The position numbers and the translations under genes were made by a program. Of a stretch of DNA of 64,000 bases, positions 1-64,000 are shown one piece after another. Below the pieces are notes generated by a model. That model saw nothing but the letters and a program-made list of their open reading frames with translations, did no database searches and was not told the DNA's origin. The DNA is from an uncultured Actinomycetes bacterium (GTDB lineage: Bacteria > Actinomycetota > UBA4738 > HRBIN12). How positions within the stretch are numbered: the first letter of the stretch is position 1; every line of letters begins with the position of its first letter. Location: contig CAVZUW010000012.1 in assembly GCA_963778545.1 (NCBI GenBank), positions 192,194 through 256,193 on the forward strand, read 5' to 3'.

Positions 1-3000
1 GGCGAGGACGCCCTGGTCGCGGCGCTCGCTCGGTCGCTCGGAGCGCCGGTCCTGCTCGTGGCCCCCGGGCCCCGTGAGGCCGAACGGCTCGCGCGCGGCG
101 CGCAGGCGTGGCTGGGGGAGGACGGAGCCGCGCTCCTGCCGTCGTGGGAGGCGTTGCCGTACGAGGGGATCAGCCCCTCGCCGGAGGTCTCGGCGCGCAG
201 GGCCGAGGCGGTGCGCCGGCTCCGGGCCGCCAAGGGCGCGTTCGTCCTGGTCGCTCCCGCGCTCGCCGCGATGCAGGGGCTCGTCCCCACCCTCGGCGAG
301 ATCCCGCCGGTCGAGCTGGTCAAGGGGATCGAGCTCGCGCCGGACGACCTCGCCGAGCGGCTGGTCGCGCTCGGGTACGCGCGCACGGACGTGGTCGAGC
401 ACCGCGGCGAGTTCGCGGTGCGCGGCGGGGTTCTGGACGTGTTCCCCGGGACCTCGCGGCGGCCGGTGCGGCTCGAGTACTGGGGCGACGAGATCGAGTC
501 GCTCCGCGAGTTCGTGCCGTCGTCGCAGCTGTCGACCGGTCCGCTCGTCCGCGTCGAGGTCGCGCCGGTGCGCGAGCTGGTCCCCGACGACGCGCTGGCC
601 GAACGCGCCCGGGCGCGCGCCCCCCGCCACCTCGACCGGTTCCGCGACGGGCTCGAGCGGCTCGCGGAGGGCCTGCATGCCGAGGGGTTCGAGTCCCTCG
701 CGCCGCTGCTGTTCGACCGGATGCCGGTGCCCGCCGAGCTGCTGCCGGAGGGCTCGTGGGTCGTGGTCTCGGAGGCCCGTCGCACGTTCGACCGGGCGCG
801 CCGGGCGTTCGACGACGCCGAGGCGCTCGCCGAGGCCTCCAACTGGCCCGGCCCTCGAGCCATCCACGATCTCGACGAGGCGCTCGAGGGCTCCGTCCAG
901 CTGCAGCTCAGCGGGTTCACCGAGGGCATCGACACGGGCCTGGAGGGATGGGGCTCGGCGCAGGGCAACCCCGCCGAGCTCGCCCGCCGAGCCTCGGAGC
1001 TCGCCGAGCGCGGGTACCGCGTGCTGCTGACGGCGCGGGGCCACGGGTCGCTCGAACGCGTCCGCGAGTTCGTCGCGCTGCCCGAGGCCGAGTCGATCGA
1101 GGCAGAGCTCCAGGCCGGCTTCGTCTTCCCCGCGGGCAAGCTCGCCGTCGCGACCGAGGAGGACCTGTTCGGTTCGCGCCGCCACACGCGCGACGCCCCG
1201 CGGTTCACGTCGCGTCGCAGCGACGCGATCGCGGAGGAGCTCGAGGTCGGCGACTTCGCGGTGCATCGCGTGCACGGCGTCGCGCGCTACGTCGGCGTGC
1301 AACGGCGCGAGATCGCCGGCTCCGAACGCGACTACATGGTGCTCGAGTACGCCTCGGGCGACCGGCTCTCGGTCCCGACCGATCAGGTCGGGATGGTCGC
1401 GAAGTACGTCGGCGGCGAGACGCCGCGGCTGTCGCGCCTGGGGACGAGCGACTGGGCGCGGACCACCGGCCGCGTCAAGCGCGCCGTCAAGGACATGGCC
1501 GGCGAGCTCGTGCGGCTGTACTCGGTGCGGATGTCGATCGAACGCCCGGCGTACGGCCCCGACACGCCGTGGCAGATGGAGCTCGAGGACGCGTTCCCGC
1601 ACGAGGAGACGGGGGACCAGGTCACGGCGATCGAGGAGGTCAAGGCCGACCTGTTGCGGCCGCGCCCGATGGACCGGTTGATCTGCGGCGACGTGGGGTT
1701 CGGCAAGACCGAGATCGCGGTGCGGGCCGCGTTCAAGGTGGTGATGGAGGGCAAGCAGGTGGCCGTGCTCGTGCCCACGACCCTGCTCGCCGAGCAGCAC
1801 CTGATCACGTTCGGGGAGCGCTACGCGCCGTTCCCGGTCAAGGTCGCGATGCTCTCGCGCTTCGTCTCAAAGCCGGAGCAGGAGCGGGTCGTCGAGGACC
1901 TGCGGCGCGGCGCGATCGACGTCGTGATCGGGACGCACCGCCTGCTCTCGGCCGACATCGGGTTCAAGGACCTGGGGCTGGTGGTCGTCGACGAGGAGCA
2001 GCGGTTCGGCGTGGCGCACAAGGAGCGGCTGAAGAAGCTGCGCGCGCAGGTCGACGTCCTCACGATGTCGGCGACGCCGATCCCGCGGACGCTCGAGATG
2101 GCGCTGGCCGGCATCCGCGACATGTCGACCGTCGACACGCCGCCGGAGGACCGACAGCCGGTCCTCACCTACGTCGGCCAGTACGACGAGGGCCTCGCTC
2201 TCGGCGCCGTTCGGCGCGAGCTGTTGCGCGAGGGGCAGGTCTTCTGGGTCCACAACCGCGTCGCGACGATCGAGCGTCAGGCCGCGTGGTTGCACGAACA
2301 GGTCCCCGACGCGCGGATCGTGGTGGCGCACGGGCAGATGGACGAGGACATGCTCGAACGGCGCATGATCCGGTTCTGGGATCGCGAGGCCGACATCCTG
2401 ATGTCGACCGTGATCATCGAGTCCGGTCTGGACGTCCCGAACGCCAACACGCTCGTCGTCGACGCCGCGAACCTGCTCGGCCTGTCGCAGATGTACCAGC
2501 TGCGCGGGCGCGTCGGGCGAAGTCACGAGCGGGCGTTCGCGTACTTCTTCTTCCCGCCGCAACGCGAGCTCACGGAGGAGGCGCACGAGCGGCTCACCAC
2601 GATCGCGCGGCACCAGGCGCTCGGCAGCGGGTTCCAGATCGCGCTCCGCGACCTGGAGATCCGCGGCGCCGGCAACGTCCTGGGCGCCGAACAGCACGGC
2701 CACATCGCGGCGGTCGGGTTCGACACGTACGCGCGGCTGCTCCAGGAGTCGGTGGCCGAGATGAAGGGCGAGCCGCTCGCCGAGGAGAAGGAGATCCGGA
2801 TCGACCTGCCGGTGCGGGCGTTCATCCCGCCGGGGTGGCTCGAGCAGGAGGCGTTGCGGCTCGACCTGTACCGGCGGATCTCCTCGGCCGGCGACCACGG
2901 GCTGCTCGAGCGCACCCGCACCGAAACCGTCGACCGCTACGGTCAGCTGCCTCCGGAGGTCGAGACGCTGTTCGCCGTCGCGTCGCTGCGGATCACGTGC

Positions 3001-3246
3001 GCGGCGCTCGGCGTGGGCGAGGTGTCGACGTACCGGCAGCAGGTCCGGATCAAGCCGCTCGAGCTCCCCGAGGCGCTCGAGCACGACCTGGCCGAGCGCG
3101 TCCCCGGGGCTCGCTACCTGCGCACGACCGCCACCCTGAACCTCGACCCCGGCCGCGTCCCCGGCTCGGAGCTCCCGGCGCTGGTGGAGCGTGGCCTGCT
3201 GCGGGCCATGGGTGAAACGGAGTCCGTTGTTACGATGAACCCGTGA
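1..3246 (+). CDS. mfd: transcription-repair coupling factor Mfd (5' end runs off the window)
   Basis: Frame is open from base 1. The translation shows a CarD/TRCF-like segment (FAVHRVHGVARYVG), SF2 helicase motifs (GDVGFGKTE, VVDEEQRFG, MSATPIPRT, QLRGRVGRS) and a TRCF C-terminal domain. Confidence 0.95.
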   Translation, partial: GEDALVAALARSLGAPVLLVAPGPREAERLARGAQAWLGEDGAALLPSWEALPYEGISPSPEVSARRAEAVRRLRAAKGAFVLVAPALAAMQGLVPTLGEIPPVELVKGIELAPDDLAERLVALGYARTDVVEHRGEFAVRGGVLDVFPGTSRRPVRLEYWGDEIESLREFVPSSQLSTGPLVRVEVAPVRELVPDDALAERARARAPRHLDRFRDGLERLAEGLHAEGFESLAPLLFDRMPVPAELLPEGSWVVVSEARRTFDRARRAFDDAEALAEASNWPGPRAIHDLDEALEGSVQLQLSGFTEGIDTGLEGWGSAQGNPAELARRASELAERGYRVLLTARGHGSLERVREFVALPEAESIEAELQAGFVFPAGKLAVATEEDLFGSRRHTRDAPRFTSRRSDAIAEELEVGDFAVHRVHGVARYVGVQRREIAGSERDYMVLEYASGDRLSVPTDQVGMVAKYVGGETPRLSRLGTSDWARTTGRVKRAVKDMAGELVRLYSVRMSIERPAYGPDTPWQMELEDAFPHEETGDQVTAIEEVKADLLRPRPMDRLICGDVGFGKTEIAVRAAFKVVMEGKQVAVLVPTTLLAEQHLITFGERYAPFPVKVAMLSRFVSKPEQERVVEDLRRGAIDVVIGTHRLLSADIGFKDLGLVVVDEEQRFGVAHKERLKKLRAQVDVLTMSATPIPRTLEMALAGIRDMSTVDTPPEDRQPVLTYVGQYDEGLALGAVRRELLREGQVFWVHNRVATIERQAAWLHEQVPDARIVVAHGQMDEDMLERRMIRFWDREADILMSTVIIESGLDVPNANTLVVDAANLLGLSQMYQLRGRVGRSHERAFAYFFFPPQRELTEEAHERLTTIARHQALGSGFQIALRDLEIRGAGNVLGAEQHGHIAAVGFDTYARLLQESVAEMKGEPLAEEKEIRIDLPVRAFIPPGWLEQEALRLDLYRRISSAGDHGLLERTRTETVDRYGQLPPEVETLFAVASLRITCAALGVGEVSTYRQQVRIKPLELPEALEHDLAERVPGARYLRTTATLNLDPGRVPGSELPALVERGLLRAMGETESVVTMNP

Positions 3247-4298
3247 TCCCCGTCCCGCGTCTCCTTCGCGTGCTCGCGACCCTGTGCGTCGTGGTGCTGT
3301 TCGCCGCCTGCGCGAACGATCCGTCGTCGGCGGCCACCGTCGGGGAGACCGGCGAGATCACGATCGATCAGCTCAACGCGGACGTCGCGCTCTTCGGTTT
3401 CCTGACCGCCCTGTCGGGCGCCCAGTGCGGCACGCCCGTCGGGAATGAGACCCAGGAGTCGGCGTGCGCGCGGTTCGCGCTCGCGAACGACATCCGCGAG
3501 GAGCTCGCGAAGGCCTACGCGAGCGAGAACGACGTGAAGGTCGACGCCGCCGCCGTGACGGACGCACTCACCCAGCTCGAAGACGGGTTGGGCGGAGCCG
3601 AGGCGTTGAAGACGCAACTGACCGACGCTGGCGTCACCCGCGCTCAGGTCGAGGCGTTCGCCGGACGGCTGCTCCTGGTGAACGAGGTTTCGAAGGCCGT
3701 GGCGAAGGACCGGGTGGACGAGGCGGCGCTCCGCGACGCCTACCAGGCGAACCTGGCGCAGCTGACGACCGTGGAGGTGGAGCACATCTTGGTGGCCGAC
3801 AAGGCGGACGCGGAACGGATCGCCGCCGAGGTCACGCCCGCGACGTTCGCCGAGACGGCCAAGAAGGAGTCGATCGATCCGGGTTCGGCTCCGCAGGGCG
3901 GCAGCCTCGGGGGGCCGACCTCCCTGGCCGAGTTCCAGACGCAGTTCGACCCGGACTTCGTGGCGGCCGCCCTGGCCCTGCAGCCGGGCGAGATCTCGGG
4001 GCCGGTCGAGACGCAGGCCGGCTGGCACGTGATCCGTCTCGTGCGGCGCGACGTCGCGCCGTTCGAGGACGTCCGGCCCCAGCTCGAGGCGAACCAGGGC
4101 ATGACGGCGTTCGACGACTGGTTCACCGAGCAGCTCGGGACGACCAGCGTCGAGGTGAACCCGCGGTTCGGACGCTTCGACCACGACACCGGCGAGGTGC
4201 TGCCGATCCGGAGCACCGCCCAGGAGCCGGCGGGCGGTTCGGGCGGTTCGGGGTCCACCGGCTCCACCGGGTCCACGGGCTCGAACGCCGGCTCGTGA
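3243..4298 (+). CDS. PpiC/parvulin-type peptidyl-prolyl isomerase lipoprotein (PrsA/SurA-like)
   Basis: Signal peptide ending in lipobox-like LFAAC. Rotamase core (VEVEHILVADKADAE ... GEISGPVETQAGWHVIRL). Overlaps the mfd stop by 4 nt. Confidence 0.8.
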   Translation: MIPVPRLLRVLATLCVVVLFAACANDPSSAATVGETGEITIDQLNADVALFGFLTALSGAQCGTPVGNETQESACARFALANDIREELAKAYASENDVKVDAAAVTDALTQLEDGLGGAEALKTQLTDAGVTRAQVEAFAGRLLLVNEVSKAVAKDRVDEAALRDAYQANLAQLTTVEVEHILVADKADAERIAAEVTPATFAETAKKESIDPGSAPQGGSLGGPTSLAEFQTQFDPDFVAAALALQPGEISGPVETQAGWHVIRLVRRDVAPFEDVRPQLEANQGMTAFDDWFTEQLGTTSVEVNPRFGRFDHDTGEVLPIRSTAQEPAGGSGGSGSTGSTGSTGSNAGS

Positions 4299-5107
4299 CC
4301 GAACGCGACGAACTCCTGTCCCACGTTCCCACCGGGCCGGTGCCCTCGTCGCAGGACGGCGCTCGCCTGTTGGATCTGGTGCGCGTGATGGCGCGCCTTC
4401 GGGCGCCCGACGGGTGTCCGTGGGACCGGGAGCAGACCCACGCGTCGCTCGCCCGGCACCTGCTCGAGGAGACGCACGAGGTCCTCGACGCGATCGACGC
4501 CGACGATCGCGAACGCCTGCGCGAGGAGCTCGGCGACGTCCTGCTGCAGGTCGCGTTCCACGCGCAGCTCGCCGCCGACGAGGGAGCGTGGGACGTCGAC
4601 GACGTCGCGCAGGGGATCGTCGAGAAGCTGATCCGCCGTCACCCCCACGTGTTCGGCGACGTCGAGGTCGCGGGCGCCGACGAGGTGCTCGTGAACTGGG
4701 AGCGGATCAAGGCGGAGGAGAAGGGCGAGAAGCCGCTCGAGGACGACATCCCTGCGACCCTGCCCGCGCTCGCGCGGGCGTCGAAGGTGCAGCGCCGGGC
4801 CGCGGGGTGGGGGTTCGAGTGGCGTTCGGCCGGTTCGGCGATCGAGGCGCTCAAGGAGGAGGTCGGCGAGCTCGAGTCGCACACGGACGCCGACAACGCC
4901 GAGGAGGAGATCGGCGACGTGCTGTTCGCGACGGTCGCGGTCGCGCGCAAGCTCGGCGTCGATCCCGAGAGCGCGCTCCGCCGCACGATCCGCGGGTTCG
5001 CCGAACGCTACGAGCGGTTCAACGAGCTGCTCGAGGAGCGCGGCCTGAAACTCGACGACCTGCCGGAAGAAGAGGTCCGCGCGCTGTTCCGCAGCGCGCG
5101 TTCGTGA
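4295..5107 (+). CDS. mazG: nucleoside triphosphate pyrophosphohydrolase MazG
   Basis: In-frame GTG at 4295 overlaps the upstream stop. Tandem MazG EXXE motifs (LLEETHEVLDAI, ELGDVLLQV, EEIGDVLFATV). Confidence 0.9.
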   Translation: MTERDELLSHVPTGPVPSSQDGARLLDLVRVMARLRAPDGCPWDREQTHASLARHLLEETHEVLDAIDADDRERLREELGDVLLQVAFHAQLAADEGAWDVDDVAQGIVEKLIRRHPHVFGDVEVAGADEVLVNWERIKAEEKGEKPLEDDIPATLPALARASKVQRRAAGWGFEWRSAGSAIEALKEEVGELESHTDADNAEEEIGDVLFATVAVARKLGVDPESALRRTIRGFAERYERFNELLEERGLKLDDLPEEEVRALFRSARS

Positions 5108-5111
5108 CGCG

Positions 5112-7112
<2,001 letters not shown>

Positions 7113-7137
7113 GCTTCGCCTCCGGAGGGGACCGAAC

Positions 7138-7485
7138 GTGAGCGCGACGACGACGCGGCGCCGGCCGGCACCGCGCCCGAGGCTCGAACGCGACCGGCCC
7201 CGGCTCACCGGCCGGGCGGCCGCGTTGCTCGTGGCCGTCGCGATCCTGGCCGTGATGGCGATCGTGCCGATCGGCCGCTACCTCGACCAGCGCTCCGCCA
7301 TCGCGGACATCGAGCGCCGGGCGGCGGAGCTCGAGTCCGAGAACGCCGACCTGCGCGCCGAGATCTCGCGCCTGCACGACCCGGCCGAGCTCGAGGAGCT
7401 CGCGCGCGCGTGCCTGGGGATGGTGAGGCCGGGCGAGGTCGCGTTCATCACGCCCGGTCGGACCGCCGCTCCCTCCGACTGCTGA
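7138..7485 (+). CDS. septum formation initiator FtsB/DivIC-like membrane protein
   Basis: Basic N-terminus, one TM helix ([14 protein letters not shown]), then a coiled coil ([25 protein letters not shown]). Sits after eno as Rv1024 does. Confidence 0.8.
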
Positions 7486-7612
7486 TCCGCCGCGACCGCG
7501 GGGGGAGCCTTGCCTGCCAACGGTGGTTTGGGCATATCCGGATCTGGGTAGTGGCGGTATTTCGGCTTCCAGTGGTCGCCCCAACCGGCGGTCCGAAAGG
7601 GGGGTGCGGGCC

Positions 7613-10331
7613 ATGGCAGCCATGTCACGGCTCTGCGACATCGATCACGTCAGGCCGGCCGTGGGATCGATCCAAGTGATCCGGCCGGGTCAGCCGCCCG
7701 AGACCCTCTACCTGTGCGAGGAGCACCTGGCCGAGCGCCGGCGGATGGGATCCGGCTTGGGCTCCGGCTTCGGTGGGCTGGGGATGTTCGACGACTTCTT
7801 CTCCCGCTTCTTCTCCGACTCGGCCGCTGGCGCCGGGGCCCAAGGCGGAGGTGGCGGCACCGGCTTTCAGCCTCGACGCGGCGTCGAACAGATCGATGTC
7901 ACCGAACGCTTCAGCGACGCGACGCGGGAGCTCCTCCAACGGGCCGCCCAGACGGCCGCGACGTGGGGGAGCCTCGATCTCGACACCGATCACCTCCTGA
8001 TCGGCGCGCTCGGCGACGACGTCGTCATGCAGGTGCTCGACCAGGCGGGGGCGGATCCCAAGTCGATCGCCGCGCAGATCGAGGACGAGGCGGAGAAGGG
8101 TCAGCCGCTGGACGTGGCCCCCTCCCTCGCACCGGACGCCAAGCGCGCGATCCTCGGGGCGTACGAGGAAGCGATGGAGCTCGGCGCCTCGTACATCGGC
8201 CCGGAACACGTCCTGCTGTCGCTCGCGCGGGACGAGGACGCCGAGGCTGGCCAGACCCTGCGGAAGTTCGGCCTCACGCACACGAAGCTCCGTGGGCTGG
8301 TGGTGCGCGGCGTCGATCGCGAGGGGCAGGCGAAGGAACGGAGCACCACGAAGACGATCGACGAGTACAGCCGCGACCTGACCGAGCTCGCTCGCGAGGG
8401 CAAGCTCGACCCGGTGATCGGACGGGCCGACGAGATCGAACAGACCGTCGAGATCCTCTCGCGGCGCACGAAGAACAACCCCGTGCTGATCGGCGATCCC
8501 GGCGTCGGCAAGACCGCGATCGTCGAGGGCATCGCACAGCGGATCGTGAACGACGAGGTTCCCGAGACCCTCGCCGGTCGGCGCCTGGTCGCGCTCGACC
8601 TGGCGGGGATGATCGCCGGCACGAAGTACCGAGGAGAGTTCGAGGACCGCCTGAAGGCCGTGATCGACGAGATCCGCGACAACAGCGACCAGATGATCGT
8701 CTTCATCGACGAGATGCACACCGTGGTCGGGGCCGGCGCGGCCGAAGGCGCGATGGACGCGTCGAACATGCTGAAGCCGGCGCTCGCGCGCGGCGAGCTC
8801 CACGTGATCGGTGCGACGACGATCGACGAGTACCGCAAGAACGTCGAGAAGGACCCCGCGCTCGAGCGCCGCTTCCAGCCCGTGCTGGTCCGAGAGCCGA
8901 CCGTGGACGAGACGATCATGGTGCTCCGGGGCCTGAAGGACCGGTACGAGGCCTTCCACCGGGTGCGGATCCCCGACGAGGCGATCGTCGCGGCGGCCGA
9001 GCTCTCCGACCGCTACATCGGCGACCGGTTCCTGCCGGACAAGGCGATCGACCTGATCGACCAGGCCTCGGCGCGCGTTCGCCTGCGCGCCAAGACCAAG
9101 CCGGTCGACACGAAGGCGATGGAGGAGGAGATCGGCCGCCTCGAGCGTGAACGCGATCAGGCGGTCGGTGCGGAGGACTACGCCAAGGCGAACGAACTGA
9201 AGACGACCCTGCAGGAGAAGCAGGACGCGCTGTCCGGGCAGAAGCACCCCCGCCAGCGGGCGCCGGAGGTCACCGTCGAGGACGTCGCGGAGGTGGTCTC
9301 GCGTGCCACCGGTATCCCCGTCTCGCAGCTCACGCAGGAGGAGCGCGACCGGCTCCTCAAGCTGGAGGAGCGGCTCCACGAGCGCGTGGTCGGTCAGGAC
9401 GAGGCCGTGGTAGCCGTCGCCGAGGCCGTTCGCCGTGGGCGGGCGGGGCTCGGGGACCCGAAGCGCCCCGTCGGGAGCTTCCTGTTCCTCGGGCCGACCG
9501 GCGTCGGGAAGACCGAGCTCGCGAGGACGCTCGCCGAGGTCCTGTTCGGCGACGACGACCTGATGATCCGGTTCGACATGAGCGAGTTCCAGGAGCGGCA
9601 CACCGTGAGCCGGCTCGTCGGGGCGCCGCCGGGGTACGTCGGCTACGAGGAGGCCGGGCAGCTGACCGAGGCCGTCCGGCGCAAGCCCTACTCGGTGGTG
9701 TTGCTCGACGAGATCGAGAAGGCGCACCCCGACGTGTTCAACCTGCTGCTGCAGATCCTGGACGACGGACGACTCACCGATGCCCAGGGCCGCACCGTGG
9801 ACTTCAAGAACACCGTCGTGATCATGACGAGCAACCTCGGCGCCGAACGGATCCAGGCGCACGCTCGCCGCAACGAGGAATTCGAGGAGCTGAAGGAGGA
9901 CCTGATGCAGCTCCTGCGGTCCCACTTCCGGCCGGAGTTCCTCAACCGGATCGACGAGATCATCGTGTTCCGGGCGCTCACCAAGGAGCAGGTCATCCAG
10001 ATCGCCGAGCTGCTCCTGGACCGGGTCCGGCGGCGTCTGCGCGCGCAGCGGATCGAGCTGACGTTCACGCCGGAGGCCGAGGCCTTCCTCGCCGATCGCG
10101 GCTACGACCCGGAGTTCGGCGCCCGCCCGCTGCAGAGGACGATCCAGCGGCTCGTGGAGAACCCGCTGTCCCGGATGCTGCTGGATGGCGCGATCGCCGA
10201 GGGCGACGCCGTCGACGGTCGGCGTGGTCGACGGCGGGCTCGACTTCGACGTGCGGAGGCCGGCCGAGTCGGACGCGAAGGGGAAGAAGACGAAGGACTC
10301 GGAGCGGGAGGAAGCCTCGGCGACGTCTTAG
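7613..10331 (+). CDS. ClpC/ClpB-family double-ring AAA+ unfoldase with an extra N-terminal zinc-ribbon-like module; C-terminus frame-disrupted near 10212
   Basis: ATG at 7613 behind GAAAGGGGGG. Clp_N repeats, Walker A twice ([16 protein letters not shown]), a short M-domain with a UVR-like stretch ([10 protein letters not shown]), and sensor/LNRIDE motifs. The canonical tail ([12 protein letters not shown]...) is only readable after a +1 shift, ending at TAG 10329-10331. Confidence 0.9.
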
Positions 10332-10461
10332 GCGTCCCCGACCCGCTCGCGGGCCCTCCTCGCGGTCGTATTGACGGCCCAAACGAGCCGATGGGACACT
10401 GGCGAACCGGCGATGCGCCGGAGAGGAACGACCAGCGGACGACGAACCGAACGGAGGAGTC

Positions 10462-10827
10462 CTGGCAGAAGATCTCGAAGTCGGCGCGGTCATCGACGGG
10501 ACCGTGAGCCGCATCACCCCGTACGGCGCCTTCCTGACCCTGGAGGGCGGGAAGATGGGACTCGTCCACATCTCCGAGATCGACAGGAACTACGTCAAGG
10601 ACGTCCACGAGCATCTCCGCGAGAACGACGTCGTCCAGGCGAAGGTCATCGCGATCAAGGAAGACGGCAAGATCGACCTCTCGATCAAGGCGCTGCAGGA
10701 CCCCGCGCCCACGCGTCAGCGCCGCGGCTCGGACCCGGACTTCGAGGCCCGCCTGAAGAAGTTCATGCGCCAGAGCGAGGAGCGCCAGGTGGACTTCAAG
10801 CGCTCCGTCGAGCACAAGCGCAAGTAG
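10462..10827 (+). CDS. S1 RNA-binding domain protein (YabR/GSP13-like); start codon uncertain
   Basis: S1 fold sequence [36 protein letters not shown]...[17 protein letters not shown]. The ORF track starts at GTG 10504, which would cut off the first beta-strands. In-frame upstream sequence is open back to 10375 but offers only CTG codons (10399, 10462). Confidence 0.75.
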
Positions 10828-10835
10828 CGCCCGCC

Positions 10836-12221
10836 TTGGGCGAGCTCCGCGGGAGCGACCTCCGGATCGTCGCCGAACAGCTCGGCCGCACGCCCACCGT
10901 CCCGTTCACCGTCGTCGCGCGTTGCCCGGGCGGGCATCCGCTGGTCATCCGCAACGCGCCTGTGGACGAGCACGGCGATCCGTTCCCCACGACGTTCTGG
11001 CTGACGTGCCCGGACGCGGTTCGCGCGGTCTCGCGGGTGGAGGCGGAGGGCTGGATCTCGAGGCTGAACGAGCGGTTCGACACCGAGCCGGAGTTCGCGG
11101 ATGCGGTCGCTCGCGCCCACGCCGAGTACGCGCGCGAGCGGGCACGCGACGATCCCGGCGCCGAGGAGCACGGCGGGGTCGGCGGGACCCGGCGAGGGCT
11201 GAAGTGCCTCCACGCGCACTACGCCCACCACCTCGCCGGCGGGGACGACGTGGTCGGCGCGTGGGTCGCGACGACGGTGGAGCCGATCCACGACGAGCGT
11301 CCGGGCCGCGTGGCCGCGGTGGACCAGGGGACGAACTCGACCCGCCTGCTCGTGGCCGAGCCGGAAGAGGGCGGCGGCTTCGAGGATCTCGCGCGCGACA
11401 TGGTCATCACCCGGCTCGGCCAGGGCGTCGACGAGACCGGCAGGCTCGCCCCCGACGCGCTCGAGCGCACGCTCGACGTGATCGCCCGGTACGTGCGGCG
11501 GGCGCGGGCGCTCCACGTCGAGCGGATCCGCGTCGGCGCGACGGCGGCCGTGCGGGACGCCTCGAACGCCGACGCGTTCGAACGCCCGGTGCGCGAGCTG
11601 GCCGGATCCGCGCCCGAGATCGTCAGCGGGGACGAGGAGGCGCGTCTCTCGTTCCTCGGCGCCACGCGGGGGCTGGACGCCCCGGCGCCCTTCCTGGTGC
11701 TCGACATCGGAGGCGGCTCGACCGAGTTCGTCCTGGGGTCCGAGCGTCCGACGGCCGCGATCTCGACGCAGATGGGGAGCGTCCGGCTGACCGAACGCTT
11801 CGTTCGCAGCGACCCGCCGGCGGCGGCCGACCTCGAGCGGATGCGAGCGGCCGTCGGTGACGTGCTGGACGACGTCGAGCGCGCGATCCCGGTCGCCGAG
11901 GCCCGAACGTTCGTCGCGGTGGCCGGGACGTCCACGACCGTCCAGGCGATCGCGCTCGGGCTCGGGTCCTACGATCCCGAACGGATCCACCGCAGCCGCC
12001 TGTCGCGCGCCGAGGCTGCGGACGTCGCCTCGCGGCTGGCCGCGATGACGACGGACGAACGGGCGGCCCTCCCCGTGATGGCTCCGGGCCGCGCCGACGT
12101 GATCGTCGCGGGCGCGGTGATCCTCGTCGAGGCGATGCAGCGGCTGGGGTTCGACGAGGCGTTGGTGTCCGAAACCGACATCCTCGACGGGCTCGTGCTG
12201 GGCATGCTCGAAGGCTCGTGA
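10836..12221 (+). CDS. ppx: DUF501 domain fused in frame to exopolyphosphatase/GppA (Ppx) domain
   Basis: TTG at 10836 follows the S1 stop. The N-terminal part matches DUF501 (VVARCPGGHPLVIRNAP...FPTTFWLTCP...GLKCLHAHYAHHLAGG). From about 11310 it is a Ppx/GppA ASKHA fold (AAVDQGTNSTRLLV, LDIGGGSTEF, FVAVAGTSTT). No stop codon lies between the two. Confidence 0.85.
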   Translation: MGELRGSDLRIVAEQLGRTPTVPFTVVARCPGGHPLVIRNAPVDEHGDPFPTTFWLTCPDAVRAVSRVEAEGWISRLNERFDTEPEFADAVARAHAEYARERARDDPGAEEHGGVGGTRRGLKCLHAHYAHHLAGGDDVVGAWVATTVEPIHDERPGRVAAVDQGTNSTRLLVAEPEEGGGFEDLARDMVITRLGQGVDETGRLAPDALERTLDVIARYVRRARALHVERIRVGATAAVRDASNADAFERPVRELAGSAPEIVSGDEEARLSFLGATRGLDAPAPFLVLDIGGGSTEFVLGSERPTAAISTQMGSVRLTERFVRSDPPAAADLERMRAAVGDVLDDVERAIPVAEARTFVAVAGTSTTVQAIALGLGSYDPERIHRSRLSRAEAADVASRLAAMTTDERAALPVMAPGRADVIVAGAVILVEAMQRLGFDEALVSETDILDGLVLGMLEGS

Positions 12222-12386
12222 CGCCGGTTCGGAGGGGGTGGAGCGATCTGGGGGGCTGGTCTCGTGCCTGGGAGGCTCCGAACTACCGACTTTCGACCCT
12301 GGCGGGGTGACCCCAGGTCGGCCTACGGTGGGAGCCGAAAACGCGTTCCTTCGCGCGACGCGTGCGCGCAGCAGGGAGGGGTCGGG

Positions 12387-13389
12387 ATGGCCATCGGGAA
12401 GCCAGATCTCCCATCACAGGATGAGGGCGATGACAACGGTCTGCCGGCGGAGGCAGGTCTCATGAGCGACGCGAGTTCCCCCGAGGCCGTGACTCCACTC
12501 GAGGCCGCGACGCAACCCGAGGCCGCGACGTCCGACTACGAGGCCGACTCGACGAGCGCACGCAGCCCGAGGCCGCGACGCCGATCGAGGCCGCGACGCA
12601 GCCGGAGCCCGAGGCCGCGACGCCGATCGAGGCCGCGACGCAAACCGAGGCCGCGACGCCGATCGAGGCCGCGACTCCACCCGAGGCCGCGACGCAACCC
12701 GAGTCTGCCGGCATGCCCGAGTCCGAGTTCGACACGGTTCGGCGCGGACTCGCCCCCGATCAGGTGGCCAGCTACCTCAAGCGCGTGGCGACGAGCGTGC
12801 TGAGCCTCGAGGCGAGACTCAGCGACACGACGTCCGAACTCCTCGAGACGAGGCGGGAACGCGACAACGCGCGAGCGGAGCTCGAGGCGGCCTCTGCCGC
12901 CCGAGATCCGTACGTGAACGTGTCCGATCAAGTGACGGGGCTCGTTCGGAGCTTCGACCACCAGATGAGCGGGCTGCTGCGCGACGCCGAGGCCGAGGCC
13001 GAGCGTGTCCGGTCCGAGGTACGGATCGAGGCCGACCGCATCCTCGCGCATGCGCAAGAGGAGGCGGAGCGCATCGTCGAGGAGGCGGAGGAGGAAGCGG
13101 ACCGGACGCGTGCGGATGCGCGGTTGGTGGAGGAGGAGTCCCGGATGCGGGCCGGACGGCTGATGCTCGAGGCGCGGCAGGAGGCCGACCAAGCCGAGAG
13201 TCATCTCGCGACGCTGCGAGGAACGATGCTCGACACGTTCCGGGATATCCGCGAGCGCACCCGCGCGGCGCTGGGCGAGGTCGAGGCCGTGATCGAGAGC
13301 GAGGCGACGTCCGACCGGCTGGTGATCGTCGACGATGCCGCCGGGTCCAGCCCCGGCGGACCTTCCGGAGGTTCCCCAGACCGGATCTG
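12387..13389 (+). CDS. DivIVA-domain protein with acidic EAAT-repeat N-terminus; frame break near 12560, 3' end uncertain
   Basis: ATG 12387 behind AGGGAGGGG. DivIVA signature FDTVRRGLAPDQVASYLKRV followed by a long coiled coil (EAEAERVRSEVRIEADRILAHAQEEAERIVEEAEEEA). As written, the frame reads on for 700 nt into the next gene, so the true stop (possibly TGA 13387-13389 in frame +1) is inferred. Confidence 0.6.
12501..12700 (+). repeat. 18-nt-period tandem repeat (GAGGCCGCGACGnnnnnn), about 9 copies, encoding EAAT(P/Q)x
   Basis: GAGGCCGCGAC starts at 12501, 12519, 12569, 12587, 12611, 12629, 12647, 12665 and 12683. The first two copies are in a different frame phase from the remaining seven. 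Confidence 0.9.
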
Positions 13390-13448
13390 TGATCCGAGGC
13401 CGGACGACGGCCGGTGCGATCGCGGGTCGTTCGGTAACCTGTGCCGCC

Positions 13449-14313
13449 GTGCCGAAGAGGACCCGCAACCGACAGCTCGCCAGGCAGCACGAGCGGCGCC
13501 AGGCCGAGCGCCTGCAGCAGCAGCGCAAGCGCCAGGTGACGACGATCGTGGTCGCACTCGTGATCGCGCTCGTGGGTGGTGGCATCGCCTACTACGCGTT
13601 CGGGCTGGCGGCGACGACACCCAGGCGGGGGCCTCGGGCGGCGACGGGGTCCACGGGCGAGCCGACGACCGGGCCGACCGGTGCGACGTCGAGCCCGAAG
13701 ACCGTCAAGCCCACACCCGGACCCGCGGAGGTCGCCTGCGGCGGCACCGAACCCAAGGCGGCCACCAAGCCGAAGCCGCAGTTCTCGGCGCCCAAGCAGG
13801 TCGTGAAGCCGGGGACGACCTACACGGCGGAGATGCAGACCTCGTGCGGCACGATCGTGATCGAGCTCCTCGCCGACCAGGCGCCGCAGACGGTCAACTC
13901 GTTCGTGTTCCTCGCGCAGAGGGGCTACTTCGACGGGCAGCGGTTCCACCGGCTCGACACGTCGATCGACGTGATCCAGGGGGGCGATCCGACCGGGACC
14001 GGCTACGGGCGGCCCGGGCTACTCGATCCCCGACGAGCTCACCGGGAACGAGTCCTACGGGCCCGGCATCCTCGCGATGGCCAACGCCGGGCCCGACACC
14101 GGCGGGAGCCAGTTCTTCCTGATCACGGGCGACGCCGGCCACAACCTCGACGCGAATCCCGCGTACACGATCTTCGGGACGGTGGTCGAGGGTCTCGACG
14201 TCGCCAAGCAGATCCAGGAGCTGCCGATCCAGGACCCCTCGGCGGGCATCCGGGCCAGCAGCCGACAGCAGTCCGTCTACATCGAGAAGGTCACGATCCG
14301 CGAGGGCAGGTAA
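13449..14313 (+). CDS. membrane-anchored cyclophilin-type peptidyl-prolyl isomerase (PpiB-like), frame break at G-run 14007-14009
   Basis: Basic N-terminus plus TM ([21 protein letters not shown]) and a Pro/Thr linker. Cyclophilin core [20 protein letters not shown] then, after removing one [43 protein letters not shown]... Confidence 0.85.
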
Positions 14314-14330
14314 GGGTTAGGCTGCCGGTC

Positions 14331-14416
14331 GCCCGGGTGCCGGAACTGGCAGACGGATGCGCCTTAAAAGCGCTGGTCCCGAGAGGGACGTGTGGGTTCG
14401 AATCCCACCCCGGGCA
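14331..14416 (+). tRNA. tRNA-Leu, anticodon TAA (UAA), type II with long variable arm; CCA not encoded
   Basis: Acceptor GCCCGGG pairs with CCCGGGC plus discriminator A. Anticodon loop CTTAAAA, T-arm GGTTCGAATCC, long variable arm GGTCCCGAGAGGGAC. Confidence 0.9.
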
Positions 14417-14440
14417 CGCGGAACGCCGGCCGCGTTCGGC

Positions 14441-14830
14441 CTACTGCGGGACCCCGTCCACGAGCTCGATCGTCTTGCTGCGGTCGCCGCGGCAACCGGG
14501 CGAACGGCCCACCTTCGCGTAGAAGAACCCGTCCCGGAAGCCGGTGTTGCCGACCGACCACTCGCCGTGGTCGCCCTGCGGGTCCGAGGTGTCCGAGGCG
14601 ATCCGGTCGTCGGTGCTCGGGGACTGCTCGTCCCCCAGCTGCTCGAACACCGAGACGCGCCGGTCGCCGAGGCAGGACGCACTCGAGCTGACCAGCCGGC
14701 CGTGGAAGTCGCCGTTCGGACCTCGGATCGTGAGCCTGGTCGCCACGGAACCGCCCGCGGCGGCGACGCCGGCGAACGCGATGCTGCAGACCACGACACC
14801 GATCACCAAGACCGTGAGTCTCGATCTCAT
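14441..14830 (-). CDS. small secreted hypothetical protein
   Basis: ATG at 14830 gives the signal peptide MRSRLTVLVIGVVVCSIAFAGVAAAG. No recognisable family. Confidence 0.5.
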   Translation of the reverse strand: MRSRLTVLVIGVVVCSIAFAGVAAAGGSVATRLTIRGPNGDFHGRLVSSSASCLGDRRVSVFEQLGDEQSPSTDDRIASDTSDPQGDHGEWSVGNTGFRDGFFYAKVGRSPGCRGDRSKTIELVDGVPQ

Positions 14831-14968
14831 CTGGACGACCCCTCTCCTCGAACGGTCGAACGCGGGTCCTTCCATCGGCGCCTCTCGGCGCGATCCACCC
14901 GAGCTCGACCACGGAGCGCGATGATGACACGCTCGGTCGCCTGCGGGCGAATCCGCGAGTCTGCAACG

Positions 14969-16263
14969 TCAGCGGGCTGAGCCGTTGCGCGCCGCCGCCT
15001 CGATCAGGTCCGCGGCGCGCGAGATCCCGTCGGCCGAACGGATCGCGTCCCCGAGCGCCTCCGTCCGCGAACGCAGGTCTGGTCGGCGACGAGGCGGTCG
15101 ACCGCGCGGCGCAGCTCGTCGTCCTCGAACGCGTACGTGTCGAGCCGGACCCCCAGCCCGAGCTCGTCGACGCGCTGCGCGTTGTCGTACTGATCCCAGA
15201 ACAGCGGCAGCACGATCATCGGCTTGCCGAAGTGGAACGCCTCCGTCGTCGTGTTGTTGCCTCCGTGCGTGATCACCAGGTCGCAGTGGGGGATCACGTT
15301 GGTCTGGGGCACGCGCGCCTCGCCCCACATGTTGTCCGGCAGCTCGAACTCGTCGGCGCGCGGACCCTTCGAGACGACGTAGCGGTGGGGCGTCTCCGCG
15401 AGCACGCCAACCAGCCGCCGCATCAGCTCCACGTCCGCGGAGCCGAGCGAGCCGAGCGACAGGTACACGAGCGCGCCCTCACCGGCGAGCTCGTCGGGGA
15501 CCTCCCAGGCCTCCTCGGTCTGCCGGACGGAGGACTCGAGCCGGTGCCACGTGGGGGCCGGCGCGCCTGACCGCGGGTAGTCGGCGGCCTCGGGGAAGAC
15601 GTAGAGGTTGAGGTGCTCCGACTCGTGGATGAACTCGAGATCGGGGAGCGGCGGCGCGCCGCTGTCCACCATGAACGCGTTGAACCGTTCCCAGGTGTCG
15701 CGGTGGGTGCGTTCGACCTCGGCGCCGAACTCCTCCCATCCGGTCCGGTCGCTCGTGGGGTACCCGCTGAACGTCGGTGGGAGGGCGGGATCCTTCAGCT
15801 CGAGCGGGTTGCACGACATGATCCGCACCCACGGCGCGCCGTGGGTCATCAGCGCGGGGAAGCCGTTGACGTTGTCCTCGACGATGACGTCGGGTTCCGC
15901 CCGGTCCACGATCGCCGCGAGCTGGTCGTGGCAGTACATCGCCCCGTCGATCAGCGAGGACCAGACGGGTTCGATGAACGTCGCGAGCTGCTCGATCGTG
16001 GGCTTGCGGAACTCGGGCGCGGTCTCGGCGACGAAGTCGATCCAGAACTGGCCGGCATCCTGGTCGCCCTCGGCCGGCGGCGACAGGTCGACGAGGTCCT
16101 CCTCGAACCCGAGGGGCTCGAGCTTGCCCTTCCACGAGGCCTCGGCCGCGAACACGACGCGGTGCCCCCGGCGTTCGAGCACCTTGCCGATGCCGATGCA
16201 GTTGTTCGTCGGCCCGTACGCGCTCTCGGGCATGAACACGATCGTTCGCCGTTCGCCCGCCAT
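14969..16263 (-). CDS. GT1-family (UGT/MGT-like) glycosyltransferase, 1-nt deletion near 15077
   Basis: N-terminus IVFMPESAYGPTNNCIGIGKVLERRGHRV. C-terminal donor-binding region HCDLVITHGGNNTTTEAFHFGKPMIVLPLFWDQYDNA. The tail (DLRSRTEALGDAIRSADGISRAADLIEAA) is in another frame. GACCAGACC reads as GAC-CCA-GAC if one C is restored. Confidence 0.85.
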
Positions 16264-16342
16264 GCTGCGCCGCACCCTACCCCAGCGGCTCGCGCTCGCG
16301 TACGGCCGAACCCGATCGAACCATCGGCGTCGCGATCCGTCG

Positions 16343-16690
16343 CTAGTTGACGGTGATCCTCCCCGTCATCCCGCTGTGGATCGTGCAGTGGTACCGGAAG
16401 GTCCCGGCCCGGCGGAACCGGCGGCGGAAGGTGTCACCCGGCGACAGGCTCTGGTTCCACGCGCCCGTGTTCGACGTCGTGGTGTGGGTCCGGCTGCCCC
16501 CGTTCACCCACCGAACGACGTCGCCGCGGGCGACCGTGAGGTTCCGCGGCCGGAACGCGTTGTCGACGATCCGAACGCGGACGACCTGCGTCGCTCCGCT
16601 CGGTCCGTCGCCGCGCTCGCGCGCACCCACCGGCGGAGCCAGCACGACGAGGGCGAGGGCGACGGCCAGACATCGGATCGCTGCGCGCAT
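16343..16690 (-). CDS. secreted cupredoxin (plastocyanin/azurin-like type-1 copper protein)
   Basis: Signal peptide. Cu ligand pattern H (SRTHTT) ... YHCTIHSGMTG (C, H, M). Confidence 0.8.
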   Translation of the reverse strand: MRAAIRCLAVALALVVLAPPVGARERGDGPSGATQVVRVRIVDNAFRPRNLTVARGDVVRWVNGGSRTHTTTSNTGAWNQSLSPGDTFRRRFRRAGTFRYHCTIHSGMTGRITVN

Positions 16691-16749
16691 CAGGGGCTCC
16701 TCTCGATCGCGAACTCGGGTCTGCGTCGGCCCATCGTACGGCAGGGTCG

Positions 16750-17649
16750 TTGAATCGGGGCACCGGCTGGCCTACGGTCCGTGCGTCCGCAACGTCGTCA
16801 CACCGTGGAGGCGATCAGATCCAGGTGGACCACCGCGAGGCCGTCGAGCAGGCCGAGGACACGTCGGATCGCACCTGGTACGGGATCGATGGTCCGCGCC
16901 GCCGGCCCCGAACCCAGGTCTCGACCCCGGCGTCCGCCCCCGTGATCGCGCCGTCCGCCCCCGTGATCGCGCCGCCGCCCGTGGAAGCCGAGCGGGTCGT
17001 CGTGGTGCCGGAGTCCCCGCCGGCAACCGAGACCGATCCGGTTCGCACGACCGTTCGCGATCGCTGGCGACAGGAGTCGGAGGAGCGCTCGCGCGACCTC
17101 GCGACCCGACGTCCGATCGCGCAGCAGCCTCCTGGGTCCGACGCGGCCGCCCGCGATCTCCGCGACCTCGACGAGCGGTTCGACCTGCTGCGCGTCGCGG
17201 TGTCGACCGAGCTCGGGCGGCGGATCGACGCGTCGCTCGCACGCATGGAGGGGACCTTCGAGCGGGAGATCGAGGCGCTCCGGACCGCGAACCGCGAGGA
17301 GGCCAAGCGCCTACGCAGCTCGAACGGCGAGGCCTTCGTCCGGATCCGCGCCGCCGACACCCAGGAGCTCGAACGCATCCGGCGCGCGGTCGACGAGGGC
17401 ATCGAACGCCTGTGCAGCGTCCTCGAGGGTCAGCTCGACCGGGTCTGGGGTGCCAACGACGTCGAGCTCGAACGGATCCGCTCCGTCGGCGCCGACCGGC
17501 TCGCCGAGGTGCACGACCTCCTCACGCACCAGGTGGAGCGTCTGCGGATGGAACAGGCGCCGGAGCCTGCGCCCGAGCCCCCACCCGAGCCGCCCTCACC
17601 GTCACGGCGACGGTGGATGCGCCGATCCCGGAGCGAAGCGACCGGCTGA
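16750..17649 (+). CDS. hypothetical coiled-coil protein (alternative start GTG 16825)
   Basis: Pro-rich N-terminal part, then heptad-like repeats (ELERIR, ERLRME). No family recognised. Confidence 0.45.
   Translation: MNRGTGWPTVRASATSSHRGGDQIQVDHREAVEQAEDTSDRTWYGIDGPRRRPRTQVSTPASAPVIAPSAPVIAPPPVEAERVVVVPESPPATETDPVRTTVRDRWRQESEERSRDLATRRPIAQQPPGSDAAARDLRDLDERFDLLRVAVSTELGRRIDASLARMEGTFEREIEALRTANREEAKRLRSSNGEAFVRIRAADTQELERIRRAVDEGIERLCSVLEGQLDRVWGANDVELERIRSVGADRLAEVHDLLTHQVERLRMEQAPEPAPEPPPEPPSPSRRRWMRRSRSEATG
16931..16972 (+). repeat. perfect 21-bp tandem duplication (CGTCCGCCCCCGTGATCGCGC x2) encoding SAPVIAP twice
   Basis: Read directly from the sequence. In frame inside the 16750-17649 ORF. 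Confidence 0.9.
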
Positions 17650-17655
17650 CGCAGG

Positions 17656-18753
17656 TCAGAAGGGCAGCGCGCCGGACGCGCAGACGATCAGCAGGAACCC
17701 GTGCGGGTCGACCGCGTCACCGTTGCCCGGGTGCCATTCGAAGTGGTCGTGCGGCCCGCCCGCGTTGCCCGTCGCGCCGACGTAGCCGATCACGTCGCCC
17801 GCCTGCACCGTCCCGAGCTGTCCGAACCGCGACAGGTGCGCGTTGTAGACGTAGCCGAACTCGCCGAACACCTTGACCGCGAGGCCGCCGACGTGGTTCG
17901 TCGCGGTGACGGCCACGCCGTCGAACGGCGCGACGATCGGGACGCCCATCGCCGCGTAGATGTCGTTGCCCTGGTGGATGTGGTCGCCGCCCTGGTTCTT
18001 CGGGTGGTGGACCATGATCCCGAAGTCGTCGGCGATCGCGTGCGGTCCGGCGAGCGGGCACACCGAGAAGGGGCGGATCTTCGAGATCTCGTACTGGATC
18101 TGCTCGACGCGGTCGCGCAGCCCGGCGACGAGCCGCTTGGACTGCGCCATGGTCTTGCGGAGCTCCTTTTGGTCGAGCTCGAGGCGCCGCTTCGTGAGCT
18201 CGATCACCTGGCGGGCGCGGACCACCTCGCCCTGGCTCCGTGCCAGCCGGTCCGAGGCCTCGTGCACCTTGGTCGCCAGGACCGCGTCCCGGCGGTTCAT
18301 CTCGGTCAGGAACGACATCCGCGACGCGGCCTCGGCCGCCGAGGTGGCGGTCAGCAGATACAGGACCGGCGCCCCGCCGAACATGTACGCCTCGCGGTTG
18401 CGCTCGTCGAGCTTGGACTGGAGCAGGGAAGCGCGGACCCGCAGGATCGTCATCTCGCGCTCGAGCTTGTCGATGCGCTCCTCCGCGGCCACGATGTCCG
18501 ACTGGCTCTTGGAGATCCGGGTGGCGAGGCCGTTCATACGCCGCTGCAGCTTGCGGATCTTCTTCAGCTGAGCCCGCACCTTGTCCTTGGTCGCGTGCAG
18601 CTCCTGCTTGGACTCCTTGAGCTGGTCGTCGGCGGATGCGAGACCCGAGAACGCGACCCCGGGCAGGCACGCCAGGACGAACGCGGCGACGGAAGCGGCC
18701 ACGATGCGGCGGGCGCGCGAAGCGCCGCCTCGAGGTGTGCGCGGGCTGGACAT
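17656..18753 (-). CDS. M23/LytM-family metallopeptidase with N-terminal coiled coil (EnvC-like architecture)
   Basis: Signal/anchor (VAASVAAFVLACLPGVAFS), about 200 aa of coiled coil, then an M23 core (HQGNDIYAAMGVPIVAPFDG ... GYVGATGNAGGPHDHFEW). Confidence 0.85.
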   Translation of the reverse strand: MSSPRTPRGGASRARRIVAASVAAFVLACLPGVAFSGLASADDQLKESKQELHATKDKVRAQLKKIRKLQRRMNGLATRISKSQSDIVAAEERIDKLEREMTILRVRASLLQSKLDERNREAYMFGGAPVLYLLTATSAAEAASRMSFLTEMNRRDAVLATKVHEASDRLARSQGEVVRARQVIELTKRRLELDQKELRKTMAQSKRLVAGLRDRVEQIQYEISKIRPFSVCPLAGPHAIADDFGIMVHHPKNQGGDHIHQGNDIYAAMGVPIVAPFDGVAVTATNHVGGLAVKVFGEFGYVYNAHLSRFGQLGTVQAGDVIGYVGATGNAGGPHDHFEWHPGNGDAVDPHGFLLIVCASGALPF

Positions 18754-18865
18754 CTCGGTGGATCGAACGTACCTGTGCGTACGCCCACGACAACCGCGCT
18801 AGGACGTAGGCCGCGCCCGAGCGCGCCGACCCCATCCGGGGGCGGCTCGGCCCTTCCGTCCCCAC

Positions 18866-20392
18866 ATGCTTGTCTCGGGCAGGGCGCGGGCTAGACTCCA
18901 CCTCCCCATGGGGCGTCTTCCCCGCCTTCGCCTCTTCTCGGGCGGCCGTGTCCGCACGGGCTCGCTCGTCGCGCTGGTCGTGCTGTTCCCCGCCGCGACC
19001 CTGGCGATGTCCGGCCTCAACCGGGATCGTCAGGGGGCCGAGGCTCGGGCCGCTGCCGCATCACCCGCCGCGCCCTCGCCCGGCGCGCACGAGGGGCCGC
19101 AGGGGATCTTCAAGCTGGACCACCTGATCTTCATCGTTCAGGAGAACCGCTCGTTCGATCACTACTTCGGGACCTACCCGGGCGCCGACGGTTTCGAGAT
19201 GGTCGGGGGGAAGCCGACGAACTGCGTCCCGGACCCGGTCCTCGGGCAGGAGTCGTGCGTGTACCACACCTCGATGGACGAGTTCAAAGGCGGTCCGCAC
19301 AGCCGGCCGGCGGCGCTCACGTCGATCGACGGGGGGGCGATGAACGGCTTCATCGACGCGCTCCCGCCCACCCCACGCTGGTGCGTGGACCGAGCGGCGC
19401 CCGAGTGCGACGGGTTCGTGGGCCCCGACGGTCAGCCGGACGTGATGAGCTACCTCACGCGACAGGACATCCCGAACTACTGGGCGTATGCCGACGCGTT
19501 CGTCCTGCAGGACCAGATGTTCGCGCCGACCGACGGATGGACCCTCCCGGCGCATCTGTTCCTGGTCTCGGGCTGGTCCGCGTACTGCTACGACCCGAAC
19601 GACCCCATGTCCTGCATCTCCGACGTCGATCTCAAGGAGGAGCACGAGCGGTTCGAGTACGGCGAGGACCCGATCTACGCGTGGACCGACATCACCTGGC
19701 TGTTGGATCGCGAGGGGGTCTCGTGGGGGTACTACGTCGCGCCCGGGACCTGTTCGTTCCCACCGTGCAACGGCCAGGCGATCGACGGTGCCGAAGGGTC
19801 GACCACGGCCACGAGGAACCCCCTGCCCGGGTTCACGGACCTGCACGAGACGGGCCAGCAGGACCACATCCTCGACTACCGGAACTTCGAGCGAGCCGCC
19901 GCTCGCGGAACGCTCCCGTCGGTCTCGTGGATCGTGCCGGGCGACGGCGTGAGCGAGCATCCGCAGTCGAGCCGCGGCGTCGCCGCCGGCATGGCGTACG
20001 TCACCCGGCTCGTGAACGCGGTGATGCGCGGGCCGGACTGGGAGAGCTCCGCGATCTTCATCACCTGGGACGACTGGGGCGGTTTCTACGACCACGTGAA
20101 CCCGCCGCTCGTCGACGAGAACGGGTACGGGTTGCGGGTCCCGGCGCTCCTGGTCAGCCCGTACGCACCGCGGGGGTCCATCGACCACCAGACGCTGACC
20201 TTCGACGCGTACCTCAAGCTGATCGAGGATCGGTTCCTGGGCGGTCAGCGGCTCGATCCGGCCACGGACGGACGCCCGGATTCGCGACCGCTCGTGCGCG
20301 AGACGTTGCCGATCCTCGGCGATCTCGCCCTGGCGTTCGATTTCGACCGGCCGCCGCGGCCGCCACTGATCCTCGACCCGACGCCGCGATGA
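18866..20392 (+). CDS. phosphoesterase family protein (phospholipase C / acid phosphatase AcpA type)
   Basis: IFIVQENRSFDHYFGTYPG motif. SWIVPGDGVSEHPQ and GYGLRVPALLVSPY are typical of this family. An N-terminal signal is present. Confidence 0.85.
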   Translation: MLVSGRARARLHLPMGRLPRLRLFSGGRVRTGSLVALVVLFPAATLAMSGLNRDRQGAEARAAAASPAAPSPGAHEGPQGIFKLDHLIFIVQENRSFDHYFGTYPGADGFEMVGGKPTNCVPDPVLGQESCVYHTSMDEFKGGPHSRPAALTSIDGGAMNGFIDALPPTPRWCVDRAAPECDGFVGPDGQPDVMSYLTRQDIPNYWAYADAFVLQDQMFAPTDGWTLPAHLFLVSGWSAYCYDPNDPMSCISDVDLKEEHERFEYGEDPIYAWTDITWLLDREGVSWGYYVAPGTCSFPPCNGQAIDGAEGSTTATRNPLPGFTDLHETGQQDHILDYRNFERAAARGTLPSVSWIVPGDGVSEHPQSSRGVAAGMAYVTRLVNAVMRGPDWESSAIFITWDDWGGFYDHVNPPLVDENGYGLRVPALLVSPYAPRGSIDHQTLTFDAYLKLIEDRFLGGQRLDPATDGRPDSRPLVRETLPILGDLALAFDFDRPPRPPLILDPTPR

Positions 20393-20533
20393 CCAGTCAC
20401 GGAGCGCTCATGTCGGGCATCCGGGCGAAGGTGCCTCCCCCCCGACGGGGGATAACGGCCTAGGACCCACCCGCCCTCAGAAGGGTCCGGGTGGCCCCTG
20501 CACAAGCCTCGCCGCACGGCCGAAGACTGAAGC

Positions 20534-21943
20534 ATGAGTGCTTGGCGTCCGAGATCCAGGGCCGGCCTGCTCGCCGCGTTGCTGTTGGTGTCCGCGGTGT
20601 TGGGCGCGATGGTCCAGTTCTCCCCGGGTCCGGCGAGCGCCGTCGAACCCCCCCCGAACATCGTGATGATCCTGACGGACGACCAGCGCGCGGACACGCT
20701 GGGGTTCATGCCGATCGTGCAACGGACGCTGGGCAAGCACGGCGTGACGTTCACGAACGCCTACGTCTCGAACCCCGTCTGCTGTCCGAGCCGCGCCACG
20801 ATCCTGACCGGCCTGTACTCGCACTCGACCGGTGTGTACACGAACGACCTGGACGGTGGGTTCGCGATGTTCGACGACAGCTCGACGATCGCGACGTGGT
20901 TGCAGGCCGCCGGGTACCACACGGGCCTGTTCGGCAAGTACCTGAACGGCTACGAGAGCGAGTACACCCCTCCCGGGTGGGACCGATGGTTCGCGACGCA
21001 CGAGAGCGGCGACTACTACGACTACTCCGCGACGTCGGACGGCACGATCGTGGACTTCGGGGACGATCCGAACGACTACGGGACCTCCGTGGTGGGCGAC
21101 CAGACGATCTCGTTCATCCGCGACACCCCCGCCGAGCAACCGCTGTTCGCGTACGTGAGCCTTCCCGCACCGCACGAGCCCGCGATCCCGGCTCCCGGTG
21201 ACCAGGACGGCTTCGGCAAGATCGAGCCCTGGCGACCGCCCAGCTACAACGAGAAGGACATGAAGGACAAGCCCCTGTACATCCGGGACAACCCCTGGCT
21301 GAAGGCCGACCGCCGTCGCGAGATCGACCGGGCCCGGGTCCGGATGCTCCGGACGCTCCCGGCGGTCGATCGCCTCGTCGGGGACGTCATCGACGCGCTG
21401 CGCGAGACCGGACGGCTCGAGAACACGATGGTGGTGTTCACCTCGGACAACGGCGTGTTGTGGGGCGAGCACCGGTGGGGTGCGAAGGACGTGCCGTACG
21501 AGGAGGCCGTCGCCGTCCCGCTCATCGTCCGGTACGACGCCCTGCTCTCCGGCGCCCGGCGGGACGCCAACCTCGTCACCAACCTCGACTTCGCACCCAC
21601 GTTCGCGGAGCTGGGCGGCGCGGTCGCCCCCGACATGGAGGGGATCAGCTTCCTCCCGCTGCTGCTCGGCCAGGCCGAGCTGTGGCGAGACGGGTTCCTG
21701 ATGGAACACATGGCCTCCCACGGCGGCAACGGCGTCCCCTCCTATTGCGGGTTCCACACGAAGCGCTACGTGCTCGTCCGCTACAACGGCGGTGACGGCG
21801 AGCTCTACGACCTTCGCGTCGATCCGTGGCAGCGAGACAACCTGTACGACCTGCCGGCGTACTCGGCGCTGCAGGCGTCGCTGAACGAGCGTCTGGTCGC
21901 CGCCTGCGTGCCCATGCCCCGCGGCCTGGTCCTCGGCGACTGA
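20534..21943 (+). CDS. secreted sulfatase (formylglycine-dependent)
   Basis: NIVMILTDDQRAD and CCPSRATILTGLY (CxPxR FGly motif), plus GKYLNGY and FTSDNG motifs. Confidence 0.9.
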   Translation: MSAWRPRSRAGLLAALLLVSAVLGAMVQFSPGPASAVEPPPNIVMILTDDQRADTLGFMPIVQRTLGKHGVTFTNAYVSNPVCCPSRATILTGLYSHSTGVYTNDLDGGFAMFDDSSTIATWLQAAGYHTGLFGKYLNGYESEYTPPGWDRWFATHESGDYYDYSATSDGTIVDFGDDPNDYGTSVVGDQTISFIRDTPAEQPLFAYVSLPAPHEPAIPAPGDQDGFGKIEPWRPPSYNEKDMKDKPLYIRDNPWLKADRRREIDRARVRMLRTLPAVDRLVGDVIDALRETGRLENTMVVFTSDNGVLWGEHRWGAKDVPYEEAVAVPLIVRYDALLSGARRDANLVTNLDFAPTFAELGGAVAPDMEGISFLPLLLGQAELWRDGFLMEHMASHGGNGVPSYCGFHTKRYVLVRYNGGDGELYDLRVDPWQRDNLYDLPAYSALQASLNERLVAACVPMPRGLVLGD

Positions 21944-22015
21944 CCGAGGAGACCCCTCGGCTGGGTGTTACCCTCGACGCGGTGGGCGAGGCTTCCAACG
22001 ATCCGTGCGCTCCGA

Positions 22016-22041
22016 GCAACCCTGGCCCTACCTCCGACGTT
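22016..22041 (+). promoter_or_regulatory. possible ECF-type autoregulatory promoter GCAACC-N16-CGTT
   Basis: AAC-containing -35-like hexamer at 22016-22021, a 16-nt spacer, and CGTT at 22038-22041, 18 nt before ATG 22059. Confidence 0.3.
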
Positions 22042-22058
22042 GCATAGGTAGCTGACTG

Positions 22059-23333
22059 ATGGTTATCAGGGTTCCCGACCAGCGCAAGACGCCGGGCGGC
22101 TATGCCGCCCTGGACGACCGACTCCTGGTTCTGGACTTCCAGGCGGGCAACCCCCAGGCCTTCGTCGAGATCCACAACCGGTACGGGGCGTTGGCTCGTC
22201 ACGTCTGCCAGCGCTTCCTGCCCCAGCAGCAGGACGCGGACGAGGCCTTCCAGGAGACGATGATCCGGGTCTTCCAGGGGCTCTACCGCTTCAACGGCCG
22301 GTACGCCCTCCAGCCCTGGATCGCCAGGATCGCCAAGAACGTCTCGCTCGACCACCTCCGTGGGCGGGCCCGGAGGCCGCAAGCCGACGACTCGGCGCCG
22401 GCGAGCGACGAGCTGGCGATGCCCGGCGACGAGGCCGACGAGATCGTCGAGCGACTCGTCCAGCGCGACACGGTGCTCTCGGTGCTCTCCGACCTGCCCG
22501 AGACCCACCGGCGCGCGCTCATGCTCCGCGAGATCGAGGGGCGCTCGCACCGCGAGGTCGCCCAGGAGATGGAGATCTCGCCCTCGCAGGCCAAGGCCCT
22601 GATCCACCGCGCGAAGGGGAGCTTCCGCCGACTGTGGCTCGAGAAGGTCGCCGACCGCGGCGGGCTGATGGGGTTCGCCTTCCTGCCGCTGCTGTGGCTG
22701 GCACAGGCGCTCGAACGGCTTCCGACGGGTCGCGGATCGGGTGGGCTTCGCGGCGCAGAGCGCCCAGGCGGCCGTGCCGGAAGCGGTCACGTCCGCGGTG
22801 AGCACGACGGCGGCCCCGGTGGCTTCGAGCGGTGTCGGCGAGCGCCTGGTCGCGGCGGGCATGACCTTGCTCCTGGCCGGGGGCGTCACGGTGGGCGCCG
22901 CCAAGATCGTGAGCGACCGGGCCGAGCCAGGAGCCCCCGCCCGCGCCGAGGTGACGCCGCAGCGGCGACCGGTGGTGCGGACGATCGCATCGTCCCGCCG
23001 GTCGACGAGGATCCGCGCGTGAAGGCGACGGGCGGCAAGCACGAGATCAAGGCGGAGCCGCCGGTCGTCCTGCCCGAGCCCGAGCCCCGCCGTGGAGCCC
23101 GAGGACCGGCCGTGGAGACGCCGCCCGGAGCCGAGCCCGGAACCGTCGCCGACACCCTCGCCCGAACCCACCCCGGCCCCGGCGCCGGCCTGGTCGTTCG
23201 AGCTTCACGTCGTCGACCGAATCCGTCGAGACGTGTTCGTGCTCTCCGCGATGGTGCAGCTGGTCGGTTCGCAGTTCGATCACGCGCAGGACGGCTTCAC
23301 GTTCTCGCAGAACATCCGAGGAGGCACCCGTGA
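22059..23333 (+). CDS. ECF (group IV sigma-70) sigma factor; ORF continues past region 4 into a TM segment and low-complexity read-through
   Basis: Region 2 (FQETMIRVFQGLYRFNGRYALQPWIARIAKNVSLDHLR) and region 4 (LPETHRRALMLREIEGRSHREVAQEMEISPSQAKALIHRAKGSF). No stop after region 4. A hydrophobic stretch GGLMGFAFLPLLWLAQAL follows. Beyond about 22715 this frame looks non-coding (RG-rich). Confidence 0.8.
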   Translation: MVIRVPDQRKTPGGYAALDDRLLVLDFQAGNPQAFVEIHNRYGALARHVCQRFLPQQQDADEAFQETMIRVFQGLYRFNGRYALQPWIARIAKNVSLDHLRGRARRPQADDSAPASDELAMPGDEADEIVERLVQRDTVLSVLSDLPETHRRALMLREIEGRSHREVAQEMEISPSQAKALIHRAKGSFRRLWLEKVADRGGLMGFAFLPLLWLAQALERLPTGRGSGGLRGAERPGGRAGSGHVRGEHDGGPGGFERCRRAPGRGGHDLAPGRGRHGGRRQDRERPGRARSPRPRRGDAAAATGGADDRIVPPVDEDPRVKATGGKHEIKAEPPVVLPEPEPRRGARGPAVETPPGAEPGTVADTLARTHPGPGAGLVVRASRRRPNPSRRVRALRDGAAGRFAVRSRAGRLHVLAEHPRRHP

Positions 23334-23765
23334 CTCCGAGGGCGACCTGACCTGGCCGTTCTCGCTCCTGCTGTGGGGGGAGGTTCGGTCCGAGGCCGGC
23401 CAGGTCGACTTCCGCCTCACCCTGACCTCGGGCGCAGGGAACTACCTCTACGGTGGGTCGGGGGTCCTGGCCGAGGTCGACGGAGCTGGAGGACGGCGCC
23501 GCCGAGCTATCGCTTCGAGGGTACCGTTCGAGCGCTCAGGAACGATCGCCAGTCGGTGGCGGGGCTGCCCTCGAGGGGGTTCGTGAGCGCCACGATCAGG
23601 GTCTGGCCGGATGGGACGATCTACGCGGGCTCGCTTCTCGCTCGAAGACGTCCCGGCCTGATTCCCCCACGAGCAGCAACCTTTCGCCGACCCGGTCGTT
23701 ATCTAGAGATGGACAAGCACGAGGACGACCCTGTTCGAGAGGGGGAAGGCTCGCTCCCGGCGTAG
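22741..23765 (+). other. probable continuation of the sigma-factor ORF in alternating frames: second TM helix, Pro-rich linker, extracytoplasmic beta-rich domain
   Basis: Frame +1 gives AAQSAQAAVPEAV...LVAAGMTLLLAGGVTVGAAKIV. Next comes KAEPPVVLPEPEP / PEPSPEPSPTPSPEPTPAPAPA, then WSFELHVVDRIRRDVFVLSAMVQLVG...GAGNYLYGGSGVLAEVDG, then SYRFEGTVRALRNDRQSVAGLPSRGFVSATIRVWPDGTIYAG. Frame switches fall near 22715, 22960, 23090 and 23490. Confidence 0.45.
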
Positions 23766-23802
23766 AGCCGAAGGGAGCCGGGGAGTGGGATGCGGCCGAG
23801 TG

Positions 23803-23830
23803 TTGACTGGCATCGCCAGCGGCATACCAT
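23803..23830 (+). promoter_or_regulatory. sigma-70-like promoter TTGACT-N16-TACCAT upstream of RTX paralog A
   Basis: TTGACT at 23803-23808 and TACCAT at 23825-23830. RBS GGAGGAGAGAAAGGAG lies before ATG 23910. Confidence 0.4.
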
Positions 23831-23909
23831 CGGCCGACTTCCCTGCAGGGCGCTTGCGTCCCTGCGTGGCAAAGGATCTGTGTTGGACGGAGGAGAGAAA
23901 GGAGCTCAT

Positions 23910-25810
23910 ATGAGTTTCCTCCGTAAAGGAGTACGGCGCCGGGGGAGGGTAGCGACCGCTCTGACGACCGTCGGAGCGCTCGCGGCCTTCCAGGTCCTGG
24001 CGATCATCGGGGCGGGGGCGGCGTCGGCCGTAACCGGCTGCACGTACAACCTGGCCACCGGCACGATCAACATCACGATCGACCCGGGCGAAGATCGCGG
24101 CGTCGCCGTCGAGAGACGCGAACGACCTCGACCCGGAGTCGCCTGCCGGCGCGATCCTGTTCAGCGCCGACTGGACGGCTTCGAAACGGTGCTGCAGCAC
24201 GCAGTGCGGGAGCGCCAGCGAACACGAACACACGTGCGATCGTCGTCCTCGGCTCGCCGGGCAACGATGAGGAATTCTACATCGACGAGGCGGTGGAACG
24301 GCGGCGGCACGTTCAACACCGCGATCGCGTGGGCGGTCGACATCGGGCTCGAACACGTCGGCGACTTCGACGACGTCGTCCTGCTTGCGGACGGCACGGC
24401 GACAACGACGACGCGATCACGCTGACCGACGGCGGCGTTCGACCTGAACGGCGCCGCCGGCGACGGTCCTCGGCGTCGAGAAGTTCCACGTCGTGCGGCG
24501 GTGCGACGGCGACGACGTGATCGACGGCGGCCGGCTGTCAACCTCGTCACTGCTCGACGCGGTCGGCAACGACGGCGACTGAGGTCGCGCTCGGCGCGCA
24601 GGCCGGCTCCCGAACGCCCTCGGCTCGGCGAGATCGTCGCCGGCGGCGCCGGCGTCGACACGCTGAGCTACGCGCACGCGGACGACCGCCGCGTCGTCAT
24701 CGATGCGCGGCGGCGACGGCCGGCCACGACGCCAACGGCGACTGCGACGTCGCCGACGCCGGCGACGAGCAGGACACCATCATCGACTGCTTCGAGATCT
24801 CGAGACCGGCTCGGGCAACGACATGCTCGTCGATGGCGCATGCGGCGCCGACGAGAACTAGGCTCCCGGGTGACGGTGACGACGACATCACCGGCAACGG
24901 CGACGACGACGTGCTCGACTGGTCGGGCTCCTCGCGCCGGCATGACGATCGACACCGGCGCTCGGTACCGCGACGGGCCAGGGTGCCGACACGTTCGACG
25001 GACGTCGACCAACTTCATCGGCTCGCCGTTCGATGACACCCTCGATCTGGGACGACTGGACGTGGACACGTTCGTCGGTGGGGACGGGGTCGACACGGTC
25101 GACGCGTCCGCGCTGACGACCGGGCCAGTCGATCGACCTCGACGACCTGGACGATCGGCGTCTGCCCGCTCGGGACCGGTCACGGCCGACAGCCTGGAGA
25201 ACGCGATCGGCGGCTCGGGCAACGACAACCTGGACGGCAACGACATCCGCAACATGCTCGACGGCGGCGACGGTGACGACGTGCTGAGCGGCGCGGCCGG
25301 GAACGACACCCTGCTCGGTGGGGACGGCAACGACACCTACATCGGTGGCACCGGCGCCGACAGGGTCAGCTTCGCCAACTCCCCGCAGAAGGTGAACGTG
25401 GACCTGAGCCTCGGGTTCGCGACCGGTGAGGGCGACGACACCTTCGTCGACGGAGTCGAGATCATCCTCGGCTCGGCCTTCAACGACACATCACCGGTGG
25501 CCCGTTCGGCGGCGGTGGCACGGTCAACTTCCTGTTCGTCGGCAAGAAGGGGAACGACACCCTGACCGGGTTCAGCGGCAACGACACCCTCAAGGGTGGC
25601 GGCGGCAACGACATCCTGCGGGGCGTCGGCGGCGACGACACCATGCTGGCCGCGGCCGGCAACGACCGCCTCTTCGGTGGCGGCGGTACCGACATCGGCA
25701 AGGGTGGCAAGGGCAACGACACCTGCACAAGGTCGAGATCAAGACGAGCTGCGGGAAGAAGGGCAACCCCGCAGCCCCGCAGACCGGAGTCGCGGGCAGG
25801 CTCGAACTAG
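23910..25810 (+). pseudogene. RTX paralog A: Sec-signal protein with hemolysin-type Ca-binding nonapeptide repeats, heavily frame-disrupted (at least 10 breaks)
   Basis: MSFLRKGVRRRGRVATALTTVGALAAFQVLAIIGAGAASA | VTGCTYNLATGTINITIDPGE. GGxGxDxLx arrays appear in shifting frames (GGSGNDNLDGNDIRNMLDGGDGDDVLSGAAGNDTLLGGDGNDTYIGGTGADRVSF; GNDTLTGFSGNDTLKGGGGNDILRGVGGDDTMLAAAGNDRLFGGGGTDIGKGGKGNDTC). The 3' end is taken as TAG 25808-25810, just before the terminator. Confidence 0.7.
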
Positions 25811-25840
25811 AGCTGACCGCAGTTCCGAAGGCACCGAGGG

Positions 25841-25874
25841 ACCGGCCCCCGAAAGGGGGCCGGTTCCTTTTCTT
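25841..25874 (+). terminator. rho-independent terminator
   Basis: Perfect 10-bp stem ACCGGCCCCC / GGGGGCCGGT with a GAAA loop, followed by TCCTTTTCTT. Confidence 0.8.
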
Positions 25875-25893
25875 GCGGTTGTCCACCGAACGG

Positions 25894-25919
25894 GGAACCG
25901 GATCTATCCGCCGTCCGTC
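25894..25919 (+). promoter_or_regulatory. ECF-type promoter-like motif GGAACC-N16-CGTC upstream of RTX paralog B
   Basis: GGAACC at 25894-25899, a 16-nt spacer, and CGTC at 25916-25919, 75 nt before ATG 25994. Confidence 0.45.
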
Positions 25920-25921
25920 GA

Positions 25922-25950
25922 TTGAATGGCGCCTAGCACCCCTATAGGGT
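25922..25950 (+). promoter_or_regulatory. sigma-70-like promoter TTGAAT-N17-TAGGGT
   Basis: TTGAAT at 25922-25927 and TAGGGT at 25945-25950, in the only AT-enriched stretch of the intergenic region. Confidence 0.35.
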
Positions 25951-25993
25951 TGGCGCGAGCTCATCTAGTGGTCTTGGCGAGGGAGGTCCGAAG

Positions 25994-27759
25994 ATGCGAG
26001 GTTCGATCCGGTCCAGAACGCGCGACCGTCGGAGGGACTCGATCACGGGCGTGGTGGTCGCTGCGGCGGCACTGTTGCTGCCGCTGGTGGTACTCCTTCC
26101 ACCTGCCTCGGCGGCGGTCACTTGCAATGCGCGCTGGTGGCGGCGACGTTGACGTCACCATGGCGTCGGGCGACTCGGTCACGATCTCGATGGCCGGTGC
26201 GGGCGACATCGCCGTGACCCCGAGTCGTGGACGCCAGCTGCGACGGCGCACACGGATGCCACTGTCGACACTGATCGACGTCAACGGGCACAGCTGGCAA
26301 TGAATCCGTCACGATCAACGAAACGGTGGGGGCACCGCCTTCAACAGCGACGACGACTTCAACATCGATCGGTGGCGCAGCGGCACGGACTCGCTCACCA
26401 TCCTGGGTACCGGCGGCGCCGACACCATCACGTTCGACGCCGTTCGTCAGTGAACGGGGCCGACATGACGTGCGACGGGTGTCGATAACTTCACGGTGAA
26501 CGCCGGCGCGCGGTGCTGACAACGATGAACGGTGGGACGTTCGCGACCGGCGCTCACACGTGAATGGCGGCGACGGGGCCGACAGCCTCACCGGTGGCAC
26601 CGGCAACGACACCATCAACGGAGGCCCCGGAAACGAGCAACGACACCCTCAACGGCGGCGCGCGGAACCGATCTCCTGACCGTACTCGGGCGTCAGCGCC
26701 GCCCTGACCGTTAGCCTCGCGACGACCGCCGCGCAGACCACCGGTGGTGCGGGGAGCGACACGATCTCGAACTTCGAGAACCTCACCGGCGGATCGGGCG
26801 GTGACACGCTGACGGGATCCTCGGCGGCGAACACCATCAATGGAGCCGCCGGCGACGACACCATCAACGGGGGCGATGGCAACGACGTCCTGAACGGGGA
26901 CGACGGCAACGACACGCTCCGAGGTGAGGGTGGCGACGACACCATCAACGGCGGCGCCGGAACGGACACCGCGAGCTACTCGACCACTTCAGGCGCCGTC
27001 ACCGTGAGCCTGGCGGTCGCCACCGCCCAGACCACGGGTTCCGCGGGGAGCGACACGATCCCCGCCGGCACGGAGAACCTGACCGGCGGATCGGGCGGGG
27101 ACAGCCTCACGGGTAGCACCGGCAACAACGTGCTCTCCGGAGGAGCCGGTGACGATTCCCTGAACGGCGGTGACGGCAACGACACGCTGAACGGAGACGA
27201 CGGCAACGACACGCTCTCCGGCGGCAACGGCGACGACGCCGTCAACGGCGGCAACGGATCGGACACCGCGAACTACGGTGCGGCGGCCGCTGGCGTGACC
27301 GTGAACCTGTCCACGAACTCGGCGACCGGGGAGGGGACCGACGCGCTGACGGGCGTCGAGAACGCGACCGGATCCTCGCACGACGACAACCTCACCGGTG
27401 GAGCCGACGCGAACCAGCTCCGCGGGGGGAGCGGGAACGACGTCATCGGCGGAGGAGGCGGAGGCGACACCTTGAAGGGTGGCAGCGGGGTCGACTCGAT
27501 CAACGGACAGGCCGACGCCGATGTCGTGGCCGGAGGCGCCGACAATGACAACGTCAAGGGCGGCGACGGCAACGACACCGTCAAGGGTGGCGGCGGAGCC
27601 GACACCGCGGGCGGCGGGGGCGGCAACGATGACGTCCTCGGCGGGAACGGCAACGACAAGCTGACCGGCGGGGCGGGCAACGACCACCTCAAGGGCGGCT
27701 CGGGCAGGGACAACTGCAACGGCGGGTCGGGCAACGACTCGATCTCGGGCTGCGAGTAG
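25994..27759 (+). pseudogene. RTX paralog B: about 10 frame breaks in the first 690 nt, intact RTX-repeat C-terminal 1080 nt
   Basis: RBS GAGGGAGG. MRGSIRSRTRDRRRDSITGVVVAAAALLLPLVVLLPPASA | AVTC. N-domain pieces sit in three frames (GGGDVDVTMASGDSVTISMAGAGDIAVTPS; VVDASCDGA; GTAGNESVTINETVGAP; FNSDDDFNID...TDSLTILGTGGADTITF). From 26680 there is a single open frame full of GGxGxDxLx repeats, ending ...GGSGRDNCNGGSGNDSISGCE*. Confidence 0.75.
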
Positions 27760-27783
27760 CGCGCACCGCATCTGGACCAGCGG

Positions 27784-27818
27784 AGCGGCCTCCGGTCATC
27801 GGGGGCCGCTTCGTTCGT
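27784..27818 (+). terminator. probable terminator hairpin after RTX paralog B
   Basis: AGCGGCCTCC / GGGGGCCGCT stem (one G-U pair), 7-nt loop, and a T-poor tail TCGTTCGT. Confidence 0.45.
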
Positions 27819-27964
27819 CCCGTTCCTGCGTTGCCCGGCCGGCGTCGGGTGCCATGCTAGGCTCGATCGCGTTCCGACCGGATGAACGATCTCGGCTGGA
27901 ACGGCGCCTCGCGGAGCGGAAGGACACGGTGGTGGCCGAACGACGACCGGACCGCACGAGGGTG

Positions 27965-28958
27965 ATGCCCCGGCTCAGGGCGGCGCTGTGCGTGCTCGTC
28001 CTCGGCGTGTTCTTCGTCGGCCTGAGCGCCGTCCCCGCGTCCGCCGCAACGTGTTCGGGCGAGGGCGACGTCACCATGACGGTCGATCTCGCGGGCGGAG
28101 AGGCGGTCACGCTCTCGCTGAGCGGGGCCGAGGATCCTCGCACCATCGACGTGACGCCGGGCGATCCGAGCTGTGGGGGATTCGACACGTCGACGGTCGC
28201 GACGATCCAGGTCAACGGCGCCGACGGGGACGAGAGCGTCACGATCGACCAGAGCCGGGAGTGCACCGTTCCCCCACCAGAGCACGATCTCGATCGGTCT
28301 CGCGCTCGGTGGTGGCGCCGACTCGCTGGTGATCGTCGGACAGACGACGGCCGACGAGATCGGGCTCGGGACCAACGGCATCAGCCTGGACGCGGGTGGC
28401 ACCCCGGACGTCACCGGTGTCGACACCGCCGAGAACGTCGGCGTCCGTGCCGGGGGAGGCGACGACGTGGTCTCGGGCAAGGAGGGCGCCGGGCTGGGTG
28501 ATGCGTTCGCCACGACGCTCACGATCGACGGCGAGGAAGGCAACGACGACCTCGCGGGTGGGAACGGCGACGACGCGATCGGCGGGGGCAGCGGGAACGA
28601 CACCCTCAAGGGCAGCGGAGGGGGCGACACCGTCGACGGGGGTGACGGCGACGACGTCGTCTCCGGCGGCGCGGCCAGCGACGTCCTCACGGGCGGCGGC
28701 AACGCGGACCGGCTGAAGGGCGGCGCGGACGCGGACACGATCGACGGCGGTGACGGCGTGGACAACCTCACCGGCGGCGGAGGCGCGGACACCCTCAACG
28801 GAGGCGAGGGCAACGACCGTCTCGAGGGCGGCGGGGGCGACGACCGCATCAAGGGGGAGAACGGCAAGGACCAGCTCTCCGGGGGTCCCGCAGAGGACTT
28901 CTGTCTCGGCGGCCCCGACCCCGACTCGATCACCGGCTGCGAGCACGGGCGCCCGTAG
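27965..28958 (+). CDS. RTX paralog C (shortest copy), single +1 frame break near 28257
   Basis: MPRLRAALCVLVLGVFFVGLSAVPASA | ATCSGEGDVTMTVDLAGGEAVTLSLSG...DVTPGDPSCGGFDTSTVATIQVNGADGDESVTIDQS. After dropping one C it continues GSAPFPHQSTISIGLALGGGADSLVIVG...RTX repeats...EDFCLGGPDPDSITGCEHGRP*. Confidence 0.8.
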
Positions 28959-28982
28959 GCTCGTGCGGCGTCCGGGGCGGGG

Positions 28983-30161
28983 CTAGGCCTCTCCCGGGTC
29001 GGGTCCGGGGAGCACCAGGACGGCGTTCGTGATGTGCCGCTCCCGCCCGTCCGAGGGCCGGTTCACGACCTCGCCGTCCACGACCATCTCGGAGGAGCCC
29101 CCGCCGTCGAGGTTCAGGGCGTCGACGGCGCCGAGATCTCGCAGGATCGTCCTCAGCTCGCCGAGCGTCGCCCCGCGCGACCAGTGCGGCCGGCGGCCGT
29201 CGATCACGACGAGGAGGATCTTGCCGTCGGCGGTCACGCCCAGACCGGTGCGCGGTTGGCGCGCGCACGAGGTGCAGATGGAGGTCGGTGCACCGTCCTT
29301 GAGCAGGATCGGATCACCGCCGACCGCGTCGAACACGTCCGGCCAACCGAGCGTCCAATGCAGGCGCATCGGGGTCCCGGGGGTGAGCGCGAGCAAGGTC
29401 TTCGATTCCTCGGTGCCGGGGGCGGTGGAGATCACGACGCCGCCGTTGCGGACCAGCGGCGACGCGGAGCACGAGGCCTCGTCGACGACGTAGTCCCGGT
29501 CGACGCCGTCGGGGTCGGCGGCCCGAGGCGGGCCGTCGGGCAGCATCCGGACCGAGCACGAGAAGGACGGCGGCGCCGCGAGCGTGCCTCCCAGGGGCGA
29601 GAACCCGATGATCTCGCCCGGCTCCGGCGCGCGCTGGTTCCATCGGTCCAGCGTGAAGACGCGGTCGCTGGATCGATCGGTCACGGTGACGCGGAGCCTG
29701 GGGTTCCCGAGGAAGGTTCGCGTCTCGTCGCGGCTGACGGCGAACATCTCGGCGCCCGGGCCGGCGGTGTGCAGGAGGTCGCCGTCCTGGGCGAACGGGT
29801 GCACGGTGTTGCCGAGCCCCTCACCCGGGTCGCCGTTCACGCCGGCGAGCGCCTCGTGGTTCCGAACGATCCGCGACAGCTCGCGTCGCGACGGCAAGGC
29901 ATCATCCGCGATCGTCGTGTCGAGCGTGATGGCCTTCGTCAGATCGATCTTGAGGACGAACGTCCGGAGCGGGATCTGGCGCCGCACGATCCGGATGAAG
30001 GTGAGGCCCGGGGCGATCTTCCTGGTCTTCACGATCGGGGCGCGAGGCCCGGAGAACGTCCGATCGGCTCCGGCCTCCTGCGGGGGGATGATCGCGAGCG
30101 CCAGGAGCACGGCCGCGGCCAGGGGGACCAGATGGCGGATGGTAGGGTGCACGGGTTTCAC
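28983..30161 (-). CDS. secreted phosphodiester glycosidase family protein (DUF2233/NAGPA-like)
   Basis: In-frame GTG at 30161 gives the signal anchor HLVPLAAAVLLALAIIPPQEAGA. C-terminal ALNLDGGGSSEMVV motif. The upstream 347 codons of the 739-aa ORF are antisense to the next gene and were discarded. Confidence 0.8.
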   Translation of the reverse strand: MKPVHPTIRHLVPLAAAVLLALAIIPPQEAGADRTFSGPRAPIVKTRKIAPGLTFIRIVRRQIPLRTFVLKIDLTKAITLDTTIADDALPSRRELSRIVRNHEALAGVNGDPGEGLGNTVHPFAQDGDLLHTAGPGAEMFAVSRDETRTFLGNPRLRVTVTDRSSDRVFTLDRWNQRAPEPGEIIGFSPLGGTLAAPPSFSCSVRMLPDGPPRAADPDGVDRDYVVDEASCSASPLVRNGGVVISTAPGTEESKTLLALTPGTPMRLHWTLGWPDVFDAVGGDPILLKDGAPTSICTSCARQPRTGLGVTADGKILLVVIDGRRPHWSRGATLGELRTILRDLGAVDALNLDGGGSSEMVVDGEVVNRPSDGRERHITNAVLVLPGPDPGEA

Positions 30162-30185
30162 GTCGGGACATCCTAGAGGGGGCCG

Positions 30186-31412
30186 GTGCGCACAGTCAGC
30201 CTTTTCGCGATCGCGCTCGTCGCGCTCATCGGGCTCGGCGCGACCGAGGCGACCGCCCAGTCGTCCGTGTGGGGTTCGAGCAACGGTGTGCTCGTGTTCC
30301 GCTCGGATCGGGACGGCGAACCCGACCTGTTCACCGTCGACGCCGGGGGCTCCGGCGCCGAGAACCTCACGCCCGCCTCCGGCGCCGCCGAGCTGCAGCC
30401 GGCGTGGTCGCCCGCGGGCGACCGGATCGTGTTCGTGCGGCGGGCGGGCATCACCGGCCGCGCGGACCTCTTCGTGGTGAATGCATCGGGGGGCGGACGC
30501 ACCCGGCTGACCTCCACACCGGTTCCCGAGCGGGATCCTTCGTGGTCGCCGAACGGCACCCTCATCGTCTACTCGGCCCGAACTCAGCCGGGCGAGCCCT
30601 TCCGGATCTTCGTTGCCAAGGCGGACGGCTCGGGTCGCGAACAGCTGACGACCCAGTCGGCGGGCTCCGCCGACCGGTCGCCCGTGTGGTCGCCCGACGG
30701 GACCCGCATCGCGTTCGTCTCGAACCGGGACGGCGGGTTCCCCGAGCTCTACATCATGTTCGCGGACGGGACCGGTGTCGTGCGCCTCACGAGCAACTCG
30801 TTCATCGACGCGAACCCGTCCTGGTCGCCCGACGGCAGCAGGCTCGTGTTCGAGCGGTGCTGCGAGGGCGGCACCTCGGATCTGTTCGCGATCGACGTCG
30901 CCACCCGTGCCGAGGTGAACCTGTCGAACTCCGGGGACCAGCAGGAGTTCGACCCCGTCTGGTCGCCCGACGGGACGCGGATCGCGTTCGTCTCGTTCGC
31001 GGTCGGCCAGGGCAACCTCGACATCTGGGTGATGGACGCCGACGGCTCGAACCCGGTCCGGCTCACGCAGGAAGCCGGCCCGGATCTCTCGCCCGACTGG
31101 CAACCGCTGCCCGTGTGCACGATCAACGGGACCGAGCAGGTCGACGACCTCAGGGGCACCGACGCGAGCGATGTGATCTGCGCGCTCGGGAGCGACGATC
31201 ACGTCAAGGCGCTCGGCGGCGACGACCTCGTGCTCGGCGGGAAGGGGAACGACGCGCTCGAGGGCCAGGAGGGTGCGGACGCCCTGTACGGGGAGGGCGG
31301 CGACGACGCGCTGCAGGGCGGCCCCACGTACGACGTCCTCGACGGAGGCTCGGGCACCGACACGTGCAACCGGGGCGCCGACGGCGCCGCGCGACGGCTC
31401 TGCGAGCTCTGA
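30186..31412 (+). CDS. secreted TolB-like PD40 beta-propeller protein with C-terminal RTX-type repeats
   Basis: Signal peptide MRTVSLFAIALVALIGLGATEATA. Repeated (P)xWSPDG(T/S)RI(A/V)F motifs, five to six copies. The tail GGDDLVLGGKGNDALEGQEGADALYGEGGDDALQGG ends in C..C. Confidence 0.8.
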   Translation: MRTVSLFAIALVALIGLGATEATAQSSVWGSSNGVLVFRSDRDGEPDLFTVDAGGSGAENLTPASGAAELQPAWSPAGDRIVFVRRAGITGRADLFVVNASGGGRTRLTSTPVPERDPSWSPNGTLIVYSARTQPGEPFRIFVAKADGSGREQLTTQSAGSADRSPVWSPDGTRIAFVSNRDGGFPELYIMFADGTGVVRLTSNSFIDANPSWSPDGSRLVFERCCEGGTSDLFAIDVATRAEVNLSNSGDQQEFDPVWSPDGTRIAFVSFAVGQGNLDIWVMDADGSNPVRLTQEAGPDLSPDWQPLPVCTINGTEQVDDLRGTDASDVICALGSDDHVKALGGDDLVLGGKGNDALEGQEGADALYGEGGDDALQGGPTYDVLDGGSGTDTCNRGADGAARRLCEL

Positions 31413-31445
31413 GACCGGGTCCGAACCGTACCCGCGAGGCCGGCG

Positions 31446-32250
31446 TCAGCGTCCGAGGAGCGCTCGGACGGGCAGCTCCTGGTGGTCGGGCATCCAGAAG
31501 TCGATCGCGGAGCCGCCGCCGCCGAGCAGCTGCGCTCGCACGGGCGTGATCTGCGACAGCAGGTCGGCCCGCACCTGGAGATCGTCCCGGGCCCGGACCC
31601 ACCGGAACGTGTACGCGTAGAACAGCGCCTTGCGCGTGGCGCGCGAGACGTTCGGGCTCCGCATGTGCCACACCCGCCGGTCGAACAGCACCGCGTCGCC
31701 CGCCCGCGCGAGCACGGGCATCGCGCCGGCCAGCTCGTTGTCGTCGTCGGGCGGCCGGTCGATCGCGTTCGCGAGGTGCGAGCCGGGGAGCACGACGAAG
31801 TTGCCCCTGCCCGGTTCGGAGAGGTCGGTGAGGAAGTAGGCGACCTTGACGGACAGCCGCGGCCGAGGCGACCCCTCGAGGTCCCGGTTGACGACGCCGC
31901 CGTCCTGATGCCACATCCACGGCCGCGCGAGGCTCCGGCGTCTCGGGTGGATGGACGTCCAGGTGGCAGTGGTACATGAAGACGTTCGGGCCCAGCGTCT
32001 CGACCACGAGCGGCAGCGTCCGGGGATGGTCCAGCAGCTCGAGGAACGCCGCGTCCCGGCCGCAGAACGCCAGCAGGTGCAGGGGGCCGCCCTGGGTCCC
32101 GCGTTCGGCGCGGTGGACGCGGTCCACGGCGGCCGTGAGCCGCTCGAGCTCGTCGGCCGAGAGCGCACCCTCGATCAGCACGAACCCGTCACGCTCGAAC
32201 GCCGCGCGCAGACGCGATCGCTCGTCGTCCCGAACGTCGTGGATCGTCAC
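31446..32250 (-). CDS. phytanoyl-CoA dioxygenase (PhyH) family Fe(II)/2-oxoglutarate oxygenase, frame break near 31935
   Basis: N-terminus FERDGFVLIEGALSADELERL. After removing one C it reads ...PELARPWMWHQDGG...LSVKVAYFLTDL...GNFVVLPGSH...GDAVLFDRRVWH (HxD...H facial triad). Confidence 0.8.
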
Positions 32251-32296
32251 GTGTCAGGAGACCGCGGCCGGGGGCGCGCGGTTCCCCGTGTTCGGG

Positions 32297-32806
32297 TCAG
32301 TCCGAGATCTCGACCCGCTCCAGCACGATGTCGGTGGCCGGCCGGTCCTGGCCCTTCGTCGGCGCCTGCGAGATCGCCTCGACGACGTCGTAGCCCTCGG
32401 TGACCTCGCCGAAGATCGTGTGCTTGCCGGTCAGCCAGTCGGTCGGGGCGACCGTCACGAAGAACTGGCAGCCGTTCGTGTTGGGTCCGGCGTTCGCCAT
32501 CGCGAGCAGCCCGGGACGGTCGAACCGCGGCCCGTCGGCGGGGACCTCGTCCTCGAACGTGTAGCCCGGACCGCCGGTTCCGGTCCCGGCCGGATCGCCT
32601 CCCTGGATCATGAAGTTGCCGATCACGCGGTGGAAGACCGTCCCGTCGTAGAGCGGATCGGTCGAGCTGCTGCCGTCGCGCGGATCGGTCCACTCCTTGG
32701 CGCCCTTCGCGAGCTCGACGAAGTTGGCGACGGTCGACGGCGCGTGCTCGGGCATCAACCGGACCGTGAACGAACCCATGGACGTGACGAACGTGGCGTC
32801 GGTCAT
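32297..32806 (-). CDS. ppiA: cytoplasmic cyclophilin-type peptidyl-prolyl isomerase
   Basis: FHRVIGNFMIQGGDPAGTGTGGPGYTFEDE...[19 protein letters not shown]...HTIFGEV. Frame is intact. Confidence 0.95.
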   Translation of the reverse strand: MTDATFVTSMGSFTVRLMPEHAPSTVANFVELAKGAKEWTDPRDGSSSTDPLYDGTVFHRVIGNFMIQGGDPAGTGTGGPGYTFEDEVPADGPRFDRPGLLAMANAGPNTNGCQFFVTVAPTDWLTGKHTIFGEVTEGYDVVEAISQAPTKGQDRPATDIVLERVEISD

Positions 32807-32843
32807 GCTGCGGGCCTCCCCCCAGGCGTACGGAGCGGGCAGT

Positions 32844-33944
32844 CTACCCGCCGATGCGGGACCGTCGGAGCCAGGGGAGCGCGGACGGCACGAAGTGGAC
32901 GTCGTCGTAGCGATCGGACGACCAAGGCGCGAGGGGCGCCATCGAGAGCTTCGCCAGTTGGACCAGAGCGCGGTCGTAGTTGACGCGCCAGCCGGCGAAG
33001 TCCCGCCAGCACTGGTCGCGGTCCCGTCGGACCGGGACGCCGGAGGCTTGCAACCGGTCGACCGCGGCGTCGAACTCCTCGCGCGTGATCGAGATCGGGT
33101 CGTCGGGCCGCGGGTCGTGGTCGACCGGGATGTTGAAGAACTCGGCGAGGTGCCGCAGGCACAGGTACCCCGACCGGATCATGAACTCGGGTTCGGGCTG
33201 GCGGGGCGTGTCGACCGTCGAGGCGAACAGGGACGCCCCGTCCAAGATCGCGCCGGCCGCGGTGATCCAGGACTGATCGGGGTGGGTGGAGCGGAAGAAC
33301 ACGAGCGCCGGGAACGAGCTGTGGCTCTCGTCCACGTCGGTGAACCAGTCCTCCCACTCGGCCCAGAGCGAGCGGAGGTTCTCCAGGCGTCCCACCGTCC
33401 AGGCGAGCTCGATCAGGTAGACGCCGGTCGGCGGCTGACCGGCGCGGACCTCGAGCTTGGCGACGCCCCGCTCGCGTCGCTGGAACGCGCCGTACAGGCT
33501 GGGGAGGTAGGTGATGAACAGGGCGAGGAGCACCAGGCCGAGCCCGGCGGCCGTGACCCCCAGGAAGACGCCGGCGTCGGTGGGCGGGTGCGCGAACCCC
33601 AACGTCAGCATCGACGACCCCGCGAGCGTGAAGGCCTCCGACGGGCTGACCTCGCCCAGCGCGAAGAACATCGCGGAGTAGCCGAGCAGCAGGAACGAGA
33701 ACCAGACCGCGAGCAGGATGAGCAGGGACACCGGGGCGTACAGCGCCATCACCCGGTCACGCATCGCGTAGTCGTGCCGCTCGCTCGCCCGCAGACGGAA
33801 CACGCGCCGGACGAGCACGAACACCGCTCGGGACAGGTGGGCCTGGAGCGCCCGGGGGACCAGGAAGGTCCGCACCATCGAGCGGATCATCAGCAGGACC
33901 AGGGCCAGACCCGCGGCGAACAGGAGCACCCGGAGGACGATCAC
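32844..33944 (-). CDS. integral membrane protein with a K-channel-like pore-loop segment and a large cytoplasmic C-terminal domain
   Basis: About 4 TM helices. The segment AFTLAGSSMLTLGFAHPPTDAGVFLGVTAAGLGLVLLALFITYL resembles a pore helix, filter and inner helix, with a degenerate filter (TLGFAH). Confidence 0.5.
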   Translation of the reverse strand: MIVLRVLLFAAGLALVLLMIRSMVRTFLVPRALQAHLSRAVFVLVRRVFRLRASERHDYAMRDRVMALYAPVSLLILLAVWFSFLLLGYSAMFFALGEVSPSEAFTLAGSSMLTLGFAHPPTDAGVFLGVTAAGLGLVLLALFITYLPSLYGAFQRRERGVAKLEVRAGQPPTGVYLIELAWTVGRLENLRSLWAEWEDWFTDVDESHSSFPALVFFRSTHPDQSWITAAGAILDGASLFASTVDTPRQPEPEFMIRSGYLCLRHLAEFFNIPVDHDPRPDDPISITREEFDAAVDRLQASGVPVRRDRDQCWRDFAGWRVNYDRALVQLAKLSMAPLAPWSSDRYDDVHFVPSALPWLRRSRIGG

Positions 33945-34021
33945 GTTCGGGCGAGCCTACCCCGCCGGGTCGGCCGCGGCAGCGCGGGCCGTGCTCGGCT
34001 CGGTCCCGATCAGGGCGTGGA

Positions 34022-34489
34022 TCAGGCCTCTTCGGCCGCGGCTCGGAAGCGTTCGAGCGTCGCGATCCAGCCCGCGGCGTACTCGCCCTTGAGCTCGGCG
34101 ACGTCGGGACCCAGCCGCTCCCAGCCTCGGTGCTCGAGCTCGACGAGGGTCCCGTCGCCGCTCGGCGTGAACCGGACCTCGACCTCGGTGGGGGGCCGGT
34201 CGGAGAACGTCGGGTGCCAGGCGAGCACGAAGCGCCGGGGTGGATCCCACTGCAGGACCTCGCCCCAGGGGAGGATCTGCCCGTTGCTCAGGTGCTCGAG
34301 CACCTGGCCGCCCACCCTGGCCTGGAACTCGACGCGCTCCACCTTGACGTCCTCGCCCTCGAAGTCGCTCGTGGCGCGCGAATGCGTCTGCACCGGCCAC
34401 CAGGACCCGATCTCCTCGGTGAAGATGCGGAACGACCGCTCGACATCGCGCCGGACGGTGACCGAGCGCGTGATCGGTTCGACGCTCAT
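34022..34489 (-). CDS. SRPBCC-superfamily protein (AHSA1/START-like)
   Basis: ITRSVTVRRDVERSFRIFTEEIGSWWP ... typical Aha1-like pattern. 4-nt overlap with the upstream ArsR gene. Confidence 0.85.
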   Translation of the reverse strand: MSVEPITRSVTVRRDVERSFRIFTEEIGSWWPVQTHSRATSDFEGEDVKVERVEFQARVGGQVLEHLSNGQILPWGEVLQWDPPRRFVLAWHPTFSDRPPTEVEVRFTPSGDGTLVELEHRGWERLGPDVAELKGEYAAGWIATLERFRAAAEEA

Positions 34490-34848
34490 CGTTGTGCTCC
34501 TCCCTTGTTCCCCTTGGCACGGTTCCCCTTTGCCTCGGATCCGCCGCCCTCCGCGGCGTCCTTGAAGGCCACCAGGGCCGTGTCCCAGAAGCCCTCGAGG
34601 TAGCGACGGAGCTCCTCCAGACCCCGGGGATCGACGCTGTACAGGCGGCGGGTCCCGTCCTTGCGGTCGCGCACCAGACCCGCCTCCTTCAGGACGTGGA
34701 GGTGCTGCGAGACGGCGGGCCGGCTCACGGGGAGCTCGGCGGCGATCGCTCCCACCGGGCGGGCCCCGCCCCGGATCAGCTCGAGCACGGCCCGGCGGGT
34801 GGGATCGCCCAGCGCGTCGAGCACCTTCGCGGTCGCTCGGTCATCCAT
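34486..34848 (-). CDS. ArsR/SmtB-family transcriptional regulator
   Basis: LDALGDPTRRAVLELI...VGAIAAELPVSRPAVSQHLHVLKEAGLV winged helix-turn-helix. Confidence 0.9.
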   Translation of the reverse strand: MDDRATAKVLDALGDPTRRAVLELIRGGARPVGAIAAELPVSRPAVSQHLHVLKEAGLVRDRKDGTRRLYSVDPRGLEELRRYLEGFWDTALVAFKDAAEGGGSEAKGNRAKGNKGGAQR

Positions 34849-34868
34849 GACTTACCGTAAGTTACGAC

Positions 34869-36939
34869 TTACCGCCAAGCGCCGTCAAGTCCGCCGGCGA
34901 CGGTCACCTGGTCCGCGAGCTCGGCGGGGTCGGTGACGGGGAGCTTGCACACGAAGCGCTCGCAGACGTACGCGGTGGGCTCGGCCATCACGTTGCGGCC
35001 GGTCGCGCAGGAGCGCCACCGCGGCGGCGGACGCGGCGTCGCCGGGCGACGCGACGGCGAGGACGTGGTTCGGGAGGAAGCGCCTCGCGGTGATCTCGGC
35101 GACGAGGGCGCGGGTCTGCTCCGAGGCGAGGTCGCCCACGATCGCCACCTCCTTGACCGGGGACAGGTAGGCCTCGAGCGCCCCGAGCGCGTGCCCGAAC
35201 CCGGACGGCGCCCCCGCCATCGCGTCGCGCACCAGCCGGAGGGCGTCGACGCCCGCCCGCTCGTACGCGGGCTCGCCCGTCAGGTGCGCGAGCCGCAGCA
35301 GGACCTCGGCCGCGGCGGAGTTGCCGCTCGGGACGGCGTTGTCCGACAGGTCCTTCGGCCTGACGACGAGCGCCTCCGCGTCGTCGCCCGTCTGGAAGAA
35401 GCCACCACGCTCCGGGTCGCGGAAGCGACGCACGAGCTCGTCCGCCAGGGACCTCGCGTGCTCGAACCACCGGAGCTCGAAGGTCGTCTCGTACAGGACC
35501 AGGCACGCATCCGCCATCGACGCGTGGTCGTCCGCGAACGCCGGCCGCCCCGAACGGCCGTCGCGCCACGAACGCAGGAGCCGCCCCGAACCGTCCCGCA
35601 GATGCTCGAGGACGAACTCGGCCGCCCGCACCGCCGCGTCGACGTAGGCGGCGTCGCCGAACGCCCGCCCGGCCTCGGCCAGCGCGGCGATCGCCATCCC
35701 GTTCCAGGCCGCGAGCACCTTGTCGTCGGTCGCGGGGTGGACCCGTCCCTCGCGGAGCTCGAACAGCCGCGATCTCGCCGCCTCGAGGTCGCGCGCGAGA
35801 TCGTCCGGCTCGAGCTCGAGCTCGGCGGCCACCGCGTCGAGCGGCAGGGGTCGCCACAGCACGTTGGTCCCCTCCCAGTTCCCGCCCGGGGTGGCGCCGA
35901 ACGCCGTCGCGACCGCCTCGCCGCCGACCTCGACGAGCTCGTCCCACGACCAGACGAAGAAACGCCCCTCGACGCCCTCGCTGTCGGCATCCTGGGACGA
36001 GAAGAACCCGCCCTGCGGATGCCGGAGCTCGCGGAGCAGGTAGTCGCAGGTCTGGGTGGCGACGGTGCGGTAGCGCTCGTTCCCCGTGACCTGCCACGCG
36101 TGCACGTACAGGCGGATCAGGAGCGCGTTGTCGTAGAGCATCTTCTCGAAGTGCGGGACGAGCCATCGCTCGTCGGTCGAGTAGCGATGGAACCCGCCGC
36201 CGAGCTGGTCGAACATCCCGCCGCCGGCCATCCGGTCGAGCGTCGTCGTGACGAGCTCGAGCGCGTCCGGCGTGCCCCGCAGGTGCATCCGCAGGCAGAA
36301 CTCCAGCGTCATCGGCTGCGGGAACTTCGGCGCCCGGCCGAACCCTCCCCAGCGCGGGTCGAACGCCGCGCGCAACCCGTCGAACGCGGCGCGCAGGACC
36401 TCCTCGGTGAGCGGCTCCGCCGATGCCCCCAGCCGCCCGGTCCGTTCGATCGCCTCGGTCACCTTCGCGCTCTGGGTCTCCGCCTCGGCCCGCCGGTGCT
36501 CCCAGACGTCCGCGATCGCCGCCAGGACCTTGCGGAACGACGGCAGGCCGTGGCGGTCCTCGTTCGGGAAGTAGGTGCCGGCGAAGAAGGGCCGACCGTC
36601 CGTCGTCAGGAACGCGGTCAGCGGCCAGCCCCCGCTCCCCGTCATCGCCTGGACGGCGTCCATGTAGATCGCGTCCAGGTCGGGGCGCTCCTCGCGGTCG
36701 ACCTTGATCGAGACGAAGCGCTCGTTCATCAGGGCCGCGGTCTCGGGGTCCTCGAACGACTCGCGCTCCATCACGTGGCACCAGTGGCAGGCCGCGTACC
36801 CGATCGACAGCAGGATCGGTTTGTCCTGCGTGCGGGCGCGCTCGAGCGCCTCCTCGCCCCAGGGGAACCAGTCCACGGGGTTCGAGGCGTGCTGGAGCAG
36901 GTACGGGCTCGTCTCGTGCTGGAGGCGGTTTCGAACCAC
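34869..36939 (-). CDS. thioredoxin-domain protein of the DUF255/YyaL family, frame break near 35008
   Basis: [22 protein letters not shown]...[20 protein letters not shown]. Alpha/alpha-toroid body. The canonical tail [24 protein letters not shown] is readable only in a shifted frame, ending at TAA 34869-34871. Confidence 0.9.
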
Positions 36940-37081
36940 GCAGGGAGTCTAGGGCGTGCCTGGGGTCGACCCGTCCCTCGCCGCCGGACCGACGCCGGAG
37001 CACGGAGGGGCCTGCGGCCAGGCACACGCAGGGATAGACCTTCGGACACTCAAATCCTGGGCCCGAACGGCCGATGGAGAG

Positions 37082-37759
37082 ATGAGGCAGATGGCACAGC
37101 CCGCGGATCTCACACGTGTCCTCGTGGTCGACGACCACGCGGTCTTCTCCGAAGCGCTCGAGCTGCTGCTCGGGCGCCAGCCGGACGTACGGCTGGTCGG
37201 CTCGGCCCGCGACGCGGACGAGGCGATGGGCATGCTCGGCGAAGCGCCCGACGTCGTGCTGATGGATCTCGACATGCCGGGGATCGACGGGATCGAGGCG
37301 ACGCGCAGGATCCGAGCGGTCGTGCCCGACGCCAAGGTCGTCCTGCTCACGGCCATCCAGACGCCCGAGGTGATCGCGGACGCCCTCGCGGCGGGCGCGT
37401 GCGGCTACGTGCCGAAGACGCGCGCCGTCGACGAGCTGATGGACGTCGTGCGCCGCGCCGCCGCCGGCGAGATCGTGATGCCCGAACGCGACCTCGCCGC
37501 CGTGCTGGAGCAGCTCCGCGGTCCGCGCGCACAGACGGGAGAGCAGGCGCTCGACCGGCTCACGCCGCGCGAGACCGAGATCCTCCGTGCCCTGGCCGCC
37601 GGCGAGACCGCGACCGAGATCGCCGAGGAGCTCGGCATCAGCGCGCTCACGGTCCAGAGCCACGTGAAGAGCATCCTGGCCAAGCTCGGGGTGCATTCGA
37701 AGATCGAGGCCGTCACGCTCGCGTGGCGGCACGGCATGGCGCCGAGCGTGACGGCCTGA
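37082..37759 (+). CDS. NarL/LuxR-family response regulator (canonical receiver)
   Basis: VLVVDDH, VVLMDLDMPGIDG, VVLLTA and YVPK. LuxR HTH: LTPRETEILRALAAGETATEIAEELGISALTVQSHVKSILAKLG. Confidence 0.9.
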   Translation: MRQMAQPADLTRVLVVDDHAVFSEALELLLGRQPDVRLVGSARDADEAMGMLGEAPDVVLMDLDMPGIDGIEATRRIRAVVPDAKVVLLTAIQTPEVIADALAAGACGYVPKTRAVDELMDVVRRAAAGEIVMPERDLAAVLEQLRGPRAQTGEQALDRLTPRETEILRALAAGETATEIAEELGISALTVQSHVKSILAKLGVHSKIEAVTLAWRHGMAPSVTA

Positions 37760-38490
37760 TGTCGACGGTCCTGTCGCCCGCGCCCGACCCGAAGCCGGCC
37801 CGTGGCGCGATCGCGCCTGCGCGGCCGACGGCGGTCACCCGCGTGCTCGTGGTCGAGGACCATCCCCTCCTGCGCACCGTCATCAAGGTCGCGTGCGAGC
37901 AGGCATCGTCGCTGGAGGTCGTCGCGGACATGGAGGACGCCGAATCCGCGCTCGAGGCGTGCCGACAGATGGCCCCCGACGTCGTCGTGCTGGACCTCTC
38001 GCTCGCGGGCGAGATGCAGGGGCTCGAGCTCGCTCGCGCGATCCGCGACGAGGGGCTGCCCATCCGGATCCTGGTCCTGACCGCGCGGACCGACGACGAG
38101 GCGGTGTTCCGGAGCGTGACGATCGGCGTCGACGGCTACCTCGAGAAGACCGCGGGCGTGCGCGTGATCGCCGAGGCGCTGGAGCGGGTCGCGCGCGGCG
38201 AACGGGTCTTCACGTCGGCGCAGATGCGCGGCGCGATCTCGGAGCTCGGGAAGCGGGCCAAGTACGCGCGCGAGTCGTCCGGCGCCAAGGCGAGCCTGTC
38301 CGGACGCGAGCTGGAGGTCCTGCAGCGCGCGGCCCTCGGGCTGACCGTCGGGCAGGTGGCCCGGCGTCTCGGCATCTCGCCTCGGACCGTCGAGACGCAC
38401 CTCACCAACGCCTATCGCAAGCTGGGAGCCCGCAACCGGGTCCAGGCGTTGTCCCGGGCCTCGGAGCTCGGTCTGGTCGAGCTCGCCTGA
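37759..38490 (+). CDS. NarL/LuxR-family response regulator (canonical receiver)
   Basis: ATG overlaps the upstream TGA (TGATG). VLVVEDH, VVVLDLSL, ILVLTA and YLEK. HTH: LSGRELEVLQRAALGLTVGQVARRLGISPRTVETHLTNAYRKLG. Confidence 0.9.
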   Translation: MSTVLSPAPDPKPARGAIAPARPTAVTRVLVVEDHPLLRTVIKVACEQASSLEVVADMEDAESALEACRQMAPDVVVLDLSLAGEMQGLELARAIRDEGLPIRILVLTARTDDEAVFRSVTIGVDGYLEKTAGVRVIAEALERVARGERVFTSAQMRGAISELGKRAKYARESSGAKASLSGRELEVLQRAALGLTVGQVARRLGISPRTVETHLTNAYRKLGARNRVQALSRASELGLVELA

Positions 38491-38566
38491 GCGACCGGAG
38501 GTTCAAGGGGTCGTGCGGGGAACCGATACACCTGGTGACCTGACCACCTCCCGACCGAGGGATGCG

Positions 38567-39271
38567 ATGGCGAGCCTCTCCACATCGAGGAAGCCCGAGC
38601 CCGGCGCGTTCCGAGAGCGCCGTGCCGTGATCGTGGTCGACCCGCTCCCGGTCGTTCGGGCGGGGCTGTCGATGCTGCTCGCGAGCCGGCCGGGGCTCGA
38701 GGTCGTCGCGGGGGTCGGGACGGCGGCCGACGCGCTCGCAGCGCTGGAAGGTGTCCCGACCGCCTGCGTCCTGGTCGGGCTCGGCCTCGAGGGGCCGAAC
38801 GACGCCTACTGGCTCACCGAGACGATCCGCGACCGCTACCCGAACGCGACCGTGATCGCGCTCGGTTCGCGCTCGGACACGATGACGATCTCCCGCGCGC
38901 TCCTGAGCGGCGCGGGCGCGTTCGTCGACAAGACCGTCGAACCCGACGAGTTCCTCGACTCCATGGACCTGGCGGTCGCCGGGGAGATGGTGCTGGCCGG
39001 CCCTCCGGGCGAGTGGGTCGGTGCGATCGCCGGGGCGCTCGACCAGGGGGATCGGCCCAACGGCCCGCTCACCTTCCGCGAGCGCCAGGTCCTCTCGGTC
39101 GCGTCGGAGGGGCTCACCTCCCGCGAGATCGCCGACCGTCTCGGCGTGCGCGAACGCACGGTGACGACCCACCTGAGCAGGATCTACGGCAAGCTCGGCG
39201 TCCGTTCCCGGGTCGCGGCGCTGCGTGCCGCTACCACGGCCGGTCTGATCTCCGGTCTCGATCCCGAGTGA
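38567..39271 (+). CDS. LuxR-family regulator with a degenerate (pseudo-)receiver domain
   Basis: HTH: LTFRERQVLSVASEGLTSREIADRLGVRERTVTTHLSRIYGKLG. Receiver-like fold, but the acidic pocket is VVDP and the phospho-acceptor position reads VLVGLGLEG (Gly instead of Asp). An alternative GTG start lies at 38513. Confidence 0.8.
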   Translation: MASLSTSRKPEPGAFRERRAVIVVDPLPVVRAGLSMLLASRPGLEVVAGVGTAADALAALEGVPTACVLVGLGLEGPNDAYWLTETIRDRYPNATVIALGSRSDTMTISRALLSGAGAFVDKTVEPDEFLDSMDLAVAGEMVLAGPPGEWVGAIAGALDQGDRPNGPLTFRERQVLSVASEGLTSREIADRLGVRERTVTTHLSRIYGKLGVRSRVAALRAATTAGLISGLDPE

Positions 39272-39272
39272 C

Positions 39273-40745
39273 TCAGCTCGACCTCGAGCGTCGGTACACC
39301 GCCCCGGTCTCGTCCTCGTAGACGCGAACCCACCTCGGGTCGTCCGCGATCGCGAGGAGCAGCGGCCCCTGCTGATCTCGAGCGAGGGCGACCACGTCGA
39401 ACCCGCGATCGTTCAGGATCGCCTGCCAGCCGGGAGCTCCCACCGACACCGCGTCGTACTCCCGCCACGCGCGCTCCGGGATCAGCTCGAAGCGCGAGTC
39501 GACGAAGACGGGGTGGTCCGGGAGCGCGAACTCGAACCACGACCCCCACTTCTGCGCGTTGAAGAAGGCCTCGCCGGGCTGCAGGACACCGACGAGCGCG
39601 CGCGTGATGCCCGGGGGCGCGTCGGTGAGCAGACCCTCGGGCGGGCTGGCGTCCCGGTACGGGATCCACCGGAGCAGGGGGACGAGCGCGACGACGCAGA
39701 AGACGCCGACGAGGACGGCGTTCAGGCTCCCTCGAGGATCTGCTCGCTCGGTCCGTTCGGAGGTGCCCGGGCCAACGCTCGCGACGAGGACGGGCGCGGC
39801 CAGGAACCACCACACGCCTCCACGGATCGACACGATCCCGATGGCGAAGAACAGACCCAGCCCCAGCAGGACGGGCCACCGCACCCGCGAGCGGTGGACG
39901 ACCGTGAACCAGACCACCGCGACGACCGAGGCGAGGAACAGGACCCCGGTCAGGGTGTCCGGGGTCGGCGGACGCCACTCGGCCACCGTGCTGCGGATCC
40001 GCTCGTCCGTGGCGACGGACACGACGTAGCCCCACACCCGGAACCCGAACGGGTTCAGCAGGGTGAGGGGGATCGTGGCGAGCCCGACCGCCAGGATCCG
40101 GGGCGCGGTCCGCCGACGGGCGTCCAGGTCCTGCGCCCAGGCGACCGCGAACAGGACCGGGGCCAAGAAGAAGCTCCCGTGCGTGTTCGCCCACAGGAAG
40201 GCGATCGGCAACGCCCACAGGACGCCGTTGGGATGCCGTTCCCTGCGCGAGAGCAGCCACTGCGTGAGCGCGAACCAGAGGATCCCGAACAGCTGCGGCC
40301 GGACGAGGAAGCCGCCCGCGAGCAGGATCCCTCCCGCGAGGGTGAGTCCGGCGGACCATCGGCGCGAGCCTCCGACGTTGCGGCACGACGCGTAGAGCAG
40401 CCCCGTGACGGTCGCCGTCACCGCCGCGCGGAGCGTGGCGAGCGCGAGCCACCCGCCGACGTCGAAGAGGCCTCCGAGGACGACCTGCGCGCCCCATTGC
40501 TGGTTCAGCCACGGCGCACCGAGCGCCGAGCTCGCGAACACGTCGTGGCGCAGGATGGCGCCGGCATCCACCATGAGTTCGCCGGCGCGGAGGTGGTACG
40601 CGAGGTCGACGGCCGCGAGCGGGATCGACGCGGCGATCGCCGTCGGCACCGCGATCGCGGCGACGATCCACACCGTCGTGAGCCTGGTGTCCGCGAACCT
40701 GCTCGCGAGCCGTCGGTCCGCGAGCGCGGCTGATCGATCGGCCAT
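39273..40745 (-). CDS. polytopic membrane protein, possibly a GT-C-type glycosyltransferase
   Basis: At least 10 predicted TM helices followed by a soluble C-terminal domain. The function call rests only on overall architecture. Confidence 0.5.
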   Translation of the reverse strand: MADRSAALADRRLASRFADTRLTTVWIVAAIAVPTAIAASIPLAAVDLAYHLRAGELMVDAGAILRHDVFASSALGAPWLNQQWGAQVVLGGLFDVGGWLALATLRAAVTATVTGLLYASCRNVGGSRRWSAGLTLAGGILLAGGFLVRPQLFGILWFALTQWLLSRRERHPNGVLWALPIAFLWANTHGSFFLAPVLFAVAWAQDLDARRRTAPRILAVGLATIPLTLLNPFGFRVWGYVVSVATDERIRSTVAEWRPPTPDTLTGVLFLASVVAVVWFTVVHRSRVRWPVLLGLGLFFAIGIVSIRGGVWWFLAAPVLVASVGPGTSERTERADPRGSLNAVLVGVFCVVALVPLLRWIPYRDASPPEGLLTDAPPGITRALVGVLQPGEAFFNAQKWGSWFEFALPDHPVFVDSRFELIPERAWREYDAVSVGAPGWQAILNDRGFDVVALARDQQGPLLLAIADDPRWVRVYEDETGAVYRRSRSS

Positions 40746-40926
40746 CGCTGCATCGTAGGAGAGTTCCGGCGCGCATCCGGGAGGCTCGGCGTCGCGTACG
40801 TCGAACTACGTAACGGCCATCCGTGGAACACGGAATAGTTCCGCGCGCGCTCGCACCGTACCGTGACACCAGTTCGAAAAACGGTACGTGGAACAGACGT
40901 AGCACCGCACGAAGAAGGAGGTGAAC

Positions 40927-41139
40927 ATGCTGCTCCTCGCTTACGCGAAGGCCAAGACCCTCGGGTGGAGCCTTCGCGAGCGGATCGCGGACGACTCCGG
41001 CGCTGTGTCGACGGAGTACGGCCTCCTTCTGGTGCTGATCGCCCTGGCGATCATCGCCGCCGCGACGGCCCTGGGTCTCGCGATCGCCGGCGTCTTCGAC
41101 CGCGGTTCGACCGCATTGAGCCCGGTGGCGCCGAGCTGA
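40927..41139 (+). CDS. flp: Flp-family type IVb pilin, copy 1
   Basis: Leader ending DDSG, then AVSTEYGLLLVLIALAIIAAATALGLAI (G/xxxxEY Flp motif plus hydrophobic helix). Strong RBS. Confidence 0.85.
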   Translation: MLLLAYAKAKTLGWSLRERIADDSGAVSTEYGLLLVLIALAIIAAATALGLAIAGVFDRGSTALSPVAPS

Positions 41140-41223
41140 CCTGCATCTCGACGGAGCGGCCATGTGGGCGCTCGAGGTGACGACATGAACCACGCATCAC
41201 CCAAGTGTGGGAAGGAGGTGAAC

Positions 41224-41436
41224 ATGTTTCTCCTCATGTACGCGAAGGCCAAGACCCTCGGCTGGAGCCTGCGCGAGCGGGTGACGGACGAGTCCGGAGC
41301 CGTGTCGACGGAGTACGGCCTCCTTCTGGTGCTGATCGCCCTGGCGATCATCGCCGCTGCGACGGCCCTGGGTCTCGCGATCGCGGGTGTCTTCAGCCGC
41401 GGTTCGACGGCACTGAACCCGGTGGCCCCGAGCTAA
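41224..41436 (+). CDS. flp: Flp-family type IVb pilin, copy 2
   Basis: Leader ending DESG, then AVSTEYGLLLVLIALAIIAAATALGLAI. Same RBS as copy 1. Confidence 0.85.
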   Translation: MFLLMYAKAKTLGWSLRERVTDESGAVSTEYGLLLVLIALAIIAAATALGLAIAGVFSRGSTALNPVAPS

Positions 41437-41450
41437 CCCGAACCATGCAC

Positions 41451-41498
41451 GAGCGGCCTCGTCGGCCGCTCGATCCTCCCCCGAGAGCGGGGGGATCG
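41451..41498 (+). terminator. twin GC-rich hairpins after flp2 (possible attenuator or RNA-stability element; no U tract)
   Basis: GAGCGGCC-TCGTC-GGCCGCTC (8 bp) is followed directly by CGATCC(T)CCCC...GGGG..GGATCG. Confidence 0.35.
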
Positions 41499-41561
41499 AG
41501 GGGCCGACGAACCGATCAGCCGGCGCCCAAGCGACGGATCCGAACGGGAAGAGGACGACAT

Positions 41562-41990
41562 ATGACGAGGCTCAGAAGGCGCGCCGCGGGCGATCGCGGC
41601 GCTGTGGCCGTTGAATTCGCTCTGATCCTGCCCGTGCTGCTGCTCATCGTGGTCGGCACGATCGAGTTCGGCCGCGTCTACAGCCAGGTCCAGCTCTACA
41701 ACGGGTCGGCGCGCGAGGGTGCTCGGTGCGCGGCCGTGATGGCGCAATCGTTCGCGACGTGCCGGTCGCTCGGTGACGTCCAGCAGCGGATCAACGAGGC
41801 CTCGGACCCGTACGCGGACCCGCCCGCCGCCGTCATCGCGACGGGTGGGGTCGCGGGGACCGGCTGCACCGACACGACGATCGGCCAGACCGTCAGCGTG
41901 TCCTGGAACCAACCGCTCCGACTCGATATCCCGTTCTGGGGGCACGTGACCGTGACCCCCACGATCAAAGCGAGCTTCCGATGCGAGTGA
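41562..41990 (+). CDS. tadE: TadE-like pseudopilin
   Basis: RGAVAVEFALILPVLLLIVVGTIEFGRVY is the TadE N-terminal signature. Confidence 0.8.
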   Translation: MTRLRRRAAGDRGAVAVEFALILPVLLLIVVGTIEFGRVYSQVQLYNGSAREGARCAAVMAQSFATCRSLGDVQQRINEASDPYADPPAAVIATGGVAGTGCTDTTIGQTVSVSWNQPLRLDIPFWGHVTVTPTIKASFRCE

Positions 41991-43044
41991 ACCCGCGATA
42001 CGCGCAAGGTCGAACCGACTTCACCACGACGAGTCCGGCGCGGTCCTGATGGTCGTCGCGGTGACGCTCCTCGTGTTGATCGGCATGCTGGTCCTGACGG
42101 TCGACCTCGGTCGCGCGGTCGCCATCAAGCGGGAGATGGTCGCCGGGGACGGACGCGGCCGCGCTCGCCGCCGCTCACCGAATGCGCCCTCGGGCACTCG
42201 ACCGGCCAGGCCTCCGCGGCCGCGAGCGCGATCCTGGCCCAGAACAAGTCCGGCGCGACGCTGAACGGTCCGATCACGGCTCCCGGATGCGGCCTGACGC
42301 CAACCGAACCCCAGATCGTCACGATCGATACGAACGTCCAGATGGACTACTTCTTCGCGGGGATCTTCGGCTTCAACTCGGGTGAGGTGGGCGCTCACGC
42401 GGTCGCTGAGTGGGGCGTCGTGGCGGGCGGGCTGGGCGTGCCCGATCACGGTCGATCTCCAGCAGCTCCTGAACTGTGGCATCACACCCGACCCGCCATC
42501 GCCCGCCGAGGTCGACGGCTGCCAGCTCGAGTATCCGAAGGACACGCTGAGGAACCACGCTGGGGCGTCTTGGATCTGTCGAAGTGGGGAGACCGGGACG
42601 CGGCGCCCTGTTCGGTCCCGGCGAGCGTCTCGACCGACCTCATCAACAACGGCGGCGCCTTCGACCCGCTGCCGGCGCCTGCCTACGACTGCATCGACAA
42701 CGGGTTGTCGGACTCGGTGTGGGAGTCGTTGGAGGGGCAAGCTCCTGCTCTTCCCCGTGTTGGACCTGGACCTGTCCGAGGGCACGGTCAAGCCGAACAG
42801 CGGCGCTCTGGGCGGCACCGATTGCACCGGGGCGCAGATCGACTCGCTCCGAGCGCAGGGCTACGACTGCCAGATCGACACGGCGTACATCGTGGGATGG
42901 ATCCAGCTGTTCGTCGAGGACGTGTCCAAGCACGGTCCGGACATCACCGTGACGGTGGACTACCGAGGGATCACTACGGGTGGAGGCATCCCGGGCGACG
43001 ACACCTTCGACTTTGGGGCCCGGGCCGTTCGCCTCGTGAACTAG
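41981..43044 (+). pseudogene. TadG-like (TadE/G family) pilus protein, 6 frame breaks
   Basis: ATG 41981 overlaps the tadE stop. Pieces: ESGAVLMVVAVTLLVLIGMLVLTVDLGRAVAIKREMV / TDAAALAAAH / ECALGHSTGQASAAASAILAQNKSGATL...MDYFFAGIFGFNSGEVGAHAVAEWG / PITVDLQQLLNCG... / WGVLDLSKWGDRDAAPC... / KLLLFPVLDLDLSEGT...FGARAVRLVN*. Four of the breaks are one-base expansions of G or C runs (42145-48, 42178-79, 42441-43, 42734-37). Confidence 0.7.
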
Positions 43045-43109
43045 CTCGAGAACCGGCTCAAGTGGCGAACGCCCTAAGACGATGAACAAGTGACAAAGGG
43101 GGATCGAAG

Positions 43110-43928
43110 ATGAAGTCACGAGGAGTGGTCGTCGTTCTGGCGCTCATCCTGGCAACGATCGCGACGGCGGGTGTGTTCCTGTACTCGCAAGGCGTGAAGC
43201 AGGATGCGATCAAGGGTGGAGACCTGCGGGACGTGATCGTCTCCAAGGTCGACATCGCCGCCAACACCGAGATGGACGAGCTGATCGCCGCCGACCAGTT
43301 CGAGCTGCTGCAGGTGCCGGTCGACGCGGTCGTCGACGGCGCCGTCACGGACCTCGCGCAGCTGCGCGGTCAGCGCAACACGGCGTTCATCCTCGCCGGC
43401 GAGCAGATCCCGATCTCGCGGGTCGAGTCGGGCGAGATCCCCGGCGGCGTCCTCGGCATCCCCGAGGGACATCAGGCGATCAGCGTCTCGCTGGACGCGC
43501 CGCGGGCGATCGCCGGCGCCCTGGCGGGCGGCGACAACGTCACGATCTACGCCACCTTCACGGAAGTGAAGATCAACCTCGTCCAGAAGGACTTCCTCAA
43601 GTCGCTGCAGGCGGGCAACGTGAGCGGCCTGACCTCACAGGGCGAACTGCCGTCGTTCGACACGACCGTGGTGCTGGCCCCCGAGGTCGAGGTGCTCCGC
43701 GTGGCGCGTACGACCGACGCTGCGGCCGAAGATGAGCAGGCCGAGCAGCAGGCGACGCAGGGGCCGGTTTCGGTGACCCTGGCGTTCCTGCCGGACGAGG
43801 CGCAGCGGTTCGTCTTCGCGATGGAGCTCGGACAGGTGTACCTCTCGCTGCTGGCCCCCGATGAGGCCGGTACCGAGCTGGAGCCCCTGACCTTCGCCCG
43901 GGTGTTCCTGCCCGAGAAGACGAAGTAG
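43110..43928 (+). CDS. cpaB: Flp pilus assembly protein CpaB/RcpC
   Basis: N-terminal TM (VVVVLALILATIATAGVFLY), SAF-like segment (VIVSKVDIAANTEM) and the RcpC beta-domain pattern. Confidence 0.85.
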   Translation: MKSRGVVVVLALILATIATAGVFLYSQGVKQDAIKGGDLRDVIVSKVDIAANTEMDELIAADQFELLQVPVDAVVDGAVTDLAQLRGQRNTAFILAGEQIPISRVESGEIPGGVLGIPEGHQAISVSLDAPRAIAGALAGGDNVTIYATFTEVKINLVQKDFLKSLQAGNVSGLTSQGELPSFDTTVVLAPEVEVLRVARTTDAAAEDEQAEQQATQGPVSVTLAFLPDEAQRFVFAMELGQVYLSLLAPDEAGTELEPLTFARVFLPEKTK

Positions 43929-43930
43929 CC

Positions 43931-45152
43931 GTGCAGAGCTCAGTCATCGCCGTCGGGACGCCGCAGTCGTTCCGCACCACGCTGGCCCGCGCGCTCGAGT
44001 GCGAGCCGGAGGACATCGGCTGGGTGCAGTCCGTCACGGCCGCCGAGGAGGTGCTCGTCGAAGGGCGAACCCCGATCGACGTGATGGTGCTCTCGCCGGA
44101 GGTCAAGGATCCGGACGCGCTCGGCCTGGCCGAGTTCGTCGGGCGAACGGCGCCGATGATCGCGATCGTCGCCGTCCGCGACAAGGGATGGAACGGCCTG
44201 CTGCCGGCGGCCATGCGGGCCGGCATCCGCGACGTCGTCGACATGAGCCAGGGGAGCGAGGAGCTCCGCGACGCCGTCGAGCGGGCGATCACGTGGGCCG
44301 ACAACCTGCGCCATCAGCGCGGCCTCGACCCGGGCCAGGCGAGCCAGCGCGGGGTCGTCATCTCGGTGTTCTCCTCCAAGGGCGGCGCCGGCAAGACGTT
44401 CCTGACGACGAACCTCGCGACGGCGATCTCGCAGCTGTCGGGCCAGCGACACCGCCGTGGTGGACATGGACGTCGACATGGGCGACGTCTTCAGCTACTT
44501 CGGTCTCGAGCCCAACAAGCAGGTGGCCGACCTGATCGGTCTGGGCGAGGGCGCGACCACCGACGAGGTGTTCGCGAACTCGATCCAGCTCGACGACCAC
44601 CTGTTCGGGTTCGGCGCGGTGCCCGACCCGGCGATGGAGTCGCCCGGTGGGGAGGCCGTCGGCAAGTACCTGCGGGTCCTGCGCAACAACTTCGCCTACG
44701 TCGTGGTGGACGCGTCGAACGACTACACGGACCTCGCGCTCGCCTGCTTCGACCTGTCCGACGCGATCTGCCTGGTCACCGGGCTGGACGTGGTCGGCGT
44801 CAAGCACCTGTCGAAGGCGCTCGACACGCTGATCTCGATCGGCCTGCCGCGCGAGCGGTTCCGCATCGTGTTGAACCGGGCGGACAGCAAGGTCGGTCTC
44901 GATGCGCGTGACGTCGAACGCGTCATGAAGATCGAGGTCGACACGATGATCCCGTCGAGCCGCCTGGTGCCGACCTCGCTGAACAAGGGCCGTCCGGTGT
45001 ACCTGGACGAGCCCAGCTGCGACGTCTCGCAGAGCATCCGCCAGCTCGCCAAGCGCTTCACGGGCATGCAGGCGGATCACCTCGACGGGCTGGATGCCGA
45101 ACTCGTGGGTGCGAACGGGAAGCGCCGGGGCGGCATGTTCCGGCGCAAGTAG
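43931..45152 (+). CDS. tadZ: TadZ/CpaE ParA/MinD-like ATPase with receiver-like N-domain, frame break near 44448
   Basis: Deviant Walker A: VISVFSSKGGAGKTFLTTNLA. After the break, TAVVDMDVDMGDVFSYFGL...VVVDASND...LVTGLDVVGVKH continues in frame +1. Confidence 0.85.
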
Positions 45153-45176
45153 CCCACGCGCCGTTAGGAGGAACCG

Positions 45177-46496
45177 ATGACGCTCGCTGATCGACTCGCC
45201 AAGACCCATCAGCGCGACCGGATCGCCGAGATCCGGACGCGCGTCCAGGAACGCCTGGTGGAGACGCTGGGCCCGAGCCTGTACGACGCCTCGATGTCGG
45301 ACACCGAGCTCGAGGGCCTGGTCCACACCCGCCTGCGTGAGCTCCTGGACGAGGAGGAATCGGGGCTCTCCGCGCAGGAGAAGCTGCTGATCGTCCGTCA
45401 GATCGGCGACAGCGTGATGGGCCTCGGGCCCCTCGAGCCGTTCGTCAAGGACCCCGAGGTCACCGAGATCATGGTCAACGGGTGGGACGCGATCTACGTG
45501 GAGCGCGGGGGACGCCTCTACTGGACCGGCGTGAAGTTCCACGACGAGGGCCAGCTCCGTCGCACGATCGACAAGATCGTCGCGAAGGTCGGCCGCCGCA
45601 TCGACGAGTCGGTCCCGTACTGCGACGCTCGTCTGCCGGACGGCTCCCGTGTGAACGCGATCATCCCTCCGCTCGCGATCGACGGGCCGGCGCTCACGAT
45701 CCGGAAGTTCGCGGCCGACCCGTACCAGGCGAGCGACCTGGTCCAGTTCGGCACGATGAACCCCCAGGTCGTCGAGCTGCTGGAGGCCTGCGTCAAGGGA
45801 CGGCTCAACATCCTGGTGTCGGGCGGGACCGGCGCCGGCAAGACGACCACCCTGAACGTGCTCTCGTCGTTCCTGCCGGAGGACGAGCGGATCGTCACGA
45901 TCGAGGACGCGGCCGAGCTCCGGCTGCAGCAGCCGCACGTCGTGCGGCTGGAGTCCCGCCCGCCGAACATCGAGGGCCGCGGCGAGGTCTCGATCCGCGA
46001 CCTGGTGCGCAACGCCCTGCGCATGCGTCCCGACCGCATCGTCGTCGGTGAGGTTCGAGGCGGCGAGGCGCTGGACATGATGCAGGCGATGAACACCGGC
46101 CACGACGGCTCGATCAGCACGATCCACTGCAACTCGCCGCGGGACGCGCTGGCCCGGCTCGAGACGATGGTGATGATGTCGGGGATGGACTTCGGTGTGC
46201 GAGCGATCCGCGAGCAGATCTCGTCCGCCCTCCAGCTGATCGTGCATCAGTCCAGGCTGAAGGACGGCTCGCGCAGGATCACCCACGTGACCGAGATCGT
46301 CGGGATGGAGGGCGAGATCATCACCCTGCAGGACGTGTTCCTGTTCGACTACAGCGCCGGGATCGACGAGGACGGCCGGTTCCTCGGCAGCCTCAAGTCG
46401 ACCGGGCTCCGCCCGCGGTTCGTGGACAAGATCGCGGAGCGCGGGGTGTCGGTTCCTCCGGAGCTCTTCGCCCTGAACGGGGGTCGAGCGGCGTGA
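45177..46496 (+). CDS. cpaF: CpaF/TadA secretion ATPase
   Basis: [14 protein letters not shown] Walker [12 protein letters not shown], Walker B/His box ([28 protein letters not shown]). Confidence 0.95.
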
Positions 46497-47482
46497 TCTC
46501 GGCGTCGTCCTTCGGATCGAGCACCGCGCTCCTGGTCGCGCTCGTCGCGGTCTTCATCGCCGTGTTCGTCATCGCCGTGTTCCTGTTCGGCGCCCGTGCC
46601 CGCTCGAAGCGGCGCAGGGCGCTGGCGCATCGTCTGGGACGGCCCGGCGGCGGCCCTTCGGAGGAGATCGCCGGCACGACCCAGTGGGTCCCGGAGTCGC
46701 TGGCGCAGGCGGGGCACCGGTTCGCCGAGGCGACCGGGTTCAGCGCGAAGCTCGACGAGCGCCTGGAGCAGGCCGGTCTGCCGGTCCTGGCCGGGGAGTT
46801 CGTCGCGATCACCGTGCTGTGCGTGCTGATCGGCGGCGTGATCGCCGCGATCTTCCTCCAGAACATCCTGTTCATCATGCTGATCGCGGGGATCGCCGCG
46901 TTGATCCCGTACTTCTGGATGGTCCGGGCGCTCAAGAAGCGCCAGCAGGCCCTGATCGACCAGCTCGCGGACACCCTCTCGATCCTGGCGACCTCGCTCC
47001 GCGCGGGCTACTCGTTCCTGCAGGCCCTGGACACGGTCTCGAAGGAGATCGGCGAGCCGTCGGCGACCGAGTTCCAACGGGTGGTCGCCGAGATCCGGCT
47101 GGGCCGCCCGATCGACGACGCGCTCGTCGCCATGGCGCACCGCGTGCACAGCGACGACCTCAAGTGGGCCGTGATCGCGATCAACGTCCAGCGCCAGGTC
47201 GGCGGCAACCTCGCCGAGGTGCTCGACATCGTGTCCGGGACCGTCCGCGAGCGCGCGTACATCCGCCGCCAGGTGCAGGTGCTGTCCGCCGAAGGGCGCA
47301 TCTCGGTCGCGATCCTGGCGTGCCTGCCGATCGGCGTGATGCTCTACATCTCGGTCGTGAACGGCGAGTACATCAAGCCGTTGTTCACCACCACGCCGGG
47401 CCTGATCCTGCTCGTCGGGGGCGGACTCTGGATGGCGCTCGGCATCTTCATCATGACGAGGATGGTGAAGATCGATGTCTAA
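46493..47482 (+). CDS. tadB: TadB pilus assembly membrane protein (T2SS F domain)
   Basis: GspF-like domain: LADTLSILATSLRAGYSFLQALDTVSKE. 4-nt overlap with cpaF. Confidence 0.85.
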   Translation: MISASSFGSSTALLVALVAVFIAVFVIAVFLFGARARSKRRRALAHRLGRPGGGPSEEIAGTTQWVPESLAQAGHRFAEATGFSAKLDERLEQAGLPVLAGEFVAITVLCVLIGGVIAAIFLQNILFIMLIAGIAALIPYFWMVRALKKRQQALIDQLADTLSILATSLRAGYSFLQALDTVSKEIGEPSATEFQRVVAEIRLGRPIDDALVAMAHRVHSDDLKWAVIAINVQRQVGGNLAEVLDIVSGTVRERAYIRRQVQVLSAEGRISVAILACLPIGVMLYISVVNGEYIKPLFTTTPGLILLVGGGLWMALGIFIMTRMVKIDV

Positions 47483-48407
47483 CATCTGGCTGATGCTCGC
47501 GCTCGCCGGCACGTTCATGTCGATCATGCTGGTCTTCGTGGTCGCCGACATGCGCCAGCGCGAACGCAACCGGCCGGTGGCTCTTCTGCAATCGCAGGTG
47601 GGACCCGTCGAGGGTTCGTTCGACCTGCGGCAGCAGATGGAGGGGTCGGCGTTCCACCGGGTCGTGATGCCCGGTGCGAAGAAGGTCGGGCGTGGCATCG
47701 GACGGCTCACGCCGTTCGATCTGGCCGCGCGGCTCAACAGGCAGCTCGTGCTCGCCGGCAGCCCCGAGGGCCTGGACGCCGAGCGCGTCGTGGCGATGAA
47801 GATCATCGGCGGCATCGCCGGTCTGGTCGGTGGCCTGTTCGTCATGGCCTTCCTGCCGGTCCCGTCGTTCCTCAAGCTCGCCGTCGTCATCATCTTCACG
47901 ATGCTCGGCTACACGATCCCGAGCGCACAGGTGAGCGCCCTCGCCGGCAAGCGCCAGAAGATGATCCGCAAGCAGCTCGCCGACGTGATGGACCTGCTGA
48001 CGATCAGCGTCGAGGCGGGTCTCGGGTTCGACGCGGCGCTCGCCCAGGTCGTCAAGAACGTCCCCGGACCGCTCGCCGAGGAGATGTCCCGGCTGCTCCA
48101 GGAGATCCAGATCGGCGTCTCGCGGGCCGACGCGTTCCGTCACCTCGGCCAACGGACGACCGTCCAGGAGCTCGAGGGCTTCGTCCTGTCGATGATCCAG
48201 GCGGACCTGTTCGGCGTCTCGATCGCCAACGTGCTCCGAGCGCAGTCCAAGGAGCTCCGCCTCAAGCGGCGCCAGCGCGCGGAGGAGCTCGCGCAGAAGA
48301 TCCCGGTGAAGCTGCTGTTCCCGATGATCTTCATGGTGCTGCCGGCGCTGTTCATCATCGTGCTCGGGCCCGGCGCGATCCAGATCTACAACCAGTTCTT
48401 CGCGTAG
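47475..48407 (+). CDS. tadC: TadC pilus assembly membrane protein (T2SS F domain)
   Basis: LADVMDLLTISVEAGLGFDAALAQVVKN, with C-terminal TM helices. Overlaps tadB. Confidence 0.85.
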   Translation: MSNIWLMLALAGTFMSIMLVFVVADMRQRERNRPVALLQSQVGPVEGSFDLRQQMEGSAFHRVVMPGAKKVGRGIGRLTPFDLAARLNRQLVLAGSPEGLDAERVVAMKIIGGIAGLVGGLFVMAFLPVPSFLKLAVVIIFTMLGYTIPSAQVSALAGKRQKMIRKQLADVMDLLTISVEAGLGFDAALAQVVKNVPGPLAEEMSRLLQEIQIGVSRADAFRHLGQRTTVQELEGFVLSMIQADLFGVSIANVLRAQSKELRLKRRQRAEELAQKIPVKLLFPMIFMVLPALFIIVLGPGAIQIYNQFFA

Positions 48408-48451
48408 ACGAGGTTCCGGCCCCGGATAGACCCGCTGCTAGGCTTCGGCGC

Positions 48452-49276
48452 ATGTCGAAGGTCGCCTACCAGGGCGAACCGGGCGCCTACAGCGAACGCG
48501 CGGTGAAGGTGCTGTTCCCGGACGCCGAGATGCTCCCGTGCGAGACGATCCGGCTCACGTTCTCGCGCGTGACGAGCGGCGAGGCGGACTTCGGCGTCGT
48601 CCCGGTCGAGAACTCGCAGGCGGGCTCGGTGAACGAGAGCTACGACCTGCTCCTGCGTTCGAGCCTGGTCCAGGTGGTGGGGGAGGTGGTCCTGCGCGTG
48701 GATCACGCCCTGCTCGGTCCGCCCGGGGCGCGGCTCGAGGGTGTCCGGCGGGCGTACTCGCACTGGCAGGCGCTCGCGCAGTGCGAGGAGTTCCTGACGA
48801 CGCACCACATCGACCCGGTCCCGGTCCACGACACGGCGGGCGGCGCCCGGCTCGTCGCCGAGCGCGGGGCCCTCGACGAGGCCGCGATCGCGAGCGTGGA
48901 CGCGGGCGCGAACCTCGGCCTGATCGTCCTGGCCGAGCACATCCAGACCTACCCGGACAACTTCACGAAGTTCGGCGTGATCGGGACCCGCGACGCCGGT
49001 TTGGGCCCGGCGAACAAGACCTCCCTGGTGATGGCGGGCGACGACCGTCCCGGCTCGCTGTTCCGCTCCCTCCAGCCGCTCGCCGACCGGGGCGTGAACC
49101 TCACCAAGCTCGAGTCGCGTCCCCGTCGCGGCGCGCCGTTCGAGTACGTCTTCTACATCGACCTCGACGGCTCCGTGGAGGACGAGCACGTGGCGGCGGC
49201 GCTCGACGAGGTCAAGGTCCACACGTCGATGCTGAAGGTGCTGGGTTCGTACCCCGCCTCCAAGGGACCGGTCTAG
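48452..49276 (+). CDS. pheA: prephenate dehydratase
   Basis: KVAYQGEPGAYSE, VVPVENSQAGSV, TKFGVIG, and an ACT domain with ESRP (LTKLESRPRRGAPFEYVFYIDL). Confidence 0.9.
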   Translation: MSKVAYQGEPGAYSERAVKVLFPDAEMLPCETIRLTFSRVTSGEADFGVVPVENSQAGSVNESYDLLLRSSLVQVVGEVVLRVDHALLGPPGARLEGVRRAYSHWQALAQCEEFLTTHHIDPVPVHDTAGGARLVAERGALDEAAIASVDAGANLGLIVLAEHIQTYPDNFTKFGVIGTRDAGLGPANKTSLVMAGDDRPGSLFRSLQPLADRGVNLTKLESRPRRGAPFEYVFYIDLDGSVEDEHVAAALDEVKVHTSMLKVLGSYPASKGPV

Positions 49277-49295
49277 ACACGATCCGCCGCCTGGG

Positions 49296-50875
49296 ATGAT
49301 GCGCAGGATGTCCCAGCGCCGCCGGGCCCGGCACGCGGCTCGTCCGCGCATCCCGTTCCTCCTGGCCGCCGCGATCCTCGTGGTGGCTGGTGGGTGCCAT
49401 CCTCGCCTGGCGACTGGAGCTGTGGCCCGCCCCGTCCGAGGACGCGGTCGCCGCGCCGTCACCGAGCGGGACGACCCCGAGCCCGACGCCGGCCGCCCCC
49501 ACGACCGTCCGCAGTACCCACGCCGACCGCGGCGCCGAGCCCCGAACCCGCGAACACCGCGTTCGAGGGCATCACGACGTTCCGGGGCAACCAGACCCGC
49601 ACCTACTACGGGTCCGGGCCGGTGCCGATGCACCCGAGGGTCATCTGGCGCTACCCCGCGGAGGGGAGCCTGTGCTCGAACTCGACGGACCAGGACGGTG
49701 CCCGCGAATGGTGCGGGACCGGCTGGACCGGCCAGCCCAACGTGATCGTCGGGCGGCAGGGGAAGATCGAGGTCCGGATCAACGCGTACGACGGCGCGTA
49801 CCACTTCCTGAACGGGAAGACCGGCGAGCCGGTGCGGCCGGCCTTGCAGACGGGCGATCTGGCCAAGGGGTCGGCGAGCAGCGATCCCGACGGGTTCCCG
49901 CTGTACTACGCGGGGTCGCGCGACAACCTGTTCCGGGTGATCGCGCTCGATCGACCCGAGCCCACGGTCCTGTGGGACCTGAACGCCGAGACGAGCGTCC
50001 CGAACCCGGTCTGGAACGACGACTGGGACGGCGCCCCGCTGGTGATCGGCGACTACCTGCTCGAGGGGGGCGAGAACTCCTGGTTCTACGTGATCAGGTT
50101 GCACCGGGGCTACGACGACCAGGGCCTGGTCACGGTCCGCCCGAAGGTCGTCCTGACGGTGCCGGGGTTCGACGACGAGCTGCTCGAGGCCCTGCCCGAC
50201 TCGAACGTCTCGATCGAGAGCTCGGTCGCCTTCCGCGACGGCGTCGTGTACTTCGCGAACTCGGGCGGGCTCGTCCAGGGATGGGACATCTCCCGCGTGC
50301 TCCGCGGCGGATCCAAGGCCGAACGGGTCTTCCGGTTCTGGACCGGCGAGGACACGGACGCGAGCGTGGTGATCGACGAGCGCGGGTTCCTGTACGTGGG
50401 GAGCGAGCTCGAGCGGTTCACGGCCCGGTCCCACGAGGTGGGGCAGCTGATGAAGCTCGACCCCCGGCATCCGAACGATCCCCTCGTGTGGTCGTTCGCG
50501 ATCCCCGAGCGCGGGGCCGAGGGCGCCGGCGGGGTCTGGGCCACCCCGGCGCTGTACGGCAGGATGCTCTACGTCGCAACCAACTACGGGGACCTGATCG
50601 GGCTCGACCGCCGGACGGGTGACGAACGCTGGCGGATCCACCTGGCGGGTCCGACGTGGTCCTCGCCGGTCCCGATCGACGACGTGCTCCTGCAGGGCGA
50701 CTGCGGGGGCACCCTGCACGCGTTCGACATCTCGAAGCCGTTGCGCGAACCGCCCGAGCTCTGGTCGCTCTCGCTCGGCTCGTGCATCGAATCGACGCCC
50801 TCGGTCTTGGAGGACATGATCTGGGTGGGGACGCGCGGGGGCGGCGTGTACGGCATCGCGGACCGCAAGGGCTGA
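49296..50875 (+). CDS. membrane-anchored PQQ-like (BamB-type) beta-propeller protein, two N-terminal frame breaks (about 49392 and 49515)
   Basis: RIPFLLAAAILVVAGG anchor in frame 0, a Pro/Ser/Thr linker in frame 1, and the propeller body in frame 2 (YAGSRDNLFRVIALD, YFANSGGLVQGWD, LYVATNYGDLIGLDRRTGDERW, IWVGTRGGGVYGI). Confidence 0.7.
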
Positions 50876-50887
50876 TCGCCGGCCGGA

Positions 50888-51808
50888 TCAGCCGAAGAGC
50901 TGGTCGAACCCGGGGAGCGACCGGATCTCGGCCGTCCGCCAGATCACCAGCGCGATCCCGAGCGCGACGAGCGTCGCGACGCCGGCGAACCGGACGACCG
51001 CGCGTTGTCCCGCGGGAGCCGAGCTGTCGGCCAGGGAGCCCAGCGCGAGGCCGGCCACCAGGCCGCCCACGTGGGCGCGCCAGTCGATCGAGTTGTAGGC
51101 GAAGGCGATCAGGGCGTTCAGCGCGATCACGGTCAACGCCATCCGCAGGTTGGCCGCATTCGCGGTGCTCTCCCGGCGACGGTAGTTGTAGGCGATGAAG
51201 GCGCCGAACACCGCCGCGATCGCCCCGGACGCCCCCACCGCGAGCGTCGTGACCGGTCCGAACGCGTACGACGCGACGCTCGCGATGAACCCCCCCACCA
51301 GGTAGATCAGCAGCATCCAGGTCTTCCCGTAGACCGACTCGACCATGCGGCCGAACAGGAAGAAGAAGTAGGCGTTCAGCGCCACGTGCAGCAGGCCGAC
51401 GTGGAGGAACATCGCCGTGAACAACCGCCAGAACTGACCGCTCGCGACCGCGATCGGCTGCATCGCTCCGAGGTCGAAGAGGAGCTCCCCGCTCGGCCTG
51501 AACAACGCCTGCGGCCCGCCGAGGACGACCTCGATGACGAACGGGATCGCGATCGCCACGAGCAGGGCCTTGGTGACGCTGATCCCACCCCGCAGCGGCC
51601 GTCCCGGGCCCTTGCGGAACTCGCGCCGGGCCTCCTCCACGCACTCGGGGCACTGGAACCCGACCGGCGCGGGGATCATGCAGTCGGGGCAGATCGGGCG
51701 CTCGCAGCGCGTGCAGTGCACCCGGGTCGGGACGTCGGGGTGTCGGTAGCACACCTCGATCGTGGGCGCGGGAGGGACGGGCAGGTGGTCCTCGGCCATG
51801 GAGGTCAT
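50888..51808 (-). CDS. rhomboid-family intramembrane serine protease with N-terminal zinc ribbon
   Basis: CYRHP...HCTRCERPICPDC...FQCPEC. Rhomboid motifs: WRLFTAMFLHVGLLHVALN, GASGAIAAVFGA (catalytic Ser) and AHVGGLVAG (catalytic His). Confidence 0.9.
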   Translation of the reverse strand: MTSMAEDHLPVPPAPTIEVCYRHPDVPTRVHCTRCERPICPDCMIPAPVGFQCPECVEEARREFRKGPGRPLRGGISVTKALLVAIAIPFVIEVVLGGPQALFRPSGELLFDLGAMQPIAVASGQFWRLFTAMFLHVGLLHVALNAYFFFLFGRMVESVYGKTWMLLIYLVGGFIASVASYAFGPVTTLAVGASGAIAAVFGAFIAYNYRRRESTANAANLRMALTVIALNALIAFAYNSIDWRAHVGGLVAGLALGSLADSSAPAGQRAVVRFAGVATLVALGIALVIWRTAEIRSLPGFDQLFG

Positions 51809-51852
51809 CCTACGGGTGCTTCGCCCGTACGGCCGTACGGGTTCGCGGCGAG

Positions 51853-52824
51853 CTAGCCGCGCATCGGCGGGAGCGCCTCGAGCTCGGTCTCGACCTCCGA
51901 CTCGCTCCACATCGAGCTCCAGCGGTCCGCGATCGTGCCGTCGGCGCCGATCAGGAAGAGCCACGGCTCGGTCAGGTCGCCGTTCGGCATCTGCAGCCAG
52001 TCCAGCGCGGCCTGGTTCAGGACCTGCTGGTCGTAGTCCTTCCAGATCTCGACGTGGATGAACACCGCCCGGTCGTCGTACCGGCGGGAGAGGTCCTCGA
52101 CCATCTCGGTGACCGGTCCGCAGAACCGGCTGACGCAGAACACGGGCGTCGCGAACACCACGAGCGCCGGCCGGCCCTCGTCGATCGCCCGGGCGATCGT
52201 CCACTCGTGGAGCTCGGGATCGGGGATCGAGCCCTTGGTCGCCGCGCGCGAATCGATCGCCGCGAGCGGGACGCCCTTCGAATCCACGGTGAGGTTCTCG
52301 GTCGGCTGCGCTCGGTCGCCGGGGGCCGGCAGCGACGGATGCTCCTGCACCGCGAACGACGCCTGCGCCGTCTGGGGGCCGAGCCCCTCGACGTCCGCGG
52401 TGACCTCGGCGACCCAGACGCCCGCGGTGTCGAACACCACGTCGGTCGCCTCGTAGACACCGCGGCCCTCGTTGGGCTGGGTCACGACGGGCCCGTCCGA
52501 ACGTTCGGGCGTCCCGAACGTCGGGACGAAGGTCGCGGTGGCCGTCGGGCCCGGCTCCGTCGGTGCCCCGTTCCCGACCATCGAGAACGAGACGTCCACC
52601 GTCCCGAAGCTCACGAGGCTGTTGTCGGGCATCACGAGCCCCAGGTCCACCCGCTGCGGGTCCTTCGTGTACAGGTCGACGCTCGCGGCGACGGCGACCA
52701 TGCCCGAGCTGTTCCCGGTCGCGCCCGTGGGCGGTGGCGGCTCGTCGTCGGAGGAGCAGGCCGCGGTCAGCAGGCCGAGCGAGAGCAGGGCTGCGAGGGT
52801 TCGGATCGGTGCCACGGGCACCAT
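51853..52824 (-). CDS. thioredoxin-fold lipoprotein with N-terminal Ig-like (FixH/YtkA-like) domain
   Basis: Lipobox LLTAAC. C-terminal ALVVFATPVFCVSRFCGPV segment in a redoxin-like context. Confidence 0.65.
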   Translation of the reverse strand: MVPVAPIRTLAALLSLGLLTAACSSDDEPPPPTGATGNSSGMVAVAASVDLYTKDPQRVDLGLVMPDNSLVSFGTVDVSFSMVGNGAPTEPGPTATATFVPTFGTPERSDGPVVTQPNEGRGVYEATDVVFDTAGVWVAEVTADVEGLGPQTAQASFAVQEHPSLPAPGDRAQPTENLTVDSKGVPLAAIDSRAATKGSIPDPELHEWTIARAIDEGRPALVVFATPVFCVSRFCGPVTEMVEDLSRRYDDRAVFIHVEIWKDYDQQVLNQAALDWLQMPNGDLTEPWLFLIGADGTIADRWSSMWSESEVETELEALPPMRG

Positions 52825-52848
52825 CTTCCCCTGTGATCGCGGGAAGCG

Positions 52849-53922
52849 TCAGGCGTTGGCGTCGCCGAGACCTGCCTGGGCGCCGCCGCCCGCGTTCGAG
52901 CCGATCTTCAGGTCCTCGAACACCGGCAGGACGTCGAACGACGTCATCGAGCGCTCGGGGTCCTCGCCGATCTGCGCGATCTGCTCCGGGTCGGCTTGGC
53001 CGAGGAACCGCCCGGCCTCGCTCACGTGCCAGATCCCCGCGGGATCCAGGCCCATCACGAGCGCCGCGGTCGAGTCGGTCGCCACCGGATCGGTCCCGAA
53101 GACCAGCACGCCGGCCTCCACGGGCGTCCCGTCGATCGGGCCGTTGCCCTCCATCCCGACGATCCCGTCCACGATCTGCAGCTCCGGACGCACGGCCGAG
53201 GCCACGTCGACGATCGCCTCCTGCAGGCCCGCCCAGTGCAGCACGTTCTTCGGCCAGCCGTAGATGCGGCCCGGCACGCAGCCGAAGCAGTTCTTCATCG
53301 AAAGGGTGGCGCCCGCCCAGTGGTGCGTCTTCATCTTCGGCATCGAGATCACGACGTCGGCCTCGACGACCGGCGTGGGCAGCCACAGCTCGCCGAGCTC
53401 GGTGAACCGGGAGTGCAGCGGCACGCGGGTCACGGGCGCGAGGTTCAGGTCGACGAACCGCGCGCCCACCTCGCCCAGGCGTTCGCCCAGACCGGACGCC
53501 GAGACCACGAACGGGGTGTCGCGCCGATGCCCCGGCCCCTCGGCCACCAGAACCGAGGACGCGCCGAGTCGCCTCACGGCCAGCACGGTGGCCGCGACGA
53601 GCCTCGGGTCGGTGTTGATGACCGAGCCCCGGTCGTACTCGACCAGGTTGGGCTTGAGCAGCACCGAGCGGCCGGCGAGCGACGCGCCCACCTCGCGCAG
53701 ACCGTCCTCGACCGTGGTCTCCAGGTCGCCGTCGTAGGAGTCGACCCGCGCGACGAGGACCTTCGGCCGGCCGGGCGGCGCGAACGCGTCGTCGTCCCAC
53801 GGACGGTGGAACCGGTGGAGCAGGTTCGGGATCGCGGCGCCCGCGCCCAGGCCCACCGCGGCCGAGCCGGCGACGACGATGCCGGTCCGCCGGAGGAACG
53901 TTCGCCGGTCCATCGGCCTCAT
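52849..53922 (-). CDS. Tat-signal DUF362 domain protein
   Basis: Twin-arginine motif MDRRTFLRRTG. DUF362-like body (VLLKPNLVE..., ISMPKMKTHHWAGATLSMKNCFG, VDGIVGMEGNGP). Confidence 0.8.
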   Translation of the reverse strand: MRPMDRRTFLRRTGIVVAGSAAVGLGAGAAIPNLLHRFHRPWDDDAFAPPGRPKVLVARVDSYDGDLETTVEDGLREVGASLAGRSVLLKPNLVEYDRGSVINTDPRLVAATVLAVRRLGASSVLVAEGPGHRRDTPFVVSASGLGERLGEVGARFVDLNLAPVTRVPLHSRFTELGELWLPTPVVEADVVISMPKMKTHHWAGATLSMKNCFGCVPGRIYGWPKNVLHWAGLQEAIVDVASAVRPELQIVDGIVGMEGNGPIDGTPVEAGVLVFGTDPVATDSTAALVMGLDPAGIWHVSEAGRFLGQADPEQIAQIGEDPERSMTSFDVLPVFEDLKIGSNAGGGAQAGLGDANA

Positions 53923-54743
53923 GCCGGCACCGCCAGCTCCGAGAGCCCGGGCCCCGAAGCCAACGCGATCCACGCGAGCGCGATCACGTCGGGCGGCGGC
54001 CCGTCCATCGTGCGTTCGAGCGCGCCCTCGAGCTCGTCGGCGTCGGGGAGCTCGAGCAGCCGGAACGCGGCGAGCGACATCGCGAGGGTGAGCGGCCCGC
54101 GCTCGAGCGGCCACAGGCGCCGGAGGGCGTCGACCCCCCGGAGCACCAGCCCGTCGTTCGACGCCGGGGCGTGCAGCCCGATCAGGCCCGCGGCGGTCGT
54201 CTGCCCGAACGGCGGCAGGTCGACGTCGTAGACGGACCGGCTGCCGAAGTTCCACCCGCCCGCGACGCACTCGCGGTCGGCCAGGAACCCGACCGCGCCG
54301 TCGATCTGGTTCTTGGCATCGGGCCGCAGACGACGGAACGCCAGCAGGGCTCGGGCCGTCGGCTCGACCCACCCGGCGGTGCCGAGCGCCCATCCCCAAC
54401 CGGGGACGTTCGGGTCGTGCGGGACCACCGGGTCGGAGGGCAGCGTCCGCGCCGGCGTGGCGACGAGGTGGTCGAGCGCGCGCTCGCGTTCGGCGCCGGG
54501 AGGCAGGGCGAGCGCGGCGAGCCCGGTGGCGGCGTCGTTCTCGACCGGCCCCGCGGTCAGGCCGAAGGAACCGTCCGAGCGCTGTGCCCCGGCCAGCCAG
54601 CGGCGCGCGGCGTCGTCATCCAGCGCGATCGAAGCCAGCGCCGTGGGTTCGGGCTCGGGCTCGGCCCCCGCCGTGGGACCGAACGCGTCCCCGCTCCTGG
54701 CGCGATCCAGGGTCTCGGCCGAACGTTCGAACAGCGGGCTCAC
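53919..54743 (-). CDS. prenyltransferase/squalene-oxidase-repeat (alpha/alpha-toroid) protein
   Basis: QW-like repeats: AGAQRSDGSFG, GWGWALGTAGWVEPTARAL, DRECVAGGWNFG. ATGA overlap with the downstream DUF362 gene. Confidence 0.6.
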   Translation of the reverse strand: MSPLFERSAETLDRARSGDAFGPTAGAEPEPEPTALASIALDDDAARRWLAGAQRSDGSFGLTAGPVENDAATGLAALALPPGAERERALDHLVATPARTLPSDPVVPHDPNVPGWGWALGTAGWVEPTARALLAFRRLRPDAKNQIDGAVGFLADRECVAGGWNFGSRSVYDVDLPPFGQTTAAGLIGLHAPASNDGLVLRGVDALRRLWPLERGPLTLAMSLAAFRLLELPDADELEGALERTMDGPPPDVIALAWIALASGPGLSELAVPA

Positions 54744-54782
54744 CGGAGGAGTATCGGCGCCTCCGGGGCCTCGCCAAAGGAC

Positions 54783-55400
54783 CTAGGGCTGCTCGAACGC
54801 ACCCTCCAGGTCCAGCAGGAACTCCTTGCGCCACTCCTGCCCGCCGTACTTGCCGACCCCGCCGCCCGAAGGCACCACGCGGTGGCACGGCACGACGATC
54901 GGGATCGGGTTGTCGTGCAGCGCGTTGCCCGCCGCCCGGGCCGCCCGGGGGCTCCCCGCGCGCTTGGCCACGTCCCCGTACGTCGAGACCGAGCCGAACG
55001 GGATCGCCGCCGTCGCCTCGAGCACGCGCTTGGAGAACCCCGGCGGCGTGAGCGACCAGTCGAGCGGGGTTCGGAACCGGCGGACCCGCCCCTCGAAGTA
55101 CGCCTCGAGCTGCCGGCGCGCGGCGTCCGTGCGCTTGGGGTCCTCGAGCAGCCGGGGCGACAGCGTCTCGGCGAGCTCCTCCAGCAGGTGGTCGAACGGC
55201 TCCTCCGGGAACGCGAGCCGGACCAGTCCCTTGCTCGTGCTCGCCACGAACAACGTGCCGACCGGCGTGTCGACGGTCGTGTACCCGATGTCGACGAGCC
55301 CGCGCCGCCGGGCCACCTCCAGGGTGGCCGCCGCCGCCCGGCGCGACGCCTCCTCGAACCCCTCGTCCCATCCTTCATGTCCTCTGGCTCGCGGCTTCAT
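54783..55400 (-). CDS. ogt: methylated-DNA-protein-cysteine methyltransferase (Ogt/MGMT) with about 35-aa N-terminal extension
   Basis: Active site IVVPCHRVV. GDVAKRAGSPRAARAAGNAL helix-turn-wing. ATGA overlap with the upstream sigma gene. Confidence 0.9.
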   Translation of the reverse strand: MKPRARGHEGWDEGFEEASRRAAAATLEVARRRGLVDIGYTTVDTPVGTLFVASTSKGLVRLAFPEEPFDHLLEELAETLSPRLLEDPKRTDAARRQLEAYFEGRVRRFRTPLDWSLTPPGFSKRVLEATAAIPFGSVSTYGDVAKRAGSPRAARAAGNALHDNPIPIVVPCHRVVPSGGGVGKYGGQEWRKEFLLDLEGAFEQP

Positions 55401-55879
55401 GCGGTGACCTCCTGCATCGATCGGAGCTTCCTTCGGCCCTCGTACGCGTTGGCCCTCGCGGCGTCCTCGGAGATCCCGAGCGCGTCCGCGATCTCGGCGT
55501 ACGAGAGGTCGAGCACGTACCGGTGGATGACCGCCGCGCGTTGCATCGGCGGCAGCGTCCCGACCGCCGTCCAGAGCTCCGGGTCGCCGTCGGTCGGTTC
55601 GGGCGCGGCCCGTTCGGGCAGCCGCTCGACGGGGATCGGTCGTCGCCGCTCGCCCCGCCAGTGATCCAACGTCTTGCGGGTCGCGATCGTGAACAGCCAT
55701 CCGCGGAGGTTGCTCGCGTCGCGCAGGCGCGGGTACGCGCGCAGCGCCGACAGGAACGTCTCCTGGAAGCAGTCGTCCGCGGCCTGCCGGCCGACGGCGG
55801 CCACCAGGAAGCGGTAGACGTCGGTCCGATGCTCGTCGAGCAGCCGCTGGAACGGTGGCAGCGTCATCCCGGCGAACAA
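55397..55879 (-). CDS. ECF sigma factor
   Basis: Region 2: DCFQETFLSALRAYPRLRDASNLRGWLFTIATRKTLDHWR. Region 4: LPPMQRAAVIHRYVLDLSYAEIADALGISEDAARANAYEGRRKL. Start is either TTG 55879 or ATG 55867. Confidence 0.9.
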   Translation of the reverse strand: MFAGMTLPPFQRLLDEHRTDVYRFLVAAVGRQAADDCFQETFLSALRAYPRLRDASNLRGWLFTIATRKTLDHWRGERRRPIPVERLPERAAPEPTDGDPELWTAVGTLPPMQRAAVIHRYVLDLSYAEIADALGISEDAARANAYEGRRKLRSMQEVTA

Positions 55880-55884
55880 CGGAC

Positions 55885-55915
55885 GAGACGCGAACCGCGT
55901 GAGACGCGAACCGCG
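55885..55915. repeat. perfect 15-bp direct repeat GAGACGCGAACCGCG x2 separated by 1 nt
   Basis: Copies at 55885-55899 and 55901-55915, in the 43-nt gap just upstream (minus-strand sense) of the sigma-ogt operon. Confidence 0.9.
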
Positions 55916-55922
55916 CGGAGCC

Positions 55923-56702
55923 TCACACGACCGGCCACGGGTACGGGCGCCCGGGACCGGGTTCGGGGAACGTGCCCGAGCGCAGGAGGTCGCTCACGCG
56001 GCGAGCGGTGGCGTCGATCTCGGCGGGCGTGAGCAGGGTCAACAGTCGTTCGCGGAACGGCCCGGACGCCAGGTTCGGCTCGAGCCCGCGCAGGTCCTCG
56101 AGCAGCGGTTCGGGGATCTGCTCGTCCACGAAGTCCCAGATCACCGTCCGGAGCTTGGGCTCGACGTGGAAGGTCACGCCGTGGTCGACGACGAAGATCC
56201 TCCCGTCCTCGGCGAGCAGGCAGTGGCCGGACTTGCGGTCGGCGTTGTTCGCGACGACGTCGAACAGCGCGATCCTGCGGAACTCGTCCGCGCGGTCGCG
56301 CTGCATCGTGAGGAAGTGCTGGCTCGGGTCGAAGGCCACGAACCGCTGCACCGAACCCGGCCCGTTCGGCCCATCGCGCAGGACGGTCGGGGGCACCCAC
56401 GGCCACCCGAGCGCGTCCGCGACCACGTACGCGGCGACCTCCCGCGCAGCCAGCGTCCCCTCCTCGAAGTCCCACAGGGGCGCCTCGCCGGACCGGGGCT
56501 TGTAGACCGCGAGCATCTGATCCCGGTCCTCGCGCACGCGGGCGAGGAAGGTGAAGTTCGAGGCGCGGGGGAGCAGGCCGAGGACCTCGAGCGAGCCCCG
56601 CTCCAGGAGTGCGATCGCCTCGGCGTCGCTGCGGTCCCGCTCCGCGTCGGCGTCCTCGATCCGCCGCTCCGGCGGCTGCGGCTCGGGCTCGCCCGGGGTC
56701 AC
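55923..56702 (-). CDS. SCO1664-family protein (PI3/4-kinase-like fold)
   Basis: GTG 56702 overlaps the DUF3090 stop (GTGA). ASNFTFLARV...AVYKPRSGEAPLWDF...FDVVANNADRKSGHCL...VVDHGVTFH. Confidence 0.8.
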   Translation of the reverse strand: MTPGEPEPQPPERRIEDADAERDRSDAEAIALLERGSLEVLGLLPRASNFTFLARVREDRDQMLAVYKPRSGEAPLWDFEEGTLAAREVAAYVVADALGWPWVPPTVLRDGPNGPGSVQRFVAFDPSQHFLTMQRDRADEFRRIALFDVVANNADRKSGHCLLAEDGRIFVVDHGVTFHVEPKLRTVIWDFVDEQIPEPLLEDLRGLEPNLASGPFRERLLTLLTPAEIDATARRVSDLLRSGTFPEPGPGRPYPWPVV

Positions 56703-57256
56703 CGGCCCGCGCTCTCGCGGTGGCCGTTCATGGCCGGACACATGTGCCCCTGGGGATCGATCGGGTTGCCGCAGTAGCGGCACTTCGGCCGGCCACGCTC
56801 CGCGACCGCGGCGCCGTGCCGCGCGAGCGCCAGCATCTGCTCTCGGGTCGCCCAGAGCCGGACGCGCCCCGGCTCGGGGCCCTCCTGCTCGGGCGAGCCC
56901 TCGCCTTCGGGCTCGTCGTCCGCCTCGTCCTCTGGCTCGTCCTGCTCGACGAGCTCCTCGATCTCGAGCAGCATCAGGTCGCGCTCCTCCGCGTACCCGA
57001 TCGACAGCCGTCCCGCGCGCCAGAGCGGTTCGAGCGGCGGCTCCAGGCCGAGCTCGTCGCTCGGCGGACCCTCGCCGGTCTCGCGGCCGACGGTGGCGAG
57101 GATCTCCAGGATCGAGGTCCCCAGGAGCTCGACCTGCTCCTTCTCGACCAGGATCGTGACGGTGCGCTCGCCCTCGCGCGCCTGCAGGAAGAACGTGCGC
57201 TCGCCCGGCTCGCCGACGGCGCCCGCCGTGATCCGGTCGACGTGTTCGAGATCCAC
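56699..57256 (-). CDS. DUF3090 family protein
   Basis: ITAGAVGEPGERTFFLQAR...TVTILVEKEQV, an acidic linker, and the C-terminal CRYCGNPIDPQGHMCPAMNGH. Confidence 0.85.
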   Translation of the reverse strand: MDLEHVDRITAGAVGEPGERTFFLQAREGERTVTILVEKEQVELLGTSILEILATVGRETGEGPPSDELGLEPPLEPLWRAGRLSIGYAEERDLMLLEIEELVEQDEPEDEADDEPEGEGSPEQEGPEPGRVRLWATREQMLALARHGAAVAERGRPKCRYCGNPIDPQGHMCPAMNGHRESAGR

Positions 57257-57260
57257 GAAC

Positions 57261-57893
57261 CTATCCTCCCACCTTCCTCGGCCCCGACCGGAGGCCGGCG
57301 AGGTCGCCCGTGTCGTTCACCCTGAGGAGCCGGGGCATGCCATCGCCGAGGGCGACGACCGTGATCGAGCCGGGGTCCACGACCAGGCGATGCAGGTGGT
57401 CGACGTGCGCGCCGGCCACGTGCGCGATCACCAAGCGGATCGGATCCGCATGCGACACGACGACGACGATCCCCTTGCGGTGGTCCTGCGCGATCCGGTT
57501 CACCTCGTCGACCGCCCGCGCCTGCACCTCGAGCAGGCTCTCGCCCCCGGGGAAGCGCATCGCCGAGGGAACCCGTTCCACGGTTCGCCAGAGCTTCGTC
57601 TTCCGCACCTGCGCGATCGACCGCCCGGTCCACTCGCCGTACCCGGTCTCGATGAGCCGGCGCCGGATGTGCACGCTGAGCCGGCGGGCCTTCGCGAGCG
57701 GTGCGGCGGTCTCGCGGCAGCGCTCGAGGGGGCTGGAGTAGATCGCCTCGACCCGCACCCCGTCGAGCCGGTCGACGAGTCGGTCGGCCTCGGTCCTGCC
57801 TCGCTCGTTCAGGTGCACGCCGGGCTGCCATCCGGTCAGACGCTTGCCGGCCGCATCGGTGTGACCGTGCCGAACGAGGAGCACCGTCGCCAT
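57261..57893 (-). CDS. histidine phosphatase family protein (MSMEG_4193-type putative phosphomutase)
   Basis: LLVRHGHTD catalytic RHG motif. SSPLERCRETA, GEWTG, VVVSHADPIR. Confidence 0.85.
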   Translation of the reverse strand: MATVLLVRHGHTDAAGKRLTGWQPGVHLNERGRTEADRLVDRLDGVRVEAIYSSPLERCRETAAPLAKARRLSVHIRRRLIETGYGEWTGRSIAQVRKTKLWRTVERVPSAMRFPGGESLLEVQARAVDEVNRIAQDHRKGIVVVVSHADPIRLVIAHVAGAHVDHLHRLVVDPGSITVVALGDGMPRLLRVNDTGDLAGLRSGPRKVGG

Positions 57894-57934
57894 GCGGGTA
57901 GCGTACCCGGGCCGTATCTGCGGCCCGAACGCGG

Positions 57935-59083
57935 TCAGGCCGGGGCCGGCAACCGGACCTCGAACCGCGTCCCCTGCCCGAGCTCGCTCGTCACCTCGAC
58001 CCGGCCGCCGTGGTTCTCGGCGACGTGCTTCACGATCGACAGGCCGAGCCCCGTCCCGCCGGTTTCGCGCGACCGCGCGCGGTCGACCCGGTAGAAGCGT
58101 TCGAAGATCCGCGGCAGGTCGCGGCTCGGGATCCCCAGGCCCGTGTCGACGATCGCGAGGACGACCTCACCGTCGTCGGTGGTCAGGTCGACGTCGACCT
58201 TGCCGCCCGGCCTCGTGTAGCGGATCGCGTTGTCCACCAGGTTCCGCACGAGCAGGGCGAGGTCGCGTGAGGAGCCGCGTACGCGCGGGATGCCGTCCGC
58301 CCGGACCGAGAGCCCGACGCCGGCCTCGGCCGCGGGTTCCTCGAACCGCTCGCCCTCGTCGCGGACGATCGCGTCGAGCGCGACCGACTCGTCGAGCTCG
58401 CTCCCGGACTCGAGCCGCGACAGGTCGAGCAGATCCGAGACGATCCGGGACAGGCGCGCCGCCTCGCGTTCGAGCTGTGAGGCGAACCGTGGGATCACCG
58501 AGGGGTCCTCGCCGGCCGCGGTCCGGATCGTCTCGGCGGCCGCCTGGATCGAGGCCGCGGGGGTCTTCAGCTCGTGCGAGGCGTTCGCGACGAAGTCGCG
58601 CCGGACCTGGTCCAGGCGCCGGGTCTCGGTGATGTCTCGGAGCACCAGGACGACCGAGCCGTCGTCCGTCCTGGCCGCGAACCCACGGAGCACCCGGGTC
58701 GGAGCCCCGGTCTCGGCCTCGGTGACCAAGATCGTGCGCTCGTCGGCGGCGCGCCGGGCGATGCGCTGGAGCCCCAGCGGCAGCAGGGCGTCGATCGACC
58801 CGGGACGGGCGCCGAGCTGACCCTCGGCGGCCACGTTCGCGTACCTGCGTGACGCCGTCCGGAGCGAACAGGAGCACGCCCTCCTCCATCGAGGCGAGGA
58901 TCGTGGAGGCCGAGTCCCGCTCGGCTTCGGACGCCTCGAGACGAGCGCCGAGTGTCGGCGCGCCGCCTCGTCTCGGGCCCTGCTCGCGGCGTCCGCGCGG
59001 CGCCGTGCGCGGGCCGCCACGACCACGGCGGCGATCGCGACCGCGACCGCGCCGGCCGTCACGGCGATCGGAACGGCGTCCAT
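57935..59083 (-). CDS. SenX3/PhoR-like sensor histidine kinase; internal segment (about 58850-58990) appears out of frame
   Basis: TM helix after ATG 59083. H-box RRDFVANASHELKTP, N-box LVRNLVDNAIRY, G-boxes DTGLGI / GGTGLGLSIV. The PAS-like piece ILASMEEGVLLFAPDGVT is only found in an alternate frame, flanked by compensating shifts. Confidence 0.85.
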   Translation of the reverse strand: MDAVPIAVTAGAVAVAIAAVVVAARARRRADAASRARDEAARRHSALVSRRPKPSGTRPPRSSPRWRRACSCSLRTASRRYANVAAEGQLGARPGSIDALLPLGLQRIARRAADERTILVTEAETGAPTRVLRGFAARTDDGSVVLVLRDITETRRLDQVRRDFVANASHELKTPAASIQAAAETIRTAAGEDPSVIPRFASQLEREAARLSRIVSDLLDLSRLESGSELDESVALDAIVRDEGERFEEPAAEAGVGLSVRADGIPRVRGSSRDLALLVRNLVDNAIRYTRPGGKVDVDLTTDDGEVVLAIVDTGLGIPSRDLPRIFERFYRVDRARSRETGGTGLGLSIVKHVAENHGGRVEVTSELGQGTRFEVRLPAPA

Positions 59084-59123
59084 CGATGCGGAGTGTAGAA
59101 GCGACCGAACCGGGGCGGTCACG

Positions 59124-59191
59124 GTTCGTTCTTCCCGCCGGTGCCCGTTCACCTCCCGTTCACACCGGGCGCCGAGGGTCGTTCACCGAGG
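59124..59191 (+). promoter_or_regulatory. PHO-box-like GTTCAC direct repeats in the kinase/pstS divergent intergenic region
   Basis: GTTCGTT at 59124, GTTCACC at 59147, GTTCACA at 59158 (11-nt spacing) and GTTCACC at 59181. A possible -10 TAGCGT lies at 59196-59201, and the pstS ATG is at 59246. Confidence 0.5.
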
Positions 59192-59245
59192 GTCGGTAGC
59201 GTCCCCGCGACGACAGGCCCGTTCGGCCTACGAAGGAGGAGCTGG

Positions 59246-60326
59246 ATGCGGAACCGGAGGAAGTGGCCGGTGCTGCTCGCCGCGATGGCATCGTTGTCGC
59301 TCGTGGCGGCCGCCTGTGGCGAGCGACGGCGGAGACGAGACCGGCAGCGGCAGCACGTCCCAGGACCTGACCGGCTCGATCGCGGTCTCCGGCTCGTCGA
59401 CGGTGCTCCCGATCTCGAGCCTGGTCGCCGAGCTCTTCAACGAAGACGTGTCCCCGAACGTCCAGATCACCGTGGACGGCCCGGGGACGGGCGACGGCTT
59501 CGTCCTGTTCTGTGACGGCGAGACCGAAATCAGCGACGCCTCGCGTCCGATCGAGCAGGAAGAGGCCGACGCGTGCTCGGCGAACGGGATCGAGTACATC
59601 GAGCTCGCCGTCGCCTACGACGGCATCACGGTCATGACGAACCCGGCGAACGGGGACGTGACCTGTCTGAACAAGGGCGACCTCTACGCGCTGTTCGGGC
59701 CCGAGTCCGACGGCATCGACACGTGGAACGGCGCCGACTCGCTCGCGAACCAGGTCGGCGGGACCGACGGCTTCCCGAACGCCCCGCTCGAGATCTCGGC
59801 GCCCGGCGAGGAGTCCGGTACCTACGATGCCTTCATCGAGCTCGCCGGGATCGAGGACACCGCGCTCGCGCAGGGGGTCCCGGAGGACAAGGCCGCATCG
59901 CTGCGGACCGACTACCGTTCCTCGCCGGACGACAACGTGATCATCACCGCGATGGAGGGTTCGGACTCGCCGCTCGGGTTCGTCGGGTTCGCGTACGCCG
60001 AGAACGCCGCCGACCAGGTCAAGATCCTCCAGGTCGACGGCGGCTCCGGATGCGTCGCGCCGAGCCGGGACACGATCGCGGACGCGTCGTACCCGCTGTC
60101 CCGCACGCTGTTCATCTACGTGAACAAGGCCAAGCTCGCGGACAGCCCGGCGCTGAAGGCCTTCGTGGACTACTACGTGAGCGACACCGGTCTGGTCGAC
60201 GCCGTCGACCAGACGGGGTACGTCGAGCTCCCCACGGACATGATCGACGCGACCCGGTCCACCTGGGACTCGGCGTCGGGTTCGGCCGGCAGCACGGCCG
60301 GCACCGGTTCGACCGGCATCACGTAG
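59246..60326 (+). CDS. pstS: phosphate ABC transporter substrate-binding lipoprotein PstS, frame break near 59318
   Basis: RBS GAAGGAGGAG. Lipobox LVAAAC. After a +1 shift: SDGGDETGSGS...IAVSGSSTVLPI...GPGTGDGF...SDASRPI... Confidence 0.9.
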
Positions 60327-60417
60327 GACACCGTTGCACCAGGACGGGCCCGGACGCCGGACGGCGTCCGGTCCCGTCGCTGGCCGACACGCAGAGGGGT
60401 AGGCTCCGAGCCAGCCG

Positions 60418-61360
60418 ATGGCCATCACCACGACGACCAGGCAACCGATCACGCTGGAGCTCATGCGGGGCAACCCTCGCCGCCGCCGCAAGGAGCGGTT
60501 CGTGCGGGTGGCCTTCTTCGCGGCCGCCGCGCTCGAGCCTGCTGATCAGCATCGCGATCGTCCTGGCGCTCGCGGGAGAGGCGATCCGCTGGGTGATGGC
60601 GATCGACCTCGGGTGGTTGTGGGCGGAAGGGTGGTTCCCCCGGGCGAACGAGTTCGACCTGGTGACGATCGTGGCCGGGACGCTGATGATCGCGGTGATC
60701 GCGATGTTCGTCGCGATCCCGCTCGGCCTGGGCGCCGCCGCCTACCTGTCCGAGTACGCCACCCCGCGGACCCGGCGCACGTTGAAGCCGATCCTGGAGA
60801 CGCTCGCGAGCATCCCGAGCGTCGTCCTCGGCTACTTCGCGCTCCAGGTGATCAACCCGGACCTCGTCCGGAAGATCTTCGCCTCGGCCGGCACCTTCAA
60901 CTTCATGGCGGGGGGGATCGCGGTCGGGATCCTCATCACGCCGCTCGTCGCCTCGGTGGCCGAGGACGCGATGCACGCCGTGCCGAGCTCGCTCCGCGAG
61001 GGTGCGTACGGGATCGGCGCTCGGCGCAAGACCGTGACGACGAAGGTCGTCTTCCCCGCCGCTGTGTCCGGCGTCGTCGCGTCCTTGATCCTGGGCTTCT
61101 CGCGCGCGGTCGGGGAGACGATGGTCGTCGCGATCGCGGTCGGCGCGACGGGCGGTGCCCTCCGTACCTTCAACCCGCTCGAAGGCGGTCAGACGATGAC
61201 CGGCGCGATCTCCTCGCTCGCGATCGGATCGGACCGGGTCCGCGGCTCCGGCTTCGCGTTCGACGCGCTGTACTTCGTTGGGCTCCTGCTGTTCGTGATC
61301 ACCTTCATCCTCAACGTGGTGTCCGAACGGTTCGTGCGGCGCGTCCGGAGCCAGTACTGA
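60418..61360 (+). CDS. pstC: phosphate ABC transporter permease PstC, frame break near 60535
   Basis: The N-terminal 40 aa are in one frame. The body is in frame +1, with the EAA-loop region SLREGAYGIGARRKTVTTKVVFPAA. Confidence 0.9.
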
Positions 61361-61396
61361 TGTCCGCTCGTCGCGCCGGCGGACGCGCGGACGAGC

Positions 61397-62305
61397 GTGG
61401 ACCTGGCGCTGCGGGGCAAGCGGCGGGATCTCGGCTCGGTCGTGTTCAAGGTCGGGCTGCTGGGCACGCTGCTGCTCGCGCTCGCGATCCTGGTGATCCT
61501 GCTGGTCTCGACGCTCGTCACCGCGTGGCCGGTCCTGTCGACCCGCGGCTGGGAGTTCGTGACCAGCGATACCTCCAGCCTGCCCCAACGCGCGGGAGTG
61601 TGGCAGGGCCTGGTGGGGTCACTGATCCTGGTGGGGTTCGTCGCGTGCATCGCGCTCCCGATCGGGATCGCCGCGGCGGTCTACCTCCAGGAGTACTCGC
61701 GGGACACTCGCCTGAACCGCCTCCTGATCTCGAACATCCGCAATCTCGGCGGCGTTCCGTCCGTGGTCTACGGGATCCTGGGCCTCGTGGTGTTCGTGCA
61801 GGCGCTCCGCGCGATCACCGGCCCCGAGAGCTCCGGGAAGAGCTACATCTCGGGCGGCCTGACGCTCGCGGTCCTGGTGATGCCCATCGTGATCCTGATC
61901 ACGATGGAGGCGCTCCGCGCAGTCCCCCGCGGGATCCGCGAGGGCGCGTACGGGGTCGGCGCGACGCGATGGGAGGTCGTTCGGAGCCACGTGCTCCCGT
62001 ACGCGGCGCCGGGGATCTTCACCGGCGCGATCCTCTCGCTCGCGCGGGCGTTCGGCGAGACGGCCCCACTGCTGCTCGTGGGCGCCGTCATGGGCTACAT
62101 CTCGACCCCGACCGGACGCACGCCGGTCGAGATCCTGCAGGGTCCCTACACTGCCTTGCCGACGCAGATCTTCGCCTGGGCCAAGCTGCCCGCGGGGGAC
62201 TGGGAGGCGAACACGGCCGCGGCCATCATCGTCCTCCTGGTCGCGATCCTCGTGGTGAACTTCGCCGCCATCGTGCTGAGGAACCGCTATGAGCGAACCT
62301 GGTGA
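61397..62305 (+). CDS. pstA: phosphate ABC transporter permease PstA
   Basis: [28 protein letters not shown] loop and 6 TM helices. An ATG at 61360 overlapping the pstC stop lies in another frame, so the true 5' end may need a frame repair. Confidence 0.88.
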
Positions 62306-63218
62306 TCGGATGGAGACGACCGACATGACCGACGTCTCCCGTACCGAAGGGACCGACCAGAAGCCGACCGACCGGGACGGTGAGCGGAGCCCGGTCTCGG
62401 TCCGCTTCGACCGGGAGGCCCGGGTGACCGAGGCGGAACCCGAGGTCGTGTTCGACGTGCGGGACCTCTCCGTCTACTACGGGGACTTCCGGGCCGTCCG
62501 TGACGTGACGCTGCCGATCTACCGCAACCAGATCACGGCGCTGATCGGACCGTCCGGCTGCGGGAAGACGACGTTCATCCGCTGCCTGAACCGGATGAAC
62601 GACCTGATCGAGGGTGCGCGGGTCGAGGGGACGCTCCTGTACCACGGTGTGGACCTGTACGACGATCAGGTCGACCCGGTGGAGGTCCGCCGGCGGATCG
62701 GCATGGTGTTCCAGAAGCCGAACCCGTTCCCCAAGTCGATCTACGAGAACATCGCGTTCGGGCCCAAGATCGCCGGCTACAAGGGGAACATGGACGAGCT
62801 CGTCGAGGAATCCCTCCGGCGCGCTGCGCTGTGGGACGAGGTCAAGGACAAGCTCAAGGAGTCCGGGCTGGCGCTGTCGGGCGGGCAGCAGCAGCGCCTG
62901 TGCATCGCCCGGGCGATCGCCACCCGACCCGACGTGATCCTGATGGACGAGCCGTGTTCGGCGTTGGATCCGATCGCGACGCAGCGGATCGAGGACCTGA
63001 TGCAGGAGCTGCTCAGCGAGTACACGATCGTGATCGTCACGCACAACATGCAGCAGGCCGCTCGCGTGTCCGATCGCACGGCCTTCTTCACGGTCGAGTT
63101 GGTCGAGGAGTCCGGGCACCGGACCGGCACGATCGTCGAGTACGACCAGACCGAGACGATCTTCACGAACCCGAGCGATCCCCGGACCGAGGACTACGTC
63201 ACGGGGAGGTTCGGATGA
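62289..63218 (+). CDS. pstB: phosphate ABC transporter ATP-binding protein PstB
   Basis: GPSGCGKTT Walker [15 protein letters not shown] signature, [11 protein letters not shown] Walker B, and about 50 aa of N-terminal extension. Confidence 0.95.
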
Positions 63219-63907
63219 CCCGACCGCACTTCCACGAGGAGCTCGAGAAGATGGAGCTCCGGTTGCTGACGCTCGGCGAGCTCGCCGGCAACGCGGTCCA
63301 GCGCGCCGTCGAGGCCGTCATCGAGCACGACGACGATACGGCCGAGGGCGTGGTGGCCGGCGACGACGAGATCGACGCGATCTACCTCGAGCTCGACCAG
63401 GGGATGCTGTCGCTCCTGGCGCTGCAGGCGCCGGTCGCCGCCGACCTGCGGTTGGTCTCGGTGATCATGCACTCGAGCCTGCACCTGGAGCGCATCGGGG
63501 ATCAGGCGGTGAACGTCGCGAAGATGTACCAGGTGACCCGGGACCTGCCGAGCAACCCCACGATCGTCCAGCAGATCGGCGAGATGGGCCACATCGTGGT
63601 CGAGATGGTGCGCGTCGCGATGGACGCCCTGCGGCGTCGCGACCTCGAGCTCTGCATGAAGCTGCCGAGGATGGACGACCCCGTCGACCGGCTCAACCGC
63701 AACATGCACTTCGAGGTCGCCAAGCTCGCCGACGACCCGAAGGCGCTCGAGTGGGGGATGCACATGAACCTGGCGGCGCGCGCCCTCGAACGCGTGGGCG
63801 ACAACGCCGTAGACATCGGTGAGCAGGTGTCGTTCCTGGTCTCGGGCGAGTTCCGCGAGTTCACGGACGCGTCGCATCCCGGTGACGACGACCCACATGC
63901 GGGCTGA
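63215..63907 (+). CDS. phoU: phosphate signalling regulator PhoU
   Basis: Two PhoU repeats ([11 protein letters not shown]..., [12 protein letters not shown] / [12 protein letters not shown]). ATGA overlap with pstB. Confidence 0.95.
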
Positions 63908-64000
63908 GGGCGCCCGGATCCTCGTGGTGGAGGACGAGGAGTCCCTCGCGGACTCGGTCCGCTACAACCTCGAGCGCGAGGGGTACGCGGTCTCCGTGGC
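63897..64000 (+). CDS. OmpR-family response regulator (RegX3/PhoP-like), 3' end off window
   Basis: [34 protein letters not shown] receiver N-terminus. Overlaps the phoU end by 11 nt. Confidence 0.8.
   Translation, partial: MRAEGARILVVEDEESLADSVRYNLEREGYAVSV

Follow-up and report, generated by a model that had tools for sequence, protein, structure and literature searches.

Organization of the locus

The window (the entire 64-kb stretch of DNA analyzed) contains three consecutive same-strand genes, designated here A, B and C, preceded by a gene for an ECF sigma factor and followed by two conserved neighbors (Table 1). A, B and C are tandem paralogs with a single architecture, each coding for a leader, a related N-domain and RTX repeats, as had been proposed in an earlier interpretation based only on the letters of this DNA (the sequence-only reading). 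The three start positions given there and the end of C, whose stop codon is TAG at 28956-28958, agree with the sequence. The sizes guessed for the three genes (about 630, 590 and 330 codons) are borne out by an intact syntenic contig (L004), in which A, B and C code for 628, 583 and 328 residues, respectively.

Table 1. Features of the locus, in window coordinates
Feature	Position	Strand	Description
ECF-type promoter motif	22017..22041	+	(C)AACC-N16-CGTT, 41 nt upstream of sigma start
ECF sigma factor gene	22059..23661	+	sigma2 and sigma4 by Pfam/NCBIfam; seven frameshifts, repaired against L004
Second ECF-type motif	23677..23700	+	CAACC-N15-CGTT, directly past sigma stop codon, 232 nt upstream of A start
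Sigma-70-like promoter of A	23803..23830	+	TTGACT-N16-TACCAT; conserved in relatives
Conserved 5' leader of A	23831..23909	+	GCAGGG...CCCTGC hairpin and GAAAGGAG ribosome-binding site
Copy A	23910..25810	+	leader, A-type N-domain, multi-block RTX region, C-x8-C tail; at least 23 frameshifts
Intrinsic terminator after A	25836..25874	+	15-bp GC stem (25836-25869), -34 kcal/mol, then U-rich UUCCUUUUCUU
B upstream region	25895..25950	+	possible ECF-type GAACC-N16-CGTC (25895-25919) and sigma-70-like element
Sigma-70-like promoter of B	25922..25950	+	TTGAAT-N17-TAGGGT; TAGGGT element conserved in relatives
Copy B	25994..27759	+	leader, B/C-type N-domain, ~23-26 RTX nonapeptides in blocks, C-x11-CE end
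Hairpin after B	27775..27819	+	-35.5 kcal/mol; U-poor tail, without U tract
Copy C	27965..28958	+	leader, B/C-type N-domain with PFPHQ motif, ~10-12 RTX nonapeptides, C-x11-CEHGRP
NAGPA-domain secreted phosphodiester glycosidase	28983..30161	-	conserved neighbor
Fourth leader-bearing RTX protein	30186..31412	+	conserved neighbor; PD40/TolB-like beta-propeller and short RTX array; ends in C-x11-CEL

Domain architecture and distribution of the family

The leaders of all three proteins read as tripartite Sec-type signals: a basic n-region, a hydrophobic core of ~20 residues and ASA, with a cysteine 1-3 residues further on. This agrees with the signal peptide ending in A-x-A that had been claimed for each copy. 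AF2 models place a low-confidence N-terminal helix at the leader position. The mature chain would then begin with a beta domain of ~130-160 residues bearing two conserved cysteines. This N-domain is indeed common to the three proteins, since B and C match directly (38% identity, E 1e-16) and the A-type and B/C-type profiles are aligned by hhalign over 108 columns (probability 94%, E 1.2e-7). The aligned columns include the second cysteine and the motif I-x-V-x-G-x-x-G-x-E-x-x-x-I-D...G-x-x-F. No named family, well-characterized or otherwise, matched the N-domain in Pfam, NCBIfam, PDB sequences or Foldseek, and the sequence-only reading had likewise recognized none.

Four cysteines are invariant or nearly so in either type (C30, C68, C311 and C323 across 56 homologs of C; C43, C96, C601 and C610 across 64 homologs of A). 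The two in the N-domain may form a disulfide. The C-terminal pair, expected in B and C as C-x11-GCE, is found in both as C-x11-CE and is invariant in the 56 C homologs; the C-terminal cysteines of A are closer together. This pair would form a short cap closing the chain after the RTX beta-roll blocks.

PF00353 detects the RTX repeats significantly in each of A, B and C (E 6e-10 to 4e-51) and in intact homologs of A and B (E 2e-22 and 3e-49). AF2 models (pLDDT 90.4 and 90.2) are all-beta solenoids with a 9-residue strand period. The best PDB matches in Foldseek are the RTX blocks of CyaA (6sus; TM 0.62 by target, rmsd 3.1 A, 31% identity), the serralysin beta-roll and MpAFP. With net charges of -41 to -72, the proteins are strongly acidic; they are also Gly- and Asp-rich and probably bind Ca2+.

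For C and for A, homologs of each fall into over 100 clusters sharing 45-91% identity along the whole protein, and none of these clusters bears more than a generic name. The N-domain profile matched only 311 representatives among 1.84 billion; in most of the matches the domain directly follows a leader, and 9 of 10 distant members also contain PF00353. A, B and C would be tandem duplicates within a lineage-specific family of uncultured soil Actinomycetota.

Sigma factor gene and promoters

The intact sigma protein of L004 has 530 residues. In its C-terminal extension (~330 residues), hydrophobic helices lie around positions 203-218 and 262-283, accompanied by a Pro-rich linker and by a domain of ~170 residues with neither a family match nor a PDB relative. 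The sigma gene adjoins A in 10 of the 11 loci representing GTDB species as well as in L001-L004, and it stays with A even where the sulfatase gene has been transposed (L002, L011). Together with a common ECF-type promoter motif, this upholds the link to the sigma factor that had been suggested from the window. The concern that the genes might never be linked to it and be decayed in all relatives is dispelled by the same linkage and by the existence of intact relatives.

The motif, AACC-N15-16-CGTT, precedes the sigma gene in 13/13 and A in 10/10 loci of syntenic, related genomes. It lies 39-45 nt ahead of the sigma start in all but one of the 13 loci (the exception being L016, at -77 from an approximate start) and 215-264 nt ahead of A in all 10 loci where the start of A is defined. 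CAACC-N14-18-CGTT occurs four times in the window against 0.86 expected. These motifs suggest that the neighboring ECF sigma factor activates at least A, and the sigma gene is putatively autoregulated from the motif in front of it. We envisage that the sigma factor would be restrained by the membrane-spanning extension fused to it, would act on its own gene through the same motif as on A, and would drive A and possibly B.

Housekeeping-type promoters may additionally serve A and B. The suggestion that every copy has its own promoter holds for these two, both of which have conserved sigma-70-like elements (that of A reads TTGACT-N17-TAGCAT in L004, L007, L008, L010, L011 and L012). It is not supported for C, upstream of which neither a supported promoter nor an ECF-type motif was found. 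The GAACC...CGTC element ahead of B recurs in only about one relative in two and is poorly specific (16 matches versus 9.3 expected). The 5' leader of A has no Rfam match and shows little covariation. Hairpins had also been noted downstream of A and B; both are present and kept in L004, the terminator after A being conserved in L001 and L013 as well.

Frameshifts and the route of export

We consider it reasonably probable that A, B and C represent a family of Sec-exported, Ca2+-binding beta-roll proteins under ECF control, with frameshifts that are consensus errors. The sequence-only reading had regarded the many frame repairs as a mere limit of its evidence. The repairs are indeed numerous, as the interval 22713-28253 contains no fewer than 45 frameshifts (besides those listed for the sigma gene and A, 14 in B, all within 26135-26682, and a single one in C near 28253), but they constitute an indel hotspot specific to the locus. 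Their restriction to this stretch, with large flanking ORFs intact, is what would be expected if the sigma gene and A, B and C were real, recent pseudogenes, the regulon having been lost as a unit and the locus being non-functional here. So is the placement of the indels away from homopolymers (only 2 of 44 scored sites are near one), which makes them unlike classic nanopore homopolymer errors. Nevertheless, we find such gene death unlikely. Once repaired, the frames contain no in-frame stop; as ~1.5% of random substitutions create one, about three would be expected in A alone at 10 substitutions per indel. The dN/dS at the locus is 0.25-0.5. Natural indels are biased toward deletions, and yet +1 shifts make up 33 of the 44 that were scored. 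Two further long-read contigs (L013 and L001) are densely frameshifted in the same stretch and genes (34 and 21 frameshifts) but at different codons, while A and B are uninterrupted in five other assemblies (L004, L007, L009, L010 and L017), some of them short-read. The stretch is also a divergence valley, with nucleotide identity of 0.68-0.80 versus 0.92-0.97 in the flanks and dS of 0.5-1.1 versus 0.15-0.30, although the locus dS may be partly inflated by the same errors. The hotspot therefore most likely reflects consensus errors of metagenome assembly in a strain-hypervariable region.

As to export, RTX repeats are a hallmark of type I secretion (T1SS) substrates, and A-C might be ordinary ones, with an uncleaved N-terminal hydrophobic segment and with ABC and MFP genes elsewhere in the genome, of which 64 kb were examined. 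We regard this as highly improbable. All three proteins have the tripartite leader ending in ASA, and their conserved cysteine pairs suit oxidative folding outside the cell. B terminates at the CE of its cysteine pair, C has five residues beyond, and an intact homolog of A has 18 residues past the last cysteine. With chains stopping at a short cap, so little sequence follows the last repeat or cysteine pair that there is no space for the uncleaved C-terminal signal (~50-60 residues). The claimed absence of ABC, MFP and TolC genes was confirmed in that the ORFs scanned across the window include no T1SS-type gene for ABC, HlyD or TolC; the only ABC ATPase belongs to a Pst-like phosphate-transport cluster (58821-63218). 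Moreover, Linhartova et al. (PMC3034196) found T1SS homologs in 0/6 RTX-bearing Actinobacteria genomes. The cysteine following the leader raises a different prospect, namely that at least A is a lipoprotein, lipidated by Lgt/Lsp and tethering its beta-roll to the membrane. A-V-T-G-C in A of the window fits the relaxed lipobox [LVI][ASTVI][GAS]C, and position -1 is A or S in A (T-A-C) and B (A-S-C) of L004. This position, though, is T, I or another residue in many A homologs and T in nearly all C homologs, and the upstream AxA site is conserved. In addition, the post-leader cysteine and the second N-domain cysteine tend to be present or absent together (the second being missing from two A-type sequences), and the N-domain also occurs internally in larger proteins, so that a structural disulfide fits better; we judge lipidation improbable. 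Finally, a specific beta-solenoid role, either in a Ca2+-dependent S-layer (RsaA-like) or as an ice-binding/adhesin region (MpAFP-like), is hinted at by the acidic, Gly/Asp-rich composition and by Foldseek, which lists MpAFP (3p4g) for C and, far down, RsaA (6p5t) for A. With E of 0.01 to 0.2 and TM of 0.18-0.34, both similarities are weak and are accounted for by the common beta-roll alone, and no cell-wall anchoring domain (LPXTG, SLH or LysM) was seen in A-C, making such a role rather remote in our estimate.

In the favored reading, the proteins would be synthesized as precursors whose signal peptide is cleaved from the N-terminus, in a host presumed from its taxonomy to be a monoderm. The N-domain and the disulfides would serve as caps or folding nuclei, letting the beta-roll fold with extracellular Ca2+ while emerging N-to-C from SecYEG. 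This order would be the reverse of that in T1SS substrates, whose RTX domains fold C-to-N and need a C-terminal cap (PMC9120197 and PMC12874523). Strongly acidic, A-C would probably act outside the cell or at its surface, as scaffolds or in the manner of adhesins, and belong to a cluster of genes for secreted proteins.

Comparison with known systems

The RTX domain of CyaA and the C-terminal domain of serralysins share with A-C the tandem GGxGxDxUx nonapeptides and the very acidic character. In A and B the nonapeptide blocks are joined by linkers, as in these proteins, and the parallel beta-roll predicted for A-C has its closest structures among CyaA blocks and serralysins. Beyond these, A-C possess the N-terminal two-cysteine domain and the C-terminal cysteine-pair cap, and their host belongs to Actinomycetota. 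Gram-negative RTX proteins carry an uncleaved C-terminal T1SS signal, whereas A-C have an apparently cleavable Sec-type leader at the N-terminus and, unlike those systems, lack ABC, MFP or OMP genes nearby. Region IV of MpAFP from Marinomonas primoryensis (3p4g) is a Ca2+-stabilized beta-solenoid of a length near that of C, which it matches weakly in Foldseek (E 0.014, TM ~0.3). It differs from C in being part of a giant T1SS adhesin and in its repeat period of 19 residues instead of the 9-residue RTX period.

ECF sigma factors fused to a membrane-anchored, anti-sigma-like C-terminal extension are a known kind (PMC8999054), exemplified by actinobacterial ECF48/52/53 (e.g. SCO4117) and by IutY of Pseudomonas putida. 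In the sigma factor of the locus, as in these, a sigma2-sigma4 core is followed by hydrophobic helices, a linker rich in proline and a putative extracytoplasmic domain. By analogy, the AAC...CGT promoter may be autoregulatory and proteolytic release would be the expected mode of activation (PMC8999054). Unlike the known fused ECFs, its extension has no cysteines before residue 392 and hence no ZAS zinc finger, and its C-terminal domain matches no carbohydrate-binding or other family.

The family had been put forward as undescribed as a unit. It is real and uncharacterized, but RTX (PF00353) genes without T1SS in Actinobacteria, the same paradox as in A-C, were already noted by Linhartova et al. 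in 2010 (PMC3034196), and members have database entries such as 'calcium-binding protein'. That survey described neither the architecture of the proteins, their domains and their export route nor the regulation and genomic setting of their genes; for A-C, the leader, N-domain, cysteine caps, tandem paralogy and link to the sigma factor are now defined.

Organization of the locus and repair of the reading frames

The locus comprises three consecutive genes for paralogous RTX proteins (A, B and C) directly downstream of a gene for an ECF sigma factor with a fused membrane extension. The G+C content of the window is ~70%, and none of the three copies is contained in a single reading frame. The frames were repaired by aligning the proteins of an intact syntenic contig (L004; JGI 3300086615, Ga0683531_0000848) to the window DNA with frameshift-tolerant protein-to-DNA alignment. 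The gene order in this contig is sigma factor (530 aa), A (628 aa), B (583 aa), C (328 aa), NAGPA (opposite strand) and PD40-RTX (408 aa). The observation of three leader-bearing RTX paralogues in tandem was confirmed, and the lengths estimated for A, B and C from the sequence-only reading (about 630, 590 and 330 codons) agree with the intact proteins.

Features of the locus and its surroundings (window coordinates)
Feature	Position	Strand	Frameshifts
ORF with partial cyclophilin match	13335-14522	+	
Match to the cyclophilin region of L004 (76%)	13972-14122	-	
tRNA gene	14331-14416	+	
CAACC-N14-18-CGTT match	21580-21603	+	
CAACC-N14-18-CGTT site	22017		
ECF sigma factor gene	22059-23661		7, within 22713-23634
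CAACC-N14-18-CGTT site	23677		
Sigma-70-like promoter of A, conserved	23803-23830	+	
5' leader of A	23831-23909	+	
A	23910-25810	+	22 by alignment, plus one more required to reach TAG at 25808
B	25994-27759	+	14, all within 26135-26682
C	27965-28958	+	1, near 28253
PD40-RTX gene	30186-31412	+	
Tad/Flp-type pilus cluster	41205-48407		
CAACC-N14-18-CGTT match	41910-41935	+	
Stretch downstream of this match	42342-43085		
ABC ATPase gene	62280-63218		

The PD40-RTX gene, which was missing from the initial list, codes for a fourth leader-bearing RTX protein, consisting of a PD40/TolB-like beta-propeller and a short RTX array. It is kept downstream of the trio in most relatives. Another contig, L005, was left out as a comparator because it resembles an inverted-duplication misassembly: within positions 1-10552 the C, NAGPA and PD40-RTX genes are present twice, in inverted arrangement and accompanied by fragments.

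Repeats, leaders and cysteines

The repeats taken for RTX arrays score above the gathering cut-off of Pfam PF00353 in all three copies, with 82, 171 and 39 bits for the window pieces (cut-off 23) and 79 and 165 bits (E-values 2e-22 and 3e-49) for intact A and B. The E-values are 2e-23 for C, 4e-51 for the RTX part of B and 6e-10 for a piece of A. Besides these repeats, Pfam found nothing in A, B or C, and NCBIfam gave only sub-threshold matches at the level of the repeats. All three proteins are strongly acidic (net charge -41 to -72) and consist of 17-24% glycine.

Read from the sequence, each protein begins with a basic n-region followed by a hydrophobic stretch of ~20 residues and the residues ASA, with a cysteine 1-3 residues further on (MSFLRKGVRRRGR...AGAASA in A, MRGSIRSRTRDRRRD...PPASA in B and MPRLR...AVPASA in C). 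These features correspond to Sec-type tripartite signal peptides with a predicted AxA cleavage site. The lipobox pattern [LVI][ASTVI][GAS]C is fitted by A of the window (VTGC), but not by C (ATC) or B (VTC), and the residue at -1 is variable among homologues.

Cysteines are conserved at both ends of the chains. Positions 30, 68, 311 and 323 of C show no or almost no variation across 56 homologues, as do C43, C96, C601 and C610 of A across 64. The tail C-x11-CE is found at the end of both B and C and, likewise, in the PD40-RTX protein (C-x11-CEL).

Predicted structure

AlphaFold2 models were computed with family alignments for the intact homologues P0003 (of C) and P0121 (of A), and reached pLDDT values of 90.4 and 90.2, respectively, with a pTM of 0.84. 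Except for an N-terminal helix of low confidence, located at the leader, both models consist entirely of beta structure, and the strands of the repeat part are short, one per nine residues. Foldseek searches against PDB returned RTX fragments of CyaA (7rah and 6sus; for A, 6sus with a TM-score of 0.62 on the target, an rmsd of 3.1 A and 31% identity), beta-rolls of serralysin and alkaline protease, RTX lipases and, more weakly, the Ca2+-dependent beta-helix of MpAFP. The entries 1kap and 1omj were also among the matches. The models thus predict a parallel beta-roll fold for A and C.

A separate known fold for the two-cysteine N-terminal domain common to A, B and C (N-domain) was found neither by Foldseek against PDB nor by the PDB sequence-profile search. 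The simplest reading of the models is that the N-domain would form an irregular solenoid cap that runs on into the beta-roll.

The N-domain and the extent of the family

The N-domains of B and C are 38% identical (E = 1e-16). That of A is more distant but homologous to the B/C type, as indicated by profile-profile comparison of N-domain-only alignments (probability 94%, E = 1.2e-7, 108 columns). In the joint alignment both cysteines and the core I-x-V-x-G-x-x-G-x-E-x-x-x-I-D...G-x-x-F are in register. As the sequence-only reading had suggested, the domain matches no named family: Pfam, NCBIfam, the PDB sequence-profile search and Foldseek gave nothing other than RTX. A weak CBM13-like match (E = 6.5e-4) was below the cut-off and was dismissed.

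Queries with C and A each retrieved more than 100 clusters of full-length homologues (55-91% and 45-89% identity, respectively), either unnamed or labelled 'calcium-binding protein' or 'Ca2+-binding RTX toxin-like protein'. Where they carry a taxon label, their source is a metagenome bin of Actinomycetota. Within the GTDB species set, members of the A family were found in 11 species-level MAGs, comprising 'uncultured Actinomycetes bacterium MFD...' and bins labelled Actinomycetota, Acidimicrobiia and Solirubrobacterales.

When only the N-domain was used as a profile, 311 representatives (E <= 1e-3) were identified among 1.84 billion. The domain usually lies at residues 30-50, straight after the leader, and is sometimes internal or repeated; in P0252, P0263, P0281, P0284, P0301 and P0312 it is either internal or present in up to 3-4 copies per protein. 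Among distant members, nine out of 10 carry PF00353, at times together with GSDH and PKD, DUF11 or fn3 modules. The N-domain together with the RTX array thus behaves as a module. Judging from its internal or repeated occurrence and its joining to other modules in distant relatives, the N-domain itself is a mobile module and not solely a leader-proximal cap.

Frameshifts and the divergence valley

Frameshifts occur at ~8 per kb within 22713-28253 and are absent from the flanks, where ORFs of 450-1080 codons stay open. Taken at face value, they might indicate that the sigma gene, A, B and C are real pseudogenes. We consider this quite unlikely, as the repaired path of the four genes contains no in-frame stop codons and the dN/dS values of the frameshifted genes (0.25-0.5, window versus L004) stay below 0.5 or reach it at most. 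Moreover, A and B are unbroken in five relatives (L004, L007, L009, L010 and L017), and in two long-read contigs, L013 (6044-11750) and L001 (4207-9860), the sigma-A-B stretch has 34 and 21 frameshifts, respectively, which hit different codons, again without stops.

Two technical causes were considered and set aside. Homopolymer-linked sequencing error does not fit, as only two of the 44 sites lie near a run of at least four bases (background 8%). As to a methylation motif, CGA-containing contexts looked, by eye, about as frequent as Asp and Ser codon usage predicts.

The frameshifted stretch coincides with a valley of divergence. Its nucleotide identity to three comparators is 0.68-0.80 versus 0.92-0.97 in the flanks. 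Its dS is 0.5-1.1 versus 0.15-0.30 in neighbouring genes. From these data we infer that A, B and the sigma factor's sensor domain differ strongly between co-occurring strains and that the consensus of long-read metagenomes fails there. The locus would then be a systematic breakdown point of long-read metagenome assemblies, which is relevant to pseudogene calling in such MAGs.

The sigma factor and its predicted promoters

The sigma factor has an ECF core made up of sigma2 and sigma4 only (PF04542 and PF08281; TIGR02937 with 91 bits, cut-off 42.9). Its C-terminal extension of ~330 aa includes two hydrophobic segments, putative transmembrane helices (Kyte-Doolittle peaks near residues 212 and 272), a Pro-rich linker and a domain of ~170 aa, for which no family was matched and PDB matches were at chance level only.

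The sigma gene lies directly upstream of A in four comparator contigs (L001-L004) and in 10 out of 11 GTDB loci, and the pair is intact where the sulfatase gene lies on the other side (L002, L011). The order A then B is retained in most loci, C is limited to the closest relatives, and the NAGPA and PD40-RTX genes are retained downstream in relatives.

The motif AACC-N15-16-CGTT, embedded in otherwise divergent intergenic DNA, precedes the sigma start by 39-45 nt in 12 of 13 loci (in the remaining one, L016, it lies at -77 from an approximate start) and the A start by 215-264 nt in 10 out of 10. AAC...CGT is the usual type of ECF promoter. We infer from the conservation of this motif at both genes that the sigma factor is probably autoregulated and controls A directly. 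In the window, CAACC-N14-18-CGTT was observed four times versus 0.86 expected, two of the matches being the sites at the sigma gene and A. The other two, one within the 3' end of the sulfatase gene and one where a TadE-like ORF ends, upstream of 42342-43085 and the RcpC/CpaB-like gene, may be either chance matches or additional sigma targets.

A also has a sigma-70-like promoter. Its 5' leader contains a GCAGGG...CCCTGC hairpin and the ribosome-binding site GAAAGGAG, and is conserved across species with differing intergenic DNA. The consensus fold is a small hairpin nearly devoid of covariation. An Rfam search of the locus and the whole window found a single tRNA and no match to the A leader. 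Upstream of B, TTGAAT-N17-TAGGGT is conserved, while GAACC...CGTC is weakly conserved and a pattern of low specificity. For C, neither an ECF-type promoter nor a supported promoter of another type was found; C may be expressed through read-through of the U-poor hairpin after B. The proposed link between the sigma gene and the trio is borne out by the conserved adjacency to A and by the ECF-type motif, but the motif is weak at B and was not found at C. Similarly, of the independent cassettes proposed earlier, the promoters of A and B and the strong hairpins 3' of both genes hold, but a supported promoter for C does not.

Predicted export route and neighbouring genes

Long, high-GC3 ORFs of the window were scanned with Pfam. 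They code for housekeeping proteins (Mfd, a PpiC-type PPIase, enolase, a Clp ATPase and an S1-domain protein), a glycosyltransferase, an M23 peptidase, a phosphoesterase, a sulfatase, a PhyH-family protein, a cyclophilin, a DsbH-like protein, two LuxR-type response regulators, a Tad pilus cluster, a PQQ-type propeller, a histidine kinase and a Pst-like phosphate-transport cluster. The sole ABC ATPase among the ORFs scanned in the 64 kb belongs to the latter cluster. Genes for an ABC exporter, HlyD or TolC were absent from these ORFs, so that the reported lack of type I secretion (T1SS) partners stands for the 64 kb covered.

Neither do A, B and C show the classical features of T1SS substrates, an uncleaved C-terminal signal beyond the repeats and no N-terminal leader. 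B stops at the CE of the Cys pair, C continues for five residues, and the intact A homologue for 18 after the last Cys. With ends that coincide with the cysteine pair or lie only a few residues from it, the chains leave no room for a C-terminal T1SS signal.

The Tad/Flp-type cluster includes a TadE-like protein, RcpC/CpaB, a CpaF-type ATPase and two TadB/C-type proteins. A secretin was not seen in the scanned ORFs, in keeping with a host that has a single membrane. Elsewhere in the window, the tRNA gene is overlapped by an ORF whose cyclophilin match is only partial (residues 165-224), and the cyclophilin region of L004 also matches part of this ORF on the minus strand. A PPIase copy that is damaged or arose by duplication may lie here.

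Discussion

RTX beta-rolls are a textbook fold bound to one export route, namely type I secretion, with folding that is driven by Ca2+ and starts at the C-terminus. New here is the combination of an RTX beta-roll with a Sec leader, a new N-cap domain, putative disulfide caps and a predicted ECF regulon, and also an architecture that would favour Sec export of RTX proteins. Except for the regulon, the combination defines a family of hundreds in soil Actinomycetota, a concrete system for studying how a beta-roll folds when its N-terminus emerges first. For the uncharacterized membrane-tethered ECF sigma factor, the locus provides a small predicted regulon.

By analogy with other fused ECF factors, the sigma factor would be tethered at the membrane by its own extension and released upon an envelope or extracellular cue. 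Once free, it would transcribe its own gene and A, perhaps also B. The products A, B and C would be exported via Sec and their leaders cut at AxA. The N-domain would be the first to fold, stapled by a disulfide; the RTX blocks would then use extracellular Ca2+ to fold onto it, and the cysteine pair at the C-terminus would cap the end. Outside the cell, the resulting acidic proteins, loaded with Ca2+, might function as scaffolds or adhesin-like proteins, alongside the enzymes that the cluster secretes (M23 peptidase, phosphoesterase, sulfatase and NAGPA) and the PD40-RTX protein. This function is the weakest step of the proposed mechanism.

A bolder proposal, which we regard as rather doubtful, is that the N-domain is an N-terminal folding nucleus that turns RTX folding from C-to-N to N-to-C, permitting Sec export in single-membrane bacteria, and that the extracytoplasmic domain of the sigma factor, A and B co-diversify as a strain-specific surface recognition or sensing system. 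If true, this co-diversification would account for both the divergence valley and the assembly breakdown.

The sequence-only reading of the trio as an undescribed family of regulated cell-surface Ca-binding proteins was largely right, but its novelty is lower than claimed, and the surface location and Ca2+ binding are best regarded as predictions. Linhartova et al. (2010) reported putative RTX genes in six Actinobacteria genomes and T1SS homologues in none (PMC3034196), and so the paradox of RTX without T1SS in Actinobacteria was already known; the present family bears on that question of export. The sigma factor has the same layout as those fused to a membrane anti-sigma (ECF48/52/53, IutY; PMC8999054). 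It differs from ECF48/52/53 in lacking the ZAS zinc finger, its only cysteines being C50, C392 and C394. The RTX domain of CyaA has been shown to fold from the C- to the N-terminus in dependence on its C-cap (PMC9120197, PMC12874523), and the order proposed for A, B and C would be the reverse.
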